Origin: Alphaproteobacteria bacterium
GTDB lineage: Bacteria > Pseudomonadota > Alphaproteobacteria > UBA2966
Direction of reading: 5' to 3'
NCBI GenBank assembly: GCA_964291395.2
Contig: OZ219858.1
Coordinates: 640,001-704,000 of the forward strand
Length of the DNA stretch: 64,000 nt
Shown here: in pieces, positions 1 through 64,000 of the stretch
Layout: every line of letters begins with the position of its first letter
How positions within the stretch are numbered: position 1 is the first letter of the stretch
Notes under the pieces: model-generated
Told to the model about the DNA's origin: nothing
The model's database searches: none
Seen by the model: only the letters and a program-made list of their open reading frames with translations
Position numbers and translations under genes: made by a program

Positions 1-300
1 CGCCGCCTCGATCGCCCGCTTATAGTGAAAATGGATGTCCGCAACGATTGGAACGTCCACCTGCCGCACGATCTCCTTCAGGGCCGATGACGACTCCGAG
101 TCCGGGCAGGAGATTCGGACGATATCCGCGCCCGCCGCCTCCAGTTCCTTGACCTGTGACACCGTTGCCGCCACGTCCGTGGTCAGCGTGTTGGTCATTG
201 ACTGAACGGAGATCGGCGCATCTCCACCCACCGCCACGCCGCCGACATGGATCTGCCGGCTCTTGCGGCGTGCGATATCACGGTAGGGTCGAACGCTCAT
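1..300 (-). CDS. ispG: HMB-PP synthase IspG/GcpE, 5' part (runs off the left edge)
   Basis: Manual translation: [38 protein letters not shown]...ADIVRISCP...[14 protein letters not shown]; lies downstream of rodZ as usual. Confidence 0.95.
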
Positions 301-489
301 TTCAGACACGGCATCGGTGTGCAACGGATTTTGCTTGGGGACATTTCGACGGTTGCTTCGAATGTATCCCGACGGTACCGACCTCGCTTCGCTCACGGCC
401 GTTGAGGTGGCACAGCCCCGCAGCCCAGTACCCGGCGACTGTACCATGAAGATGTTGCGCCGCAAGAGCGGCGTACCCGTAGGAAATGA

Positions 490-2157
490 CTATTGTTCGA
501 CAGCCGTACCAGCGAGGAGACGCTCGGGCACCAGGACGACATTGTCACGTACAGCGCCCGGCTGCCCAATCGAGGGCACGATCTTACCGTCCACAATAAT
601 CTCGATTCCCCCTGCGTTACCGGTCATGAGGAGCAGATCCTCGCGATTGGGCACCAGGTACTTGTCACCTGGACGGAGGAGCCGCGTTAGCAGCAGTTCA
701 CTGTCGTCCGTGCTCATGACTTGGATCCAGCTTTCCGTCCTAGCCTTCACGACCACGCGAGCTTCCCAATTGCCTTCCCCGTAGACTCGGGGTTCATGTT
801 CCGAAAGGTCGAGGCCGCGCACCGGGCTCGTTGACGCGACCCGGGGTTCATCCCTCGTCTCGATGGTCGCCTCGGCAGTCGTCACGCCCAGCGTGCCGGA
901 TGGCGCGGGAGCGACCCCGGAGAGTTCAGACGACTCGACGGCGGCATCGGCCAGAGAGTCTCCGGTCGGCGGCGTCCCGCCCTCAGGCTGAACCAGCCCC
1001 GCGGCTATACGGGAAAGCGATTGCAGGTCCACACGAAAAGGATCGTCTGAAACAGCGTCAACCGAAACCTCGTGCGGTGGAGGTCCCGGTATCTCCGCTG
1101 TCGTTTCTGGTGTTGCCGGTATCCGTGACGGTGGAGTCGCCTCACCGGTCAGTGCCTGGGTTTCGGCAGCGCTCCGATCCATGTCGATTGACGGTTCGGC
1201 CGTGCCAAGTGGAAAGGACACGCCCTCCGTGCCGCCAAATGCAGCCGTTGTCGATTCCACATCGGGCGGGATACCGGCCTCACCTACAGCGTCGGGAATA
1301 TGTCGAGTTGCCGCCGCGGGTCCAGTGACTGACACGTCAGCTACCGGAGGCAATTCCCCGACGGATAACGGGAGTTCCTCCGATCCCGCAGGCAAGGTGA
1401 CGGCAGATGTTTCCGACGCGCCCGTGAGCCCAGCGGATGATGCATCGACGGAACGAGCCTCTCCGGTAGCCGTTGGCTCGGCCTCTCCGCTGACTGCCTG
1501 CGGCGGTTCCAGACGAATCTCGCGTGTCGCCGGATCAATGCCGGTCAATGTGTCCGTGGCAGTAGGTCTTTCGGTTGCGATCTCGTGCGTTTCCACGGGC
1601 CCGATCGCTGCGGGTCGGTCGACCGAAGGGGTCGGCGCCAAGGCCGCTAGCCTCTCGGGAAGTGATGGGACCCGGCCGGTCGCCAATCTGCCGTCCATTT
1701 CAACGTAATACCAACCCGCATAGATCAGACCCGCCAGCACCAGCGAGACCGCAATAAGCCGTCCTGTCGGAACGCGACTTTCAGGGATCGGAGACGGGAA
1801 AACCAACTTGGTCTCGCCATTCAGACCTAACGTCTCCTGCTTGAACGCTTCGACGGCAACTTCGCCGTCCAGCCCTAGGTACTCAGCGTAGGAACGCACG
1901 AAACCCACGGCATAAACCGGCCCCGGCAGATCATCAAAATAGCCTTCTTCGATCGCCTGAAGGTGAACGTGGCGGATTCGGAGCTCATCTGCGACTTCCG
2001 TCAGGTCGAGCCCTTTACGCTCTCGCGCGGCTTTAAAGTCCGCCCCCAGACCATCGTACCCGCTGGTCTCGACGGTCACCTCGCGCAAATGCAACCGTCG
2101 CCTTCGCGACGGTCGAGTTTGGTTCTCCTGTGCCTCTTGCGAAGTTGATTCCGTCAT
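490..2157 (-). CDS. rodZ: Cell-shape protein RodZ (HTH, TM helix, long linker, DUF4115)
   Basis: HTH ARERKGLDLTEVADELRIRHVHLQAIEEG..LPGPVYAVGFVRSYAEYLGL, one TM helix, C-terminal ESWIQV...LLRPGD...TGNAGG. Start approximate. Confidence 0.9.
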   Translation of the reverse strand: MTESTSQEAQENQTRPSRRRRLHLREVTVETSGYDGLGADFKAARERKGLDLTEVADELRIRHVHLQAIEEGYFDDLPGPVYAVGFVRSYAEYLGLDGEVAVEAFKQETLGLNGETKLVFPSPIPESRVPTGRLIAVSLVLAGLIYAGWYYVEMDGRLATGRVPSLPERLAALAPTPSVDRPAAIGPVETHEIATERPTATDTLTGIDPATREIRLEPPQAVSGEAEPTATGEARSVDASSAGLTGASETSAVTLPAGSEELPLSVGELPPVADVSVTGPAAATRHIPDAVGEAGIPPDVESTTAAFGGTEGVSFPLGTAEPSIDMDRSAAETQALTGEATPPSRIPATPETTAEIPGPPPHEVSVDAVSDDPFRVDLQSLSRIAAGLVQPEGGTPPTGDSLADAAVESSELSGVAPAPSGTLGVTTAEATIETRDEPRVASTSPVRGLDLSEHEPRVYGEGNWEARVVVKARTESWIQVMSTDDSELLLTRLLRPGDKYLVPNREDLLLMTGNAGGIEIIVDGKIVPSIGQPGAVRDNVVLVPERLLAGTAVEQ

Positions 2158-2442
2158 GCTCTGACCTGGTACCACGAGGCAGCCATCCGCATCGTGCGAC
2201 TTGACCTAAGCAACCCGACCCGATCGCCGAAGCCGCTCATAGCAGATATGGCTAGGTCACCTTACCATGCTGACCGAATCCAGTTCGGTCAGAACAGATA
2301 TTGTTATTCCCACTCTCAATGCAAACTATTGGTCGATGCCCTAAAGTCAGTTGATCAGTAATCTTGGAATTTTGCAATCAGTCGAATCGGAAACCCGCCA
2401 CACTGACCGAAGGTAGCACGACAGGGCCTGCCGACCAATCGC

Positions 2443-3459
2443 CTACGCCGCCGCTAGGGCCCGATTCGCCTGTTCGACGAGTTCTTGAATGATCTCCTCG
2501 ATGGGCTGCTCCTTCTTGACCATGCCCACGCTTTGGCCGGCCATCAACGATCCATGCTCGACGTCGCCATCAATGGCGGCTCGCCGCAACGCACCCGCCC
2601 AAAAATGCTCGATGTCCAGTTGCGCCGCCTTTTGCTCCACTTCACCGGCGTGGACCTTAGCAATGACCCCGCGCTGGAACTCGTGAAACCTTCGGGTTCC
2701 TTCATTCACCAAGGCACGGACCGGAATAACCGGAAACTGTGGATCCAGTTGTATTGTCGGCGTGGCGTCGCGCGCATTCGCTCGGATGAAAGCCCGCTTG
2801 AATTTTGGATGGGCGATGCATTCGGCGGCACAAACGAATCGGGTCCCCAGTTGGCATCCCGAAGCACCCATCCGCAGATACAGGGCGACGACATCTCCGC
2901 GACCGAGTCCCCCCGCGACGAACACGGGCACCTCGGTGACATGGGGCAAGATCTCCTGCGCCAAAACGCTGGTGGAGACCGGACCGATGTGGCCACCGGC
3001 CTCGGCACCTTCAATGATGATTCCATCGGCCCCGGATCGCACCAGACGCCGAGCGACGGGCAGGGCCGGAGCAAAGGCAATGACCTTCACGGCAGCCTCC
3101 TTCAGGCGGCTGATATCAGTATCCCGAGGCAGTCCGCCGGCCAGAACGACATGGCTCACCTTCCGATCGATACAGACGCCGATGAGTTCCTCGAGATCCG
3201 GGTGCAAGGTGATGAGATTGACACCGAAGGGACGATCCGTGAGTTCAAACGTGGCAGCGATTTCTCTGTCGAGCATGTCAGAAGTCATGGAGCCGCATGC
3301 GATGACACCGAATCCCCCGGCGTTCGAAAGCGCGGAAACAAGGTTTCGCTCGGAGAGCCAAGTCATGGCGCCGCCCATGATGGCGTATTGCGAACCCAGC
3401 AGTTCGCAACCACGCTGCCACAGCCTATTCAGCTCAGATCGTGAATGGTCCGGCGCCAC
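2443..3459 (-). CDS. NAD(P)H-dependent flavin oxidoreductase (nitronate monooxygenase/FabK-like)
   Basis: AIMGGAMTW, NAGGFGVI, PFGVNL, EGAEAGGHIG, VFVAGG, GCQLGTRF, GSLMAGQSVG motifs. Confidence 0.9.
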   Translation of the reverse strand: MAPDHSRSELNRLWQRGCELLGSQYAIMGGAMTWLSERNLVSALSNAGGFGVIACGSMTSDMLDREIAATFELTDRPFGVNLITLHPDLEELIGVCIDRKVSHVVLAGGLPRDTDISRLKEAAVKVIAFAPALPVARRLVRSGADGIIIEGAEAGGHIGPVSTSVLAQEILPHVTEVPVFVAGGLGRGDVVALYLRMGASGCQLGTRFVCAAECIAHPKFKRAFIRANARDATPTIQLDPQFPVIPVRALVNEGTRRFHEFQRGVIAKVHAGEVEQKAAQLDIEHFWAGALRRAAIDGDVEHGSLMAGQSVGMVKKEQPIEEIIQELVEQANRALAAA

Positions 3460-3476
3460 AAATATGGTGCCCGCGC

Positions 3477-4697
3477 CTAGGCCGCGTCGAGGCCGTAGGC
3501 CGTGTGCAGCGAACGCAGAGCGAGCTCCGTGTACTCCTCCGAAATCAGAACGCTTACCTTGATCTCGGAGGTAGAGATCGCATGAATATTGATACCCTTT
3601 TCCGCTAGTGCGCTGAACATCTTCTGAGCGACACCGGCGTGGCTACGCATGCCGACACCAATCACGGATACCTTCGCCACATCGGAGTCTGAGATCAGCC
3701 GGTCAAAACCAACGTCCCGTTTGGCGGTCTTCACAACACTCACGGCCCGCTCGAAATCTGCTTCCTTGACCGTGAACGTCACGTCGGTTGACCGGCCATC
3801 CTCCGAAACACTCTGTACGATGACGTCGACATTGATATTGGCGTCGGCCAAAGGCCCAAAAATCGCCGCCGCGACTCCGGGACGGTCCGCCACCCGAACC
3901 AACGTTATCTTGGCTTCGTCACGCGAATAGGCAATCCCGCTCACAACCTGTTTTTCCACGACCTCATCCTCATCGACGACGAGTGTTCCCATAGAATTGG
4001 AAAAGCTGGAAAGAACCTGAACCCGCACTTGGTGGTTCATCGCTAAGGACACGGAACGGGTTTGCAAGACCCGAGCGCCTTGAGATGCCATTTCAAGCAT
4101 CTCTTCGTACGTGATTCTATCAAGCTTCCGTGCCTTCGCAACGATGCGGGGATCAGCCGTAAAGATACCTTCGACATCGGTGTAGATGTCGCAGCGAGCG
4201 GCTCCGAGGGCCGCCGCCAATGCGACGGCGGAGGTATCCGATCCGCCGCGACCCAGAGTTGTGATCCGGCCGTCTTCACCTTTTCCCTGAAAGCCGGCCA
4301 CGACCGCCACCTGACCCTCGTCGAAACGCCGTTCGATATCGTCGCAGTCGATCTCCTCGATCCTCGCGTTCCCGTGGACGGCGTCGGACAGGATGGGGAT
4401 CTGCCAGGCAAGCCAGGACCGGGCAGATACCCCGCTATCCTGAAGCGCCAAGGCCAGCAGGCCGGCGGTAATCTGTTCGCCAGCGGACACCACGACATCG
4501 TATTCGCGGGCATCGTGGAGAAGCGCAGTGTCACTGGTCCATTTGGCCAATTGATCGGTGGTCCCGGCCATGGCAGACACGACAACAGCGACCTCATTGC
4601 CCTCATCGACGCAGGCCTTGACGCGCCGGGCTACCTCCCGGATGCGGTCCACGTCCGCGAGCGACGTGCCGCCGAACTTCATAACAAGACGTGCCAT
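3477..4697 (-). CDS. lysC: Aspartate kinase
   Basis: VMKFGGTS, VVVSAMAG, TTLGRGGSDTSA, YTDVEG and two ACT domains (ISTSEIKVS). Confidence 0.97.
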   Translation of the reverse strand: MARLVMKFGGTSLADVDRIREVARRVKACVDEGNEVAVVVSAMAGTTDQLAKWTSDTALLHDAREYDVVVSAGEQITAGLLALALQDSGVSARSWLAWQIPILSDAVHGNARIEEIDCDDIERRFDEGQVAVVAGFQGKGEDGRITTLGRGGSDTSAVALAAALGAARCDIYTDVEGIFTADPRIVAKARKLDRITYEEMLEMASQGARVLQTRSVSLAMNHQVRVQVLSSFSNSMGTLVVDEDEVVEKQVVSGIAYSRDEAKITLVRVADRPGVAAAIFGPLADANINVDVIVQSVSEDGRSTDVTFTVKEADFERAVSVVKTAKRDVGFDRLISDSDVAKVSVIGVGMRSHAGVAQKMFSALAEKGINIHAISTSEIKVSVLISEEYTELALRSLHTAYGLDAA

Positions 4698-4863
4698 GTC
4701 CAGTTTCGAGCAACCGCCGCGCCGTTCCGGCAGCCCTTCAACTCCGTCTGTGTGTGGCTTTCCTTCCCGGAGAAAGGCGCGTATTCATACTCCCGGTCTC
4801 GACGCTGGGCAAGCGCTCGGAATGGCAGCCCACTCGCGGGCGACGGGAAAGATCGAACTCTTG

Positions 4864-5649
4864 ATGTCGGGAAGAAAAACCGCAAGAGAATGGCCTGAAC
4901 GAGCCGCCCGGTATGCGTCGGTCGACCCTTGGGAGATTCAACGGTTCTCCGAAGTCGCCGAGGCTTGGTGGGACCCCAAAGGACCCTTTCGTTCTCTGCA
5001 TCGGCTCAATCCGATTCGACTGGCGTATCTGAGACGGCATCTCGACACGTTCTTCGAGCGTGAGCCGCGTGACATCCACCCGTATCGCGGCCTCACCGTC
5101 CTCGATGTTGGCTGCGGCGGTGGGCTGTTGAGCGAGCCACTTGCCCGACTGGGAGCACGGGTGACAGCCATCGACGCCGATTCGCAGGCCATCGGCGTCG
5201 CCACACATCATGCGAGGGATGCGGGATTGGATATCGACTACAGATGCGCAACGGTCGAAGATGTCGCCGCGTCTCGGGAAGCGTTCGATATCGTCGTCGC
5301 CATGGAGATCATGGAGCACGTTTCCGATTTGTCTGTATTCATCGATGCTCTAGGCCGCGTCGTCGCGCCTGGCGGTGCACTTGCACTGGCCACCTTGAAT
5401 CGAACGCTCAAATCACTTGTGCTGGCGATCATCGGCGCCGAGTACGTGTTGCGCTGGCTACCCAGAGGAACCCACCATTGGGAGAAATTCGTGAAACCCT
5501 CGGAGGTCTCCCGCCATCTCCGCCGTTGTGGACTCACCATCACGGATGTCACCGGTGTAACTCTCGACCCCATGGCCTTCGAGTGGCGGACCAGTCGAGA
5601 TACGTCCGTCAACTACATGATGTTCGCAAACAGGATAGCGGCATGCTGA
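4864..5649 (+). CDS. ubiG: Ubiquinone biosynthesis O-methyltransferase
   Basis: SVDPWEIQRFSEVAEAWWDPKG..LHRLNPIRL, VLDVGCGGGLLSE, GAEYVLRWLPRGTH; divergent from lysC. Start approximate. Confidence 0.95.
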   Translation: MSGRKTAREWPERAARYASVDPWEIQRFSEVAEAWWDPKGPFRSLHRLNPIRLAYLRRHLDTFFEREPRDIHPYRGLTVLDVGCGGGLLSEPLARLGARVTAIDADSQAIGVATHHARDAGLDIDYRCATVEDVAASREAFDIVVAMEIMEHVSDLSVFIDALGRVVAPGGALALATLNRTLKSLVLAIIGAEYVLRWLPRGTHHWEKFVKPSEVSRHLRRCGLTITDVTGVTLDPMAFEWRTSRDTSVNYMMFANRIAAC

Positions 5650-5669
5650 CGCCCGCGGGGTGACGATAG

Positions 5670-6500
5670 CTACCGGCCTCGGAACCTGGGTAGACGCCGT
5701 TCGACGAACGACTGCACTCCTTCACCCGCGTCCCAGGTCCGCGCGAGCCTCAGTTGTTCCGGATCCAGAACCGCCGCGGCGGCGGCGTGGCCATGCTCGA
5801 GCCACGTTAGGGATGTCGCCCGGGTCGCCCGAACCGCCAACGGCGCTTGTTTGGCGATGGTTCGCGCGATCTCCAGCGCGCGCGAGACGTCCTTTCCGGT
5901 CTCGACAACCTCCGTCACGAAATTCATGCGATAGGCTTCCTGGGCATCGAAGCGATCGCCGGTCAGCAGGTATCTCATGGCATTGCCCCAACCGCCACGT
6001 TCCACCATACGCATGGATGCCCCGCACGACGGCATGATGCCTCGCCCAACTTCCAGCTGGCAAAACACGGTTTCTCCTCCGGCGATGACGATATCGTTCG
6101 CCAGCATGAGCTCGATCCCGAGCGTGAAGCAATAACCGCGTACGGCCGTGACCACAGGCTTCGTGCGGCGAGGAGGCCGGATGTCCACGGGATCGACGAA
6201 TCCCGGTGGGAAGAGTCCGTGACCCTCGGAGAACCGGTGGGCCACCTGAGGCAGATCGAGGCCTGCCGTGAAATGATCTCCATGGGCGAACAACACAGCG
6301 CACCGATAGCGATCCCGATTCTCGAACTCGGTATAGGCCTCCGCGAGTTGGTCCAGCATCTGCGTCGTAAAGCCGTTGAGCTTTGAAGGGCGGTCCAGTC
6401 CAATGAGGAAGACATTGCCCTTTTCTTCAGTGGTGATCCGGCCCTCCTTCGGAGCCGTCTTCCGAGATACTGCCCTTCGTGATCTGGTAGATTTGGCCAC
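5670..6500 (-). CDS. Enoyl-CoA hydratase/crotonase family protein
   Basis: HFTAGLDL, KPVVTAVRGYCFTLGIEL, QLEVGRGIMP, EGVQSFVERR. Confidence 0.9.
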   Translation of the reverse strand: MAKSTRSRRAVSRKTAPKEGRITTEEKGNVFLIGLDRPSKLNGFTTQMLDQLAEAYTEFENRDRYRCAVLFAHGDHFTAGLDLPQVAHRFSEGHGLFPPGFVDPVDIRPPRRTKPVVTAVRGYCFTLGIELMLANDIVIAGGETVFCQLEVGRGIMPSCGASMRMVERGGWGNAMRYLLTGDRFDAQEAYRMNFVTEVVETGKDVSRALEIARTIAKQAPLAVRATRATSLTWLEHGHAAAAAVLDPEQLRLARTWDAGEGVQSFVERRLPRFRGR

Positions 6501-6612
6501 CTTTCACTCCCTCTGATGTTGATCACGTACCGGTCCGTTTTGGGACCGACGGTCACGGTGCGTAACCACAGAGCCTCAGACTAGCCCGGTCGAGGTCGGA
6601 GAAATTCAGAGA

Positions 6613-7029
6613 TCAGGCGTCGTGCCTGGCTGGCCAGGGAATCTCGCCGAATTCGACGCCTTCTTCACGGAGCTGCGCGGCTTCTTCGGCCGTGGCTTCC
6701 CCATAAATATCGCGCTTCTCCACTTCTTCGTTATGAATCTTGCGAGCTTCCTCCGCAAACTTGTTGCCCACGTAGTCGCAATTCTCTTCGACGTGCTCCC
6801 GCATCTTGTAGAGAAACTTCATCGCTTCGGCGGCTTCCGTTATCTGGGCCGCCGACTGTTCCTTCTTGGCCGAGATGTTGGGCGCCATGAGAGCCTTGCT
6901 GACCTCCGTATCGCCGCAAATCGGGCAAGCAATTTCACCTTTTTGGCGCTGCTTGTCGAAAGCCTCGGAGTCCGCGAACCACGCTTCGAATACGTGATCG
7001 TTCGAACATACGACGTCATACAAGATCAT
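6613..7029 (-). CDS. DUF1178 family protein
   Basis: MILYDVVCSNDHVFEAWF..CPICG..KALMAPN..YVGNKFAEEARKIH. Confidence 0.9.
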   Translation of the reverse strand: MILYDVVCSNDHVFEAWFADSEAFDKQRQKGEIACPICGDTEVSKALMAPNISAKKEQSAAQITEAAEAMKFLYKMREHVEENCDYVGNKFAEEARKIHNEEVEKRDIYGEATAEEAAQLREEGVEFGEIPWPARHDA

Positions 7030-7160
7030 GGCCGGTCGATCTTCCTGGCCCAGCAATTTCCAAACGGACCCCTGATATCCATTGCATGTACCACTTATAC
7101 TGCCGCGATCAATAGCCCAATGAAGCGCGGACGACAATCAGTTAGCGCCTGGCCGGCCGA

Positions 7161-8069
7161 CTAAGCTCGCCCCGGGGCTACATGCCGAGATTCCGCATCT
7201 AGCCCACGGCGCGGGCTCGACCCACTTCTTTTCGGCAGCCCGAGCTCAGGAGTCGTAATCTCCCTGTCATGAGTCAATGCGGGGATCATATGGCGAGCCT
7301 CATCCACCTCGACAGGATCGACGTCCGCAACCACGAAACCAGGATCCTCTCCAGCATCGGCAAGCACTTGGCCCCACGGATTGACGATCAGCGAGTGGCC
7401 GAAAGTCTTGCGCTCCCCGGGATGGGTGCCGCACTGGGCGGGCGCGATGACGTAACACCCCGTCTCGATAGCTCGAGACCGCAACAAGACGTGCCAATGC
7501 GCGGTTCCCGTCGTTTTGGTGAAAGCCGCTGGAACGGTGAGAAAACTCGCGCCAGCCTTCGCCAGCGCTCGATAGAGATGCGGGAACCGGACATCATAGC
7601 AGATAGTCATGCCCAACACCCCCCAAGGTGTTGGCGCAACGATCGCTTGCTCCCCAGGCTTAAAACTCTTCGACTCGCAGTAAGATTCACCGCTCCCCAG
7701 ATCAACATCGAACATGTGAATCTTGTCGTATCGCGCGACGATCTCCCCTTCGGAATCGATCAAGTAGGATCGATTGTGCACCCGCCCGTCGTCGGCCGCG
7801 ATCCCTAGAGAGCCCGGCAACAGCCAAGCACCTATCTCGCGAGCGAGCTTCCGGAACTCGGCGAGGGCCGAGTGTTCAGCCTCGGGCATCGCGAGCCCGC
7901 GTATGTCGCGGGAGCGATGCCCCATCATCGCGACATTCTCGGGCATCGTAATGAAATCGGCACCAGCCGCCCGGGCTTGACGAATGAGTTCCGCCACCCG
8001 CGCGATATTTCCGTCGATTTCCCGTTGTGCATTGATCTGAATACAGGCCACCTTGAAAGGGCTGGTCAT
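7161..8069 (-). CDS. Carbon-nitrogen hydrolase (Nit1-like)
   Basis: E-K-C triad motifs TMPEN, YDKIHMFDV, ICYDVRFP; also RAIETGCYV. Confidence 0.92.
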   Translation of the reverse strand: MTSPFKVACIQINAQREIDGNIARVAELIRQARAAGADFITMPENVAMMGHRSRDIRGLAMPEAEHSALAEFRKLAREIGAWLLPGSLGIAADDGRVHNRSYLIDSEGEIVARYDKIHMFDVDLGSGESYCESKSFKPGEQAIVAPTPWGVLGMTICYDVRFPHLYRALAKAGASFLTVPAAFTKTTGTAHWHVLLRSRAIETGCYVIAPAQCGTHPGERKTFGHSLIVNPWGQVLADAGEDPGFVVADVDPVEVDEARHMIPALTHDREITTPELGLPKRSGSSPRRGLDAESRHVAPGRA

Positions 8070-8329
8070 GCCGCTTCCTCCAGCCACTTGTCCAGTTCTC
8101 CAGCGTCCTCGAGCGCGACGAGCTCGTCAGATCCGCCTACGTGCCGGTCACCGATGAATACCTGCGGCACCGTATAGCATCCGCCAGCCAAGTCTATCAT
8201 CTCTTGACGATTCGATACGTTCACACCGACATCGATTTCGGTATATGAAACTCCCTTGGCTTCGAGCAGGCGCTTGGCCCGGGAGCAATACGGACAAAAC
8301 ATGGTGGTGTAGAGAACGACGGGCGCCAT
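8066..8329 (-). CDS. grxC: Glutaredoxin 3
   Basis: CPYC active site, TVPQVFI, GGSDEL; ATGA overlap with the nitrilase gene. Confidence 0.95.
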   Translation of the reverse strand: MAPVVLYTTMFCPYCSRAKRLLEAKGVSYTEIDVGVNVSNRQEMIDLAGGCYTVPQVFIGDRHVGGSDELVALEDAGELDKWLEEAA

Positions 8330-8460
8330 GGGGGACCCCGGTGGACAGGTCGGGACGGCCGGAGCCAGCCCAAACGGCTTTCGCAGAGGCGCGATCAAGT
8401 GAACCTCTGATTCCGCTCTCTCAACGCCGGAGCGTTCCGATCGGCGGAAAATCCGCAAAA

Positions 8461-9249
8461 CTATATAGAGTCGGAATTGCCACGGACAACCCGACCGAGC
8501 GTGAGCACGGAAACCTCTGCCACATCCACAGCCATCAAAGTCCGAGCACAGGCCTCCGCCGTCGCGCCTGTCGTGAAGACATCGTCGACGATGAGCGCAC
8601 GACTATTGCGAAGATCGTGCGTCGCGCGCGGCGAAATGTCGAAGGCTGAACAGACATTGTCGTGTCGCGCGGCCGCGCTCCTCCCCGACTGAGACGGGTC
8701 GTTGCGTAGACGCCGGAGTGCATCGGGCAGTACCGCAACGTCGCGTCGAGTCGACGCTACGGACCGCGCCAGCAAAGCAGCCTGATTGTATCGCCGCTTG
8801 AACAGCCGCCGCCAATGGAGCGGGACCGGAATCACGACGTCGCAGCGATCCAACAGATCGGCGCCACAGCGGATCATCCACGTTCCGAATGTCGCCGCCA
8901 GTTCGGGACGGTCGCCGTGCTTGAAGGCGAGGACCAAGTCCCGACTGGCATCGTCATAGAGAAGGGCGGCCCGCGCCCTCGCGTATGAAGGCCGACGGCG
9001 CACGCAGGCGCCGCAAAGCACATCGTAACCGGGATCGATTTCTATCGGGTAGCCGCATACGGAGCACACCGCCCCCTCGATGAAGTTTAACTTCATCCAG
9101 CATTCCGGACAGAGGTCGCCCTGGCGATCCACAGCGGACCGGCAGCCGACGCAGCGAGGCACGAGAACGACGTCGAGGGTAGCGTGCAGCAGGCGTCGTA
9201 TGGGCCGCTTGAGAAAAGCGGAGGTCTTTTCACTTTCACGACGTCGCAC
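8461..9249 (-). CDS. comF: ComF family protein (double zinc ribbon plus PRTase)
   Basis: CxxC pairs, VPLHWRRLFKRRYNQA, LIVDDVFTTGAT. Start uncertain. Confidence 0.88.
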   Translation of the reverse strand: MRRRESEKTSAFLKRPIRRLLHATLDVVLVPRCVGCRSAVDRQGDLCPECWMKLNFIEGAVCSVCGYPIEIDPGYDVLCGACVRRRPSYARARAALLYDDASRDLVLAFKHGDRPELAATFGTWMIRCGADLLDRCDVVIPVPLHWRRLFKRRYNQAALLARSVASTRRDVAVLPDALRRLRNDPSQSGRSAAARHDNVCSAFDISPRATHDLRNSRALIVDDVFTTGATAEACARTLMAVDVAEVSVLTLGRVVRGNSDSI

Positions 9250-9326
9250 AGGAACTCCGATCAAATGACTCTCTAATTCCCAAAGACTCTCTTTAGAGAA
9301 GCCTTTCCACGTGCCATATAGAAGGA

Positions 9327-10277
9327 ATGGATGCCGAAATTTCGAGCCTCCCTGTGATTTTCGATCGTGCGGCCGTCCGCACGCATCGCGACAGGGCCGC
9401 ACGATCTCCGGTGGCGCAAGACTTTCTGATCAGAGAATCGGCGGAGCGTCTGCTCGACCGTCTCGAAGACGTAACGCGTCAATTTCCAAGAGCGCTCGAT
9501 CTCGGATGTCGAACCGGAACTTTGGCCCGCATCCTGAAGGAACGGGGAGGCATCAAGAGCATAGTGCATGCGGACCTGTCGTGGGAGATGGTTCGCCGGA
9601 TCTCTCGCTTGTCGTCCTTCGGCCGCACGCTTGCGGGGTCTTGCGTGGTCGCCGACGAGGAGTTGCTACCGTTCGCTCCAAAGAGTTTCGATATCATCCT
9701 CAGCAATTTGTCCCTGCACTGGACAAATGATCTGCCGGGCACACTGGCCCAGCTCAATCGGGCCTTGAAGCCCGACGGACTTTTTTTGGCCACGATGTTC
9801 GGCGGCGATACCTTGTGGGAATTGCGCGAAGCTTTGCTTCAGGCGGAAGCAGAATTCGAAGGCGGAGCAAGCCCGCGTGTGTCCCCTTTCGTGGACGTTC
9901 GGGATGCCGGAGACCTACTCAACCGGGCTCGCTTTGCCCTGTCCGTCGCGGATGTCGATTCGGTGATGGTGACGTATCCCGATATGTTTCGGTTGATGGC
10001 TGACTTGCGCGGCATGGGGGAAACCAATGCGGTCCGGGCCCGACGGCAAAACTTTACCCGGAGAGAGACGTTGATGCGCGCTGACACGATCTACCGGGAA
10101 TTGCACGGCGACGAAGAGAGCCGACTGCCGGCGACGTTCCAGATCATCGCACTCACCGGCTGGGCGCCGCACGCCTCGCAGCCCAAGCCGCGGCGCCCCG
10201 GCAGCGCCACCACGCGCCTGGCAGATGCTCTAGGAACGACAGAGCAGTCCGTCGGCGACAAGGCGAAGCCGGCCTAG
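9327..10277 (+). CDS. SAM-dependent methyltransferase (NDUFAF5/BioC-like)
   Basis: IFDRAAVRTHRDRA, ALDLGCRTG, SLHWTNDLPG, GGASPRVSPF, DLRGMGETN. Confidence 0.9.
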   Translation: MDAEISSLPVIFDRAAVRTHRDRAARSPVAQDFLIRESAERLLDRLEDVTRQFPRALDLGCRTGTLARILKERGGIKSIVHADLSWEMVRRISRLSSFGRTLAGSCVVADEELLPFAPKSFDIILSNLSLHWTNDLPGTLAQLNRALKPDGLFLATMFGGDTLWELREALLQAEAEFEGGASPRVSPFVDVRDAGDLLNRARFALSVADVDSVMVTYPDMFRLMADLRGMGETNAVRARRQNFTRRETLMRADTIYRELHGDEESRLPATFQIIALTGWAPHASQPKPRRPGSATTRLADALGTTEQSVGDKAKPA

Positions 10278-10289
10278 AATCGACGTCCT

Positions 10290-10697
10290 CTACAGCAGGT
10301 CGCGCAGCATCGCGACAAGTGGAATATCGGCGGGGGGCATGGGAAAGTCCGCCATGTCCCGCGGTCGCACCCATTTGAGCTCCTGGCCTTCACGTGCCGT
10401 GACGAGCCCCTCCCACACCCGGCAGATATACAAAAGCATGAGCAAGTGAAAGTCGTCGTAGGGATACGACGCGAACGTGAACGGGGCGAGGCAGGCCTGC
10501 GTCACGTCGATTCCAAGTTCCTCTCGGAGTTCTCGGATGAGGGCGACTTCCGGAGTTTCGCCATCCTGGACCTTGCCGCCCGGAAACTCCCAGAGGCCGG
10601 CCATGGACTTGCCAAGCGGACGCTGCGCCAAAAGGACCCGCCCGTCGACATCAACGAGCGAAACCGCGGCCACGAAAAGGACAGGAACGTCCGGCAC
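10290..10697 (-). CDS. mutT: 8-oxo-dGTP diphosphatase (Nudix)
   Basis: WEFPGGKVQDGETPEVALIRELREELGI Nudix box; follows argJ. Confidence 0.93.
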   Translation of the reverse strand: MPDVPVLFVAAVSLVDVDGRVLLAQRPLGKSMAGLWEFPGGKVQDGETPEVALIRELREELGIDVTQACLAPFTFASYPYDDFHLLMLLYICRVWEGLVTAREGQELKWVRPRDMADFPMPPADIPLVAMLRDLL

Positions 10698-10707
10698 GGC
10701 TCCAGCG

Positions 10708-11979
10708 CTAAGATCGGTAGTCGGCGTTTATGGAAACGTACGCCCGGGTCAGATCGCAGGTCCAGACCGTGAATCGGCCGCGCCCCACACCGACGTCCAC
10801 CCGAATGTCGATTTCACTGCCTTTCATGTACTGCGTCACCGACGACTCCTGGTAATCCGCCCTGACCATGCCCCTCTCGGTCACGGGCCAGTCCCCGATA
10901 CCGATCACGAGGCGATCACGATCAACCTTTTCCCCCGCCTTGCCGACGGCCATGACAATCCGCCCCCAATTGGGATCGTTCCCCGCAATCGCCGTCTTGA
11001 CGAGAGGTGAATTGGCAATACACAGCCCGATCCGACGTGCAGCCCGGGGTGATTCCGCACCCGATACCGTGACCGTCACGAACTTCGACGCTCCTTCCCC
11101 GTCGCGAACGATCTGTTGTGCGAGGTCGGTCATGACCGCCCGCAACTTCGTCCTGAAATCCGCGAGGCGCGGATCGGCTGCCGTGGATACGCGCCGATGC
11201 CGGGGTGCCTGGCCGGTCGCGAAGGTCAGGACCGTGTCAGACGTAGACGTGTCGCCATCCACCGATATCGCATTGAAAGAGGTGCGATTGGCTGTCACGG
11301 TCAGGTGCTGGAGTACGTCGGTCGGCAACCGGGCGTCGGTGAACACGAAGGCGAGCATCGTCGCCATATCCGGCGCGATCATTCCGGACCCCTTGGCTAT
11401 TCCTGCGATTCCGTATGGCTTGCCGTCGATTTCCGCAACCGCTGTCGCGGCTTTGGGAAACGTGTCGGTGGTACGGATGGCTTCGGCGGCAGAACGCCAT
11501 GCCTTGCCTGACAGGCCACGCCGAAGCCTTGCCAGCGCGCGCGTGATCCGGTCGTGCGGCAACGGCTCACCGATGACCCCGGTGGACGCGAGAAAGACCT
11601 CCGCCGGACGGCAGCTCAATTCGGTCGCGACCGCTTTGGCCACCGTCTCGACCGCCGACATCCCGGCGAACCCCGTGAACGCATTAGCATTGCCTGCGTT
11701 AACGAGAACGGCCCGAGCGCGGCCGGATTTCAGCTTCTCCCGACACCACTCCACGGGCGCCGCGGCGGTCCGAGACCGCGTGAACACACCACCGACAGTC
11801 GTACCCGGCGCCAGTTCGGCCAGCATGACGTCTTTTCGGCCTCTGTAACGGACACCGGCGGCGACCGCGGACAGTCTCACGCCCGCGATCTCAGGAATGT
11901 TTGGAAAGCGCGCGGGAGCCAGTGGTGCTTGGGCGGGCGTTCCGGCACGGGAATGCTTGCCGCCCGATTTGCGTGCCAT
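10708..11979 (-). CDS. argJ: Bifunctional ornithine acetyltransferase/N-acetylglutamate synthase
   Basis: NAGNANAFTG, KGSGMIAPDMATML, DGDTSTSD, DGEGASK, SINADYRS. Confidence 0.97.
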   Translation of the reverse strand: MARKSGGKHSRAGTPAQAPLAPARFPNIPEIAGVRLSAVAAGVRYRGRKDVMLAELAPGTTVGGVFTRSRTAAAPVEWCREKLKSGRARAVLVNAGNANAFTGFAGMSAVETVAKAVATELSCRPAEVFLASTGVIGEPLPHDRITRALARLRRGLSGKAWRSAAEAIRTTDTFPKAATAVAEIDGKPYGIAGIAKGSGMIAPDMATMLAFVFTDARLPTDVLQHLTVTANRTSFNAISVDGDTSTSDTVLTFATGQAPRHRRVSTAADPRLADFRTKLRAVMTDLAQQIVRDGEGASKFVTVTVSGAESPRAARRIGLCIANSPLVKTAIAGNDPNWGRIVMAVGKAGEKVDRDRLVIGIGDWPVTERGMVRADYQESSVTQYMKGSEIDIRVDVGVGRGRFTVWTCDLTRAYVSINADYRS

Positions 11980-12179
11980 GAACTACGTTCCTTGGTCCTG
12001 ATCCGAGATTGGCCGACGCTGGGCGGCCGCCCTTATGGCACGCGAAGGCGGGGGGCAGCAAGGAACCCCGTGAATGGGGAACCGACCGTCAACCGCCGTT
12101 GACAGGATGCCGGCCGGACCTTATGTCTCAAAGCAACTTGCCCCAAGGACGTTCCCCTCTCCGGGATCGGGGACACCCA

Positions 12180-14903
12180 ATGTTCTCTGCGCTGGCCAAG
12201 AAATTCTTCGGCACCGCCAACGAGCGCACTCTGGGCGATTTACAGCCCAAGGTGGATGCCGTCAACGCCCTTGAGGCTAATCTCGAAGACCTTGCGGATT
12301 ACGAGCTGCGCGCGCGCACCGACATGTTGCGTGAGCGTCTCAAGAACGGCGAGACCCTCGACGATATCCTGGTCGACGCCTTCGCCACCGTCCGCGAGGC
12401 TGCCAAACGGAAACTCGGACAACGTCATTACGATGTCCAGTTACTGGGCGGAATGGTATTGCACCAGGGCAAGATCGCCGAAATGGCGACCGGCGAGGGC
12501 AAGACACTGGTGGCTACACTGCCGGTCTACCTTAATGCGATCGGCGGCAAGGGCGTTCACGTCGTCACCGTCAATGACTATCTCGCGCGACGCGACGCCG
12601 AGTGGATGGGAGGCATCTATCGGGCCCTCGGACTCAAGGTGGGCGTCATCGTGCACGGCATCGACGACACCGGGCGGCGCGAAGCGTATGCTGCGGACGT
12701 AACCTATGGCACTAACAACGAATTCGGATTCGATTATCTGCGCGACAACATGAAGTTCGTCCTGGACGATATGGTCCAGCGCGAGCATGACTTCGCGATC
12801 GTCGACGAGGTCGACAGCATCCTCATCGACGAAGCGCGCACGCCGCTGATCATCTCCGGACCCGCCGAGGATTCATCAGAGTTGTATCTCGCCGTGGACA
12901 AGGTGATCCCCGCCCTTGAAAAAGGAGATTTTGAGGTCGACGAGAAGGCCCGGTCGGCTACCCTCACTGATGCTGGTGTCGAACGGGTTGAGGAGATCCT
13001 GTGTAAGTCGGGCCAGCTTGAGCACGGCTCCCTCTACGACATCGCAAACATCTCGACCGTCCATCACGTCAATCAGGCGCTGCGCGCGCACAAGCTGTTT
13101 GCCCGAGATACGGACTATATCGTCAAGGACGACAAGGTCGTCATCATCGACGAGTTCACGGGTCGGATGATGGAAGGGCGCAGGTATTCCGAGGGCTTGC
13201 ATCAGGCGTTGGAAGCCAAGGAGCGTGTCTCCGTCCAGCAGGAAAACCAGACCCTCGCCTCAATCACGTTCCAGAACTACTTTCGGCTTTACGACAAACT
13301 CGCGGGCATGACGGGGACGGCTCTGACGGAGGCCGAGGAGTTTGCCGATATATACAAGCTTGACGTCATTACCATTCCTACGAACCTACCCTGTGTTCGC
13401 GACGACCAGGACGACGAGGTCTACCGCACGGCAAACGAGAAATACGATGCGATTCTGGCGCAGATCGAGGAATGCCAGAGGTCAGGCCAGCCCGTTCTCG
13501 TGGGGACGGTCTCCATCGAGAAATCGGAGCACCTGTCGAAGCTCCTCAAAGAGCATAAAGTCGAGCACAACGTCCTGAACGCCCGGTACCACGAGCAGGA
13601 AGCTCACATCATCGCCCAGGCCGGTCGTCTAAGTGGCGTCACGATCGCCACGAACATGGCAGGACGAGGTACGGACATTCAGCTCGGCGGCAACCTGGAA
13701 ATGCGGATCGCTCAGGAAGCCAGTGACATCGACGACGTGGTCAAGCAGGAAAAGAAGATCGCGGAGGTCACGCACGAAGTAGAGAACGACAAGAAAGCCG
13801 TCATCCACGCGAGTGGCCTGTTCATCATTGGCACGGAGCGCCATGAAAGCCGCCGCATCGACAACCAGTTGCGAGGCCGGTCGGGGCGGCAGGGAGATCC
13901 CGGCACCTCCAAGTTCTTCCTCAGTCTCGAAGACGATTTGATGCGGATCTTCGGATCGGAGCGCATGGATACCATGCTGCGCAAACTGGGACTCAAGGAA
14001 GGCGAAGCGATCGTTCACTCGTGGATCAACAAGGCACTGGAAAAGGCTCAACAGAAGGTCGAGGCGCGTAACTTCGATATTCGAAAGAACCTGTTGCGGT
14101 TCGACGATGTGATGAACGACCAGCGCAAGGTCATCTACGAACAGCGCATCGAGCTGATGAAGGCGGAAGACGTGGCGGAAGATGTCGCCAATATGCGCCG
14201 CGAAGTCGTTGAAACGCTTTGCGTCCGCCACGTGCCCGAGAAGGCCTACGCGGAACAGTGGGAGGCAGAGACGCTGTGCTCCGAAGTCCGGAACGTGTTC
14301 GACCTCGATTTGCCAATCGCCGCATGGGCGGCGGAAGAGGGCGTTGGTCCAGTTGAGATCAGAGAACGGCTCGAGCAGAAGGTCGATCGCAAGATGGCCG
14401 AGAAGGCGGCCAACTATGGCCGCGATCTGTGGCGCATGATCGAGAAGAACCTCCTTCTGCAATTGCTCGATCAGCACTGGAAGGAACACCTTCTGGCGCT
14501 CGATCATCTACGTCAAGGCATCGGCCTTAGGGCTTATGGCCAGCGCGATCCCCTAAACGAATACAAGAGCGAGGCGTTCGCCCTGTTCGAATCGATGCTG
14601 ATCGAATTGCGCGAACACGTGACGACGCTTCTCGCACATGTCGAGCTTCACATGGAAAATCGGGAGGGCACACCTCTACCACCCGCGGCCCGGGATCGTT
14701 CGGGTTTCCTCGAGAGTCACATCGATCCCTTCACCGGGGAAGATGAGATGGCTGCGGCGCCTAGCGGTACCGGCACGATGTTGAAAGAACGGCCTAAGCT
14801 CGATCCAACCGATCCCAGCACCTGGGGCAAGGTGCCACGCAACGCACCTTGCCCCTGCGGTTCAGGACGCAAGTACAAGCACTGTCATGGCAAGGCGAGT
14901 TGA
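12180..14903 (+). CDS. secA: Preprotein translocase subunit SecA
   Basis: [55 protein letters not shown]-terminal [14 protein letters not shown]. Confidence 0.98.
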
Positions 14904-14947
14904 GTCACTTTCGGGGTCGTGGCTTCGATGGCGGTTCAAGCCCAACT

Positions 14948-15913
14948 TCAACCGCCGTAGGTCAAGCCGTTGCGTCCCATTTCTAGGAATTTCTCCCGCC
15001 GGCTCGATTTTAGCTGTCCCCCGTCGAGATTGCCGAGAGACATAAATGCCGTTTCGATGGCGTCTCCGGCGGCGTCGATGGCGCCGAGCGGGCTACGGTG
15101 CGCGCCCCCGATCGGTTCATCGATCACCGTATCGATGATCCCGAAGCTCATGAGGTCCTTCGCTGTGAGCTTTAGAGCCTCGGCGGCTTCCCGTGCGTGT
15201 TCCGCGCTGCGCCACAGAATGGACGCACAGCCCTCGGGAGAAATCACCGAGTAGATAGCGTGCTCCAGCATCATGACGCGGTTACCGGTGGCGAGGGCGA
15301 TCGCGCCGCCCGACCCTCCTTCACCGATCACGACGGACAGAAGGGGAACGCTCAAGGACAGGCAGGCTTCGATGGAGCGCGCGATCGCCTCGGATTGGCC
15401 GCGCTCCTCCGCGCCGATACCAGGATAGGCGCCGGGCGTATCAACGAACGTGATGATGGCGATGCCGAAACGGTCGGCAAGCTTCATCAGACGAGCTGCT
15501 TTTCTGTAGCCCTCGGGCTGAGCCATTCCAAAATTGTGCTGGACCCGTCCTTCCGTTCCACTGCCTTTTTCGTGTCCGATTACCATGACGGGCCGACCAC
15601 GGAAGCGGCCCAATCCGCCCCGGATCGCCGGGTCATCACCGTACGCGCGATCGCCCGCCAACGGGGTAAAACCGTCGATCAAACGCGAGACGTAATCACC
15701 GAAATGTGGCCGATTGGGATGACGTGCGACCTGGGTCTTCTGCCACGGCGTCAGGTTAGCGTACGTGTCCATCAGCAGAGCGCTGGCCTTGGCTTCCAGC
15801 TTGGCGACTTCCTCGCCGATATCTGCATCGCCCGTATCAGCGAGGTGGCGCAACTCCCTGATCTTGCTCTCGAGTTCAGCGATAGGCTTTTCGAAGTCGA
15901 GAAACGCTTCCAT
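14948..15913 (-). CDS. accA: Acetyl-CoA carboxylase carboxyltransferase alpha subunit
   Basis: [53 protein letters not shown]. Confidence 0.97.
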
Positions 15914-15927
15914 CCTGCCGCCGCGTC

Positions 15928-16101
15928 CTACACCTTCACCTTGCAGGCCGAAAATCTCCGTCGGGCGGTATTTTCGCCCCTCGCCCGGTCTCGTGATCCG
16001 ATCTGCCGGGCCTTCTTTACCATGACTTGAGCTTGGCGAATCACGGAAAGCTCCGAGCGATTCAATCGCGGCGTCGTCTCGTCGACGATGGTGAAGCTCA
16101 T
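15928..16101 (-). pseudogene. N-terminal remnant of malyl-CoA lyase (HpcH/HpaI/CitE family)
   Basis: GAGG RBS then [20 protein letters not shown], resembling the recalled Mcl N-terminus (MSFTLIQQATPRLHRSELAV); similarity ends after about 20 aa. Confidence 0.65.
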
Positions 16102-16236
16102 ATCGGCCTCTCGGAAGGGTCGCCCCGCGCGGATCCGGGTCCTTGGCGCCGGGGGCCGCACAACATGTCAATGGGTCGGAAGGCTGTCAACGGAAACGGA
16201 CTCTGGCGCCGACGGATGAACGCGCCACCTGTAGGC

Positions 16237-17145
16237 CTAGATACTTAACGGATGATGTTGCGTCACCATCTCCTTCAAACGCTCCTCAAGCACGTGGGTA
16301 TAGATTTGGGTTGTCGAAATGTCCGCATGGCCCAGAATTTGCTGTACGGTCCTGAGGTCGGCACCGTGCGCCAAAAGGTGGCTCGCAAATGCGTGCCTGA
16401 GGACGTGCGGCGATACCCTTGTTGGATCGATCCCCGAGTCGTGGGCAAGGTCCTTAACCATTTGAGCGAAACGCCGTTCCGAAAGATGACCACGAGCACC
16501 CCGCGATGGGAACAGCCACGGCGAGTCCTCATCTACCTTGAGAAAGTGCTGCCGCAAGGCGACGTAGCCGACGATCGCCTCTTTGGCGGACTCGCTCAGA
16601 GGAACGATCCGCTCCTTGTTGCCCTTACCTCGCACCATCAGTACACGAGAGTCCGATCTCGCAGCAGACAGCGGCAGGCTGACGAGTTCCGACACGCGGA
16701 GGCCCGTGGCGTAGAGGGTTTCCACAAGCGCCAGCAATCGCGCTCCATTGGGGCCCGTCGTTACACGTGCCTTGTTCAGCAGCAACTCAACCTCGTTCTC
16801 CGAAAGCACTTTCGGTAACGGACGACTTCGCCGAGGCCCTTCGACGGCGATGCAGGGATCGTCCTCCCGCAGTCCCTCCGCATATAGAAAGCCGAAGAAC
16901 TGCCTCAGGGCGGAAAGCCGGCGGGCCGCGGTCGATGCCGTCAGACCCCTGTCCGACATGAAGGCGAGGTAGTCCCGAACGAGGCCAGTGTCGGCGGAGA
17001 CAATCGGCGCGGCGCGCCCGTGTGCAAACTCAGCGAAATCCTCCAGGTCCCGCTGATAGTTACCGAGAGTCGCCGGCGCGGCACCCCGCTCCGCAGACAT
17101 CATTTCGAGGAACAACTCGATATGCCTATCAGTCAAGTTTTTCAC
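16237..17145 (-). CDS. xerD: Tyrosine recombinase XerD
   Basis: LYATGLRVSEL, VRGKGNKERIVP, SPHVLRHAFASHLL, LGHADISTTQIYTHV; aroK/xerD/accA synteny. Confidence 0.93.
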   Translation of the reverse strand: MKNLTDRHIELFLEMMSAERGAAPATLGNYQRDLEDFAEFAHGRAAPIVSADTGLVRDYLAFMSDRGLTASTAARRLSALRQFFGFLYAEGLREDDPCIAVEGPRRSRPLPKVLSENEVELLLNKARVTTGPNGARLLALVETLYATGLRVSELVSLPLSAARSDSRVLMVRGKGNKERIVPLSESAKEAIVGYVALRQHFLKVDEDSPWLFPSRGARGHLSERRFAQMVKDLAHDSGIDPTRVSPHVLRHAFASHLLAHGADLRTVQQILGHADISTTQIYTHVLEERLKEMVTQHHPLSI

Positions 17146-17182
17146 CGACAGCCAACATGATCCGTGCCGCCCTCTCCCACCA

Positions 17183-19033
17183 CTAAAGGCCCTTCGCGAG
17201 CGCCGATTCAAGTGCCAACTTCCTGGCATCCATTTCAAGACCGACGCCTGTCAGCGCGGACACGACTGCGTGCAAGGTCGTGGGATTGGCGCCGGCGGGA
17301 CCGACCTCACCAAGCGCGAGCAATGAAAGCAGAACCGTCTCGCCCACGCGATCGTTCGAGGACGCGATCTCCAACGCCCGCCAAAGTTGCACCGAAGGCA
17401 GATAGGCGGTGACGGTCAGAGACGATTGCAGCAGTTCTCGCCACAATGTCTCGGGAATATCGTAACCGACCGCATCCATCAAGGTCAGAACCACTGCGGC
17501 CCGCTCGAAGGCATTATCCCTCGACCGCGCCTGCTCTCCGACCCACCAACTGGTGAGGGCATCGGCGTTCCACCCCAGAGAGCCATCGATATCCATGAGC
17601 TGGATGAGGGGCCAAAGATCCAAGATCGCAATGGCGGCATCCGGAGTTTCGTGAGAAGCGTTTTGATACAGCATGTCGAACCAGCGACGCGCGGACGCCA
17701 CATCCCCGGCAGCCAGCAAAGCTCGACCGATCTCCGACGCCGCCCACGCCAAGTCGGGTGACGGTTCGATGGAATTACAGATATCTCGCATGACGCGCGC
17801 CGTCGTATTGAACCCGCCCGCGACACGCGCCCGCGATAGCGCGACGATGACGGCACGGGCCTTCGTTTGCGGGTCAGCCTCGATGGATGCGACCTGGTAC
17901 AGCAGTGCATTGACTCGTGGTCCGGCCTCCTCAACGGCAAGCGTTTGCCACCCCAACCGATCTTCGGGCGTGACTTCGACGCTGGCGTACATCGCCGCCA
18001 GCGCATCGGGCGAAAGGGCACCAGCGGCTTCGGCACGCTCTGCCGCCAGGAGCCGCGTTGTCAACGGTGCATTTGGCGATGTCGCGATGGAGCGCAGTAT
18101 GGCCGGTCGCGCACCCGGAACCGCATCGTCGGGGACATTGAGGCGGGCAGCCCGCAGCATCGCCAAATGCAGCGGCGACGGATCGATCAAACTGCTGGGC
18201 GCTGACTTCAATTCTCCCACGAGCGATGCCACCAGCTCAAAGAAGGCGTCATCTCCGTCTCCGCCCTCCTCCTGCAGCAAGGAAACACCTAGCTGAGCCG
18301 CGGCGCTTTCGCCGTTCAGTGCCTTGCAGAATGTAAGACCCTTAAGCCAATAGGGATCATCGTTATCCCGAAGCAAAGCCTCGATACTGGTGCACGCGCC
18401 GGCGTGATTTCCCGACAGCAACATGCTGTCGACTTCGGCGCGTGCGAGCGCCGTATCCTGGATTCGCGAAGAAGCCAAGCGCAGGAGGTCTCGAACGAGA
18501 TCGGTTTGGCCGCTAGCGCTGAGGCGCTCTACTCGGAGTCCCAGCAAGCTCGGGGCTATGGGAGTGCCTGCCGGAACCCGCGCTTCGGAAAGCAGCAGGC
18601 GACGTGTCAGATCCTGCATCACCGGCGACAAGGTTTGGACCGGAAGACGCGGCATCAGCGTCTCGACGAAGGCGCGATCGCTCCCTGCCCACATGTCAGA
18701 ACTGAACCCACCGTCCTCTTCCGTCAAAAGGCCGACAGAGGACGGATCGATGCTGGCGACTCTGCCGACCACGACATTTTCGCCCTGTTCGATGGATCGG
18801 GTCCTGGATGCAGGACCGGCCCGCGCCGCCGGCTCGTCGACCTGACCCGTCGTGGGCGGCGCACTTGGAACCGTGGAGTCCAGCTGCTGGACCTCGGGGA
18901 CGGGTATCAACTTTATAGGCGGTCCCACCTGCGCGTGAGCCGGCAAACCGAGCAGCCCGATCAGCACCACGCCAAACGACAACCGGCACCGTGACGGGCC
19001 AAGCGACATTCGATCAGCGGGGAAAACGCTCAT
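17183..19033 (-). CDS. Conserved exported alpha-helical hypothetical protein
   Basis: Signal peptide (..GLPAHA-Q), VGLL..GGFSSDMW..LTRRLLLS motif; typical neighbour of xerD. Confidence 0.75.
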   Translation of the reverse strand: MSVFPADRMSLGPSRCRLSFGVVLIGLLGLPAHAQVGPPIKLIPVPEVQQLDSTVPSAPPTTGQVDEPAARAGPASRTRSIEQGENVVVGRVASIDPSSVGLLTEEDGGFSSDMWAGSDRAFVETLMPRLPVQTLSPVMQDLTRRLLLSEARVPAGTPIAPSLLGLRVERLSASGQTDLVRDLLRLASSRIQDTALARAEVDSMLLSGNHAGACTSIEALLRDNDDPYWLKGLTFCKALNGESAAAQLGVSLLQEEGGDGDDAFFELVASLVGELKSAPSSLIDPSPLHLAMLRAARLNVPDDAVPGARPAILRSIATSPNAPLTTRLLAAERAEAAGALSPDALAAMYASVEVTPEDRLGWQTLAVEEAGPRVNALLYQVASIEADPQTKARAVIVALSRARVAGGFNTTARVMRDICNSIEPSPDLAWAASEIGRALLAAGDVASARRWFDMLYQNASHETPDAAIAILDLWPLIQLMDIDGSLGWNADALTSWWVGEQARSRDNAFERAAVVLTLMDAVGYDIPETLWRELLQSSLTVTAYLPSVQLWRALEIASSNDRVGETVLLSLLALGEVGPAGANPTTLHAVVSALTGVGLEMDARKLALESALAKGL

Positions 19034-19154
19034 CGGACAAGATCTTTTCCACGCGTTCCGACGGAGGAGGAATATCCCACATGGCGAGGAACAACGCTCC
19101 GCCAGCCACGGCCAGAAACATGATGATGGCTACGATATACGGCGCCTTGAACAT
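19014..19154 (-). CDS. Small single-TM membrane protein
   Basis: MFKAPYIVAIIMFLAVAGGALFLAMWDIPPPSERVEKILSDERFPR; overlaps the start of the downstream gene. Confidence 0.7.
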   Translation of the reverse strand: MFKAPYIVAIIMFLAVAGGALFLAMWDIPPPSERVEKILSDERFPR

Positions 19155-19338
19155 CAAGCAGTAAAATCTCGAGGAGGCGCACCATGGGTCAGGACAGCCT
19201 CCGACCACGTATGCTAAGGTATAATTGTGGCGAAGTTGGGTCAGTGTATCGGCTCACAAATCGGGATTCAACGTCCCGAAATTGCTGCCGAAAATGGGTT
19301 GTCCGCTCGAACCACAATGCCCCTTGGCAACTGATCCG

Positions 19339-19920
19339 ATGTCGATGTCCAGCAAAGCGGCGGCCTCGGCCGTTCTGGATCGCATGATCGTCCTCGTCGG
19401 GCTGATGGGTGCGGGGAAAACCACCATAGGCCGCCGTCTGGCAGCTCGGCTGGAAGTTCCATTCGTTGACGCGGACGACGAGGTTGAACGGGCAGCCGGA
19501 TGCTCCATCACGGACATGTTCGAGGTCCACGGAGAGGCTGCATTCCGCGAGGGCGAAAAGCGGGTCATCGCGCGCTTGTTGGATGGACCGGCGGGTGTTC
19601 TGGCAACGGGTGGTGGCGCCTTCATGAACGAAGAGACACGCGAACGGATCAGAGAGAAAGCTATTTCGATCTGGCTGCGGGCAGATCTGGACGTCCTGGT
19701 GCGACGATGCGCGCGGCGCGACGACCGGCCGCTTCTCAAAGACGGCGACATGCGCGAGACTCTGGAAAATCTGATGGATCAGAGATATCCGTTGTACGGC
19801 GAGGCCAACATCATCGTGGATACCGGTGACAAGCCCCACCGAACGGTCGTCGACAAGATCCTGGATGAACTCTCGGCGGGCGGGTACTTATCGGCAAACC
19901 AATCGGATACTAACGACTGA
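19339..19920 (+). CDS. aroK: Shikimate kinase
   Basis: [12 protein letters not shown]-loop, [18 protein letters not shown]. Confidence 0.95.
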
Positions 19921-19931
19921 CTGACGTATCG

Positions 19932-21062
19932 ATGCAAACCAGTCCGGATGTCGTCGAGGTTGCTCTCGGGGACCGCAGCTATCGCATTCACATCGGCGCA
20001 AACGTTCTGGAGATGGCGGGACAACTGCTGGCGCCCGTGCTCCGTCAAAAGCGCGTGGCGGTGGTGACCGACGAGAATGTGGCGGCCCGACATCTCCCGG
20101 CCTTCGTGGCTTCACTCGACTCGTCGTCGATCTCGTACGAATCGATAACGCTTCCCGCGGGAGAGCATGTCAAAAGCTTCGAGCATCTCGAAACGCTGCT
20201 CGACCACCTTCTTGAACTTGAGATCGAGCGGGACGACGCGATCGTCGCGCTTGGCGGTGGCGTCATCGGTGATCTCGCCGGATTTGCGGCGAGCATCTTA
20301 CGACGCGGTATCGACGTCATCCAGGTACCCACCACCCTCCTCTCCCAAGTCGACAGTTCCGTCGGCGGGAAGACCGCGATCAACACCCGCTGGGGTAAGA
20401 ATCTCATCGGCACGTTTCATCAGCCGAAGCTGGTTCTCGCGGATACCGCCGTGCTGGAGACCCTTCCGGAGCGTGATACGAGGGCAGGATACGCCGAAGT
20501 CGTCAAATACGGCCTGATCGAACAACCCGATTTCTTTGCTTGGCTGGAGGCAAACGGCGCGCGCGTCATCTCGGGAGACGCCGAGGCGACACGTCACGCA
20601 GTGGTGACGAGCTGCCGGACCAAGGCACGAATCGTTTCGGCGGACGAACGGGATACCGACTCCCGCGCCCTTTTGAATCTGGGACATACGTTCGCCCATG
20701 CCCTGGAAGCCGAAGTCGCCTACGAAGGCCGTTTATTGCATGGCGAGGCAGTTGCAATCGGAATGGTGAAGGCATTCGAATTGTCGTGTCGGCTAGGGTT
20801 CTGCACCGTCCAGGAGCTCGCCCGGGTGCGTCGCCACATTGCGGATGCCGGCCTTCCCACGACCGTCGCGTCGATCCCCGGGTTTGACGACGTCCGCCCC
20901 GAGACACTGCTTGAGCACATGCGACAAGATAAGAAGGTGCGTGGCGGCGGACGGCTGACGTTCGTCCTCAGCGAAGGTATCGGACAGGCATTCGTCACAT
21001 CCGAGGTCGAGGAGGAAGCGGTGATCGCAGTGCTCGGAGAGGGTCTGCCGGCGTCAGCGTGA
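19932..21062 (+). CDS. aroB: 3-dehydroquinate synthase
   Basis: ALGGGVIGDL, PTTLLSQVDSSVGGKT, LLNLGHTFAHA, LLHGEAV, DKK. Confidence 0.97.
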   Translation: MQTSPDVVEVALGDRSYRIHIGANVLEMAGQLLAPVLRQKRVAVVTDENVAARHLPAFVASLDSSSISYESITLPAGEHVKSFEHLETLLDHLLELEIERDDAIVALGGGVIGDLAGFAASILRRGIDVIQVPTTLLSQVDSSVGGKTAINTRWGKNLIGTFHQPKLVLADTAVLETLPERDTRAGYAEVVKYGLIEQPDFFAWLEANGARVISGDAEATRHAVVTSCRTKARIVSADERDTDSRALLNLGHTFAHALEAEVAYEGRLLHGEAVAIGMVKAFELSCRLGFCTVQELARVRRHIADAGLPTTVASIPGFDDVRPETLLEHMRQDKKVRGGGRLTFVLSEGIGQAFVTSEVEEEAVIAVLGEGLPASA

Positions 21063-21167
21063 CACCCCGATGACAAACGAAATCTGGAACCCATCCACGA
21101 TACATCGCGGCACGGCCTCTCTCTCTCCAGTTGATCTCTTCGCCGCTCCGCATACGGACCAGCAAAC

Positions 21168-22451
21168 TTGGAATTAGCGCTCCTCTTTTCCCTGATTGCG
21201 ATCGCAGGTTTGCTGGTGCTGTCGGCCCTGTTCTCGGGCTCGGAGACCGCCCTTACAGCATCGAACCGGGCCCGAATTCATCATCTGCTCCGCAAGGGAA
21301 ACAAGCGGGCACGCACCGTGACAAGGCTGATGGAAACGCGGGAACATCTGATCGGCGCGATCCTGCTGGGCAATAATCTGGTGAACATTCTTGCCTCTGC
21401 TCTCGCGACGAGCATTTTGATCGGTTTTTTCGGAGACCTCGGCGTTGCGATCGCGACCGTGGTGATGACGACCCTCGTGCTGATCTTCTCGGAAATCCTC
21501 CCCAAAACCTATGCGCTATCCAATGCGGATCGGGTTGCACTGGGCGTGGCACCGACCATCCGGGTCTTTGTCGCGTTGTTTTCGCCCATCACGCGCGCCT
21601 TGAACTTCGTCGTCAGCGCGACGCTGTGTTTGCTTGGCGCCGGCAGAGGGTCTTCCAGGATCGCGACGGCGAGCGAGGAGATTCGCAGCACGATCGATTT
21701 GCACGCCCAGGAGGGAGAAGTCGTAAAGCACGAGAGGGACATGCTCGGCAGCATCCTAGATCTGACCGACGTCGAGGTCGACGAGGTCATGGTCCATCGT
21801 GGGAACATGTTCGCCGTCAATGTGGACGACGCCACGTCGAGCCTCGTCGAGCAGATCCTGTCGAGTCCCTACACACGCGTTCCCGTTTGGCGGGATGATC
21901 CGGACAACATCGTCGGTATCGTTCACGTCAAGGACTTGCTGAAGGCATTGCACAACCATCAAGGACCGCTGGACGATCTCGACGTGATGGCGGTGATCAA
22001 CGAACCCTGGTTCGTTCCCGAAACCACGTCGCTTCGCCAACAGCTCAACGCATTTCGTCGACGTCGCGCCCATGTCGCTCTCGTGGTGGACGAGTACGGT
22101 ACCCTGATGGGCCTTGTGACCCTGGAAGACATTCTGGAAGAGATCGTCGGCGATATCGCGGACGAGCACGACGTACCGGCACCGACGGTGCGGGCACTTG
22201 GCGACGGCTCCTACATCGTCGAGGGTGGAACAACGATCCGCGACCTCAATCGTCTGTTCGACTGGAACTTGCCCGACGAAGAGGCGGCGACGGTGGCTGG
22301 ACTCGTGATCTACAACGCCCAAGTCATCCCGGAAGTCGGCCAGATATTCGCTTTTTACGACTTCAGGTTTGAAGTCCTACGGCGCCACAGGAACCGGATC
22401 GTATCTTTGCGCGTGACACCGCCCACGAAGCAGCGGGCCGAAGCTTCGTGA
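21168..22451 (+). CDS. HlyC/CorC (CNNM) transporter: DUF21, CBS pair, CorC
   Basis: SALFSGSETA, ILLGNNLVNI, EILPK, VVDEYG, TLEDILEEIVG. Confidence 0.92.
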   Translation: MELALLFSLIAIAGLLVLSALFSGSETALTASNRARIHHLLRKGNKRARTVTRLMETREHLIGAILLGNNLVNILASALATSILIGFFGDLGVAIATVVMTTLVLIFSEILPKTYALSNADRVALGVAPTIRVFVALFSPITRALNFVVSATLCLLGAGRGSSRIATASEEIRSTIDLHAQEGEVVKHERDMLGSILDLTDVEVDEVMVHRGNMFAVNVDDATSSLVEQILSSPYTRVPVWRDDPDNIVGIVHVKDLLKALHNHQGPLDDLDVMAVINEPWFVPETTSLRQQLNAFRRRRAHVALVVDEYGTLMGLVTLEDILEEIVGDIADEHDVPAPTVRALGDGSYIVEGGTTIRDLNRLFDWNLPDEEAATVAGLVIYNAQVIPEVGQIFAFYDFRFEVLRRHRNRIVSLRVTPPTKQRAEAS

Positions 22452-22541
22452 TCCCATCTTCCTCCGTGTGCCGGGCAGCCGATTCGCTGTCTCCGCCCCC
22501 GTCGCGCTTTCGGACGCAGCCGGAATGAACGACGGCCCCGC

Positions 22542-23429
22542 GTGAACCAGGGCATCGTCGTACAGCTGATCCCGGTGCTCGCACCGGTGCTCATCGCCAT
22601 CGCCATCGGCTATGCCTGGACTAAGCTCGGCCGCGACTTCGACGTCCGATTCCTCGCCAACATGATCCACAACGTCGGCATGCCCTGCCTGATTTTCTCG
22701 ACCTTGACCAAGGTCGACGTAGACCCCGAGGTCTTCGTCGATATGGCGTGGGCCTCGGTCGCTACCCACCTCGCGTTCCTCATCATCGGCGCGTTCGTGC
22801 TGCGCGCAGCGCGCTTGCCGCTCTCGGTTTACCTCAACGGCATGGTCTATCCGAATGCCGGGAACATCGGCCTACCTCTGTGTCTGTTCGCCTTCGGCGA
22901 GCTCGGACTGGCACTGTCCACCGCTTGGTTCACCATCGATTCGGTCATGGTTGCGACCCTGGGCGTATGGGTGGCGTCGGGACGGTTCACCATGGGGGAC
23001 TTGATGCGGGCGCCGCTCCTCTATGCCGCGCTCGGTGCAGTGATGTTTCTCGCGAGCGGGACCAAACCGCCGGTGTGGCTCGCCAATACCACCGGCCTGA
23101 TCGGCGGCTTGGCGATCCCGCTGTTGCTCGTCATGCTCGGCGTATCGCTGGGAACACTGCGGGTAACCAATCTCCGCCGCGCCTTTCTGCTCTCCCTGTT
23201 GAGATTGGGAATGGGATTCGCGATCGGCGTCGTCGCGGCAGACCTGTTCACGTTCGATGGCGTGGAACGGGGGGTCTTGATCATCAACTGCGCCTTGTCG
23301 GTTGGAATGGTCAATTATCTCATCTCCCAGTACTACGACCGGGAACCCCAGGAAGTGGCGGCGATGGTCGTGGTATCGGGTTTCATTTCGATTGCGACTC
23401 TCCCCTTGCTCGTGGCGTACGTGCTGTGA
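22542..23429 (+). CDS. AEC family transporter
   Basis: About 10 TM helices; GMPCLIFSTL, PNAGNIGLPLCLFAFG. Confidence 0.88.
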   Translation: MNQGIVVQLIPVLAPVLIAIAIGYAWTKLGRDFDVRFLANMIHNVGMPCLIFSTLTKVDVDPEVFVDMAWASVATHLAFLIIGAFVLRAARLPLSVYLNGMVYPNAGNIGLPLCLFAFGELGLALSTAWFTIDSVMVATLGVWVASGRFTMGDLMRAPLLYAALGAVMFLASGTKPPVWLANTTGLIGGLAIPLLLVMLGVSLGTLRVTNLRRAFLLSLLRLGMGFAIGVVAADLFTFDGVERGVLIINCALSVGMVNYLISQYYDREPQEVAAMVVVSGFISIATLPLLVAYVL

Positions 23430-24301
23430 TCGCCGAAGTCTTCGGCGTCGTTGCTCCCGTCCTGTTCGGCGCCGCTCTAGGGTTCGGCTGGGCCCGGTTC
23501 GGACCTGCCTTCAACACCGAGTTGCTGGCGTCGCTGGTGTTGGTAGTCGGCACGCCATGCTTGATTTTCTCGACACTGACGAGATTCAGCGTCGACCTTC
23601 ACGCGGTCGGGACCATGGCACTGGCCGCGTTGATGTCCATCATCGTTATCTCGGCGGTCGGCGGTGCGATCCTGTTCGCGACACGACAACCGGTCGGTGC
23701 CTTTCTCCCCTCCCTACTATTTCCGAACTCGGGCAACATGGGGTTACCCCTTTGTCTGTTCGCATTCGGTGACGAAGGGTTGGCCCTGGGCATCGCCTTC
23801 TTCACCGTGACGTCCGTAGGGAACTTCACGCTCGGGGTCTGGCTCGCTTCGGGCGGCAAGTCTCCCGTGCGGTTGCTGCAGACACCGTTGATCTGGGCCG
23901 CGCTGGCCGGGGTGGCGTTTCTGGCCGCCGGGATCAAGCCGCCCCTCTGGTTGTCCAATACGACACGATTGATCGGCGACTTCACGATTCCGGCGATTCT
24001 GATCGCTCTGGGAGTCGCCCTGGCCAAATTGCGAGTGGCCAATATGGGGCGCGCGGCGCTGATCGGCGTCCTCCGTCTGGGCCTCGGAGTCGTATTGGGA
24101 TTATCGCTGGCGGAACTGCTCCACTTCGAGGGTGCCGCGCGAGGAGTGGTCATACTCCAGTGCGCGATGCCGGTGGCCGTTTACAACTTCCTGTTTGCCC
24201 AGCGGTATGGTAACGCTCCGTCCGACGTGGCGGGCGGCGTCGTTGTCTCGACGGCGATATCTTTTCTGACACTGCCGTTCCTGATCGCTTACCTTCTTTG
24301 A
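23426..24301 (+). CDS. AEC family transporter (tandem paralogue)
   Basis: GTGA overlap with the previous stop; GTPCLIFSTL, PNSGNMGLPLCLFAFG, AMPVAV. Confidence 0.88.
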   Translation: MIAEVFGVVAPVLFGAALGFGWARFGPAFNTELLASLVLVVGTPCLIFSTLTRFSVDLHAVGTMALAALMSIIVISAVGGAILFATRQPVGAFLPSLLFPNSGNMGLPLCLFAFGDEGLALGIAFFTVTSVGNFTLGVWLASGGKSPVRLLQTPLIWAALAGVAFLAAGIKPPLWLSNTTRLIGDFTIPAILIALGVALAKLRVANMGRAALIGVLRLGLGVVLGLSLAELLHFEGAARGVVILQCAMPVAVYNFLFAQRYGNAPSDVAGGVVVSTAISFLTLPFLIAYLL

Positions 24302-24421
24302 GGACCCAATGTTCCTCAACGTTGGGCAGGACGGTTTCCGGCACCGTAGCAGACGCCCGATGATCATGATTCCGGGTGAAGTCCCGGATTCTCTGGAAAA
24401 TCTGGTAGGGATGTATCCTCG

Positions 24422-24616
24422 TTGAAGATTCACAAATCGGTGCCGGTTGCCGCCGACCTCAAAAGCGCGAAGTTCTACTGCCCGACCGCCGATGAGATGA
24501 AGCTCTGGCGGCAAGGAGCGGTCGGTGTGTGGGTCGATTTCAAGGGTTCATTCGATTCGGGAATATCGAGCCAAACGAATGCGGCCGTTATCTCCCAGTT
24601 ATTGTTTGGAGGATGA
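24422..24616 (+). pseudogene. Possible C-terminal remnant of a TRAP DctP solute-binding protein
   Basis: KFYCPTADEMKLWRQGAVGVWVDFKGSFD resembles DctP C-terminal helices; no intact upstream gene. Confidence 0.35.
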
Positions 24617-24700
24617 TGGTCAATGATAATGAGAGCCGATCGGGGAACGAGATTCCAAAGGGGAAACCCAGTCCCCCGCGTCTTATGACGACGGCCGAAG

Positions 24701-25741
24701 ATGGAATCACCTGCCGCATCCGGCCACCGGACGAGGCCAAGAATCGGAATCCTACCGGGCGACCCCAATGGAGTCGGACCGGAACTTCTGGTGAAGCTAC
24801 TGGCCGATCTCGACGATGAGACCAAAGCGGATGTCCTTGTCATCGGCGACGCTCACGTCATCGAGGCCGGGGCCCGCACCGCGGGCGTTGCAGTGTCGCT
24901 GCCGGAGTGGACAACCGATACCGAAGCGATGGCGGAGGGCGAAGCCGCGCATCTGGTGATGGAGACCATTGCCCCGGATGACGTGACCCCGGGAAAGGCG
25001 ACCGGGGCGGCCGGACGCTCGATGTTAAAGACGCTCGAGGCGGCGGTCGATCTCGCCGCGGCCGGCATGATCGATGGAGTTTGCTTTGCCCCGCTCAATA
25101 AGAGCGCCCTGTACCTGGGGGGCATGACGGAAGCCGACGAAATGCAGCACATCGCCGCCCATCTCGGCGTCAAGGGGCTGGCCCGCGAACTGAATGCGGT
25201 CGAGGGCCTGTGGACGACGCGCGTCACCAGCCATGTCGCCCTGAAGGACGTTGGCGGACTGATCAATGAGGAGGCGATCCTGGCGGCGGTGTGCCGGCTC
25301 CACGACACCATCTCGGACGCCGGCGTCGAACGGCCACGCCTTGCCGTCGCGGCGCTCAATCCTCATGCCGGAGACAACGGCAACTTCGGGCGCGAGGAGA
25401 TCGACATCATCGCGCCAGCCGTCGAGCGCGCGAAGGCGGAAGGCTTCGACGTCGTCGGTCCGTGGCCTCCGGACAGCGTGTTTTTGCTGGGCAAGGACGG
25501 CCGCGTGGACGGCATCGTGGCGATGTATCACGACCAGAGCCAGATCGCCATGAAGTTGCTGGGCTTCGATCGTGGCTTGACATTGCTTGGTGGCCTCCCC
25601 ATGCCCATAACGAGCCCGGCGCAAGGATCCGCCTACGACATCGTCGGCAAGGGGGTCGCGCGCGTCGGCGCTCTGCGCTTTGCATTCGATCTGGTTGTCA
25701 CGCTCGCGACCCGCCGTATCGCGAAAGCTCACTCCGCATGA
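24701..25741 (+). CDS. PdxA-family dehydrogenase (probably catabolic PdxA2-like)
   Basis: GDPNGVGPE, APLNK, TSHVAL, LNPHAG, GPWPPDS, MYHDQ. Confidence 0.88.
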   Translation: MESPAASGHRTRPRIGILPGDPNGVGPELLVKLLADLDDETKADVLVIGDAHVIEAGARTAGVAVSLPEWTTDTEAMAEGEAAHLVMETIAPDDVTPGKATGAAGRSMLKTLEAAVDLAAAGMIDGVCFAPLNKSALYLGGMTEADEMQHIAAHLGVKGLARELNAVEGLWTTRVTSHVALKDVGGLINEEAILAAVCRLHDTISDAGVERPRLAVAALNPHAGDNGNFGREEIDIIAPAVERAKAEGFDVVGPWPPDSVFLLGKDGRVDGIVAMYHDQSQIAMKLLGFDRGLTLLGGLPMPITSPAQGSAYDIVGKGVARVGALRFAFDLVVTLATRRIAKAHSA

Positions 25742-26062
25742 CCCCGGCGCGCGAATTTCGTAATTTGCTGGACGGTCCGGAACGCCTTTGGCCGTCGCTT
25801 GACGGGCGGCCTGATCGCCATCGATGAAGTGGGACCGTACGCGGCAAAAGGCATGAGCATGATCGCTCGATGGTGCCGCGCGCGCTTCGCGGAGTCCAGA
25901 CCGATCAAGATTATCGGAAGCCGCAACCTCCCCTGCAACGAACGATGCGTGCGGCGTTTCGTTCTCGTTCGCGGCCTAGGCACGGCCTCCTGGCTTGTTC
26001 CCAAGGCACCGCCCTAGCGCTTCGACAATCCTTCGCCACCCTCCGGTGTGTGTGATCGAGAA

Positions 26063-26335
26063 TCAGGAGTTTTCGCTTGGGGATCGCACCCGGAGCGCGA
26101 GAGCGTGAACGCGGTCGCCAAGTTCATCCGCAAGTACGCGATGAACCATCCTCTGACGTTCTACGCGGGACATCCCATCGAAGGTCGAAGCCACGATTTC
26201 AACGCGAAAATGGGTCTCGCCTTCGGGACGCGCACCCGCGTGTCCCGCATGCAAATGCGACTCATCAATGATGTCGAGGTGAACCGGAGCGAACGCATCG
26301 GTTAGCTTGGCGTGTATGGAGTCGGCGACACTCAT
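26063..26335 (-). CDS. bolA: BolA family protein
   Basis: IIDESHLHAGH, GETHFRVEIV, RVERQRMV, VHAL. Confidence 0.93.
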   Translation of the reverse strand: MSVADSIHAKLTDAFAPVHLDIIDESHLHAGHAGARPEGETHFRVEIVASTFDGMSRVERQRMVHRVLADELGDRVHALALRVRSPSENS

Positions 26336-26495
26336 GCCCGTTTCCGCAAAGAGCTTTTGCGTCTCGCACGGTGATCCGCGGTCCCCGCCCTGTCAAGGAG
26401 ATACCACCGTTCCCGCGGACACGGGCCGGCGGGCACGCCATGGCGATGCCATGGCGACGGTTGTCAGTGTGTGGACCTGACTCCATACTTGAATC

Positions 26496-27083
26496 ATGCC
26501 ACCGTCGAAGCTCAAGGATTTTTCTCCAGCGCGAGCCGTGCGCGCCTGCGATCATCCGGAATGCGACGGGGAAGGTAAGTTTCGTGCCCCGAAGTCACCG
26601 AGTGATCTGAATACCTACTATTGGTTCTGTCTCGACCACGTCCGTGCGTACAACGCTACGTGGAACTATTTCGAGGGTATGTCGCAGGCCGAGATCGAGC
26701 GGTTTCAGAAGAGCGCGGTCACATGGCATCGTCCGACTTGGCCGTTCGTCAGCGATTTGCGTAACGACGGCGTCCGGCATTTCGCGCCGCGACGCGATTT
26801 TTTCGCCGGTTTTCGGGATGATTTTGGCGTCTTGTGGAGCGAAGGCGGGGATGGGGAGGCCGACAATGGCAGCCCGCGAAAGCGAGTGACGCCCGAAGAA
26901 AGACGCGCGTTGGCCGAACTGAACCTTGACTCGAACACGGACTTGCAACAAATCAAGGACCGGTACAAGGAACTCGTCAAGAAATTCCACCCCGACGCCA
27001 ACGGTGGCAGCAAGAAGGCCGAGGAAAGGCTCAAGGCCGTCAATCGGGCATATGGCTGCTTGCTGTCTTCCGGCTACGCCTGA
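26496..27083 (+). CDS. J-domain co-chaperone (C-terminal J domain)
   Basis: CDHPEC..FRAPK..WFCLDHVRAYN, KKFHPDANGG; bolA-J-cobS-cobT synteny. Confidence 0.9.
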   Translation: MPPSKLKDFSPARAVRACDHPECDGEGKFRAPKSPSDLNTYYWFCLDHVRAYNATWNYFEGMSQAEIERFQKSAVTWHRPTWPFVSDLRNDGVRHFAPRRDFFAGFRDDFGVLWSEGGDGEADNGSPRKRVTPEERRALAELNLDSNTDLQQIKDRYKELVKKFHPDANGGSKKAEERLKAVNRAYGCLLSSGYA

Positions 27084-27114
27084 AACGTAGCCCTCAACAA
27101 TACGGACGTAATTT

Positions 27115-28119
27115 ATGGATTCCACCGATACCGCGGTCGAAGGGGCTGAAAAGCCGCTCGGCGTTCCCGACATCACAGTGTCGGTCAATCAGGTGTTTAG
27201 CTTCGACACGGAGCTCCAGGCACCGGCGTTCTCGCAGACGCACGACTTAGTGCCCGACATCGACGAGGCTTACTGCTTTGATCGCGAGACGACACTCGCG
27301 ATCCTGGCCGGCTTCGCCTACAACCGCCGCGTCATGATCCAAGGCTACCACGGCACGGGAAAGTCGACTCACATCGAACAGGTTGCGGCTCGGCTCAACT
27401 GGCCGTGCATTCGAGTCAATCTGGACTCGCACATCAGCCGTATCGATCTCATTGGGAAGGACGCGATCGTGATTCGGGATGGCAAGCAGGTCACGGAATT
27501 CAGGGAGGGAATGCTCCCGTGGGCGCTGCAATCCGCGACTGCGCTCGTGTTCGACGAGTACGACGCCGGCCGGCCCGACGTGATGTTCGTCATCCAGCGG
27601 GCGCTGGAGGCAGAGGGCAAGCTGACGCTGCTCGACCAGAACAAGGTCATCCGGCCGCATCCAGCGTTCAGGCTGTTCTCCACGACCAATACCATCGGGC
27701 TCGGTGATACGACCGGCCTCTACCACGGCACCCAGCAGATCAACCAGGGTCAGATGGATCGATGGAATATCGTCTCGACCCTCAACTATTTGCCTCACGA
27801 GGCCGAACTCGAGATCGTCTTGGCCAAGACCCCGACTTACGACACCCCGGAGGGTCGGAAGATCGTTTCGAATATGGTCAATCTTGCGGATCTGACGCGC
27901 GCCGGATTCATGAACGGCGATCTATCCACAGTGATGTCGCCGCGGACGGTGATCACTTGGGCGGAGAACGCGAGCATCTTCGACGACATCGGCTTCGCGT
28001 TTCGGCTCACGTTTCTGAACAAGTGCGACGAAGTGGAACGCACGACCGTGGCCGAGTACTACCAGCGCTGTATTGGCGAAGAACTTCCGGAATCGGCGAC
28101 GAACATCCAATTGATGTAA
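27115..28119 (+). CDS. cobS: CobS (MoxR AAA+ ATPase)
   Basis: [54 protein letters not shown]. Confidence 0.96.
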
Positions 28120-28150
28120 GCGTACCAACGGATCCAGTCGCCCTGAGACC

Positions 28151-30004
28151 ATGAGCCAGCCAGAAAGTCCGGTCGAACCGTTTAAACGGGCCGTCACCGC
28201 GGCAATGCGCGCCATCGCCGAGGACGATGAACTCGAAGTCTCCTACGGTTCGGAAGGCGCCGGCATCAGCGGCTCCAGGGCCAGACTGCCACTGCCGTCA
28301 CGAGAGCTGCCCCCGAGGGAGGTCGGCCAGATCCGTGGCATGGCGGATTCCCTCGCGCTGCGTGTCCGTCACCACGACGAACGGCTGCACGCCGCAAGAG
28401 CACCCAAGGGGCAGGACGCACGCGCTCTTTTCAATGCCGTGGAACTCGCTCGAGTCGAAGCGCTCGGCGCGCGGCGCATGGTCGGCGTCTCGCAGAACTT
28501 GAGCGACGCGCTCGAAAAGGAATGTGAAGCGCGCGGCTTCGCCAAGATGGAGCATCGAGAGCAGGCGCCCTTGGCCGACGCCGTCCGACTCATGCTGAGG
28601 GAACAGCTCACTGGGACGGTGGTACCGGAAAGCGGCCAACGCATTGTCGAGTTGTGGCGGGACGAGATCGTGGCCAAAGCGGGAGCTGATTTCCGGGAGC
28701 TCGCGGAAGCCATCGATGACCAGGCAGCGTTTGCTGCCGTGGCCCGGCGGCTTATCGCCCACCTCGACCTGGCCGAAGATTGGGAGGGCGAGGACGAAGA
28801 GCTGGAACAATCGTCCGACGAAGACCAACCGGATCAAGAAAATCAGGAAGACGAGGGCGACGGCACTCCGCCCGATGGCATGTCTGCCGAGACGGAGGAG
28901 GTGGCGGAAGGCGAAAGTTCCGGCGAAACCGACTTCGTCGCGTCCGATCAGATGCAGCCGCTGGGAGACGGGGAGGAGGACCCGGGAAAATCCGAACATC
29001 CCTGGTGGCCGGATGGATTTTACGGAGACAATGCCAACGAACCGCCATATCGGGCGTACTCCACCGGGTTCGATGAGATTGTCGAAGCTATCGAGCTTTG
29101 TGACGCCGAAGAGATGACACGCCTTCGTGCACAACTTGATCGGCAGGTCCAGCATCTCCAGACGGTCATCGGCCGACTCGCCAACCGTTTGCAACGCCGA
29201 CTCCTCGCCAAACAACAGCGTTCGTGGGAGTTCGACTTGGATGAAGGATTGCTCGATGCCGCCCGGCTGGCGCGGGTGGTCGCCAACCCGCTGCATTCCT
29301 TGTCCTACAAACAGGAAAAGGAAACGGATTTCCGCGATACGGTTGTGACGTTGCTGATCGACAATTCGGGCTCCATGCGCGGGCGGCCCATAAGCGTCGC
29401 GGCGACTTGCGCCGACATTCTCGCCCGTACTTTGGAACGCTGCGGAGTCAAGGTTGAGATCCTCGGTTTCACGACCCGAGCGTGGAAGGGGGGGCAGGCA
29501 CGGGAGCTCTGGCTTTCACGGGGCAAGCCGCCGAACCCCGGGCGCCTCAACGATCTCCGGCACATCATCTACAAAGGGGCCGACGAGCCCTGGCGGCGTG
29601 CCCGCAAGAGCCTGGGACTCATGTTGCGTGAAGGCATCCTCAAGGAAAACATCGATGGAGAGGCTCTGTTATGGGCACACCATCGTCTCCTGGGACGCCA
29701 CGAGCAGCGCCGGGTTTTGATGGTCATATCTGATGGCGCGCCCGTCGATGACTCGACCCTCTCGATCAATCCCGGCAACTATCTCGACAGGCACCTGCGG
29801 CAGGTCATTCACTGGATCGAGACACGCTCCCCCGTCGAGCTCGTGGCGATCGGTATCGGTCACGACGTGACGCGCTACTACCGAAGGGCGGTAACGATCG
29901 TCGACGCCGAGCAGTTGGGTGGAGCGATGATGGACAAGCTAGCCGAACTGTTCGACGAGGAACCTCAGTTCATGGTGCCGGCCGCTTCGAAACGTATCCA
30001 TTAG
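28151..30004 (+). CDS. cobT: CobT (acidic linker plus VWA domain)
   Basis: [42 protein letters not shown]. Confidence 0.96.
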
Positions 30005-30008
30005 AACA

Positions 30009-30027
30009 GTTCCGGTTCGACCGGAAC
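30009..30027. terminator. Hairpin just after cobT, between convergent genes
   Basis: GTTCCGGT-TCG-ACCGGAAC inverted repeat; no clear U tract. Confidence 0.4.
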
Positions 30028-30134
30028 CGCTCCCGCGTTCCTTGCCGCCTGCGGCGGTCCGACCCGAGGTCCGAGAGATCCGACTCTCCGACCGACGTAG
30101 TGCCTGTTCGAGAGCGCGGCAGACATGGGTCAAT

Positions 30135-30707
30135 TCAGACGGCGGTTTCATCCGCGTTCATCGCCGCCGTCGTGACGAAACGCATCAGCGCCCGGAAAGG
30201 TATCAGCAGCGCAAGCGCCATCCCCACTTTCACGCCGAAATCACCTAGCCCCCACGTGATCCACGGCTGGCCCGTGCCGGCGAAGGCCAGCGAGAAAAAC
30301 AGCGCCGTGTCCAGGGCCGACGCGGAAAGCGACGAGACCAGCGGCGCCCGCCACCACGCCCCGGAACGGCGCAGTCGATCGAAGATCAGGACATCGAGCA
30401 ACTGGGCAGCCAGAAATGCGCTCCCCGAGGCGCAGGCGATGCGTGGCCCGGCCGCCCAGACGGAGAGCACCACGGCGAGTCCGAAGCCGGCGTAGACCAC
30501 GCGGCGCGTGGCCGCGGCACCGAAGTGTCGGTTCGTCAGGTCGGTCACGAGAAACGCGATGGGGTAGGTCAGCGCACCCCAGGTCAGCCAATCGTTGATC
30601 GGGAATTGCACGGCTATATTCGACACGACGACCACGATCGCCATGGCCGCGATCGGTGGCCAAAGCACAAGCAGCGGATGAGTCGTTGGACCTTGCCGGT
30701 CGCTCAT
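30135..30707 (-). CDS. VUT family (queuosine precursor) transporter
   Basis: SNIAVQFPINDWLTWGALTYPIAFLVTDL, SGSAFLAAQLLD, DTALFFSLAF. Confidence 0.88.
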   Translation of the reverse strand: MSDRQGPTTHPLLVLWPPIAAMAIVVVVSNIAVQFPINDWLTWGALTYPIAFLVTDLTNRHFGAAATRRVVYAGFGLAVVLSVWAAGPRIACASGSAFLAAQLLDVLIFDRLRRSGAWWRAPLVSSLSASALDTALFFSLAFAGTGQPWITWGLGDFGVKVGMALALLIPFRALMRFVTTAAMNADETAV

Positions 30708-30788
30708 TCCCGCCTCCGATCCGAGATGAAAGGGTTCTTGTTCGTGCCGGCAGCACGGTCCTCGCGCCGGCGACGACCGTGTCGGCAA

Positions 30789-31076
30789 CTAGGAAACGGC
30801 TTGAGCCTTCAGAATTTCGCGCCGCACGCGGCGGGCATTGGCGGAGAGGCTAGCCTCCTTGGCATCGGCCAGGAACTTGTCCAGACCACCCGCATGCTCC
30901 ACCGTTCGGATAGCGCTGGCGCTTACCTTGAGACGGATCGGCCGGTTCAGTACTTCGCTGAAGATCGACACCCGCTGGATGTTCGGCAAGTACCGCCGAC
31001 GCGTCTTGTTGTGCGCGTGGCTCACGTTGTTGCCGGACATCACCGATTTTCCGGTAAGTTCACACCGTCGTGCCAT
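30789..31076 (-). CDS. rpmB: 50S ribosomal protein L28
   Basis: MARRCELTGKSVMSGNNVSHAHNKTRRRYLPN. Confidence 0.97.
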   Translation of the reverse strand: MARRCELTGKSVMSGNNVSHAHNKTRRRYLPNIQRVSIFSEVLNRPIRLKVSASAIRTVEHAGGLDKFLADAKEASLSANARRVRREILKAQAVS

Positions 31077-31308
31077 TTCGGTCACCTGTTTCGCCGTCTG
31101 ATGGGATGTCTGAAACCGCTGCACGGGTGCAGGTCCGGTAAGGCGTGCGCTTCATAAGGCATCGCCCGTGGACCGTCAAGCGACGCCACGCCCCGGGATC
31201 ATACACGCGACGGTAGATGCGCGGCGGAATTCGGATGCTTACTCGACAAGTTCCGTCATGCGGTCGAGGCCGACAACGGCCAGGCAGATATGCCGATTTC
31301 CCCGGTTG

Positions 31309-32340
31309 CTACCGGCCGCCGTCTCCACCACTCCGAAAGGCGCCCAGCAGGCGTTGCGCGGCCGCGCCGGGCGTCGTGCGCCCGGCGCCCACGTCCTGCT
31401 CCAGTTGCGGTATCAGCTCCGCGGCGGCGGGTTCGTCGCGGAGGGCCGCGATCAGGTTCTCTCCGACCTCGTTCCACATCCAATGACGGGCCTGCGCTTG
31501 GCGGCGGCGGTCCAACCCGCCACCCACCCGCAGTGCCCGCTGGTGGGATTCAACGGCTCGCCAGACGTCTCCGATGCCCGTTTTTTCCAGGGCGGAGCAC
31601 ATATGGACTTCTGGCGTCCAGGAACTCGTCGCTGGCCGCAGGAGATGCAGGGCACCGGTGTACTCGGCCGCGACGACCTTGGCTTGGCCCGCAAGCTCGC
31701 CATCCGCCTTGTTCACGACCACCAGGTCGGCGATTTCCACGATCCCCCGTTTGATACCCTGCAGTTCGTCACCGCCGCCAGGCGCGATGAGAAGCAGGAA
31801 AGTATCGACCATGTCGGCCACCGCCGTCTCAGATTGGCCAACCCCGATTGTCTCCACGATGACGACGTCAAAGCCCGCGGCCTCGCAAACGATCATGGCT
31901 TCCCGCGTGCGCCGCGCCACGCCTCCGAGGCTCCCCCCCGATGGCGACGGTCGAATGAAGGCGGCAGGGTCCCGCGAGAGGGAGTCCATTCGCGTCTTGT
32001 CGCCGAGAATCGAGCCGCCCGAACGGCTCGACGACGGATCAACGGCGAGCACGGCGACACGGTGTCCGGCACCCGTCAACTCGACCCCGACTGCTTCGAT
32101 AAACGTCGACTTACCGACGCCCGGCGCACCGGAGATCCCGACCCGAACGGCACTGCCCGTATCGGGGAGCAACATATCCAGCAACGTCAACGCTTGGCCC
32201 TGATGATCGGGTCGGCGCGACTCGATCAGGGTGATAGCCCGTCCCATGGCGCGTCGGTCCCCGTTTCGGACACTCTCGGCGAGCGTTTCCATGTCCGAAT
32301 TTTCACCCATCGCAGCGGGCCTTTCAGGCGTTGCGGTCAT
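31309..32340 (-). CDS. meaB: Methylmalonyl-CoA mutase-associated GTPase
   Basis: GISGAPGVGKST, AVDPSS..GGSILGDKTRM, ETIGVGQSE, NKAD. Start approximate. Confidence 0.95.
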   Translation of the reverse strand: MTATPERPAAMGENSDMETLAESVRNGDRRAMGRAITLIESRRPDHQGQALTLLDMLLPDTGSAVRVGISGAPGVGKSTFIEAVGVELTGAGHRVAVLAVDPSSSRSGGSILGDKTRMDSLSRDPAAFIRPSPSGGSLGGVARRTREAMIVCEAAGFDVVIVETIGVGQSETAVADMVDTFLLLIAPGGGDELQGIKRGIVEIADLVVVNKADGELAGQAKVVAAEYTGALHLLRPATSSWTPEVHMCSALEKTGIGDVWRAVESHQRALRVGGGLDRRRQAQARHWMWNEVGENLIAALRDEPAAAELIPQLEQDVGAGRTTPGAAAQRLLGAFRSGGDGGR

Positions 32341-32573
32341 TTGTCGTCTTCGTACCGGGATTTCCGGCCGGGCCCGAGAACCGGTGTACAAGTGCACTCC
32401 CCGGTCTTCGGACTGAGTTCGTCGAATGTCTTTTTGGCTTTGGCTCCGTTGGCAAGAGCCTCCTGCACGAGTCATTCCCGCGTCCGCGGTCTGGCATCAG
32501 CGATGGCAAATGGCGCAATCCATGTGTCCGGTACGAAGTGTCACTTATGTCTCAGATCGGTCCCCGTGGAGAT

Positions 32574-32650
32574 TGGCGACCCCGGAGGGATTCGAACCCC
32601 CGACCTACGGATTAGGAATCCGCCGCTCTATCCGACTGAGCTACGGGGCC
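32574..32650 (-). tRNA. tRNA-Arg (anticodon CCT)
   Basis: GGCCCCGTAGCTCAGTCGGATAGAGC-GGCGGATTCCTAATCCGT-AGGTCGGGGGTTCGAATCCCTCCGGGGTCG-CCA; 77-nt cloverleaf with encoded CCA. Confidence 0.97.
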
Positions 32651-32705
32651 GCTGCCAACCTTCTAGGCGCACCTGAATTCCCGGTCAACCGAGCCGGCCG
32701 GAGAC

Positions 32706-33755
32706 TTAAACCTTTGCCATGACCTCCTCGGCAAACAGCTTGAGCGAGGCCTTGGCCTCGTCGAGGGGCATGTTGCCGTAGGCGAAATCGATCGAGGGAT
32801 AGATCTCGCCGCCGCAGATCTCCGTGAAATAGGCGATGCGCTCACGGGCGTTCTCCGGCGAACCGATGAAGGACTGCTCCACCAGCACGTCGTACGGGAA
32901 CTTCTCGACCGCGGTGATGAACTTCTCGTAGCCCGGATACTGCGCCGACGGCTGGCCGCGCCAGCGCTCCAGCGGCTCCAGAAACATGTTGATGTAGTGG
33001 CGGGCGTAGGATTCGGCGCGCTCCACCGCTTCCTTGTCCGTCGGCGCGCAGTAGGTCCGGAAGTTGATGTTGACGGACGCCGAGGCGGGGTCGTGGCCGG
33101 AGTCCGCGCGGAAGCTCCGGTACTGGACTACCATCTCGCCGAGCTCCGCGGGACGCAGGTAGAACGGCGTGATCATCAGGTTCATACCCTGCCTGCCCGC
33201 GTACTCGAAGGAATCGGGCGTGCGAAAGGCCGCCACATAGAAGGGAGGGTGCGGCTGCTGGACCGGCCGGGGCAGGGAACGAGCTTTCTCGAACCTGTGA
33301 TACCGCCCCTCGAAAGTCACTTCCTCCTCGGTCAGCAGGCGCCGAATGGCCTCGATGCCCTCCTCGTAGAGGGGCCGCGAGTCGTCCATGGAGACACCGA
33401 AGGCGTCGAACTCGTGGGGCAGGAAGGCGCGCGCGAAACCCACGTCGAGGCGCCCGCCGCTCATAGAATCCAGGAGGGCGATGCGCGCCGCGAGCTGGAG
33501 CGGGTGACCGAAAGCCGGGATCACGGCACCCGTCATCAGCCGCATGTCCGGCTGGCGCGCGGCCACGGCGGCCAGAAACTGGAGAGGGTCGGGGCTGTAT
33601 CCTCCATAAGGCGAGAGGTAGTGCTCGATGATCTTGGCGTGCATGAAGCCGAGGTCCGCCGCGAAATCGACGAGCTCGAATGTCTCGGCGTAATACTGCC
33701 GTGCGCTCTTCACGTCGGGCGTGACGTCGGGAAAGAACGTAACTCCAAACCGCAT
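32706..33755 (-). CDS. Luciferase-like (LLM) flavin-dependent oxidoreductase
   Basis: IEHY..YGGYSPDP, HPLQLA, SGGRLDVGFARAF, FEGRYH, PRPVQQPHPP. Confidence 0.9.
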   Translation of the reverse strand: MRFGVTFFPDVTPDVKSARQYYAETFELVDFAADLGFMHAKIIEHYLSPYGGYSPDPLQFLAAVAARQPDMRLMTGAVIPAFGHPLQLAARIALLDSMSGGRLDVGFARAFLPHEFDAFGVSMDDSRPLYEEGIEAIRRLLTEEEVTFEGRYHRFEKARSLPRPVQQPHPPFYVAAFRTPDSFEYAGRQGMNLMITPFYLRPAELGEMVVQYRSFRADSGHDPASASVNINFRTYCAPTDKEAVERAESYARHYINMFLEPLERWRGQPSAQYPGYEKFITAVEKFPYDVLVEQSFIGSPENARERIAYFTEICGGEIYPSIDFAYGNMPLDEAKASLKLFAEEVMAKV

Positions 33756-33857
33756 ACGACCCTCCCTCGCGGTACTTCATGCCGCCGCCTCGCCATTGAC
33801 AAATGACTACTCTCCTGGCTCATCCGCGACAAGCCGATAGCAGGGAATATGCGGCAC

Positions 33858-35096
33858 TTACAGCAGCGATTCCTCGAAGGGGAACGTGGACAGCAGCTCA
33901 ACGCCGGTGTCAGTCACCAGAACCTGCTGCTCGAGTTTGACACCCTCGGCACCGCCTTGGCTGCCGACGTAACTCTCAAGGCAGAGCGTCATGCCGGGCT
34001 CGATGACACCATCGTAACCATGGTCCAGAAGATCCCCGGGATAGGCGATGTGCGGATACTCGTCGCAGAGTCCTACACCGTGCGCGATGACCGAATAGCG
34101 GTTGGCGCCGAACTCATCCGGCAACCGGAAGCTCTTTTCGGCGAATTCCCGGAACGTCATGCCAGGTTTCAATGATTCGGCATTGAAATCGAGGTGTTCG
34201 CGGGCGAGCGCATAGAGCCGGCGCTGCTCGTCGTTGGCTCTGCCGTCGCCGCAGAGGTACGTGCGGGAGATGTCGGCACAGTAGCCGAAGGGTCCGATCA
34301 GATCCGTGTCGAAGGAGACGAGGTCGCCAGCCTCAATGATACGGAAGCCCGACTCCTGGAACCAGGGATTGGTCTTGGGACCCGACGTCAAGAGACGGGT
34401 CTCGATCCATTCACCGCCCCGTGCGATGTTTACCTGATGCAGGATCGACCAGAGCGCATTTTCGGTCATGCCTGGGGCCAGACGCGTGCGCATCTCGTGC
34501 ATCGCCGCCTCGCACACGGCAATCGAAGCCCGCATGCACTGGATCTCATCGTCCGACTTGATGACCCGCGCGAGCTCCATGATCTCGGTCCCGTCGCGAG
34601 TCTCGAGGCCCAATTCCTGCAGCGCTGCAATGGCGACAGGATTCGCTCGATCGATCGCAAGGCGCCGGTTGCCGCCTCCGCAATGCCGCAACAGATCTCC
34701 GATCTCCCTCGCCCAGCGATCCGCCCGTTCGGTCATCGCCGGTCCCGAAGCGAAATAATAGATGCCGGTGCCGTGGCGGATCTCGTCGACCGTGTCCAGA
34801 CCTGCGGAACGGTGCCCGCTATTGTGGAAATCGAACATCACCACGGGGCCGTCTACGGGGACGAAGACATAGCGCGCCGCGTTGTGCGTAATCCAGACCT
34901 GCATATTGGTGGAGTCCGTGGCATAGCGGACGTTCAGCGGGTCTGTCAGTACGATGGCAGCGACATCCCGTGCGGCCAGCTCCGACCGTACGCGACCCAG
35001 GCGGTAGGCGCGCACCGCGTCCATGTCGATACTTCGATATTCCGGCGGGTCGCGGTCTGATGCTGCGGGAAATCCCGCGTCGACAAGCGTGTTCAT
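33858..35096 (-). CDS. dddP: M24B-fold enzyme, DddP-like DMSP lyase
   Basis: DPLNVRYATDSTNMQVW, RGGEWIETRLLTSGPKTNPWFQE, FDTDLIG, DISRT, HGVGLCDEYP, VKLEQQVL match recalled DddP. Confidence 0.75.
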   Translation of the reverse strand: MNTLVDAGFPAASDRDPPEYRSIDMDAVRAYRLGRVRSELAARDVAAIVLTDPLNVRYATDSTNMQVWITHNAARYVFVPVDGPVVMFDFHNSGHRSAGLDTVDEIRHGTGIYYFASGPAMTERADRWAREIGDLLRHCGGGNRRLAIDRANPVAIAALQELGLETRDGTEIMELARVIKSDDEIQCMRASIAVCEAAMHEMRTRLAPGMTENALWSILHQVNIARGGEWIETRLLTSGPKTNPWFQESGFRIIEAGDLVSFDTDLIGPFGYCADISRTYLCGDGRANDEQRRLYALAREHLDFNAESLKPGMTFREFAEKSFRLPDEFGANRYSVIAHGVGLCDEYPHIAYPGDLLDHGYDGVIEPGMTLCLESYVGSQGGAEGVKLEQQVLVTDTGVELLSTFPFEESLL

Positions 35097-35236
35097 TTGA
35101 CTCACTCACCAGTTCTCGATCGGTGTGTATCCATTGGATGGTCGCCGTCGGACCCTGACTCCGATCCCGCCTTGGTGATATTCTGAATGCGTCCTGAGGC
35201 ATAGTTCCCATGAGAAAAACCTGAGAGCACTCGTCC

Positions 35237-36556
35237 ATGTCCGCCGATGTCCGTGGCCTGCCCATCACCGTTGCCAACGACGAAGCGCTTACGGCGTACG
35301 AGAAGGCGGTCGCCGGCTACCTGGCGCAGAAGCGCGACACCATGGACCAGCTCGACGCGGCACTCGACGCCGACCCGGAATTCGTGATGGCCCACTGCCT
35401 CAAGGCCTATCTGCTGAAGATGGCCTTCGATCCGGCTTTCCTTTCGGCCGCGCGCGAATCCCTGGAAGCAGCCAGGAAGGCGGCTGGGGGCGCGACGGAT
35501 CGCGAGAAGCGTCACGTCATCGCGGCCGGCCTCCTGCTCGACCAGAAGGCCGTCGACGCGCTGGCCACGCTCGATGGCATCGCCATCGACTACCCGACCG
35601 ACTTGATGACGTTGAAGCTGACGCAATTTTTCCACTTCTGGCGAGGCGATGCCGCCAACATGCGCGATGTCATCGGCCGCGCCCTGCACGCGTGGGATCC
35701 GGGCGTACCGGGTTACGGATTCGTACTCGGGTTGCTGTCCTTCGGCTTCGAAGAAGGCGGCGATTACGGGGCGGCGGAGCGCGTGGGGCGCGAGGCCGTG
35801 GAATTGAATCCTGAGGATTCCTGGGCCGTCCATGCCGTCGCGCATACGATCGAGATGGAAGGCCGGCATGCCGACGGAATCCAGTGGCTGAAGCGCACGG
35901 AAGCGAACTGGCTCGGGAACAACAACTTCCGCTTTCACCTGTGGTGGCACCGCTCCCTTCATCACCTGGAGCGGGACGAGGTCGACGAGGTCCTCGAACT
36001 CTACGACACCGGGATCCGCGGTGAGAAAACCGACTTCGCGACGGATATCGCCAACGGCTCGGCGCTGCTCTGGCGGCTGGTGCTCCGCGGTATCGACGTC
36101 GGCAATCGCTGGGAGGAGCTCGGCGAACGCGCCGAGGCCCATGTGCGCGACGCCGTAAATGCCTTCTTCAACACCAACTACATGATGGCGCTGCTGGCCA
36201 CCGACCGGCGGGAGGCGGCAGAGAACCTGCTCACGGCGATGCGCGAGGAGTCGGCCCGCAATGATCCGCTCGCTTCGCGTGCCGTTGACGCCGGCGTTGC
36301 CTTGTCGGAAGCGCTGCGGGCGTTCCATGACGGTGACTACGGCGCGGCCGTCGACTTCATCCTGCCCGTACGCTACGACCAGCACCTGTTCGGCGGCAGC
36401 CATGCCCAACGGGACGTCTTCGACCAGACTCTGGTGGTGGCCGCGATCCGATCCGGCCGCGAGTCCTTAGCCCGCGCCCTGATCACGGAGCGTGAAACCC
36501 GCCACCGCCAAGTGCCGGCGGCCTGGAAAGCCGAGGCCGGCATGACGGTGCATTAA
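35237..36556 (+). CDS. TTC38-like tetratricopeptide repeat protein
   Basis: ADPEFVMAH, DSWAVHAVAH, HLWWHR, GGSHAQRD. Confidence 0.85.
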   Translation: MSADVRGLPITVANDEALTAYEKAVAGYLAQKRDTMDQLDAALDADPEFVMAHCLKAYLLKMAFDPAFLSAARESLEAARKAAGGATDREKRHVIAAGLLLDQKAVDALATLDGIAIDYPTDLMTLKLTQFFHFWRGDAANMRDVIGRALHAWDPGVPGYGFVLGLLSFGFEEGGDYGAAERVGREAVELNPEDSWAVHAVAHTIEMEGRHADGIQWLKRTEANWLGNNNFRFHLWWHRSLHHLERDEVDEVLELYDTGIRGEKTDFATDIANGSALLWRLVLRGIDVGNRWEELGERAEAHVRDAVNAFFNTNYMMALLATDRREAAENLLTAMREESARNDPLASRAVDAGVALSEALRAFHDGDYGAAVDFILPVRYDQHLFGGSHAQRDVFDQTLVVAAIRSGRESLARALITERETRHRQVPAAWKAEAGMTVH

Positions 36557-36569
36557 CACGCGGCGCCCG

Positions 36570-37595
36570 ATGAAAACCGAGGATCCGAATGGGCCGTGGC
36601 CCTGTATGATTTTCCGGCGTAGATTCTACCCGACGCTGATTGTTGCGGCGCTGGTCTGGTCGCCCGTGGTGGCCCATGCCGATCTCGCCGAGGAATCGGC
36701 ACTCTGCCGCGACGCAACGGCCCATCCCGACGTGCGGGTCGGCGCATGCACGCATCTTATCCGCTGGGGCAACCACAGCGACAGGAGCCTCGCCGCCGCC
36801 TTCCACGCCCGCGGGCTCGCATATGACGCGCTCGGCGATAGCAAGAACGCCATTTCGGATTTCTCCGAGTCGATTCGCCTGAACCCGGGCAATGCCGTCG
36901 CTTACAACAACCGGGCCAATGCCTACGCGACTCTGGGCGCATTCGACCGGGCGCTCGCCGATTTCGCGGAGTCTCTGCGCCTCGATTCGGAAGATGCCAG
37001 CACGTTCAACAACCGTGGTACGGTCTATCAGAAGCTGGCCAACTATCGGCGGGCGCTCGCCCACTACGACGAGGCCATCCGTCTCGACCCGGGACTCATG
37101 CTGGCCCACAACAACCGCTGCGTGGCGCACCGGTCCCTGGGTGAATTCGTAAAGGCCCTGGCCGACTGCACGCGCGCCATCGAGCTGCAGCCTACCTACT
37201 GGCGGGCTTGGATGAACCGCGGCATCCTACACTACCTGATGGAGAGCTACGCCGAGGCCGCCGAGGACTACCAAGCGGCGATCCGTCTCGAACCCCTGAA
37301 TGCCGTACCCTTGAACGCCCTGGCCTGGTTGCGGGCGACCGCACCCGAGCAGAGCGTGCGGGATGGCGCCGAGGCGACGCGGCTTGCCGAAAGAGCCGTA
37401 CAACTCGGCGATACCGCACAGCATCGTGACACGCTCGCCGCCGCCTACGCCGAAGCGGGGCACTATCCCCGTGCGGTCAAGGAGGAAGAACGGGCCATCG
37501 CTCTGTCGCGCGATTCCGGTCGTCAGGAGACGGTGGCAGGCTTCCGAAAGCGACTGGAACTTTACCGTCGGGGCCAGCCCTTCCGTCAGCGATAG
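36570..37595 (+). CDS. Exported TPR protein
   Basis: Signal peptide (VVAHA-D), multiple TPRs (AYNNRANAY..), C-terminal DTLAAAYAEAG. Confidence 0.85.
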   Translation: MKTEDPNGPWPCMIFRRRFYPTLIVAALVWSPVVAHADLAEESALCRDATAHPDVRVGACTHLIRWGNHSDRSLAAAFHARGLAYDALGDSKNAISDFSESIRLNPGNAVAYNNRANAYATLGAFDRALADFAESLRLDSEDASTFNNRGTVYQKLANYRRALAHYDEAIRLDPGLMLAHNNRCVAHRSLGEFVKALADCTRAIELQPTYWRAWMNRGILHYLMESYAEAAEDYQAAIRLEPLNAVPLNALAWLRATAPEQSVRDGAEATRLAERAVQLGDTAQHRDTLAAAYAEAGHYPRAVKEEERAIALSRDSGRQETVAGFRKRLELYRRGQPFRQR

Positions 37596-37600
37596 GTCCG

Positions 37601-37846
37601 ATGGAACGGGTCATGATCGCCATCGACGACGTTTACGTTCCCGCGAAGCGCCGTCGCACGCTGGTCGCCGGGACTGTCACCGCCCTGGCCGAAAGCATCC
37701 TGGAGGAAGGTCTGAAGACACCTATCCTGGTGAGGCCCGACGGCGACCGGTTCGTGCTCGTCGAAGGACTCCACCGGCTCGAAGCCTGCAGGGCCCTGGG
37801 GGAGGAGATCATCCCAGCATATGAGGTCAATGCCCGCCTCAGGTGA
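37601..37846 (+). CDS. Small stand-alone ParB/Srx N-terminal domain protein
   Basis: LAESILEEGLKTPILV..FVLVEGLHRLEA. Confidence 0.8.
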   Translation: MERVMIAIDDVYVPAKRRRTLVAGTVTALAESILEEGLKTPILVRPDGDRFVLVEGLHRLEACRALGEEIIPAYEVNARLR

Positions 37847-37876
37847 GAGATGCTTCAGCCGGTGTCGTGACCCCGC

Positions 37877-38728
37877 TCAAACCGGTACCTCTCCTTTCAC
37901 GCTGGTGCGCAGCAGATGGCGCACGTCGCCGTCGGCGTAGTTCGAAAGCGCCTTGTGCATGGTGACACGGTTGTCCCACATCACGAAGTCTCCGTCCCGC
38001 CAATGGTGGGTGTAGAGGTTGTCGGCAGCGGTGGCCTGGGCGAATAGCGCGTCCAGGGTCTCGCGGCTTTCCTCCGCCCCCATCCCGACGATCAGGCGGG
38101 TAAACCCGGGATTGACGTAGAGCGCCCTGCGCCTGGTCTCGACTTGGGTGCGTACCACCGGATGTTCCACCGGCGGCACCTCGGCCGCCTGTTCGGTGGT
38201 CAGCGTCCGATCGGGGTTGTCGGCGAATACGGTCTCATAGGCCAGCGTGTAGTCATGCACCGCGCGGCATCCGTCAATCCGTTCCTTGACGTCCGCAGGC
38301 AACGTCTCATAGGCGCGCACCATGCTGGCGAACATGGTTTCGCCCCGCCCCGTCGGGACCTCTTTTGCGTGGAGCATCGATGCGAAGGTCGGCCGCACGG
38401 TATAGGAGAGATCGGAGTGCCAGTACTGGCCGGCGTTGACGGCGCCGACAGGCTTCCCGTCCTTGCGCACGTTGGAGACGATGAACACTTCGGGCATGCC
38501 TGGCAGCGTGAAGTCGGAGAGGACGTGCACTTCGGGCTCGCCGAGTTGACGGGTCAGCATGATCTGGGCCTCCGGCGACATCTCCTGATCGGGAAACACG
38601 AGCACGGCGTGTTCGCAGAGCGTCATCCTGATCTCGTCCGCGACGCCGACATCGACCGGACTACCGAGATCCACCCCAGTCACCTCGGCGCCGATCGGGG
38701 CGTCTCCGGGCCTGATGGTCAGGGTCAT
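37877..38728 (-). CDS. TauD/TfdA 2OG-Fe(II) dioxygenase
   Basis: IGAEVTGVDL, WHSDLS, HPVVR, HHWRDGDFVMWDNRVTMH. Confidence 0.92.
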   Translation of the reverse strand: MTLTIRPGDAPIGAEVTGVDLGSPVDVGVADEIRMTLCEHAVLVFPDQEMSPEAQIMLTRQLGEPEVHVLSDFTLPGMPEVFIVSNVRKDGKPVGAVNAGQYWHSDLSYTVRPTFASMLHAKEVPTGRGETMFASMVRAYETLPADVKERIDGCRAVHDYTLAYETVFADNPDRTLTTEQAAEVPPVEHPVVRTQVETRRRALYVNPGFTRLIVGMGAEESRETLDALFAQATAADNLYTHHWRDGDFVMWDNRVTMHKALSNYADGDVRHLLRTSVKGEVPV

Positions 38729-38813
38729 GCGTCCCTTCGCCCGTCGATCATTCGTATCATTGGTGCGACGTTCCCAATCGAGACCCGACCCCGGGTCCGA
38801 CCCTCCTGGAGAT

Positions 38814-39695
38814 CTAGCGCTGCATACCCCACTTCTGCACGGTGCCGATCTCGACGTTGCGGAAAATCAGGTTCTCGACGATCAGGCCGATGACGATGAC
38901 CGTGAAGAGGGCCGCAAAGACGTAAGGTGTTTCGAGGTTGTCGCCCCTCTCGAAGATCATCCAGCCCAATCCGCCCTCGCCGGAGGCCGCGCCGAACACG
39001 AGTTCGGCGCCGATCAACGTCCGCCAAGCGAAGGCCCAACCTACCTTCATCCCCGTGAGGATGGAGGCGAAGGCTGCCGGTACGAGGATCGTGAAGACGT
39101 AAGGAATGCCCCGCAGACCGTAGTTGCGGCCCACCATGCGCAACGTTTCGCTGACCGACATGAAGCCGGTGTGGGTGCTCAGCGCCACGGCCCACAGCAC
39201 CGAGTGGATGGTGACGAAGACCAAGCTCGGCACTCCGAGGCCGAACCACAGCATGGCCAACGGCAGCAGCGAGATCGCCGGAAGCGGCTGGAACATGGCC
39301 GTCATGGTGCTAAGGAAGTCGCTGCCCACGCGCGTCATCACCGCGAAGACCAGCAGTGCCGCCGCAAGAAACAGACCCGCCGCATAACCGAGCACCAGCA
39401 CGTAGACCGTGATCCACACCTTCTCCAGCATCAAGCCGCTGAGCAGGGTCTCCCACAGGACCGCGGCGCTCGCGGAGAAGCTCGGGAACAGCAGGGGCTC
39501 GACGTCCCCGATCCGGGTGTAGCCCTCCCACAGCACGACGAGGCCGAGGAGGATGGTGAGCTTGCGGACCGCGTTGATGTTCGAGATCCGCTCGAACAGC
39601 GACAGGCGCCGCTCGACGTCGACGTCCTGAGCGGCCTCGAGCCGTTCGACGACGAACTCCGGCCGGACATGGATGTCTGCCGTCGTATCCGTCAT
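38814..39695 (-). CDS. NitT/TauT-type ABC permease (copy 2)
   Basis: QPLPAISLLP, ILTGMKVGWAFAWRTLIGAEL; ATGA overlap with the upstream permease. Confidence 0.9.
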   Translation of the reverse strand: MTDTTADIHVRPEFVVERLEAAQDVDVERRLSLFERISNINAVRKLTILLGLVVLWEGYTRIGDVEPLLFPSFSASAAVLWETLLSGLMLEKVWITVYVLVLGYAAGLFLAAALLVFAVMTRVGSDFLSTMTAMFQPLPAISLLPLAMLWFGLGVPSLVFVTIHSVLWAVALSTHTGFMSVSETLRMVGRNYGLRGIPYVFTILVPAAFASILTGMKVGWAFAWRTLIGAELVFGAASGEGGLGWMIFERGDNLETPYVFAALFTVIVIGLIVENLIFRNVEIGTVQKWGMQR

Positions 39696-40612
39696 GCGAT
39701 CTGCATTCCCCAGCGCCGGATCGTGCGATCCTCGATGTTCCGGAATACACCGTTCTCGATGATGATCCCCACCAGGATCACGGCGAACAGACCGGCGAAC
39801 ACGTACGGCGTCTGATTTTCCATCTGGCTCTGGAAGATGATCCAACCGAGCCCGCCGGCACTGGAACCTTCGGCGCCGAGCTGGCCCGAGGTGTCCGCCA
39901 CCTGGCCGCCGAACACGAGCTCGGCCGCGATCAGCGTGCGCCAGGCAAAGGCCCAGCCGATGCGCAGCCCCGTCAGGATCGACGGGAAGGCCGCCGGGAT
40001 GAGGATCTTGTAAATGTAGGGCAAGCCCTTGAGGCCATAGTTGCGGCCGACCATGCGTTGGGTCTCGCTGACGCCCATGAACCCGGAATGGGTGTTGAGC
40101 GCCACCGGCCAGATGATGGAGTGGAGCAGCGTGAAGACGATCGCCGCCGGACCGAGACCGAACCACAGCATGGCCATCGGCAGCAGCGCGATGGCCGGCA
40201 GCGGGTTGAGCATGGCGGTCAACGTCGTCAGCAGGTCGCTGCCGAAGCGTGTCCACACGCCGAAGACGACGAGCACCGAGGCGATGCCGATGCCGACGGC
40301 GTAGCCCGTCAGCAGCAGGCTGAGCGAGTTCCAGACATTGATCAGCAGACTTTCGTTGACCAGGGCGTTGTAGAGTGCCGTCCCCGTGGCGGAGAATGTC
40401 GGGAACATGAGCTCGTTGATCTGGCTGATCCGCGTGTAGAGTTCCCACGCCACGACCAGCGTCACGAGGACGCTGAGCTTGCGGACCGCGTCGACGTTCG
40501 AGATGCGCTCCCAGACGGAGAGCCGCCGTTCGACGTCGCCGATCACGGCTTCGCCGATCTGCTGACCCTCGAACTCCTTCCGGACGTATGGTTGGATCGC
40601 GTGGTCAGACAT
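39692..40612 (-). CDS. NitT/TauT-type ABC permease (copy 1)
   Basis: NPLPAIALLP, ILTGLRIGWAFAWRTLIAAEL. Confidence 0.9.
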   Translation of the reverse strand: MSDHAIQPYVRKEFEGQQIGEAVIGDVERRLSVWERISNVDAVRKLSVLVTLVVAWELYTRISQINELMFPTFSATGTALYNALVNESLLINVWNSLSLLLTGYAVGIGIASVLVVFGVWTRFGSDLLTTLTAMLNPLPAIALLPMAMLWFGLGPAAIVFTLLHSIIWPVALNTHSGFMGVSETQRMVGRNYGLKGLPYIYKILIPAAFPSILTGLRIGWAFAWRTLIAAELVFGGQVADTSGQLGAEGSSAGGLGWIIFQSQMENQTPYVFAGLFAVILVGIIIENGVFRNIEDRTIRRWGMQIA

Positions 40613-41459
40613 GCTGAGGCTGGGTCTCCTCCTCGAGCACTCTGTCCGCGAAGATCATGCCGTGGATGCGGTTTTGCAGGGCCATGAAGTCTTCGCCGCC
40701 GACATCGTCATGGGTGTGCAGATGGGCGTTGAGTTCGGCCTTCACCTGCCCGGGATGCGGCGACATGATCAGGATGCGGCTGCCGACGATGACGGCTTCC
40801 TCGATCGAGTGGGTGACGAAAATGACGGTGAAACGCGTGTCATCCCACAACTGCAGAAGCTCCTCCTGCATCTGGCGGCGGGTCAGCGCGTCGAGCGCCG
40901 CGAACGGCTCGTCCATCAGCAGGATATCGGGTTCCATGGACATGGCGCGGGCGATGGCGACGCGTTGCTTCATGCCGCCCGACAGCATGTGGGGATACGT
41001 GTCCTCGAAACGCTCGAGCTTCACCTTGCGGATGTACTCGTGGGCGATCTCCTTGGCGTCGTCCTGGGACTTGCACTTGCCGCCATTGAGGAGTGCAAAG
41101 GTGATGTTGCCCATCACCGTCTTCCAGGGCAGGAGCTGATCGAACTCCTGGAACACCATACAGCGGTCGGGTCCCGGATCGCGGATCACGTTTCCCTTGA
41201 GGCGCATGTGACCCTCGACGGGATGCATGTAACCGGCGATCCCCTTGAGCAGGGTCGATTTGCCGCAGCCGGACGGGCCGAGGATGACGAATCGGTCCGC
41301 CGGATAAGTCTGAAAACTGACCCGGTAGGTCGCGGTGATCAAATGCTCCTTGGTCTTGTACTGGAGCGTGACACCGTCGACGTCGAGAACGGGTTCGGCC
41401 GCAGCGACGGCGGGAGCTTCTCCCGCCGTCGCCGCGGCCAGTTCACTGCCGCCCGACAC
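40605..41459 (-). CDS. NitT/TauT-type ABC ATP-binding protein
   Basis: GPSGCGKST, LSGGMKQR, LLMDEPFAALD, VTHS. Confidence 0.93.
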   Translation of the reverse strand: MSGGSELAAATAGEAPAVAAAEPVLDVDGVTLQYKTKEHLITATYRVSFQTYPADRFVILGPSGCGKSTLLKGIAGYMHPVEGHMRLKGNVIRDPGPDRCMVFQEFDQLLPWKTVMGNITFALLNGGKCKSQDDAKEIAHEYIRKVKLERFEDTYPHMLSGGMKQRVAIARAMSMEPDILLMDEPFAALDALTRRQMQEELLQLWDDTRFTVIFVTHSIEEAVIVGSRILIMSPHPGQVKAELNAHLHTHDDVGGEDFMALQNRIHGMIFADRVLEEETQPQHV

Positions 41460-41461
41460 CT

Positions 41462-42478
41462 TTAGCTGCCGGACATGTCGTGGTTATTCTCGAAGTAGTA
41501 GTCCTTCCAGCTGTTGGCCTTGGGAATATCGCCAATCTTATGCAGGAAGTTCGCGTACTTCATGGTGTGCTTCGGCACCGGATCGAAGTCAATCTCGCTC
41601 TTGTCCGTCAGCATCGCCTTCACCTCGTCCGGGTCGAGCTTGGTCTTGGTGTACCTGATGTAGAGCTCGGCAGCCTCCAGCGGATTGGCATTCACCCACT
41701 CGAAGGCCTCGTTGTAGCCGTTGACCACCGCCTGGTAGGTCTTCGGATTCTTGTCCTTGAATTCCTGGCTGGCGCTCATCACCAGCACAGAGTGCTGACC
41801 GCCCAGGATGTCATAGGACGTGATGACGTTATGGGCCTTGCCGCTCTTCAGTTCCTGGAAGGAGTAGGGCAGCGTGGCGAAGTGGCTTTTCACCGTCTGG
41901 CCGCCCGACATGATGGCAGCGAGTGCGATGGGGTGCTTCATGGAGACGACCAGATGATCGAGCTTGGTCGGCTCGCCCCACTTTCCATCCGCGTACATCT
42001 GCAGGGTCACGGCCTGAATCGACACCTTCGCCGCCGGAGTCGCGATCTTGTGATCCTCGGCGTTGAGGTAGTCCTCGACCGTCTTGACGTTCGGATCGTT
42101 GGAGTTGAGCTTCAGGGGCATGTCGGCCATGCCGCTCGCGATCTTGAAGGCGCCCTTGGTCCTGCCCCACAGCTTGAGCGCTGGGCCGACGCCATGGGCG
42201 CCGAAGTCGATGGTCTTGGCGAGCAGGGCCTTGTTGATGTTGGCGCCGCCGCTGATCTTGAACAGCTTGATTTCGGGCACCGGCAGGCCGAGCTTTTTGG
42301 CGTGCTTCTCGACGAGCTTATGCTCGAGCACGACGTGCAGCGGCACGTACAGGAGCCCGAACTGCTGAGCCAGATTTACGGTGGAAACTTCCGCTTTGGC
42401 AGGTACGGCCGAAACGGCTGCAAGCATGACGCCTGCCGTACCGGCGGCGAGCCAGCTTTTGCGCGCAACAAATTTCAT
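41462..42478 (-). CDS. ABC substrate-binding protein (SsuA/NMT1-like)
   Basis: Signal peptide (PAKA-E), AQQFGLLYVPL, KIATPAAKVSIQA, MKHP, SHFA. Confidence 0.88.
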   Translation of the reverse strand: MKFVARKSWLAAGTAGVMLAAVSAVPAKAEVSTVNLAQQFGLLYVPLHVVLEHKLVEKHAKKLGLPVPEIKLFKISGGANINKALLAKTIDFGAHGVGPALKLWGRTKGAFKIASGMADMPLKLNSNDPNVKTVEDYLNAEDHKIATPAAKVSIQAVTLQMYADGKWGEPTKLDHLVVSMKHPIALAAIMSGGQTVKSHFATLPYSFQELKSGKAHNVITSYDILGGQHSVLVMSASQEFKDKNPKTYQAVVNGYNEAFEWVNANPLEAAELYIRYTKTKLDPDEVKAMLTDKSEIDFDPVPKHTMKYANFLHKIGDIPKANSWKDYYFENNHDMSGS

Positions 42479-42675
42479 ATTGTCCTCCTCTGTCGACAAC
42501 ACAGCGATTCCCAAATCGTCCGTCGCCAGAGCCCGATGTTGCCGCAAACCTATTGTCCGGTCCACCCCGTTCTTCGAGGCGTTGCCAACGGAGTGTGACC
42601 CCGGGGTTCGGCACTTGCCACGCGGGAGGCATGAGACCATGCTGATCGCGCCAATTCAGGGAGGTGGAGGCGGAC

Positions 42676-43662
42676 ATGACGGATACGACAGGCGGACTGG
42701 GGAGCGTGCTTTCGCCCGTCGCAGGCGGCGGGATTCCGGAAACACTATTGGAAGAGGCGGCGTATGAGGCCCATCGCATTGCGGCGACGACATTGCCCGA
42801 TGACGTCAAGCAGGCCTTCGTCGGCATGCGCGATCGCGAACAGGAAGAGTTGCCCAAACGGGTGCTTGAGGCGATTGTCGACAACTTCCACGCGGCCGAG
42901 GATGATCAACGTCCCGTATGCGCCGATGTCGGCGTGCCGCGGATCTACGCGGTCATTGGCAACGAGACGGCGATCGCCGGCGGCTTCGTCTCGTTCGAGC
43001 GCGCCGTGCGCCGCGCGACCGGGCGCATCACCAGCGATCTGGCACTGCGTTCGAACCGCTGCCATCCGATCACCCGGCGCAACCCGGGCAACAACGTCGG
43101 CGTCTTCGCGCCCAACATCGAGTACCGGGTCGAGCCTGACGCCGATTACATCGAGATCTGTGCCGTCCATAAAGGCGGCGCCTTCGGGACGGACTTTCGC
43201 ATGCTCGTGGACGGCGACGGGCTGCCGGGCATCCGCAAGGCCGTGCTGGACGCCATCGCGGAATTCGGCCGCCGCGGCCTGACCTGCCCGCCGGTCGTGA
43301 TCGGAGTCGGTCTCGGCGGAACAAAGGACCAGTCCTTCAGCATTGCCAAGCAGGCCGCGCAACTCCGTCCCATCGGAGACCGCCACCCCGACCCGGACGT
43401 AGCGGCGCTCGAGGATGAGCTCCTCGAGATGGCCAATTCGCTGGGGATCGGCGCCATGGGCTACGTGGGCACGGCGGGATATGCCACCGACGTTCACGTC
43501 GAGATCGCGTATACCCACAGTGCGCTGACGCCGATGGGCATCCATCAACTCTGCCAAGCCACGCGCCGCGGTGTCGTCCGGGTCCATATGGACGGCCGCA
43601 CCGAAACGCGACCCACGCCGTCATGGTTTTCGGACTACTCCCGCCGAATGGGCGTCGAATAG
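42676..43662 (+). CDS. Fe-S hydro-lyase alpha subunit (class I fumarase/L-tartrate dehydratase family)
   Basis: Three Cys motifs (PVCADVG, LTCPP..GVGLGG, LCQATRR), LRSN, NPGNN, LGIGAMG. Confidence 0.85.
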   Translation: MTDTTGGLGSVLSPVAGGGIPETLLEEAAYEAHRIAATTLPDDVKQAFVGMRDREQEELPKRVLEAIVDNFHAAEDDQRPVCADVGVPRIYAVIGNETAIAGGFVSFERAVRRATGRITSDLALRSNRCHPITRRNPGNNVGVFAPNIEYRVEPDADYIEICAVHKGGAFGTDFRMLVDGDGLPGIRKAVLDAIAEFGRRGLTCPPVVIGVGLGGTKDQSFSIAKQAAQLRPIGDRHPDPDVAALEDELLEMANSLGIGAMGYVGTAGYATDVHVEIAYTHSALTPMGIHQLCQATRRGVVRVHMDGRTETRPTPSWFSDYSRRMGVE

Positions 43663-43675
43663 GGAGGGCCGGAAC

Positions 43676-44365
43676 ATGGCGACGCACAGGTTTTCCATTC
43701 CCCTCCAAGAGGACGATGTCCGACAACTCCGCATCGGTGATATCGTCTATCTGGACGGCACGGTCCATACCGGCAGAGCACTGGTCTACGAGCATGTGCT
43801 TCAGGGCCAGAACCAGCCGCTTCTCGACCTTGCGAACGAGAGCAACGTGCAGATGCACGGTGCCCCAGCCGGGGTGGAGGACGCTCCCGGCGAGTACCGG
43901 CTGTCATCGATCCAGGCCACGGCGAGCTTCCGCTACTGGAAATACGTGCCCGACTACGTCGAACGGTTCGGGATACGCGCCATCATCGGCAAGGGTGGCA
44001 TGGACAAATGGGTCTACGAAGACGTCTTCGCCAAGACGGGAACTGTGTTCCTGACGACCGTCGGCTATGGCATCGCCGCCCTCTACGGCCGCGCAGTAAA
44101 ACGGGTCATCGACGTGCACTGGAAAGAGGAGCTCGGCCTGCCCGAGGCCATGTGGGTGCTCGATGTCGAGAACTTCGGTCCCTTCATCGTGGATGGGGAT
44201 TGTACCGGTGCCAGTCTCGCCGCAGAGCACGTCGACTCGGTCAACGAGAACTTCGCCCGCGAATACGCCAAGCTGCCGGAATACGTCCTCAAGCGCATCG
44301 GCGAGATCGACCATTCGCTCGCTAACGAGGTCATCGTCGGCAAACCGGCAGGCGACGGGGACTGA
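43676..44365 (+). CDS. Fe-S hydro-lyase beta subunit
   Basis: LRIGDIVYLDG, TASFR, IIGKGGM, ELGLPEAMW, FGPFIVDGD. Confidence 0.85.
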   Translation: MATHRFSIPLQEDDVRQLRIGDIVYLDGTVHTGRALVYEHVLQGQNQPLLDLANESNVQMHGAPAGVEDAPGEYRLSSIQATASFRYWKYVPDYVERFGIRAIIGKGGMDKWVYEDVFAKTGTVFLTTVGYGIAALYGRAVKRVIDVHWKEELGLPEAMWVLDVENFGPFIVDGDCTGASLAAEHVDSVNENFAREYAKLPEYVLKRIGEIDHSLANEVIVGKPAGDGD

Positions 44366-44425
44366 GAGCCCCGCCGCGTCCCGTTTCGGACCTCTCTCCA
44401 ACCTCGGGGGAGGGTGAGCTCCGCG

Positions 44426-45658
44426 TCAGCCTTCCTTGGTCCGCGCGCCGGCGATGCGCATCTCCGGCACGAACCAGAACAGCGCGACGGCGACGAACAG
44501 GGCCGCAAACGACAGGATGAAGACCGCGCTGTAGTTGCCGGTGGCGTCGTGCAGGATGCCGGCGATCCAGGTTCCTACCGCTGCACCGACTCCTTGTCCC
44601 GTCTGGATCGAACCGTAGATCGACGCCATGCCCCGGCCGCGGAAAAGTTGGGCCGATAGCGTGGCAATCACCGGACTCCGGACGCCCAGCGACAGACCGA
44701 AGCAGGTGACGAACGCCAGGACCGCCGCGGCGATGGGCAACTGAGGCAGCAACCACAACGCCAACAGCCCAATCATGCTGAGGCCATAGCTCAGCACGGC
44801 GATTACACGCCGGTCCCAACGGTCCGCCGCGATACCCGTGACGAGCATGCCCACGATGGACAGCCCGCCCGCGACGCCGAACGCGGTCGCGGCATCGAGC
44901 GGGTCCATCCCGTTTTCCACCATGTAGGTGACGGATTGCAGGCTGATGGCGTACATCCCCACGGAGGTGGCGAAGAACGCGCCCCAGAGGGCCCAAAAGG
45001 CCCGCCCGGACACCGCCTCGCGCAGGCTCGGGCCGCTGCTGGCGCCCACCGGACGGACCGGGCCCGCGGCAATGCGGCGCCAGGGCAGCAGCAGCACCGC
45101 GACGGCAAGCAGTATGACGGTACCGCCGATGATCTCGAGCGCGCCGCGCCACTCGAACGCGTCGATGAGCACCTGAGACAGGGGGGCCAAGCACAGGGTG
45201 CCGAAACCGAGGCCCGTTGAGGCGACGGCCATGGCGGCCGCCAAGTTGCGGTCGAACCAGCGGCTAATCAGGGATTGGGCGGGAACCATGCCGATCGCTG
45301 CGGCTCCGAAGCCGCCGCAGACGCCGACGGCAACATAGAACTGCCAGACGGTCTCCGATCGGGACGCGGTGAAGAACCCACCCCCCAGCATGAGCAGTCC
45401 GACGGTGTATATAATGCGTGGACCGAAGCGGTCGTGAGCCAATCCGGTCAAGATGCCGCCGAGGCCGAACACCATCATGAGGACGGAATAGACCGAGGCG
45501 ACCTCGGCGCGGCTCCATCCCAGGCCGGATTGCACCGGGGAGAGGAAAACCGGCCAAGTCTCGATCATGCCGCGCGCCAACATGAACAGGGCGAATACCA
45601 GCAAGAGTACGGCGACGGCAGCCGTGGCGGACCTCGTGACGGGACTCTCCGGGTTCAT
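44426..45658 (-). CDS. MFS transporter (OFA/MCT-like)
   Basis: 12 TM helices, GLAHDRFGPR, SRWFDRN, GIAADRW. Confidence 0.88.
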   Translation of the reverse strand: MNPESPVTRSATAAVAVLLLVFALFMLARGMIETWPVFLSPVQSGLGWSRAEVASVYSVLMMVFGLGGILTGLAHDRFGPRIIYTVGLLMLGGGFFTASRSETVWQFYVAVGVCGGFGAAAIGMVPAQSLISRWFDRNLAAAMAVASTGLGFGTLCLAPLSQVLIDAFEWRGALEIIGGTVILLAVAVLLLPWRRIAAGPVRPVGASSGPSLREAVSGRAFWALWGAFFATSVGMYAISLQSVTYMVENGMDPLDAATAFGVAGGLSIVGMLVTGIAADRWDRRVIAVLSYGLSMIGLLALWLLPQLPIAAAVLAFVTCFGLSLGVRSPVIATLSAQLFRGRGMASIYGSIQTGQGVGAAVGTWIAGILHDATGNYSAVFILSFAALFVAVALFWFVPEMRIAGARTKEG

Positions 45659-45903
45659 GGCGCAAGCATGTTAGCGGCCTCGCCCGGGGATTACCCTTCG
45701 CCGATGAACGAGCCGTAATCATGGCAATCGGGGAATGGCGGACACACGGCACGGGTCGCCGGGGGAGTCCGGTCACCCTACCATCGGTCAAGGTATTCCC
45801 GAGACCGGCCCATTGCAGCCACCCCGTTCCGCAAGGTCACGCTGCTGGATATCGTCGAGGCCGCGATTCGCCTCGATCATCGCGTCCCTGTCGAGAACGG
45901 GCG

Positions 45904-47220
45904 CTACTTGCCGCCCAGCATGACTTCGGGCAGCCAGAGCGCGGTCTGCGGATAGATCGTGATGATTACGATACCGATGCACATCAGGACGAAGAACGGA
46001 CCGGCGGCGACGGCGACCCGGCCGATGGGATGGCCGGTGAGGCCCTGAAGCACGAACAGATTGAAGCCGATCGGCGGCGTGATCTGAGCTAGTTCAACCA
46101 TCACCACCAGGAAGACGCCGAACCAGATCGGATCGAAGCCCGCTTGCAGGATCAGGGGCAGGGTGATGGGCAGGCTCATCACGGTGATCGATATGCCGTC
46201 GAGGAACAGGCCGAGCAAGATGTAGAACAGGCCGAGGATGAAGATCAGCTCGTACCGGGACAGTTCGAGCGTTGCGATCCAGCCGGCCAGCTCCGCCGGG
46301 ACATGGAGATAGCCCATGGCGGTCGACAGGAATGCCGCCGACACCAGAATCGAGCAGACCATGCATGAGACTTTGACCGCTCCCATCAGGGAGTCGACGA
46401 AGATCGGCCAAGTCAGCTGACCCATGACGAGACTAATGACGATCGTGGCCGCGACGCCGACGGCCGCGGCTTCCGAGGGAGTCGCCAAGCCCGAATAGAT
46501 GCCGCCGAGCACGAGCACGATGAGGACGAGAACCGGGAGCAGGTCGAGCACACCCCGCGCACGGTCGCTCCAGGTGTAGGCCTCGCCGCTGACGGGCGAG
46601 TACTCCGGCCGTAGGAGACAGCGGAAGCCGATGTAGCCGGAATAGAGGCCTGCTATCAGCAGCCCCGGAAACACGCCGGCTGCGAACAGTTTGGCGATGG
46701 AGACCTCCGCCAGGACGCCGTAGATGATCATGACGATGGACGGCGGGATGAGCAGGCCAAGGCTGCCCGCACCGGCCAGAGACCCGATGGTGAGATCGGT
46801 ATCGTAGCGCCGCTCAGCCAGGGCAACGGTGGTGATCTTGCCCACCGTCGCGGTCGTCGCGGTGCTCGACCCGCTCACGGCGGCAAACAGGGTGCAGCCC
46901 GCGACGTTGGTGTGGAGGAGGCGTCCGGGAATCATGTCCACCAGCGGTGACAAGCCACGGAACAGACGCTCCGAGATATCGGTGCGGAATATGATCTCGC
47001 CCATCCATACGAACATCGGGATAGCGGCAAGCTCCCATGTGCTTGCGCTGCGCCAGATGATCGGTTGGATGATGGTGCCGATGCGGCCGAGGGGAAAGTC
47101 GATCAGGAAGTAGAGGCTGGTGACGCTCACCAGCATCAGGCCAGAGAACACCCAGGCGCCAAGGCCCAGGTACAAGAACACGAGCAGCAGCGTTGCGGTG
47201 CCGGTGATGAGGGCTTCCAT
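45904..47220 (-). CDS. TRAP transporter large permease DctM
   Basis: LAAIPMF, FAAVSGSS, GSLGLLIPPS, ATPSEAA, ITPPIGFNLFV. Confidence 0.93.
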   Translation of the reverse strand: MEALITGTATLLLVFLYLGLGAWVFSGLMLVSVTSLYFLIDFPLGRIGTIIQPIIWRSASTWELAAIPMFVWMGEIIFRTDISERLFRGLSPLVDMIPGRLLHTNVAGCTLFAAVSGSSTATTATVGKITTVALAERRYDTDLTIGSLAGAGSLGLLIPPSIVMIIYGVLAEVSIAKLFAAGVFPGLLIAGLYSGYIGFRCLLRPEYSPVSGEAYTWSDRARGVLDLLPVLVLIVLVLGGIYSGLATPSEAAAVGVAATIVISLVMGQLTWPIFVDSLMGAVKVSCMVCSILVSAAFLSTAMGYLHVPAELAGWIATLELSRYELIFILGLFYILLGLFLDGISITVMSLPITLPLILQAGFDPIWFGVFLVVMVELAQITPPIGFNLFVLQGLTGHPIGRVAVAAGPFFVLMCIGIVIITIYPQTALWLPEVMLGGK

Positions 47221-47224
47221 AACT

Positions 47225-47749
47225 CTACCGCCTGCCCGGGTCTGCGGACCGGTCCACGCCCATGGGCTGTTCGCCGCCGAGCAATCGGACGAAATAGGCC
47301 AGCAACTGGATGGCGAACAGGACCAGACCGACGAACACAAGCGCCTCGGGAATCCACAACGGAGTCTCGACCATGGACTCACTGACCGCGCCACGGTCCC
47401 AGTTCCGTTTGACGCTGCGCCAGAAGAAAGCCGCGATGAAGATCGTGATGCCCAGCGTCGCGACGATGCAGAAGTACTCGACGATGCGCCGGAGCCGACC
47501 GCGCAGCCGGATGAGAACCAGGTTGACGCGGATCAAAGACCCCTCTTCGAAGGCGTAGGCCAGGGAGAGATAGGTCATCGCGGCAATGCCATAGCCGACG
47601 TATTCGTCGAGCACGAAGGTCGATGTGTGGAAGAAGCTGCGCAGGATGATCTCGAGAATGACGTGCGCCACCATCGCGACCAGAATCACCGCGGAGATCT
47701 GTCCCGCGAACTTCGAGATCCGGAATATGACGGCTTGAAGCCGCTGCAT
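47225..47749 (-). CDS. TRAP transporter small permease DctQ
   Basis: Four TM helices, LIRVNL, TPLWIP. Confidence 0.88.
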   Translation of the reverse strand: MQRLQAVIFRISKFAGQISAVILVAMVAHVILEIILRSFFHTSTFVLDEYVGYGIAAMTYLSLAYAFEEGSLIRVNLVLIRLRGRLRRIVEYFCIVATLGITIFIAAFFWRSVKRNWDRGAVSESMVETPLWIPEALVFVGLVLFAIQLLAYFVRLLGGEQPMGVDRSADPGRR

Positions 47750-47850
47750 GGCGATTACGACGAAATGGGGCGCCGCCCGTATCAGGTGGTCGCGTACGGC
47801 GCCACGGGTCGGCTATGCCTTATGGCGGTTCTTGTCGGGCTCGAACCGCT

Positions 47851-48855
47851 CTAGCTGCTTTCAAGACGCTTGCGATACTCGGCGATAATCGCTTCGCCGT
47901 CCCCGCCCATCTTCTCATACCAGTCGTCGAGCGCTTCCCGGCCCGCGTCGCCGAGTGCCGTCAGGTACTCGGCCGGCACGCGGGTGATGACGGTGACGCC
48001 GTTCTTCTCGAGCGTCTTGTAGTTCAGCCGCCGCCGCGTGATGACCTCCCGCCAGTTGCGGTCATTGGCGGCATCTGCGGATGCCTTGACCGCCTTTTTC
48101 AGATTATCGGGTAGGCCGTCGAACACGTCCTTGTTCATGTGGACCATGCTGAGCGGCATCGCGTAGTTGATCTCGGTGAAGTGGCTGAGATGTTCCCAGA
48201 ACTTAGCGTTCACGCCACCTTCCGCCGACGTCAGCACGGCCTGAATGCCGCCGGTGCTGAGCAGCGGGATGACGTCCGCCCAGCTCAACTTGACGGCCGC
48301 CGCGCCCGCCGCCTTGAGCGTAATGGTGCCGTTGCGGTCGTAGGTGCGGATCTTCAGGTTCTTCAATTCACCGATGCTGTTGACGGCCTTCTTGCCCCAG
48401 ATACCGCTTGGCGGCCAAGGTGACGCGTAGAGCAGAATCTGGTTGTGCTTGGCAAAGACGCGTTCGAAGTGCGGGCGGGCCGCCGCGAAGAGTGTCTTCG
48501 CCTCCCTCGTCGTCTTGGCCAGGAACGGCAGGGACGGCAGCAGGAAGATTGGATCGATGCCGCCAAACGCGCCGACGTAGCTGTCGGCGATCGGCACTGC
48601 GCCGTCGCCCACGGCGTCCAGCTGTTGAGCCGATTTGTAGCCGAGCGCACCGCCGAAATGATGGACGATCTCGATCTCACCGACCGTCGTGTCCTTGAGG
48701 GATTTCGAGAACCATTGGTCACCCTCACCGTGGATCGACGTCGCCTGGTATTCGTTTGGCATATCCCATTTGATGCTACCGGCCGTGGCCCCACCAATAC
48801 ATGCAGCCATCCCGAGACCGGTCACGGCCACGGCCTTGACGAGTCGTTCGAACAT
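47851..48855 (-). CDS. TRAP solute-binding protein DctP
   Basis: Signal peptide, WDMPNEY, LPFL, PWPPSG, LKIR. Confidence 0.9.
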   Translation of the reverse strand: MFERLVKAVAVTGLGMAACIGGATAGSIKWDMPNEYQATSIHGEGDQWFSKSLKDTTVGEIEIVHHFGGALGYKSAQQLDAVGDGAVPIADSYVGAFGGIDPIFLLPSLPFLAKTTREAKTLFAAARPHFERVFAKHNQILLYASPWPPSGIWGKKAVNSIGELKNLKIRTYDRNGTITLKAAGAAAVKLSWADVIPLLSTGGIQAVLTSAEGGVNAKFWEHLSHFTEINYAMPLSMVHMNKDVFDGLPDNLKKAVKASADAANDRNWREVITRRRLNYKTLEKNGVTVITRVPAEYLTALGDAGREALDDWYEKMGGDGEAIIAEYRKRLESS

Positions 48856-49102
48856 GTTCGATATCCTCCCTTGAATCAAATCCCGGTCTCCGCCGGGTCG
48901 CTCGAATCCGCGGTCGCGCTGCAGGCAAATCGTCTCGCAGAGAAGGAACGTCCATCCGTCGGGGACGCTCGGGACTCCCGGATCGATTAACGCATAGACC
49001 CTGTGGGGGGTCAACGAACCGCGGTCGAGGTGCCGGTAACACACGATGTTTCCGGTCCATGTACCAGATGATCCGTCCGGTTTTGGAAGGCCTCCAAGCC
49101 AC

Positions 49103-49244
49103 GCCGCGGTGGCCGCCTTCCATGGGCGCCCACTCGCCAACCGCTACAAGGCGCTGATGCTCGACGGTGTGGTGCTCGCCCGCAAGACCGGCGCCGGCGC
49201 GCTCAGGCGCCGGTCCTGGTGGCGCTCGGCATCAGACCGGACGT
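49103..49244 (+). mobile_element. IS256-family transposase internal fragment (frameshifted)
   Basis: AAVAAFHGRPLANRYKALMLDGVVLARKTGAGALRR, then in another frame PVLVALGIRPD; includes the first catalytic Asp (LDG). Confidence 0.75.
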
Positions 49245-49308
49245 CGGAGGCGTCGGACGGCGCCGGGCCGGCACCCCGCCCAACCCGGCGGACGAAGCGG
49301 GACAAGCC

Positions 49309-49333
49309 GAGACTAGGCGAGACTAGGCGAGAC
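49309..49333. repeat. 10-bp tandem repeat (GAGACTAGGC, about 2.5 copies) at the junction of the IS remnants
   Basis: ga-gactaggcga-gactaggcga-gac seen directly. Confidence 0.7.
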
Positions 49334-49339
49334 GAGACC

Positions 49340-49415
49340 GCGGCGCGGCTGTTGAGCCAAGCCGAGGCGGCGGAGATACCGGGGGTCCCGGAGCGCACCT
49401 TCCGGCGCCGGCGCG
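49340..49415 (+). mobile_element. ISNCY-type transposase N-terminal HTH fragment
   Basis: LLSQAEAAEIPGVPERTFRRRR resembles the LSQxEAAEIL-GVSERTFRRW HTH. Confidence 0.6.
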
Positions 49416-49565
49416 CACCGGCGCAAGCGCCGCCGCCGCGCGCTGCCCTCTTCCACGGCCCGACCACAACACAAGCGGTCAAATGCCGCATCGTCCCGCC
49501 GGAGGCCGTGCTAGACTGAGGTGGTTGAAAGCGGGGCGGCGGCGTTGAACCCGGATGGTCGGAAC

Positions 49566-50240
49566 ATGAGGGAATCGGAACGGATCTCGTACGAGGACAT
49601 GCGCCGCCAGATGATGGAGATCATCTCTCTCCATGCCTTGGTGGCGAGCGAAGTCACCGGCAGGCACGAGCTCGATGAAGTCGTCATGGGTGCGATGGCC
49701 GACGTGCCCCGTCACGAGTTCGTTCCCGTCGAGATGCGCGACACCGCCTATGTGGACTCACCGCTTCCCATCGGGCACGGCAAGACCATCTCGCAGCCGT
49801 TCATGTGCGCATTGATGACCGATCTCCTCGAACTCGAGCCCGATGACAAGGTGCTGGAAGTGGGCACGGGGTTGGGCTATGGCGCAGCCGTCCTGTCGCG
49901 GATCGCCGGAGGGGTGTATTCGGTGGAAATTCTCAGCGAACTCGCCGAAGAAGCTCGGCGCCGCCTGCGCGCGCAGAATTTCGACGTCACCACGCGAATC
50001 GGCGACGGCGGCTATGGTTGGGCAGACGAAGCGCCTTTCGACAAGATCATCGTCACTGCGGCACCGGAGGTCGTGCCGCCGGTTCTGCTCGAACAACTGA
50101 AAGCGGGCGGACGTATGGTTGTCCCGACAGGCGCCGAGGACGCTCAAATGCTCGCGTTGGTAGAGAAGGACATCGACGGGACTATCGATATCACCGAAAT
50201 CATGGCTGTCGTCTTTGCACCGCTCGTCTTGAGTCATTGA
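49566..50240 (+). CDS. pcm: Protein-L-isoaspartate O-methyltransferase
   Basis: VPRHEFVP, PLPIGHGKTISQP, VLEVGTGLGY, APFDKIIVTAA, QLKAGGRMVVP. Confidence 0.93.
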   Translation: MRESERISYEDMRRQMMEIISLHALVASEVTGRHELDEVVMGAMADVPRHEFVPVEMRDTAYVDSPLPIGHGKTISQPFMCALMTDLLELEPDDKVLEVGTGLGYGAAVLSRIAGGVYSVEILSELAEEARRRLRAQNFDVTTRIGDGGYGWADEAPFDKIIVTAAPEVVPPVLLEQLKAGGRMVVPTGAEDAQMLALVEKDIDGTIDITEIMAVVFAPLVLSH

Positions 50241-50499
50241 ACTTCTTCAGTCGTTGGGCGCGGACGCCGTTGTCGGAAGTGCCCAAAGCCTCACGTGAGC
50301 GCTCTCGGAGCGCTTGATTGCGGGAGTCAGATCGGAAATGCAGATCCACGGTGCGCTGCCGCCGGGGGCTTATGACCGACTCGAGCTCGCCCGGTGAGGC
50401 GGATTTCGCCCGCCGATCAAAAAATCACGATTTTTCGCTCGTCCCGAGAAAGAATTTTCGTGCGGGATTGAAAGTCGAATGCCTGCACAAGCCATTTGG

Positions 50500-50552
50500 A
50501 ATCAAGGGATTGGAACAATCCTGTGGATAATCCAGGGATAATAATTGGATAA
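50500..50552. promoter_or_regulatory. IHF consensus site plus three phased DnaA-box-like motifs
   Basis: AATCAAGGGATTG (WATCAANNNNTTR) at 50500-50512; TGTGGATAA at 50522-50530; GGATAA cores at 50525, 50536 and 50547. Confidence 0.5.
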
Positions 50553-50599
50553 TAAGACCAAATATCCCCAAGAAATTTGCTATGGAATTACTTTTTCGA

Positions 50600-50627
50600 T
50601 TGCAGTAACTCGAAAGATATCTAGAAT
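50600..50627 (+). promoter_or_regulatory. Sigma70-like promoter for the structured RNA
   Basis: TTGCAG-16 nt-TAGAAT with an AT-rich upstream region. Confidence 0.6.
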
Positions 50628-50633
50628 ATGAGG

Positions 50634-50827
50634 TGGATCTTGGAGCCTTCGGGTTGCTTGATCCGGGACCGCAAAGCTTTCGGGTGGCGCGGTCCAGGAG
50701 AGGCGTCAGGAGTACTCTTCGGAGTACGCGCAAAGACCCCGCGTCTGAGCACTTGACGCCTCTTCGCATTTTCGGATCTTTTACTTGAGATCATGATGTT
50801 GCGGCGGGCAGAGCCCGCCTTTTTCTT
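50634..50827 (+). ncRNA. Unrecognised highly structured ncRNA, about 190 nt
   Basis: Nested helices including a 14-bp stem (50697-50710/50752-50765), three UUCG loops, upstream promoter, downstream intrinsic terminator, no credible ORF. Confidence 0.7.
50803..50827 (+). terminator. Rho-independent terminator
   Basis: GGCGGG-CAGAG-CCCGCC followed by TTTTTCTT. Confidence 0.8.
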
Positions 50828-50880
50828 GCGCGCATTTCAGCGACACGCCTCTTTAGACCGCCGCGCCCCGGCGCCCGAAC

Positions 50881-50970
50881 AAAGAAAGACCCGGCGCAAC
50901 TTCATCGGAAGAAGTTGTCACCGGGCCTTCCGGCATCAGAAAACGCACCCGCGTCAATGCACTTGAGCAA
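50881..50970 (-). ncRNA. Candidate sRNA, about 90 nt, convergent with the structured RNA
   Basis: Minus-strand TTGACG-17 nt-TAGGGA promoter (51004-50976); ends in hairpin CCCGG..CAACTTC/GAAGTTG..CCGGG plus TCTTTCTTT. Confidence 0.45.
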
Positions 50971-51201
50971 TGTTATCCCTACCAATTTGGATATGCCCCG
51001 TCAACAATATATTGCGATATTGGCGCTGACATTGGACATATATGGTGTAGAAGAAAGATAGTGCCGCGATGTCGTCCGATCCCGTCCGCCGGGATCCTCG
51101 TCCGCACGGCATTGTGTGAATTGTGCAGAAAGCTCGGGCCGCTTTGCGCGCCGGCGCGGGCGGGAGACCCGGCGCCTGTCGCCGCAATGGAGAGTCGAGT
51201 C

Positions 51202-52089
51202 ATGTTCGAAGGCTTCGAGACCCGCCGCGCGAAGGCCAACGGCGTCGAGATCCACTACCGGAAAGGTGGCGAGGGACAGCCCTTACTGCTGCTGCACGGT
51301 TATCCGCAGACGCACGTCATGTGGCACAAGATCGCGCCCGGTCTCGCGCAGCGGTTCACCGTGGTGGCCTCAGACCTGCGCGGTTACGGCGATTCCGAAA
51401 AGCCGCCCGCGGGCCAGGAAAACGTCGGCTACGCCAAGCGTACGCTGGCCCAGGACCAAGTGGAGCTGATGGCGGGCCTGGGTTTCGACAGCTTCTTTCT
51501 CGTCGGACACGACCGCGGCTCGCGCGTGGCGCATCGCATGGTTCTCGACCATCCCGACCGTGTCGAAAGGGTGGTTATGCTCGATACCATTCCCGTGGAC
51601 ACGGCCTTCGAGAACGTCAATGCTGACCTCGCCACCGCATGGTTTCACTGGTTCTTCATGCGTCGCCCGGAACCGTTTCCGGAGACCATGATCGGCAGCA
51701 ATGTCGAGTTCTACATGCGTCATCTGATGGGATCGTGGAGCGTGATCCCCGACGCTTTCACCGACGAGGCTTGGGCGGAATATCTGCGCTGTTTCGAGAA
51801 GCCCGAGACCATCCACGCGTCCTGCGAGGAATACCGGGCCATCACCCTCGATCTGAAACATCATGCGGCGGACCGCGACAAAAAGATCAAGTGTCCGCTG
51901 CTCGCTCTGTGGGGCGGCAGCCGGCACACGCACCCGGGCTGGTCAACCAATGTCGTCGAGCCACTCTCGGCGTGGCGCGAGCGGTGCGAGGACGTTCGGG
52001 GCCGCCCCCTCGACTGCGGGCATTTTCTGCCCGAGGAAAAGCCCGAAGAGACTCTCCAGGAGATCCTCTCGTTCCTCACGGAGGTATAG
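51202..52089 (+). CDS. Haloacetate (fluoroacetate) dehalogenase-like alpha/beta hydrolase
   Basis: LLHGYPQTHVMW, GHDRGSRV, MLDT, FHWFF, CEEYRA, CGHFLPEE. Confidence 0.85.
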   Translation: MFEGFETRRAKANGVEIHYRKGGEGQPLLLLHGYPQTHVMWHKIAPGLAQRFTVVASDLRGYGDSEKPPAGQENVGYAKRTLAQDQVELMAGLGFDSFFLVGHDRGSRVAHRMVLDHPDRVERVVMLDTIPVDTAFENVNADLATAWFHWFFMRRPEPFPETMIGSNVEFYMRHLMGSWSVIPDAFTDEAWAEYLRCFEKPETIHASCEEYRAITLDLKHHAADRDKKIKCPLLALWGGSRHTHPGWSTNVVEPLSAWRERCEDVRGRPLDCGHFLPEEKPEETLQEILSFLTEV

Positions 52090-52122
52090 CAAGGGTGTGT
52101 TTTCTGCGGATTGGTTCTCCTC

Positions 52123-53127
52123 TCAAGGCAACAACACCGTCGATCCCGTCGTTGCGCGGCCCTCGAGGGCGCGGTGGGCCTCGGCGGCGTCGGCGAGCGC
52201 GAATGTCTGGTTCACCTCGATCCTAACGGCACCGCACTCGATGACCTCGATCAAGGCGTCCGAAGCTTCCGCGAGGTCCTCGGCCGTCACTACGTAGTTG
52301 AACACGCCGGCGCGGGTCAGGAATACCGACCCGGCCCATTGCAGGCGCGCGATGTCGAACGGTGGGATAGGACCGGACGCGCTGCCGAACACCGCAAGCG
52401 TGCCGAGAGGGCCGACGCACTTGAGCGAATCGTCGAATGTGTCCCTGCCCACGGAATCGTACACCACGGGTACGCCCTTGCCGTCCGTGATCTCCCTGAC
52501 TCGGTCGACGAAGTTCTCGCGGGTGTAGACTATCGGATGGTCGCAGCCGTGCGCGCGTGCGAGCTCCGCCTTTTCATCCGAACCGACGGTCCCGATCACG
52601 GTAGCGCCCAGGTGCTTGGCCCATTGACAGGCAATGAGGCCGACACCGCCCGCCGCCGCGTGAAACAGTATGGGATCGTCGGGCTTCACCTCGTAAGTGC
52701 GTCGCAGCAGCATATGAACCGTCAGGCCCTTCAGCATCATGGCGGCCCCGGTCTGGTCGTCGATCGAATCGGGCAGCTTGATCAGGCGATCGGCCCGGAA
52801 GTTGCGGACCTCGGCGTAGGCACCCGGCGGCGGCAGTCCATAGGCCACCCGATCACCAACCGCCACGGTGTCCACCTGGTCGCCGACCGCCACGACGACG
52901 CCGGCGCCCTCTACGCCCGGGACGAAGGGCATGGTGCTGCCGCCACCCAGATTGGCGAAGGCGTCTACGGGGTAGAGACCCGAGCGGAAATAGCAGTCGA
53001 TGAAATTCAGACCGATCGCAGCGTTACGCACCTGGGCCTCGTTCGGACCCGGCGCGGGAACGTCGATGTCCTCGTATTTCAGGACCTCGGGCCCGCCCGT
53101 CTCGTGAAATCTCACCGCCATGGCCAT
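52123..53127 (-). CDS. qor: NADPH:quinone oxidoreductase (zeta-crystallin family)
   Basis: GGPEVL, GLNFIDCYFRSGLY, AAAGGVG, VVYDSVG, TTGSTVL. Confidence 0.92.
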   Translation of the reverse strand: MAMAVRFHETGGPEVLKYEDIDVPAPGPNEAQVRNAAIGLNFIDCYFRSGLYPVDAFANLGGGSTMPFVPGVEGAGVVVAVGDQVDTVAVGDRVAYGLPPPGAYAEVRNFRADRLIKLPDSIDDQTGAAMMLKGLTVHMLLRRTYEVKPDDPILFHAAAGGVGLIACQWAKHLGATVIGTVGSDEKAELARAHGCDHPIVYTRENFVDRVREITDGKGVPVVYDSVGRDTFDDSLKCVGPLGTLAVFGSASGPIPPFDIARLQWAGSVFLTRAGVFNYVVTAEDLAEASDALIEVIECGAVRIEVNQTFALADAAEAHRALEGRATTGSTVLLP

Positions 53128-53206
53128 GAGGGTGTCCCTCCTTCCTCGCTTGTCGCTCGGGCGTCATTCTTGGCTCCGCCCGTTGGGCATACGGTAACAT
53201 AGCGCC

Positions 53207-53824
53207 ATGGCCCTGGAAGTTCCGCTCCCCACCGGCGATGACGTGCTCATGGACGCCCTGTCTCGTCTAAGCGACGAGCACGCCCTCGCCATGCCTTACC
53301 TGGACGAGGCGGCATGTGCGGCGCTGGTCGACTGTTGCGCGAAGCTCGCGTTCCGCGACGCGAAGCCGGTTCTGGGCAAACCCGGAGAAGAGGTCTATCA
53401 GGATCTCGAACTGACCGTCGACATCCCGGGGAACAGCCCGCTCGTCGTCCTGGCGAAACGGCTGGAGTCGGACCTGCAGAACGCCCTCGACCGGTTGGAG
53501 CCGCCGCCGCTCGATTACCCGTTCGTCATCAACGATTTCATCGTGCAGCGTTATTTGTCGGGCCGGAAGGGTATCACGCCGCACCGCGACCACGTGCGAT
53601 ACCGCGGCTTGGTGGCGATCATCGTGCTCGGCGGGACGGGAAGCTTCTGGATCTGCAGCGATCGGAGCGGTGCGGGTCGGTGCGACATTCCGGCACCACC
53701 GGGCTCGCTCCTCCTCATGCGGGCGCCGGATTTCGCCGGCCGCACGGACCGGCCCTTCCACGCCCTCTCGGAAATCACCGAGACGCGCTACAGCTTCGGC
53801 ATGCGCCACGACGTCTCGCTCTGA
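53207..53824 (+). CDS. 2OG-Fe(II) oxygenase family protein
   Basis: VQRY..GITPHRD, PGSLLLM, PFH, RYS. Confidence 0.75.
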   Translation: MALEVPLPTGDDVLMDALSRLSDEHALAMPYLDEAACAALVDCCAKLAFRDAKPVLGKPGEEVYQDLELTVDIPGNSPLVVLAKRLESDLQNALDRLEPPPLDYPFVINDFIVQRYLSGRKGITPHRDHVRYRGLVAIIVLGGTGSFWICSDRSGAGRCDIPAPPGSLLLMRAPDFAGRTDRPFHALSEITETRYSFGMRHDVSL

Positions 53825-53837
53825 TACACCGAGTCGA

Positions 53838-53869
53838 ACCGGGGGCAGACCTCAGGTCCGACCCCCGGT
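53838..53869. terminator. Hairpin between convergent genes (REP-like)
   Basis: ACCGGGGG...CCCCCGGT inverted repeat. Confidence 0.5.
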
Positions 53870-53870
53870 G

Positions 53871-54689
53871 TTATCCCGAGACGAGGGTGAAGCGCTGCAC
53901 GTCCCGATCGATTTTGTCGAGGATGCCCTTGAGATCGTCGTCCCCATCCGGGAGCGGCGCCAGCCAACGGCCCTCAAAGAAGATCTCCAGCGGGTCCTCA
54001 CCGAAGGGATAGGGCGACAGTTCGTAGGTCGCGTTCCCCGTCGGACGTATCGTGATGGTCACGTCTTCCTCCGCCGTCGTCGGTACGTGGGGAAACGAGG
54101 TTTCTTCCCGCGCGTCTTCGTGCACGCGATTGAAGTAGAGCGCGAGCGTGTCGAAGAACTGGAGTTGCTTGTAATTCTGAAAGAGATGCCTTTCCTCGAT
54201 CCAGACGGCGGTTTCGGGATCCTGGGCGAGCTCTTCCTTGAGCTTCTTTTGTCGTGCCAGTTCGCCGTCGAGGAACGGCTTGAGCGTCGCTTGGGCCTCG
54301 TCGGCCATATCGAGGATCACGACCTTGTCCGAGAGCCCGTAGCGGCCATTGTAGAGCCCCCAGGAGTGCATGCTCGACAGCAGCCCGCAGTAAGCGTGGC
54401 GCTTGATATTGAAGTCGGGCGACCGCTTGCTCGTGGGTGCGATGAGATCGAGGGGTGTCTCGATCAGGTCGTAAGGCAGGCGTGTCCCAGGATCGAGAGG
54501 AGCTTCGGCGTCGAGATCAGCCCAGCCATGATCGTGGTGTTCGACCAGGTAGATGACCTCTTCGCGGGGTTCCACGGATTCGAACCGATCGTTCCCGTAG
54601 GCCTTCGCGAACCGCCCCGCGAGGGCAGTGTGTTCCGACATCGTAATGATGAAGTGAGGTTCGCCTTCCGGCGCGCTTTGGACCATCAT
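53871..54689 (-). CDS. DUF3891 family protein
   Basis: EHTALAGRFA..GN, HHDHGW, YCGLLSSMH, LQFFDTLALY, LSPYPF. Confidence 0.75.
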   Translation of the reverse strand: MMVQSAPEGEPHFIITMSEHTALAGRFAKAYGNDRFESVEPREEVIYLVEHHDHGWADLDAEAPLDPGTRLPYDLIETPLDLIAPTSKRSPDFNIKRHAYCGLLSSMHSWGLYNGRYGLSDKVVILDMADEAQATLKPFLDGELARQKKLKEELAQDPETAVWIEERHLFQNYKQLQFFDTLALYFNRVHEDAREETSFPHVPTTAEEDVTITIRPTGNATYELSPYPFGEDPLEIFFEGRWLAPLPDGDDDLKGILDKIDRDVQRFTLVSG

Positions 54690-54804
54690 CGGTCTGTCCC
54701 CCCGACCGTGTTTGCCGTACCGGAAATCTAACACAACTCGGGGCCTTCCTAACTCTCTGTCCACGCCTGGACGGCGGCCGACCCCAGCGCCTAGACTCCC
54801 GCAA

Positions 54805-54841
54805 GCGAGAAGAGCCGTGACTTGGCGAGAAGAGCCGTGAC
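54805..54841. repeat. 17-bp direct repeat, period 20, in a divergent intergenic region
   Basis: GCGAGAAGAGCCGTGAC at 54805 and 54825. Confidence 0.85.
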
Positions 54842-54867
54842 CGCGAGGCTCGCGAGGAGGTCCGTCG

Positions 54868-56067
54868 ATGCCATCCCGCAACCGCGAGACATGGGAGCGT
54901 CCGCCCGACCTTCCCGAGACCCACTACGTCGACGCGACCGCCTACGCCGACCCCGATATCTTCGCCGACGAGATGTCGCGGATCCTGGCGCGATCCTGGC
55001 GGTTCGGGTGCCACGAGAGCGAATTGCCCGACGCCTTCGATTTCCGCACCATCGACCACGCCGAGGTGCCGCTGGTGATGATCCGGGGCGAAGACGGCCG
55101 GATTCGGACCTTCTACAACGTCTGCCCCCATCGCGGCGCCAAGCTGTTCAACGACCTCTCGGGCAACGCCAGGCTCAAGACCTGCTTTTTCCATCACTGG
55201 ACGTTCGACTGGAAGGGCGACTGCGTCAGCAGGCCGCGCCCGAAGGCCTATGACGACATGAACTTGCGTGCCGAGGACTGCGGGCTTCGGGAAGTGCACA
55301 CGGACACCCTCTACGGCCTCGTCTTCTTCAACCTCGACGACCGTCCCATCCCCTTCGCCGATTATTTCGGCGACGCCCTCGCGTCCTTCGAGCGGACACT
55401 GACGGAGGAACCCGTGGAGGTCTTCCACTATCACCAAGCCGTGGTCCGGGCGAATTGGAAGCAGTGGGTCGAGTCCAACATGGACCACTATCACGAGTGG
55501 ATGCACGTCATGCTGCGGCGCACGAACGTGCTCACCGAGGAGACGCTCTTCAAGCGTCACGTCGAGCTTTATCCTTACGGCCACATCATGTTCCGGGGCA
55601 TGCAGATCGATTACCAGGACGAGGCCACGGTCGTGCCGCGCGAGCAGTCGAAGGCGCTTCCCGGGCTGACCGCCGAAACCTTCCATGCAACGCCGATCTT
55701 TCCCAACACGGTGCTGATGACCCGCGGCACCGTCATGCGGATCGACACGACCACGCCGCTCACGCCGGACACCTCGCTCGTCGAGTTTCGCGGGCTCGGG
55801 CTGAAGAACGACAGCGAGGAGGACCGGATGGTCAGAATTCGCCAGCACAACGAGTTCTGGGGGCCGATGAGCCACAATCTGCCGGAGGACCTCTTTGCCG
55901 CAGAACAGTGCGCGAAGGGTTACCGCACGGGCGGTGCCGCCTACGGCATCATCTGCCGCGAAGAGAACATGTCGGCCCAGGACGATGGGGGCATGCGCCA
56001 TTTCTATGCGGAGTGGAGCAAATGGATGGACCGGCCGGCAGGCGACCCCAGGACCAAGGCCGCGTGA
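54868..56067 (+). CDS. Rieske non-heme iron oxygenase alpha subunit, MsmA-like
   Basis: CPH-x17-CFFH, DHYHEWMH, EVFHYH, VEFRGLGLK, NLPEDL, GMRHFYAEWS. Confidence 0.85.
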   Translation: MPSRNRETWERPPDLPETHYVDATAYADPDIFADEMSRILARSWRFGCHESELPDAFDFRTIDHAEVPLVMIRGEDGRIRTFYNVCPHRGAKLFNDLSGNARLKTCFFHHWTFDWKGDCVSRPRPKAYDDMNLRAEDCGLREVHTDTLYGLVFFNLDDRPIPFADYFGDALASFERTLTEEPVEVFHYHQAVVRANWKQWVESNMDHYHEWMHVMLRRTNVLTEETLFKRHVELYPYGHIMFRGMQIDYQDEATVVPREQSKALPGLTAETFHATPIFPNTVLMTRGTVMRIDTTTPLTPDTSLVEFRGLGLKNDSEEDRMVRIRQHNEFWGPMSHNLPEDLFAAEQCAKGYRTGGAAYGIICREENMSAQDDGGMRHFYAEWSKWMDRPAGDPRTKAA

Positions 56068-56077
56068 GGGCTGGAGC

Positions 56078-56542
56078 TTGGCCGTCGGCAACGAGGATAT
56101 CCGCGATTTTCTGAACAAGGTGGCCGACGCGCTCGACCGGGAGGCGTGGGACGAATTCCTGTCGATGTGCGCGCCCGAGTTCGAGTATCGCGTGACGGCA
56201 TACTCCTACGAACTCGACAAGGAGATGGTCTGGCTGATCCACGACATGGACGGCCTGCGCTACCTGTTCGATGTGCTGCCCGAGCAGCTCGGCCGCAGGG
56301 GAACCCGGATGTTGCGCCAGATCTCGGTCACCGATATCTCGCGGGGAGAGGCGAACGGGCACGTGGACGTGACGAGCAAGGTCATCGCCGTTCGAACGTC
56401 GCCGGAGGGCGTGTCGGAACTGTTCGCGGCGGGCCGATACCTGGATGTCGTCTATGTCGCCGGCGGGACGCCGCGCATGATCAAACGGGAAACCCGGCTC
56501 GACACGCGCGAGCTCGGCATAGGCTCCCACGTGCCGATATAG
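56078..56542 (+). CDS. Rieske oxygenase beta subunit, MsmB-like
   Basis: FEYRVTAYSYELDKEMVWL, ELFAAGRY, RLDTRELGIGSHVPI; TTG start inferred. Confidence 0.8.
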   Translation: MAVGNEDIRDFLNKVADALDREAWDEFLSMCAPEFEYRVTAYSYELDKEMVWLIHDMDGLRYLFDVLPEQLGRRGTRMLRQISVTDISRGEANGHVDVTSKVIAVRTSPEGVSELFAAGRYLDVVYVAGGTPRMIKRETRLDTRELGIGSHVPI

Positions 56543-56553
56543 GCGGTGGTCGC

Positions 56554-57426
56554 GTGAAGCCCGCACCTTTCGAATATTTCGCGCCGGAGACGGCGGAAGA
56601 GGCGCTCGCCCTGATGGCCGAGCACGGCGTGGAGGCGAGACCGCTCGCCGGCGGGCAGAGCCTTGTTCCGTTGATCAACATGCGCATGGCACAGCCCTCG
56701 GTGCTGATCGACCTGAACCGCTGCCCCGAGCTCGCCTACCTGCGCGAGGAGGACGGCATGCTCGTCAGCGGCCCCATGACGCGGCAGCGCGAGCTGGAAC
56801 TCTCCGAGACCGTTCGCGCCGCCTGCCCGCTCATTGCCAAAGCGATGCCACATATGGGCCATGCCACGATCCGCAACCGCGGGACCGCCGGTGGCAGCCT
56901 GAGCCACGCCGATCCGTCGGCGGAGCTCCCCGGCGTGGCGCTGGCGCTGGGCGCCGAGATGATCGCGGGCGGGCCGAACGGACGACGCACCGTGCCGGCG
57001 ACGGAGTTCTTCCTCGCCGAACTGACGACCGCTCTGGAACCGGATGAGATGCTCTGCGAGATCAGGTTTCCCGAAGCCCCGGCCGGGTCCCGGGCCGCCT
57101 TTGCCGAAGTCGGCAGTCACTTCGGCGGACTGGCTCTCGTCGGCGTCGCCGCGCAGATCGACCTCGATTCCGCCGGCCGTTGCACCAAGGCGGCGCTGGC
57201 CGCCACGGGCGCCGGGGAACGGCCGACGCGTCTGTCGTCCACGGAGGCGGTCTTGACGGGCGAAGTCCTGGAGGAACGGTCGGTTGCCGAGGCCGCCGAG
57301 GCCGCGGCAGGCGACGTGGAGCCCCTGGAAGACCTTCACGCCACGGCCCACTGGCGCCGGCGTGCGGTCGTCGCCATGGCGGCGCGGGCCCTGCACGAGA
57401 TTGCGGACGGGGCGGGAACGCGATGA
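56554..57426 (+). CDS. Molybdenum hydroxylase FAD subunit (CoxM/XdhB-like)
   Basis: KPAPFEY, LAGGQSL, IRNRGTAGGSLSHADP. Confidence 0.92.
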   Translation: MKPAPFEYFAPETAEEALALMAEHGVEARPLAGGQSLVPLINMRMAQPSVLIDLNRCPELAYLREEDGMLVSGPMTRQRELELSETVRAACPLIAKAMPHMGHATIRNRGTAGGSLSHADPSAELPGVALALGAEMIAGGPNGRRTVPATEFFLAELTTALEPDEMLCEIRFPEAPAGSRAAFAEVGSHFGGLALVGVAAQIDLDSAGRCTKAALAATGAGERPTRLSSTEAVLTGEVLEERSVAEAAEAAAGDVEPLEDLHATAHWRRRAVVAMAARALHEIADGAGTR

Positions 57427-57915
57427 CGGCGCGCCGCGAAGTCCGCGTCACGGTCAATGGCCGCGCGTACGCGCGCAACGTGGAACCTCGAATGCTGCTG
57501 GTCGATTATTCTGCGCCACGAATGCGGCCTGACGGGGACGCACGTGGGCTGTGCGCATGGGGTCTGCGGTGCGTGCACCATCGTGTTGGACGGCGTCTCG
57601 GTCCGAAGCTGCCTCACCTTCGCCGTTCAGGCCGAGGGAAAGGAGATCACGACCGTCGAAGGCCTCGCGGACGGCGACGCGCTGAACGCCCTGCAGCAGG
57701 CCTTCCACGAGAACCACGCGCTCCAATGCGGCTACTGCACGCCCGGTTTCCTCATGTCGCTGACGGAATTTCTCCGGGAAACGCCGGATCCCGATGAGGG
57801 CCAGATTCGCGAACGCCTCTCGGGCAATCTGTGCCGCTGCACGGGGTACGCCAACATCGTGAGCGCCGTGCGGATGGCCGCCCGGCGTTTGCGCGAGGAG
57901 GGCCGCGTGTCGTGA
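57423..57915 (+). pseudogene. Molybdenum hydroxylase 2Fe-2S subunit (CoxS-like) with a one-base insertion near 57510
   Basis: MTARREVRVTVNG..VEPRMLLVDY, an extra T, then LRHECGLTGTHVGCAHGVCGACT..QCGYCTPG..NLCRCTGY. Confidence 0.85.
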
Positions 57916-57917
57916 GC

Positions 57918-60404
57918 ATGCAGGGAGACAACCCGGGGACCGGGACGTGGGTCGGCAGAACCGTTCCGCGCAAGGAGGACCTGCGCCTCCTGCGTGGCAT
58001 CGGCACCTATATCGACGACGTCCCCGAACCGCGCGGCACGCTGCACCTCGCCATGCTGCGCAGTCCATATGCCCACGCCCGAATCCGCGGGATCGAGACG
58101 TCCGAAGCCGAAGCCCTGGACGGCGTCGTCGCGGTCGTCACCGGCACCGAGGTTGCCGAGCTGATCCCGCCGTTCGCGGGGGACTACGAAAAGCCCGGAT
58201 TCAAGATGTCGCACCGGCCGGCTCTGGCCACCGATACGGTACGGTTCGTCGGCGACGGGGTGGCCCTGGTTCTGGCGGCGAACGCGTACATTGCGGAGGA
58301 CGCCCTCGGCCTCGTTTTCGTGGACTATGAACAGCTGCCGGCCGTTTCCGGCGTCGAGGAGGCGCTGAAGCCCGACGCACCCCGCGTTCACGAAGAGCTG
58401 GCAGACAACGTCCTCGTCGAGGGAGGCGACAGAACCGAGGGTTTCGACGAGGTCCTTGAAGCGGCCGATCACATCCTGCGCGAGCGATTCCACATCAACC
58501 GCGTGGCCGGCGTGGCGATGGAACCGCGAGGCTGTCTCGCCGTCTACGAGAAATCCGACGATGCGGTCACGTTGTGGACGGGAACCCAGGTCCCCCACAT
58601 GCTGCGCATCGGCATCGCCCGTTACCTCGGCTGGCCGGAGAGCCAGGTCCGCGTGGCGGCGCCCGACGTTGGGGGTGGTTTCGGTCCCAAGATGTATCTC
58701 TACCCCGAGGAGCTTCTCGCGGTCGCCATGGCGCGCGAATACCGATGCCCCATAAAATGGATCGAGGACCGGCTCGAGGATTTTCTGACCACCCTTCAGG
58801 CGCGCGATCACGTTTACGACGTGGCGGTCGCCTACGACGACGACGGCACCGTGCGGGCGGTCGAGGTCGACGTGGCGGTGAACTCCGGCGCCTATTCCAA
58901 CTTTCCCATGGGGGTCGGCCTCGAGCCGTTTCAGGGGCCCTTGAACATGCCGGGACCCTACCGCTTCCGCCAGTTCGCCTTCACCTGCAGGGGAGTCGCG
59001 ACCCATACCTGCCCGACGGGCGCGTTTCGGGGCGTGTCGGCACCATGCGTCACCACGGCCATGGAAGGCATGATGGACCGTATCGCGCGTCACCTGGGCC
59101 TGGACCGGGTGGAGGTCCGCCGCCGCAATCTCGTCAGGCCGGATGAATTCCCCTATGTCAACGTGGTCAACCAGCTCTACGTCACGGGAAGCTATGTCGA
59201 ATGCATGGACCGCGCCCTGGAGATGGTGGACTACGAGGGTTATCTGGCGGCGCGGCCGCCGGAGCGGCCGGTCGACGGCAAGTATCGTGGTATCGGAATC
59301 GCCGTGGTGACCGAGCTCGGGGGTCAAGGGGCGGCACGGTACAAGGCGCGAGGCCTTCCCGATCTGCCGGGATTCGACACGGCCCTCGTCGAGCTCGAAC
59401 CCGACGGGCGGGTACGCGCCACGACCAGCTTTTCAAGCCAGGGCCAGGGTCATGAGACCACCTTCGCCCAGATCATCGCGGACGAGCTCGGGGTCTCCAT
59501 CGACGACGTTGCGGTCCGGGGCGGGGATACCGGCACCTCGCCGTTTGGCACCGGAACGTTCGCAAGCCGCGGGGCCGTGGTCGGCGGCGGCGCCGTCATG
59601 CGGGCTTCGGGCGATTTGCGCGAAAGGATCAAGAGGTTCGCGGCCCATCTTCTGGAGGCGAGCCCTGACGACATCGTGCTGGAAGGCGGTCACGCCCACG
59701 TGCAGGGCGTCCGCGAGATGCGCGTGAGTTTCCACGACGTCGCGCGGGCGGCCTACGGTCTCACCGAGTCGATGCAGCTTCCGGAAGGTGAGGAGTTCGG
59801 GCTGGAAGCGACCGCCACTTACGACCCGCCGGCATCCTCCATCTCCAATGCCTGCCACATCGCCTGTGTCGGCGTCGACGCGGCAACCGGGCTCGTCGAA
59901 GTGGAACGTTATATCGTCGTTCACGATTGCGGCCGCGTGGTCAATCCGCTCCTCGTCAAAGGCCAGATTCAAGGTGGAGTCGCGCAAGGTCTCGGACAGG
60001 CCCTGTTCGAGGAAATCCTTTATGACGCGGAAGGGCAGATGCTGTCGGCGACCCTGATGGACTACATGATCCCCACCGCTCTCGATGTCCCAACCCTGGA
60101 GATGGAGCACATCGAGTCCCCGGCGACGGACAATATCGGGGGATTCAAAGGCGCCGGCGAGGGCGGCGTCATCGGGGCGCTGCCCGCGATCGCCTGTGCC
60201 GTGGGCGATGCGCTGGCGCCCTCGGGCGCCAACGTGAACCGGCTGCCCTTGCGGCCGGATACGGTCCTCGTCGCGAGACCGAGCTTCGCCGGCGCGAGGC
60301 GATCGACGGGCCGGTGCAAGCCGAGGACGACGACCCCGACGGCGGCGCCTGGCATTGAGACAGAGTGTCATTTACGGTACTTGTTGCACCTGCGGCGTTC
60401 ATGA
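57918..60404 (+). CDS. Molybdenum hydroxylase large subunit (xanthine dehydrogenase/CoxL family); C-terminus after ~60270 looks foreign
   Basis: RKEDLRLLRG, MEPRG, GGGFGPK, AFRG, QGQGHET, TFASR, DCGRVVNP, KGAGE. Confidence 0.9.
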   Translation: MQGDNPGTGTWVGRTVPRKEDLRLLRGIGTYIDDVPEPRGTLHLAMLRSPYAHARIRGIETSEAEALDGVVAVVTGTEVAELIPPFAGDYEKPGFKMSHRPALATDTVRFVGDGVALVLAANAYIAEDALGLVFVDYEQLPAVSGVEEALKPDAPRVHEELADNVLVEGGDRTEGFDEVLEAADHILRERFHINRVAGVAMEPRGCLAVYEKSDDAVTLWTGTQVPHMLRIGIARYLGWPESQVRVAAPDVGGGFGPKMYLYPEELLAVAMAREYRCPIKWIEDRLEDFLTTLQARDHVYDVAVAYDDDGTVRAVEVDVAVNSGAYSNFPMGVGLEPFQGPLNMPGPYRFRQFAFTCRGVATHTCPTGAFRGVSAPCVTTAMEGMMDRIARHLGLDRVEVRRRNLVRPDEFPYVNVVNQLYVTGSYVECMDRALEMVDYEGYLAARPPERPVDGKYRGIGIAVVTELGGQGAARYKARGLPDLPGFDTALVELEPDGRVRATTSFSSQGQGHETTFAQIIADELGVSIDDVAVRGGDTGTSPFGTGTFASRGAVVGGGAVMRASGDLRERIKRFAAHLLEASPDDIVLEGGHAHVQGVREMRVSFHDVARAAYGLTESMQLPEGEEFGLEATATYDPPASSISNACHIACVGVDAATGLVEVERYIVVHDCGRVVNPLLVKGQIQGGVAQGLGQALFEEILYDAEGQMLSATLMDYMIPTALDVPTLEMEHIESPATDNIGGFKGAGEGGVIGALPAIACAVGDALAPSGANVNRLPLRPDTVLVARPSFAGARRSTGRCKPRTTTPTAAPGIETECHLRYLLHLRRS

Positions 60405-60523
60405 TCCATGTTCATCCCGACGAAGGAGGCGCCACCAGGGCGCGGACCGCCGCGTCCGCGCCGAAGACATCCTCGCCTGGCGTCGCGAGACCGAGCTTCG
60501 CCGGCGCGAGGCGATCGACGGGC
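60269..60523. repeat. 43-bp exact direct repeat (60269-60311 and 60481-60523)
   Basis: CGTCGCGAGACCGAGCTTCGCCGGCGCGAGGCGATCGACGGGC seen twice. Confidence 0.9.
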
Positions 60524-60558
60524 TGACCGCACGCGACCAGAAACTCGGCCTGCAATAG
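60448..60558 (+). pseudogene. C-terminal remnant of an excisionase-like HTH protein
   Basis: RRVRAEDILAWRRETELRRREAIDGLTARDQKLGLQ-stop, directly upstream of a PIN start. Confidence 0.65.
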
Positions 60559-60561
60559 GCG

Positions 60562-60723
60562 ATGGCCGGACCGACGGCGTTGCTGGATGCCAACGTGCTC
60601 TATCCGGCCGGTCTTCGCGGCGTAGGAGTTCCGGTTTTGCTTCCGGTGCCGGCGGCTCCTCGGGAGGTGACATACGAGGCCGGCGCCGCTTCGGGAACGA
60701 GCGTGATCGTCTGCGGGACTTTC
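60562..60723 (+). pseudogene. Internally deleted PIN-domain gene
   Basis: MAGPTALLDANVLYPAGLR, later AASGTSVIV followed out of frame by LRDF. Confidence 0.65.
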
Positions 60724-62432
60724 AGCCGCCGTCGCGGCACCCCGAGCCGGCGTGCCGGGCCTCGAGGGCCGCTTCTCGCGCCTCGGTCAGCGTCGTGCGG
60801 GTTGTAATCGCCTCGGGATCCATGCGGATGTCGAGGACCGCGGCGCGGCCGCAAGCCAGCGCGTCCTCGAAGGCGGGAGCGAAATCCTCCGTCCGTTCGA
60901 TGGCGGCGGCCGAAAGCGCCGAAGCTCTCGGCATACTTGGCAAAATCCGGATTGGTCAGATCCGTACCGCTGATGCGGCCGGGAAACTGCTTCTCCTGAT
61001 GCAGCCGAATGGTCCCGTAGATGCCGTTGTTGAACACCAGGATGAGCGGCGCGACCTCGTGGTGAATGGCAGTGGCCAACTCGTTGCCGGTCATCATGAA
61101 TCCACCGTCGCCGACAAACGAGACCACAGGCCGGTCCGGCGCCACGAGCTTGGCCGCGATGCCCGCGGGCACGCCGTATCCCATGGCGCCATTCGCGGGG
61201 CCCAACAACGTGCGGAAGCGGGTGAACTGGTAGAACCGTTGCGGCCAGCCGGAGAAATTGCCCGCATCGACCGTGATAATGGCGTCCTGAGGCAGCCGGG
61301 TACGCACCGTATCCATCACCCGATAGAGATCGACGGTTCCGGGAGACGCCACCGCCTCGAGCGTCTCGAGATAGTCACGGCGGGCGGCCTCGACCCAATC
61401 GCCCCAAGCCGTCCACTCGACGGGCTCCAACGTCCTGACCGCGGCCGCGAATTCGGCCACGGAAGCCACGATCGCGAGATCCGGCCGATAGACCCGGCCG
61501 ATCTCGTTGGCGTCGGGGTAGACGTGGACGAGCGTGGCTTGGGGACGAGGCGGCTGCAACAGCGTGTAGCCTTCGGTTGTGACGTCGCCGAGGCGGGTGC
61601 CCACCGCGAGAACGAAGTCGGCCTGCCGCAGGCGTTCGGAGACCTTCGGATCCTTTGCATAAGCCAGGTCGCCCGCATAGGACGGATGATGGTTGCTGAG
61701 CAGGTCCTGGCGCCGGAAATCCACCAGGGTCGGGATGTGGTTCGCCTTGGCGAAGGCGGCCAGGTCGTCGCAGGCTTCCGCCGTCCACCCGCCGCCGCCG
61801 AGGATCATGAGAGGCCGTTTGGCGCGCGCCAGCAGCTCATGCAGGCGGCGTAGCTCCATCCGGCCCGGATAGCCAGGCTCTGGCATGGCGGGCTCGACAT
61901 CGGCCACCACCGCGGTTTCCCGCTGCATGTCTTCCGGAATGGCCAGGACCACGGGGCCGGGACGTCCCGAGCGCGCCGTATGGAACGCGCGGGACACGAA
62001 CTCGGGCATGCGGGCAGGATCGTCGATCTGGGCCGCCCATTTGGCGGTCCAGCCGAACATCCGTTCGACATCGACCTCCTGAAATGCCTCGCGCCCGACA
62101 AACGGGCGGGGCACCTGGCCCACGAACATCACCAGGGGCGTGGAATCCTGGTGGGCGATATGCACGCCGACGCTGGCGTGACAGGCGCCCGGGCCCCGCG
62201 TGACGAAGCAGACGCCCGGATTGCCCGTCATCTTGCCGTAGGCTTCCGCCATGTTCGCGGCGCCGGCCTCGTGCCGGCACGTCATGAAGCGGATGCTCGG
62301 GGCGTCGTAGATGTTATCGAGGACTTCGAGATAGCTCTCGCCCGGGACGCCGAACGCCATGTCGACGCCGTGCGTCTTCAGGGCGTCGACGAGGATTCGG
62401 CCACCGGTTCGTGCCTGTAGTGCCTGCGCCAC
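60722..62432 (-). pseudogene. TPP-dependent enzyme (acetolactate synthase large subunit-like) with a one-base insertion near 60908
   Basis: FGVPGESYL, RHEAGA, TRGPG, GAMGYGVPA, GDGG..NN; the natural C-terminus (AAIERTEDFAPAFEDAL..DPEAIT) is in another frame ending at 60722. Confidence 0.85.
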
Positions 62433-62528
62433 GGGGTCTCCTTTTTCGGGCTAGCGGCCCGGCATCCTGGGCAATGGGACCGGGCAGGTCAGCATGATCG
62501 AGTCCGCGTCCGGTGATATGGTGCCGGC

Positions 62529-63305
62529 ATGAGGCTGAGCGGAATCGCCTTGCAGATATTGCTGATTGCGGGCGCTCCCGCCTTCGCCGCCGACGCCTTG
62601 GTCCCGGGCGGGACGGCCAAGGTCTCCGAAATCGTCGACGGGGACACGCTGGTGCTCGATGACGGACGTCAAGTGCGCCTCGTCGGGATTCAGGCTCCCA
62701 AACTGCCGCTCGGCCGGGCACGCGTCAAGCTTCAGCCCCTCGCCAACGAAGCGAAAGCAGCGCTCGCGGAGCTGACCCTGGGACGCACGGTCCGGCTCTC
62801 GTTCGGGGGTCAGCGTATCGACCGGTATAGTCGCCAACTCGCCCACCTTCACGACGAAGACGGGCGTTGGATCCAGGGAGATCTCCTGCTTCGCGGCCTC
62901 GCACGGGTCTACAGCTTTCGCGACAACCGGTCGCTGGTCGCCGATATGCTGACGCTGGAGCGCGAGGCTCGGCAGGCGCACCGGGGCATCTGGGATCACC
63001 CCTTCTATCGGGTGCGGAGCGTTTCCGAGACCCCTCGGCATCTGGATTCGTTCCAGCTGGTGGAAGGACGCGTGCTGGATGCGGCGGAGGTGCGGGGGCG
63101 AACCTACCTGAATTTCGGAGAAGATTGGCGGACCGACTTCACCGTCACCATATCTCCAAGAGACCGTCGGCGGTTCCGGAAGGAGCCCTTCGACTTGCTG
63201 GCGTTGGAAGGCCGCAGGGTTCGAGTACGCGGTTGGCTCTATCGGCGAAATGGACCCATGATCGACGTTACGCATCCCGAACAGATCGAACTCCTGGCAG
63301 AATGA
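62529..63305 (+). CDS. Exported thermonuclease (SNase) family protein
   Basis: Signal peptide, IVDGDTL, VRLVGIQAP, DRYSRQLA, GLARV, EARQAHRGIW. Confidence 0.9.
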   Translation: MRLSGIALQILLIAGAPAFAADALVPGGTAKVSEIVDGDTLVLDDGRQVRLVGIQAPKLPLGRARVKLQPLANEAKAALAELTLGRTVRLSFGGQRIDRYSRQLAHLHDEDGRWIQGDLLLRGLARVYSFRDNRSLVADMLTLEREARQAHRGIWDHPFYRVRSVSETPRHLDSFQLVEGRVLDAAEVRGRTYLNFGEDWRTDFTVTISPRDRRRFRKEPFDLLALEGRRVRVRGWLYRRNGPMIDVTHPEQIELLAE

Positions 63306-63355
63306 AGCGCAGTTGTCCCCCGGTCAGCGGGTCAAGATCGTGATCGAGTAGATAC

Positions 63356-64000
63356 ATGGCACCGCGTGCGTCCCTGGAGTCCCGAATCGTCGATGCCGTC
63401 ATCGAACGAGCCCAATCCGTGGGCTGGGGGAACGTTCGGCTCCACGACGTTGCGGACACCTTGGGCAGGAGTCTGGTAGACGTACGGCGGCATTTCCGAG
63501 ATCTCGACGCGGTCGCGGACGCCTGGTTTGCCCGGGCCGACGCGGCCATGCTCGCCGTTCGGGATCGTCAGGGGTTCGCGGCTCTGACTCCGAAGGAACG
63601 GTTGTCCGCCGTCATGTGGCAATGGCTCGAGTCGCAGTCGGCAGAACGGGAGGTCGTGCGGGACATGCTGGCAGCCAAGCTTTATCCCGGACATCCCCAC
63701 CACAACATCGCCCTCGTTCTGGCGCTATCGAGGACGGTGCAGTGGGTTCGAGAGGCCGCCCACCTGGACGGGGTCGGACGCCGGCGGCAAATCGAGGAAA
63801 TCGGCCTGACTGCGCTCTTCGTGGCGACGGTGGTCCTGTGGTTGCGTGACGAGTCCGAAGGCCAGACCAGGACGCGGCAATTTCTCGAGCGCTCACTCTC
63901 CGGCGCGGATCGGTTGATGGCGGAGTCGTTCGCCAAATCAAGAGACGAAAAGAAAGGGAATTCTGTCCGTAGCGGCCAGCCCGCGGGCAGATCCACCGAA
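63356..64000 (+). CDS. TetR/COQ9-like protein (runs off the right edge)
   Basis: Manual translation MAPRASLESRIVDAVIERAQSVGWGNVRLHDVA..HFRDLDAVADAWFARADAAML..LWLRDESEGQTRTRQFL; no stop in the window. Confidence 0.75.
   Translation, partial: MAPRASLESRIVDAVIERAQSVGWGNVRLHDVADTLGRSLVDVRRHFRDLDAVADAWFARADAAMLAVRDRQGFAALTPKERLSAVMWQWLESQSAEREVVRDMLAAKLYPGHPHHNIALVLALSRTVQWVREAAHLDGVGRRRQIEEIGLTALFVATVVLWLRDESEGQTRTRQFLERSLSGADRLMAESFAKSRDEKKGNSVRSGQPAGRSTE

Follow-up and report, generated by a model that had tools for sequence, protein, structure and literature searches.

A small structured RNA gene is encoded on the + strand of the window, that is, the whole 64,000-nucleotide stretch of DNA analyzed here, and the family to which it belongs is uncatalogued and occurs in Alphaproteobacteria. 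It is nearly certain that the locus is a real, separately transcribed, structured RNA gene. The preliminary description had proposed an independently transcribed structured non-coding RNA, and this was borne out: the promoter and the structure are retained among relatives with compensatory changes, and a discrete insert in RNA libraries fits the predicted ends. The same description called the RNA an orphan, which has to be given up, since the RNA belongs to a family spread over several alphaproteobacterial families. Two features lay outside that description: an array of DnaA boxes upstream of the gene, and hairpins that are modular and expandable. The RNA may be a DnaA-controlled, protein-binding scaffold or sponge that does not act by base pairing, and a probability of roughly 45% is assigned to this reading. 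The features of the locus are summarized in Table 1.

Table 1. Features of the RNA locus, in window coordinates.
Feature	Position	Strand	Remarks
Three reverse DnaA-box-like 9-mers, 11 bp apart	50522..50552	-	50522-30 perfect; 50533-41 and 50544-52 degenerate
Forward DnaA-box-like 9-mer with AGAAAT	50562..50576	+	50562-70 with 2 mismatches; AGAAAT conserved
Promoter	50600..50627	+	-35 TTGCAG 50600-05, 16-nt spacer, -10 TAGAAT 50622-27
Small RNA gene	50634..50773	+	MFE = centroid, z -4.43; ~131-140 nt
Hairpin 1, degenerate module copy	50634..50665	+	GGAUC/GAUCC base, mismatched middle, GCC-UUCG-GGU tip
Hairpin module 2	50666..50695	+	7-bp base, AAA opposite GGC, 3-bp tip with UUCG cap
Family-defining 3' three-way-junction domain	50697..50765	+	covariance models R1-R3, alignment A5
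P1	50697-710/50752-65	+	outer 14-bp stem of the 3' domain
P2	50712-17/50722-27	+	UUCG loop
P3	50730-31/50749-50 plus 50734-37/50743-46	+	loop 50738-42
U-rich tail after P1	50766..50773	+	UUUU at 50769-72
GC hairpin (50803-19) and T tract, second terminator	50803..50824	+	non-conserved, back-up

Extent and Fold of the RNA Gene

The 5' end of the RNA is predicted at 50634-50638 and the 3' end at around 50768-50773. The + strand of the segment 50630-50830 folds with a minimum free energy (MFE) of -97.2 (z -5.56), which was equaled by none of 200 shuffles. For the RNA gene itself, the MFE structure and the centroid coincide at -69.1. The fold of the - strand is weaker than that of the + strand, with a z of -3.7. 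The RNA-bearing stretch is present as one copy in its own genome.

The RNA in the window is laid out as hairpin 1, hairpin 2, and a three-way-junction (3WJ) domain. Several local elements of the preliminary description are found in the sequence just as they were described: the AGCC-UUCG-GGUU hairpin at 50644-55, the helix GGACCGC/GCGGUCC (50666-72/50689-95) with its UUCG loop, and the 14-bp stem, now P1, that encloses GUACUC-UUCG-GAGUAC and another hairpin. The same description also has two long-range helices, 50636-43/50785-92 (the closing stem) and 50660-65/50773-78. Their strands can pair, but neither helix occurs in the MFE structure or in the centroid. The 3' partners of both helices are lost or altered in homologues, and they lie beyond the end of the insert found in RNA libraries. 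The long-range helices are therefore unsupported, and the topology is linear (hairpin, hairpin, 3WJ) rather than a single closed multi-branch.

No protein-coding gene is compatible with the locus, as no reading frame survives module periods of 29 and 31 nt together with changes of copy number. None of the 8 longest stop-free stretches of the long paralogues described below was matched by Pfam.

Presence in RNA Libraries

Four public runs were compared with the window: X1 (study P1), X2 and X3 (both from study P2, which is labelled as a sponge metagenome), and X4. Contigs of the RNA libraries X1, X2, and X3 share the piece 50638-50766 (+2), an insert of ~131 nt that starts ~10 nt past the -10 box. 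The piece differs from the window at 6 positions in 129 nt, which indicates that its source is a close relative of the window's organism. It is directly flanked by loose ends that are presumably Illumina adapter sequence; X1 and X3 have them at both ends of the piece, X2 at its 5' end. This adapter-flanked insert of ~131 nt matches a discrete small RNA, in contigs at a depth of 3-5 for which DNA carry-over is possible and the strand is unreadable. The run X4, whose kind is guessed and which could be DNA, covers 50672-50822.

Search of RNA Catalogues and Literature

When the whole window was compared with Rfam 15 (4227 models) at the gathering threshold, the sole match was a tRNA at 32577-32650. 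At E<=10, the sole match in the RNA region was L20_leader, with 21.8 bits against a threshold of 58.7, and it was driven by the terminator. The earlier suggestion that the RNA is possibly undescribed thus holds against Rfam 15, in which a match to it is absent at either level. Among 23 homologous loci, nothing was matched on the RNA at E<=0.01. No description of the RNA was found in a literature search from which subscription journals were mostly missing, as were supplements, so that a locally named RNA-seq entry is possible. The RNA was not found in the available part of a Caulobacter ncRNA survey (PMC5988900). In the same literature search, no description was found that links replication initiation to an RNA product.

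Modular Hairpins of the RNA Body

Hairpin 2 and, in a degenerate form, hairpin 1 are copies of a module. The module consensus is 29-31 nt in length and consists of a base of 6-7 bp, an internal loop rich in purines (AA facing GG in most cases), a 3-bp GCC/GGY tip, and a UUCG cap. The internal loop of hairpin module 2 is likewise purine-rich. A set of 47 distinct modules, drawn from 16 loci, has UUCG, CUCG, or UCCG as loops. Paired stem cells account for 97.2% in this set, a percentage inflated by the pairing filter with which the modules were chosen; 7 of the 9 pairs are double-changed, and 0 of 500 shuffles was as good. Just 5 array hairpins were not picked up by this filter, namely the degenerate first hairpin at four loci and one internal module. 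The stem cells comprise 324 Watson-Crick, 87 G-U, 3 A-C, and 9 other combinations. The excess of G-U over A-C indicates selection on the RNA of the + strand.

The number of modules, counted with the degenerate first hairpin, varies widely. Two are present in the window, G003, G005, and the locus L030, three in G001, four in G002, G004, and three metagenome contigs, and ~9 to 15 in the lineage of G008. The contigs L007, L026, and L027 are near-identical, yet their module numbers are unequal.

Modules are confined to the RNA locus. A regular expression for the module gave 7 matches in the window's own genome against 3 for the control, and only the match at the locus has the module sequence. The motif matches are located at the RNA locus in 8 of 9 cases in G008 and in both cases in G168. 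REP/BIME-type dispersed palindromic repeats were ruled out on this confinement in the own genome and in G008. A mimic of rRNA was also considered and rejected: a module-like hairpin is duplicated at C1:62373 and C2:35268, and it is not rRNA because the region is without an Rfam match.

The 3' Three-Way Junction and Termination

Within the 3WJ domain, the sequence of P1 (GGCGUCAGG/CCUGACGCC) is nearly invariant across the aligned copies. P3 is closed by GC/GC in every copy while its sequence and loop vary; the loop and its flanks are invariant inside the genus, and the loop is not kept between families. The preliminary description had called for a homologue search with a check of covariation, and both gave positive results. 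Relatives were found, and in alignment A5 of 21 domain copies, 16 of the 26 pairs of the 3' domain show compensatory double changes, and none of 500 shuffles did equally well. The paired share of cells in this alignment is 96.8%, inflated because the alignment was fitted to the model, and it falls to 38-54% in slid controls.

In most of the 21 aligned copies, P1 is succeeded by a U-rich tract; exceptions include L037 and L039. The RNA-library insert stops 1-3 nt past P1. It is probable that P1 and the U tail constitute the primary intrinsic terminator. The terminator had earlier been placed at the GC hairpin with its T tract further downstream. Such a hairpin does exist, and it is shared by the window, L002/L023, L025/L031, and L029; it is missing in L003, L005, L006, and L007. 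Since only some relatives have it, P1 with its U tract is the likelier site.

Promoter and Upstream DnaA Boxes

The promoter TTGCAG-16-TAGAAT of the preliminary description is present in the sequence at the positions listed in Table 1. A consensus promoter scan made no call there, because the -35 element agrees with the consensus at just 3 of 6 positions. Support for this promoter comes from conservation: TTGC and a -10 element of the TAnnnT type are conserved among the promoters of homologues.

DnaA boxes were sought with the consensus TTATCCACA. Against it, just the box at 50522 is perfect in the window, and the other three carry 2-3 mismatches. This perfect box is 1 of 5 in the whole 4.16-Mb genome. 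The starts of the first reverse box and the forward box are 40 nt apart, and 29 nt separate the end of the forward box from the -35 element. With at most 1 mismatch to the same consensus, at least one DnaA-box-like 9-mer is found upstream of all 28 first-collected copies of the RNA and of all 8 copies collected later from the own family (36/36 in total). The background in the own genome is 239 such 9-mers per 4.16 Mb, or ~0.08 per 1400 nt.

The upstream layout is stereotyped. Two or three reverse boxes phased by 11-12 bp are followed by a forward box, then by (A/G)GAAAT, an AT-rich segment, TTGC of the -35 element, and the TAnnnT-type -10 element. The same phased layout is observed upstream of homologues from other families. 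The spacing from the start of the reverse box to that of the forward box, at <=1 mismatch, is 40-41 nt in 11 of the 28 and 6 of the 8 copies, and 52 nt in two. The spacing from boxes to promoter is free of gaps in 11 of 11 aligned promoters. The fixed distance of the box array from the promoter suggests that DnaA occupancy most likely controls transcription, which makes DnaA a likely regulator of the RNA.

The replication origin itself was considered for this locus and rejected on location. In Alphaproteobacteria, oriC lies at the GC-skew minimum, beside hemE and parAB. The RNA is at 690.6 kb, while the skew minimum of contig C3 is at ~840 kb, hemE at 844 kb, and parB at 831 kb, i.e., ~140-155 kb from the RNA. 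In the three complete relatives G002, G004, and G095, the distance from the RNA to hemE/parB is 0.4-1.7 Mb.

As a separate observation, GAATC occurs at 50499-50503, with the first DnaA box following ~20 nt downstream, and it is present in 6 of 8 aligned genus-level promoters. It is of the GANTC type and presumably represents the CcrM methylation motif.

Distribution, Copies, and Lengths in the Family

All distribution counts given here come from samples, and a negative count means not found in the genomes searched rather than absent. A DNA search detected the RNA in all 5 of the remaining genomes of its genus and, outside the genus, in one genome that belongs to a second genus. The covariance model R1, built on the 79-nt 3' domain, matched each genome of the genus and G008 once. 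Every one of the 9 loci that a pattern scan of metagenomes had yielded was confirmed by R1 as well, at 72-106 bits. Applied to one genome per alphaproteobacterial family, R1 matched 11 of 150 other families, and R3, a model rebuilt from 21 diverse domain copies, matched 13 of 150, with 1-3 copies per genome. With laxer filters for small sets, 11 of 13 genomes of the own family were positive; among 39 other families searched in this way, 2 were positive, both of them already positive in the larger sample.

In a phylum-level sample, none of 150 genomes was matched by the model. A pattern scan of a genome-contig collection returned 4 stretches, none of them R1-positive at the pattern site, and the relatives are apparently outside this collection. 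Viral contigs gave 0 matches, and no match was found on plasmids by blastn.

The lengths of the members are predictions that assume the same box-to-start geometry in every copy. By this geometry, the length is ~146 nt for the window, L030, and L042, ~450-990 nt in other families, ~650-690 nt for the second copies in G003 and G008, and 1278-1474 nt in two sister genera. On these predictions, the window member is the shortest or minimal form of the family, with two hairpins and the junction. When the second copy of G003 was used as a DNA query, the own genome yielded no long paralogue; it seems to have just the short form. Across the family, 59-75% of the bases of the RNA bodies are paired, and stable tetraloops predominate among the hairpin loops of the MFE structures, namely UUCG (43), GCAA (14), and CUCG (9).

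Several copies deserve separate mention. Three RNA copies are present in G072 and two in G168. On contig C67 of G150, two tandem copies (L040/L044) lie ~870 nt apart, with a DnaA-box array on each. Sister genera carry the paralogues L057-L060 (G007, G010, G006, and G009), L055, and L056, with predicted lengths of 0.65-1.47 kb and with the DnaA-box promoter and 3' junction of the family. They share a conserved 5' hairpin and internal blocks and are candidate large structured RNAs.

Genomic Neighborhood

The gene downstream of the RNA encodes an alpha/beta hydrolase in the window, G003, and G001. The neighbors are unrelated elsewhere, and no toxN-type gene was found among them. No neighbor is conserved across families; genes of acyl-CoA metabolism recur near several copies, inconsistently.

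A second sRNA candidate of ~90-95 nt is located at 50878-50968 on the - strand, convergent with the RNA described here. It is conserved in G003, G005, and G001 (alignment A6). A promoter-like region at ~50972-51010 includes a TTGAC-type -35 and a -10 element, and a long terminator hairpin at ~50883-50925 is followed by a U tract. Rfam gave no match to this candidate at E<=10. Terminators resembling that of the candidate are found downstream of the RNA in L030 and L035.

Three further observations concern the surroundings of the gene in the window and in relatives. In L006 (G004), a REP-like G/C-rich palindrome of ~40 nt (C runs, then G runs) flanks the RNA gene on both sides. At 37640-37819 (+) of the window, ~13 kb from the RNA, a weak ParB_N match was found with 26.3 bits, at the cut-off, and it is distinct from the chromosomal parB at 831 kb of C3. 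A sub-threshold Rfam match to the rpsB sRNA/leader (34.2 bits vs 40) is located at 1921-2042 of L037 (G095), between the RNA gene and the gene for ribosomal protein S2.

Possible Function and Alternative Explanations

In the proposed mechanism, the occupancy of the boxes by DnaA, reflecting the status of replication initiation, would set transcription from a sigma-70-type promoter, in either direction. The body of the RNA is composed, in every member, of short hairpins with stable tetraloops and linkers of 0-2 nt, and it can grow by tandem duplication. The 3' 3WJ would end transcription with its sequence-conserved outer stem and U tract. This junction might be the element for specific recognition and stability, and the hairpin array might provide multivalent sites. 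ProQ/FinO was tried as a partner and rejected: of the 151 class-sample genomes, PF04352 matched only the three genomes G037, G044, and G155, and neither the 14 RNA-positive genomes of this sample nor the own genome had a match.

The scarcity of single-stranded sequence, together with conservation of just the shape and the sequence of P1, argues for a protein-binding scaffold or sponge rather than a base-pairing RNA. The structural tetraloops, the P3 loop that varies by family, and the tolerance of a tenfold range in length likewise favor protein binding over pairing. A conventional trans-acting base-pairing sRNA, in which the C-rich P3 loop (50738-42) or junction bases would be the seed and the terminator with the U tail would bind Hfq, is rather unlikely. 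The invariance of the P3 loop and its flanks within the genus suits such a seed, and Hfq typically binds a 3' stem followed by a U tail, but among families the loop sequence differs while the helix is retained. In addition, hardly any sequence is unpaired, the other loops are UUCG, and a length from ~146 to ~1470 nt is unexpected for a seed-based regulator. The functional element could also be the DNA, either as a locus for DnaA titration or remodelling, like datA or DARS, or as a cryptic origin, with the transcript as a by-product. The phased DnaA boxes beside an AT-rich stretch (GC 0.42-0.44 at 50400-50700) and the box layout kept across families are consistent with it. However, the RNA helices covary with a strong asymmetry of G-U over A-C, the 3' junction is conserved though its distance from the boxes ranges from ~130 to ~1500 nt, and the locus is away from oriC, judging from the distances to hemE/parB given above. 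The by-product explanation is considered unlikely.

It is quite improbable that the 3' 3WJ is a ribozyme or a ligand-sensing aptamer governing its own 3' end or read-through. No ribozyme or riboswitch model in Rfam 15 was matched even at E<=10, the downstream gene is not conserved, and the conserved bases are mainly in helices, not in the junction strands. These points stand against the compactness of the junction with its 0-2 nt linkers, the sequence conservation of P1, and the second downstream terminator in some relatives, all of which such an element could explain. The modules are tandem, 29-31 nt long, and variable in copy number, which would suit a precursor processed to single hairpins, as for ToxI, a type III antitoxin, or for a CRISPR-like array. 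This explanation is very improbable: genes for a toxin, Cas proteins, or a nuclease are not adjacent (pcm is upstream and the alpha/beta hydrolase gene downstream), spacers are absent, many members have two hairpins only, and the library insert covers the whole RNA.

Comparison with Known RNAs

The sponge RNAs of the CsrB/RsmY/RsmZ type are the best analogy for a possible mode of action of the scaffold or sponge proposed here. They share with this RNA an independent gene, repeated hairpins, a copy number that varies among species, and a 3' terminator. In CsrB, RsmY, and RsmZ, GGA motifs in hairpin loops bind CsrA/RsmA. In contrast, the loops here are UUCG, CUCG, or GCAA without GGA, and the conserved feature is the purine-rich internal loop. 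This RNA additionally has the conserved 3' junction and the upstream DnaA boxes, and it is not a member of that group.

The long paralogues, with a predicted length of 650-1470 nt, are similar to OLE, GOLLD, ROOL, and HEARO in that they are large, structured, non-coding, and so far without an assigned function. They differ in the taxa, and no Rfam model matches them. A string of tetraloop hairpins and a DnaA-box promoter are not known from OLE, GOLLD, ROOL, or HEARO.

The E. coli naRNA4 from REP325 reportedly binds HU, contains tandem stable hairpins, and has been proposed to act with a DNA-organising protein. It resembles this RNA as a tandem-hairpin transcript, and a link to replication would suit the DnaA-controlled promoter proposed here; a link to HU would be speculation. 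REP elements are dispersed, whereas the modules here are confined to one locus, and there is no sequence similarity.

ToxI, a type III antitoxin RNA, has a promoter, tandem RNA repeats of ~30-36 nt, and a terminator. Unlike ToxI, the RNA here has no ToxN-like gene downstream, its hairpins are simple, and many members have two of them only.

[quoted passage not shown] It is reported to be a base-pairing regulator of ctrA and gcrA (PMC8959179). The RNA here differs in its position ~150 kb from hemE/parB, in having DnaA instead of CtrA boxes, and in being without single-stranded seed regions.

Implications

It is possible, though less likely than not, that the family represents a new class of RNA: an expandable string of tetraloop hairpins (~135 nt to ~1.4 kb) with a 3WJ terminator and direct DnaA control, which would inform an RNA-binding factor, or the nucleoid itself, of the status of replication initiation. 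Few new families of large or highly structured RNAs turn up in bacteria, and earlier ones led to new biochemistry. For structure determination, pull-downs, and genetics, the evident choice is the ~135-nt form in the window, the smallest natural one. The natural series from 2 to ~15 modules and up to ~1.4 kb is ready for tests of multivalency. The promoter with phased DnaA boxes, conserved over large evolutionary distances, is a testable handle and would tie replication initiation to an RNA. If the new-class reading is true, the DnaA regulon would gain its first RNA output with this RNA, whose family would be a new large structured RNA family in Alphaproteobacteria.

Follow-up and report, generated by a model that had tools for sequence, protein, structure and literature searches.

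Methanesulfonate monooxygenase (MsmABCD) of Methylosulfonomonas methylovora and Methylocella silvestris (locus L076) is a two-subunit Rieske hydroxylase. Its wider group normally relies on a Rieske ferredoxin of the MsmC type and a Fer2-FAD-NAD reductase of the MsmD type. The published criterion for MsmA is the CXH-X26-CXXH Rieske motif; the same source attributes the naming of "MsmA" proteins with a short spacer (n = 17), from Methylibium, Methyloversatilis, Thiobacillus, and others, to automatic annotation and sees no evidence that they use methanesulfonate (PMC4433239).

Among three-subunit molybdenum enzymes, aerobic CO dehydrogenase (CoxMSL) has a VAYRCSFR active-site loop with a copper-binding Cys. 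AYRGAGR is the loop motif of form II-like CO dehydrogenases. Quinoline 2-oxidoreductase (QorMSL; 1T3Q) of Pseudomonas putida 86 combines a GAYRGVG-type loop with an active-site Glu, Glu743, which we take to be the catalytic base. The Qor genes are ordered medium-small-large; in P. putida 86, they presumably adjoin the Rieske oxygenase gene oxoO, with the reductase gene oxoR located apart.

The window that we analyzed, a stretch of 64,000 nucleotides (G000:C3:640001-704000) from the 4.16-Mb genome of a sponge-associated bacterium, contains genes for an MsmA-like Rieske oxygenase of the same superfamily branch as MsmABCD, followed by genes for a molybdenum hydroxylase with the three-subunit architecture of the CoxMSL family. 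The locus is best read as an ordinary breakdown gene cluster rather than a new self-powering enzyme, because in relatives each half is found without the other. We favor, with modest confidence, a reading in which two self-sufficient enzyme systems are probably co-transcribed and perhaps serve one catabolic route. If this ordinary reading holds, then the locus is one more uncharacterized catabolic cluster from the genomes of sponge symbionts, in which Rieske oxygenases and CoxL-like enzymes are numerous.

Gene order and integrity of the locus

The five genes all lie on the plus strand in the order alpha, beta, FAD, 2Fe-2S, Mo, and the tight spacing described in an initial annotation was borne out, with gaps of 10, 11, -4, and 2 nt (Table 1). 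The 4-nt overlap, ATGA, joins the FAD and 2Fe-2S genes. Orthologues of the beta subunit align from residue 1 of the protein that begins at the TTG start. The 3' end of the Mo-subunit gene is uncertain past 60270, where homology with orthologues stops; the orthologues end ~8 codons later. Relatives of the upstream DUF3891 protein at three loci align only from residue 59-63, and its true start is likely to be an ATG near 54689, which would leave ~178 nt separating the divergent DUF3891 and alpha genes.

Table 1. Genes and sequence features of the oxygenase-molybdenum hydroxylase locus (window coordinates).
Feature	Position	Strand	Description
DUF3891 gene	53871..54881	-	Pfam PF13030, E 6.5e-37; divergent from alpha
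Rieske oxygenase alpha	54868..56067	+	399 aa; Pfam Rieske PF00355 and Ring_hydroxyl_A PF00848
Rieske cluster motif	55123..55194	+	C86-x-H88-x17-C106-x2-H109 (C86-P-H88 ... C106-F-F-H109)
SNMDHYHEWMH	55474..55506	+	alpha residues 203-213; holds presumed iron ligands His209 and His213
Oxygenase beta	56078..56542	+	154 aa, TTG start; Ring_hydroxyl_B PF00866 / SnoaL_4 PF13577
FAD-binding medium subunit	56554..57426	+	290 aa, GTG start; FAD_binding_5 PF00941 and CO_deh_flav_C PF03450
Small subunit, two [2Fe-2S] clusters	57423..57915	+	Fer2_2; two frames in assembly
Mo-pterin large subunit	57918..60404	+	828 aa; Ald_Xan_dh_C PF01315, MoCoBD_1 PF02738, and MoCoBD_2 PF20256
Active-site loop AFRGVSA	59022..59042	+	Mo-subunit residues 369-375
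Glu748 of Mo subunit	60159..60161	+	aligned with Glu743 of quinoline 2-oxidoreductase

One extra base at 57509/57510 in this assembly breaks the 2Fe-2S gene into two reading frames and hides the small subunit's N-terminal Fer2 domain. Read literally, the frameshift would make the Mo-enzyme genes a decaying pseudogene set, and the assembly has several further CoxL-like genes that also show up as two separate matches. Decay is nevertheless scarcely credible. Five orthologues of the gene are in frame and lack the extra base, as do contigs from four of four sequencing runs (deletion at 57509 in X1, X3, and X20, or at 57511 in the case of X2), and the depth with the deletion equals the total depth in each run. 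The extra base is an assembly indel error, and its absence from the contigs of all four runs indicates that the 2Fe-2S gene is intact in the population. The initial annotation had overlooked the extra base.

The five genes probably form one transcript. The beta-FAD junction is bridged by DNA contigs of three studies and by one contig from an RNA library (56490-56855), which could derive from contaminating DNA. A scan of positions 53700-60800 for promoters and terminators found none beyond shuffled expectation (0 promoters versus a mean of 0.7; 4 terminators versus a mean of 4.4).

Identity of the two enzymes

The alpha/beta pair shows the features of a Rieske non-heme iron oxygenase: a Rieske domain with two Cys and two His, a catalytic domain carrying a conserved pair of His, and a beta subunit. 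Cys86, His88, Cys106, His109, His209, and His213 are present in every one of the 25 aligned proteins; Asn204 and Tyr208, like His209 and His213, are invariant or nearly so in the alpha alignment. By analogy, His209 and His213 are the presumed iron ligands, and a carboxylate ligand would also be expected. Together, alpha and beta would act as the terminal oxygenase in a multi-component Rieske monooxygenase.

Multiple comparisons separate this oxygenase from MsmA. First, the Rieske spacer is 17 residues in the window alpha subunit but 26 in the Methylocella protein, which is encoded within msmABCD. Second, in a quick tree (LG+G4, SH-aLRT supports), the window alpha grouped with other 17-spacer proteins in a clade of 16 rows (SH-aLRT 98), separate from a 23-row clade of 26-spacer proteins (SH-aLRT 98), and it is 37-40% identical to the 26-spacer MsmA loci. 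Third, of the features tested for MsmA, the X26 motif, membership in the 26-spacer clade, and adjacent msmC/msmD genes were all absent; no NCBIfam equivalog cut-off was reached by alpha. Judged by motif and phylogeny, the alpha/beta pair is a member of the short-spacer MsmA-like group, with the CXH-X17-CXXH motif, and is probably not a methanesulfonate monooxygenase. The spacer length and the SNMDHYHEWMH segment had been read correctly in the initial annotation. The oxygenase subfamily is not new as had been proposed there, since the short-spacer group is already in print as mis-annotated (PMC4433239). Relatives of the window alpha share with those published proteins the automatic name "methanesulfonate monooxygenase". 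Most loci of those published short-spacer proteins carry alpha-beta-msmD-msmC, unlike most of the window's clade, where this arrangement occurs at only 2 of 11 loci outside the genus.

The Pfam domain set of the FAD-FeS-Mo genes is that of a three-subunit molybdenum hydroxylase of the xanthine dehydrogenase (XDH)/CoxL family. The best PDB match of the Mo subunit is the large subunit of quinoline 2-oxidoreductase (QorL, 1T3Q_B; 626 bits over residues 12-783), compared with 484, 427, and 417 bits for CO dehydrogenases. Its GAFRGVSA sequence aligns with GAYRGVG of Qor and VAYRCSFR of CO dehydrogenase 1N5W; it resembles the former, lacks the Cys of the latter, and differs from AYRGAGR, in keeping with the earlier statement that this loop is unlike those of CO dehydrogenases. 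Against the form I CO dehydrogenase model TIGR02416, the Mo subunit scored 525 bits, below the cut-off of 991. Other NCBIfam equivalog cut-offs were also not reached, and no curated quinoline 2-oxidoreductase model was among the NCBIfam matches. Lacking the VAYRCSFR loop, the enzyme cannot be classed as a CO dehydrogenase. It shares with Qor the GAYRGVG-type loop, the active-site Glu, and the medium-small-large gene order. The neighboring oxygenase is an alpha-only OxoO type in the Qor system but a two-subunit MsmA-like enzyme in the window. On the ordinary reading, the locus also cautions against trusting annotations of "methanesulfonate monooxygenase" or "CO dehydrogenase" in sponge-symbiont genomes at face value.

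The FAD-FeS-Mo enzyme would be a Qor-like hydroxylase that uses water as its oxygen source and sends two electrons from Mo via the two [2Fe-2S] clusters and FAD to an acceptor of its own. Both enzymes may catalyze successive steps in the degradation of one compound, which might be an N-heteroaromatic supplied by the sponge host. The initial annotation had the Mo enzyme oxidizing an aldehyde product of the oxygenase; nothing points to an aldehyde intermediate.

Electron supply to the oxygenase

As initially noted, the window lacks genes for a ferredoxin or reductase: it has no PF00175, PF00111, or PF14759 match and no MsmC- or MsmD-like tblastn match. The genome does encode such proteins at another site, next to an alpha/beta paralogue. 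Of only two Fer2 plus NAD_binding_1 reductases, one (C1:660999-662039; 347 aa) is 46% identical to MsmD of L076, and it is followed by a Rieske ferredoxin gene (44% identity to MsmC) and then by the 17-spacer paralogue. Orthologues of this reductase occur in G001, G003, and G005 (77-86% identity). A separate 26-spacer alpha-beta-msmC-like set lies at C1:1613093-1615183. The genome has eight MsmA-like alpha/beta loci, with a reductase gene at one and a ferredoxin gene at two. Local partners are usual in the family as a whole: among 79 genome loci with an alpha relative, an MsmD- and/or MsmC-like gene is present at 57 (both at 50). Most likely, electrons for the window oxygenase would flow from NADH through the MsmD-like reductase and the MsmC-like Rieske ferredoxin (G000:C1:660999-662454), and the eight loci would share this single pair, which makes it a candidate electron chain common to eight oxygenases. 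Against such sharing, the reductase is 39% removed from the window system in alpha identity, and G101 and G102 have reductases that share just 32-33% identity with it.

The initial annotation had instead suggested a redox-closed module, in which the FAD/FeS part of the Mo hydroxylase feeds the Rieske center and replaces ferredoxin and reductase. If true, hydroxylation by water would pay for O2 oxygenation without NADH, and only this unlikely reading would alter views on how Rieske oxygenases receive electrons. The tight gene spacing and the absence of ferredoxin and reductase genes from the window are consistent with such a module, and the two-electron bookkeeping would balance. Of the 79 loci, moreover, 5 have XDH-family genes within 10 kb, and all 5 lack local MsmC/D. 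In raw counts, XDH neighbors were thus found at 5 of 22 loci without local MsmC/D versus 0 of 57 with them. This anti-correlation disappeared in an independent-pairs control: with relatedness accounted for, relatives without XDH neighbors also lacked local MsmC/D in 3.6 of 4 pairs. At L040/L042, a beta-less alpha gene directly precedes CoxS-like and CoxM-like genes, and the gene for the Mo subunit lies at a distance of 6.5 kb. We consider it highly improbable that, in a marine/sponge-associated group, an XDH-family FAD/[2Fe-2S] module can feed an MsmA-like Rieske oxygenase directly, with the window and L040/L042 as two forms. The window genome encodes an MsmD/MsmC-like pair, seven of its eight alpha/beta loci lack a reductase gene with or without a Mo enzyme nearby, and our literature searches turned up no published case of a Mo hydroxylase supplying electrons to a Rieske oxygenase. 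Searches on the qor/oxoO gene order were likewise without a usable result.

Linkage of the two enzymes in relatives

The five congeners provide a clear natural experiment in loss versus retention. In three of them (G001, G002, and G004), DUF3891, alpha, and beta are deleted together and FAD-FeS-Mo is kept at the syntenic site, where a 3' remnant of beta of ~95 nt survives in G001 and G002; DUF3891 is gained and lost together with alpha/beta. Conversely, G101 (locus L001), which is outside the 13 genomes searched for the window's family, has orthologous alpha/beta genes (82/79% identity) but no Mo orthologue (best match 42%). Since some relatives carry only one of the two halves, the link between alpha/beta and the Mo enzyme is optional. 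In two further lineages, the junction between beta and the FAD gene is interrupted, by ~330 nt in G005 and, in L122, by 2.1 kb that include a LysR gene on the opposite strand, and these insertions argue against strong selection for co-transcription. The linkage is kept only within one genus-level group and was lost or interrupted in the congeners and lineages just described. Both outcomes that the initial annotation had named as contrary to its idea, a linkage not conserved in other genomes and a required ferredoxin/reductase encoded elsewhere, hold at least in part. With the linkage lost or interrupted and partners encoded elsewhere, the proposed electron return to the Rieske center is unsupported, and we regard a redox-closed module as very unlikely.

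The same comparisons bear on whether the two enzymes are neighbors only, with a DUF3891-alpha-beta cassette having come to lie beside an unrelated Mo operon in the genus-level ancestor and with no common substrate or pathway. The window genome has 16 CoxL-like large-subunit places as well as the eight alpha/beta loci, and by our own arithmetic ~0.6 alpha/beta loci would be expected within 10 kb of a CoxL-like place by chance. This reading also fits the rarity of XDH-family neighbors elsewhere, the cassette deletions and interrupted junctions, and the neighbors of alpha/beta in L001, which are a TRAP transporter and a luciferase-like monooxygenase. Flanking genes are also syntenic within the genus-level group, and the linkage is thus not independent evidence for shared function. 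By contrast, the tight five-gene order recurs in four metagenome contigs (L119, L120, L121, and L123), and the same-strand spacing of 10-11 nt is kept in the window, in L119, L120/L121, and L123, and even in the G001/G002 remnant. In addition, Rieske genes occur near four of six loci examined for this Mo clade, and the nearest outside alpha (51%) and the nearest outside Mo subunit (53%) occur together at L007. We therefore judge mere adjacency to be a serious but rather unlikely alternative to two enzymes of one catabolic route.

Two identifications were excluded. L001 is not G003, as DNA identity over alpha/beta is 75.6%. Orthology between the luciferase-like monooxygenases of L001 and L122 was rejected (20-23% identity, confined to short stretches; E 0.5 and 4e-05), and they do not point to a partner common to both loci. 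The L122 gene for this monooxygenase sits between the beta and FAD genes.

Composition of the cluster and class of the two enzymes

The five genes most likely make up two enzyme systems that are each self-sufficient and are transcribed together. The first would be a short-spacer, MsmA-like Rieske monooxygenase fed by a reductase and ferredoxin encoded elsewhere in the genome, and the second would be a molybdenum hydroxylase that resembles quinoline 2-oxidoreductase (Qor) and has an electron outlet of its own. Both enzymes possibly act in one catabolic route, by analogy with Pseudomonas putida 86, where a molybdenum hydroxylase and a Rieske 8-monooxygenase act in the same quinoline degradation route.

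Genes of the cluster (window coordinates) and places in the same genome (contigs C1 and C3) with split tblastn matches
Feature	Coordinates	Strand	Details
Rieske oxygenase alpha subunit	54868-56067	+	399 aa; Rieske + Ring_hydroxyl_A (Pfam)
Rieske oxygenase beta subunit	56078-56542	+	TTG start, 154 aa; Ring_hydroxyl_B/SnoaL_4 (Pfam)
FAD subunit	56554-57426	+	GTG start, 290 aa; FAD_binding_5 + CO_deh_flav_C (Pfam)
Small iron-sulfur (2Fe-2S) subunit	57423-57915	+	Fer2_2 (Pfam)
Mo subunit	57918-60404	+	Ald_Xan_dh_C + MoCoBD_1 + MoCoBD_2 (Pfam)
Split-match places	C3:30200-32543; C3:1068298-1070588; C1:630734-633038; C1:1692589-1693852		tblastn

From alpha to Mo, the junctions are a 10-nt gap, an 11-nt gap, a 4-nt overlap (ATGA), and a 2-nt gap. 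The features read from the DNA in the initial annotation were all borne out: the gene set, a 17-residue spacer between the Rieske CxH and CxxH motifs, the SNMDHYHEWMH and AFRGVSA motifs, and the lack of a ferredoxin or reductase gene in the window, the last by Pfam-profile and MsmC/MsmD similarity searches of the genome. None of the five proteins reached an NCBIfam equivalog cut-off. A DUF3891 gene lies upstream of alpha in divergent orientation. Farther upstream (37880-49140) are genes for a TauD-family dioxygenase, an NMT1-like ABC transporter set, a two-subunit fumarase, an MFS transporter, and TRAP DctM/DctP proteins, none with a clear tie to the cluster.

Relatives at 40-46% identity to alpha often carry the name 'methanesulfonate monooxygenase large subunit', which is one source's naming, and all four Rieske ligands were present with no insertion between them in 25 of 25 aligned alpha proteins. 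A phylogeny of 91 alpha sequences (quick search, LG+G4, midpoint root) grouped proteins with a 26-residue spacer in one clade (23 rows, SH-aLRT 98); the window alpha fell across the root from it, among 17-spacer proteins that form a clade of 16 rows (SH-aLRT 98). Passages in Henriques and De Marco (PMC4433239) assign the 26-residue spacer to all proven methanesulfonate users and trace the name of 17-spacer 'MsmA' proteins to automatic annotation. Together, the spacer, the separate clade, and the published 17-spacer group would place the window alpha, judged by sequence, in an uncharacterised sister group already noted in the literature rather than in MsmA. Its proposed difference from classic MsmA, in spacer length and in clade, is upheld; the label 'new oxygenase subfamily' is not, as these passages had already noted the short-spacer group. 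The same genome also carries genes for a 26-spacer alpha, a beta subunit, and an MsmC-like ferredoxin, with no adjacent reductase gene (C1:1613093-1615183); in this sponge-associated bacterium, the set is a candidate for a genuine methanesulfonate monooxygenase.

The best solved relative of the Mo subunit was the Qor large subunit (1T3Q_B; 626 bits, residues 12-783), versus 484, 427, and 417 bits for CO dehydrogenases. The loop GAFRGVS aligned with GAYRGVG of Qor and VAYRCSFR of CO dehydrogenase, and Glu748 aligned with Qor Glu743. The match, the loop, and the glutamate alignment point to a Qor-like hydroxylase. The AFRGVSA loop does differ from that of CO dehydrogenase, as initially remarked, VAYRCSFR being absent; it is no oddity, being ordinary for the Qor-like branch and close to GAYRGVG. 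The genome has 16 CoxL-like places, including this subunit.

Electron supply for the oxygenase

Of 79 genome loci that contain a relative of alpha, 57 also encode an MsmD-like reductase, an MsmC-like Rieske ferredoxin, or both; the two occur together in 50. The window's genome has only two reductases with Fer2 and NAD_binding_1 domains, and a profile search of it found no Reductase_C proteins. One of the two (C1:660999-662039; 347 aa, Fer2-FAD_binding_6-NAD_binding_1) is 46% identical to MsmD of the Methylocella msmABCD locus, and its gene is followed 3' by those for a Rieske ferredoxin (44% identity to MsmC) and a 17-spacer alpha/beta paralogue. Nine MsmA-like alpha genes occupy eight loci in this genome, with a reductase at one and a ferredoxin at two, so a missing local reductase is the rule here, at loci with and without a molybdenum enzyme nearby. 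One electron chain may be common to several of these oxygenases, by analogy with common practice in oxygenase-rich bacteria. The genome check for msmC and msmD proposed in the initial annotation thus found such genes elsewhere; the window oxygenase most likely draws its electrons from their products.

The stretch C1:655000-668000 (locus L117) reads TauE sulfite exporter, transporter, DAO/GCV_T enzyme, MsmD-like, MsmC-like, 17-spacer alpha, beta, and SnoaL-like, with a GCV_T protein on the opposite strand. All four components of a short-spacer system are encoded together here, next to genes for sulfite export and C1 handling.

Linkage of the two halves in relatives

Mo-subunit orthologues (84-86% identity) occur in five of five genomes of the same genus (G001-G005). 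G005 retains the full order QOR-2OG-DUF3891-alpha-beta-FAD-FeS-Mo, with ~330 nt between the beta and FAD genes. This insert (L114:8679-9002) has a G+C-rich inverted repeat at its end, just ahead of the FAD start codon. G001, G002, and G004 read QOR-2OG-FAD-FeS-Mo and lack an alpha orthologue (best matches 48, 48, and 40%). In G001 and G002, ~95 nt homologous to the beta 3' end, at unchanged spacing to the FAD start codon, are joined to the end of the 2OG gene, and because of this remnant we regard alpha/beta as lost there rather than primitively absent; the deletion in G004 is larger. In G003 the two halves are on separate contigs: the left one stops 1.5 kb short of a contig end, and the right one begins 313 nt after another contig's start. 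Among metagenome contigs, four with alpha 84% identical (L119, L120, L121, L123) keep the tight order of the window, and L122, of similar sequence, has a 2.1-kb insert between beta and FAD that holds an opposite-strand LysR gene and a broken luciferase-like gene. These gene orders indicate that the tight arrangement is ancestral to one genus-level group and was inherited with its flanks.

Outside the genus, locus L001 encodes alpha and beta proteins 82 and 79% identical to the window's, with genes for a TRAP transporter and for a luciferase-like monooxygenase as neighbours, and its genome (G101) lacks a Mo orthologue (best match 42%). The search of the window's family covered 13 genomes, of which 3 have an alpha orthologue; G101 is not among the 13. 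The L001 pair suggests horizontal transfer among marine or sponge-associated bacteria. Each half thus survives without the other in relatives, and the supposed conserved linkage is restricted to one genus-level group, with alpha/beta deleted in three members and no Mo orthologue in G101. The initial annotation had proposed a redox-closed module, in which the Mo enzyme would oxidise the oxygenase product and might return electrons to the Rieske centre. Because congeners with natural alpha/beta deletions keep the Mo operon and the genome encodes reductase and ferredoxin partners in trans, we consider such electron transfer very improbable and favor two self-sufficient systems.

At 5 of 79 loci (L007, L011, L012, L040, L042), in three lineages, a relative of alpha has an XDH-family gene no more than 10 kb away; by arithmetic (16 genes, 4.16 Mb), ~8% of places in the window's own genome would be that close to one by chance. 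All five were among the 22 loci without local MsmC/D, versus none of 57 with MsmC/D, so the predicted pairing of a Mo neighbour with missing MsmC/D was seen in the raw counts. It vanished after control for relatedness on the alpha tree: in a mean of 3.6 of only four independent contrasts drawn from the 79 loci, the nearest XDH-less relative also lacked local MsmC/D (sign test p = 1), making this lack a clade property rather than a correlate of the Mo enzyme. At L007, the nearest outside alpha (51%) and nearest outside Mo subunit (53%) occur together in divergent orientation. Of six loci examined for the window's Mo clade, four have Rieske oxygenase genes of differing types in the vicinity (the window, its own-genome paralogue L199 with G003 counterpart L202, L007, and L115); the other two, L200 and L201, have none. 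The L007 pairing and these four loci lean toward some functional tie.

L115:2341-8319 (G025) carries, on one strand, genes for a VanA-like Rieske alpha, a 341-aa protein without a Pfam family, and FAD-FeS-Mo subunits, the last 53% identical to the window's. At L042:9914-13116 and L040, the alpha has a 19-residue spacer and no beta partner, and only CoxS-like and CoxM-like genes follow it on the same strand; the Mo subunit lies ~6.5 kb beyond, past RidA genes, a TonB receptor, and a PQQ dehydrogenase.

Sequence quality and expression

The genome (4.16 Mb, 3 contigs, 64% G+C) has as nearest named record a MAG labelled Defluviicoccus sp., and runs holding the window sequence are mostly labelled sponge metagenome. 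The small-subunit gene is split over two frames by one extra base near 57509 (57504-57513), which is missing in five orthologues. Contigs of four of four public runs (three DNA-type runs from three studies, X1-X3, and an RNA library, X20) omit one letter, at 57509 in X1, X3, and X20 and at 57511 in X2, and depth with the deletion equals total depth in each. These contigs and orthologues show that the population carries an undamaged gene. The frameshift is put down to an assembly error or rare variant and does not mark a pseudogene. Three CoxL-like genes and one MsmA-like alpha elsewhere in the genome each gave two separate tblastn matches, reflecting either more assembly indel errors or true pseudogenes.

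Contigs in X1, X2, and X3 bridge the beta-FAD junction, although bridging is no proof of a single transcript. In X20, one contig is identical to the window over 56490-56855, and further contigs reach parts of each of the three Mo-enzyme genes, a weak hint of beta-FAD co-transcription, as X20 contigs may derive from DNA.

The Mo gene is homologous to its orthologues only as far as 60270; their frames close ~8 codons on (792 aa) and the window's frame continues to 828 aa, leaving the annotated 3' end uncertain. A 43-nt direct repeat has copies at 60269-60311 and 60481-60523, and no long X1 contig crosses 60217-60312. A convergent TPP-enzyme gene (60600-62432, minus strand) encodes an unusual C-terminal tail rich in Arg and Pro; matches of relatives to its protein extend only to residue 508.
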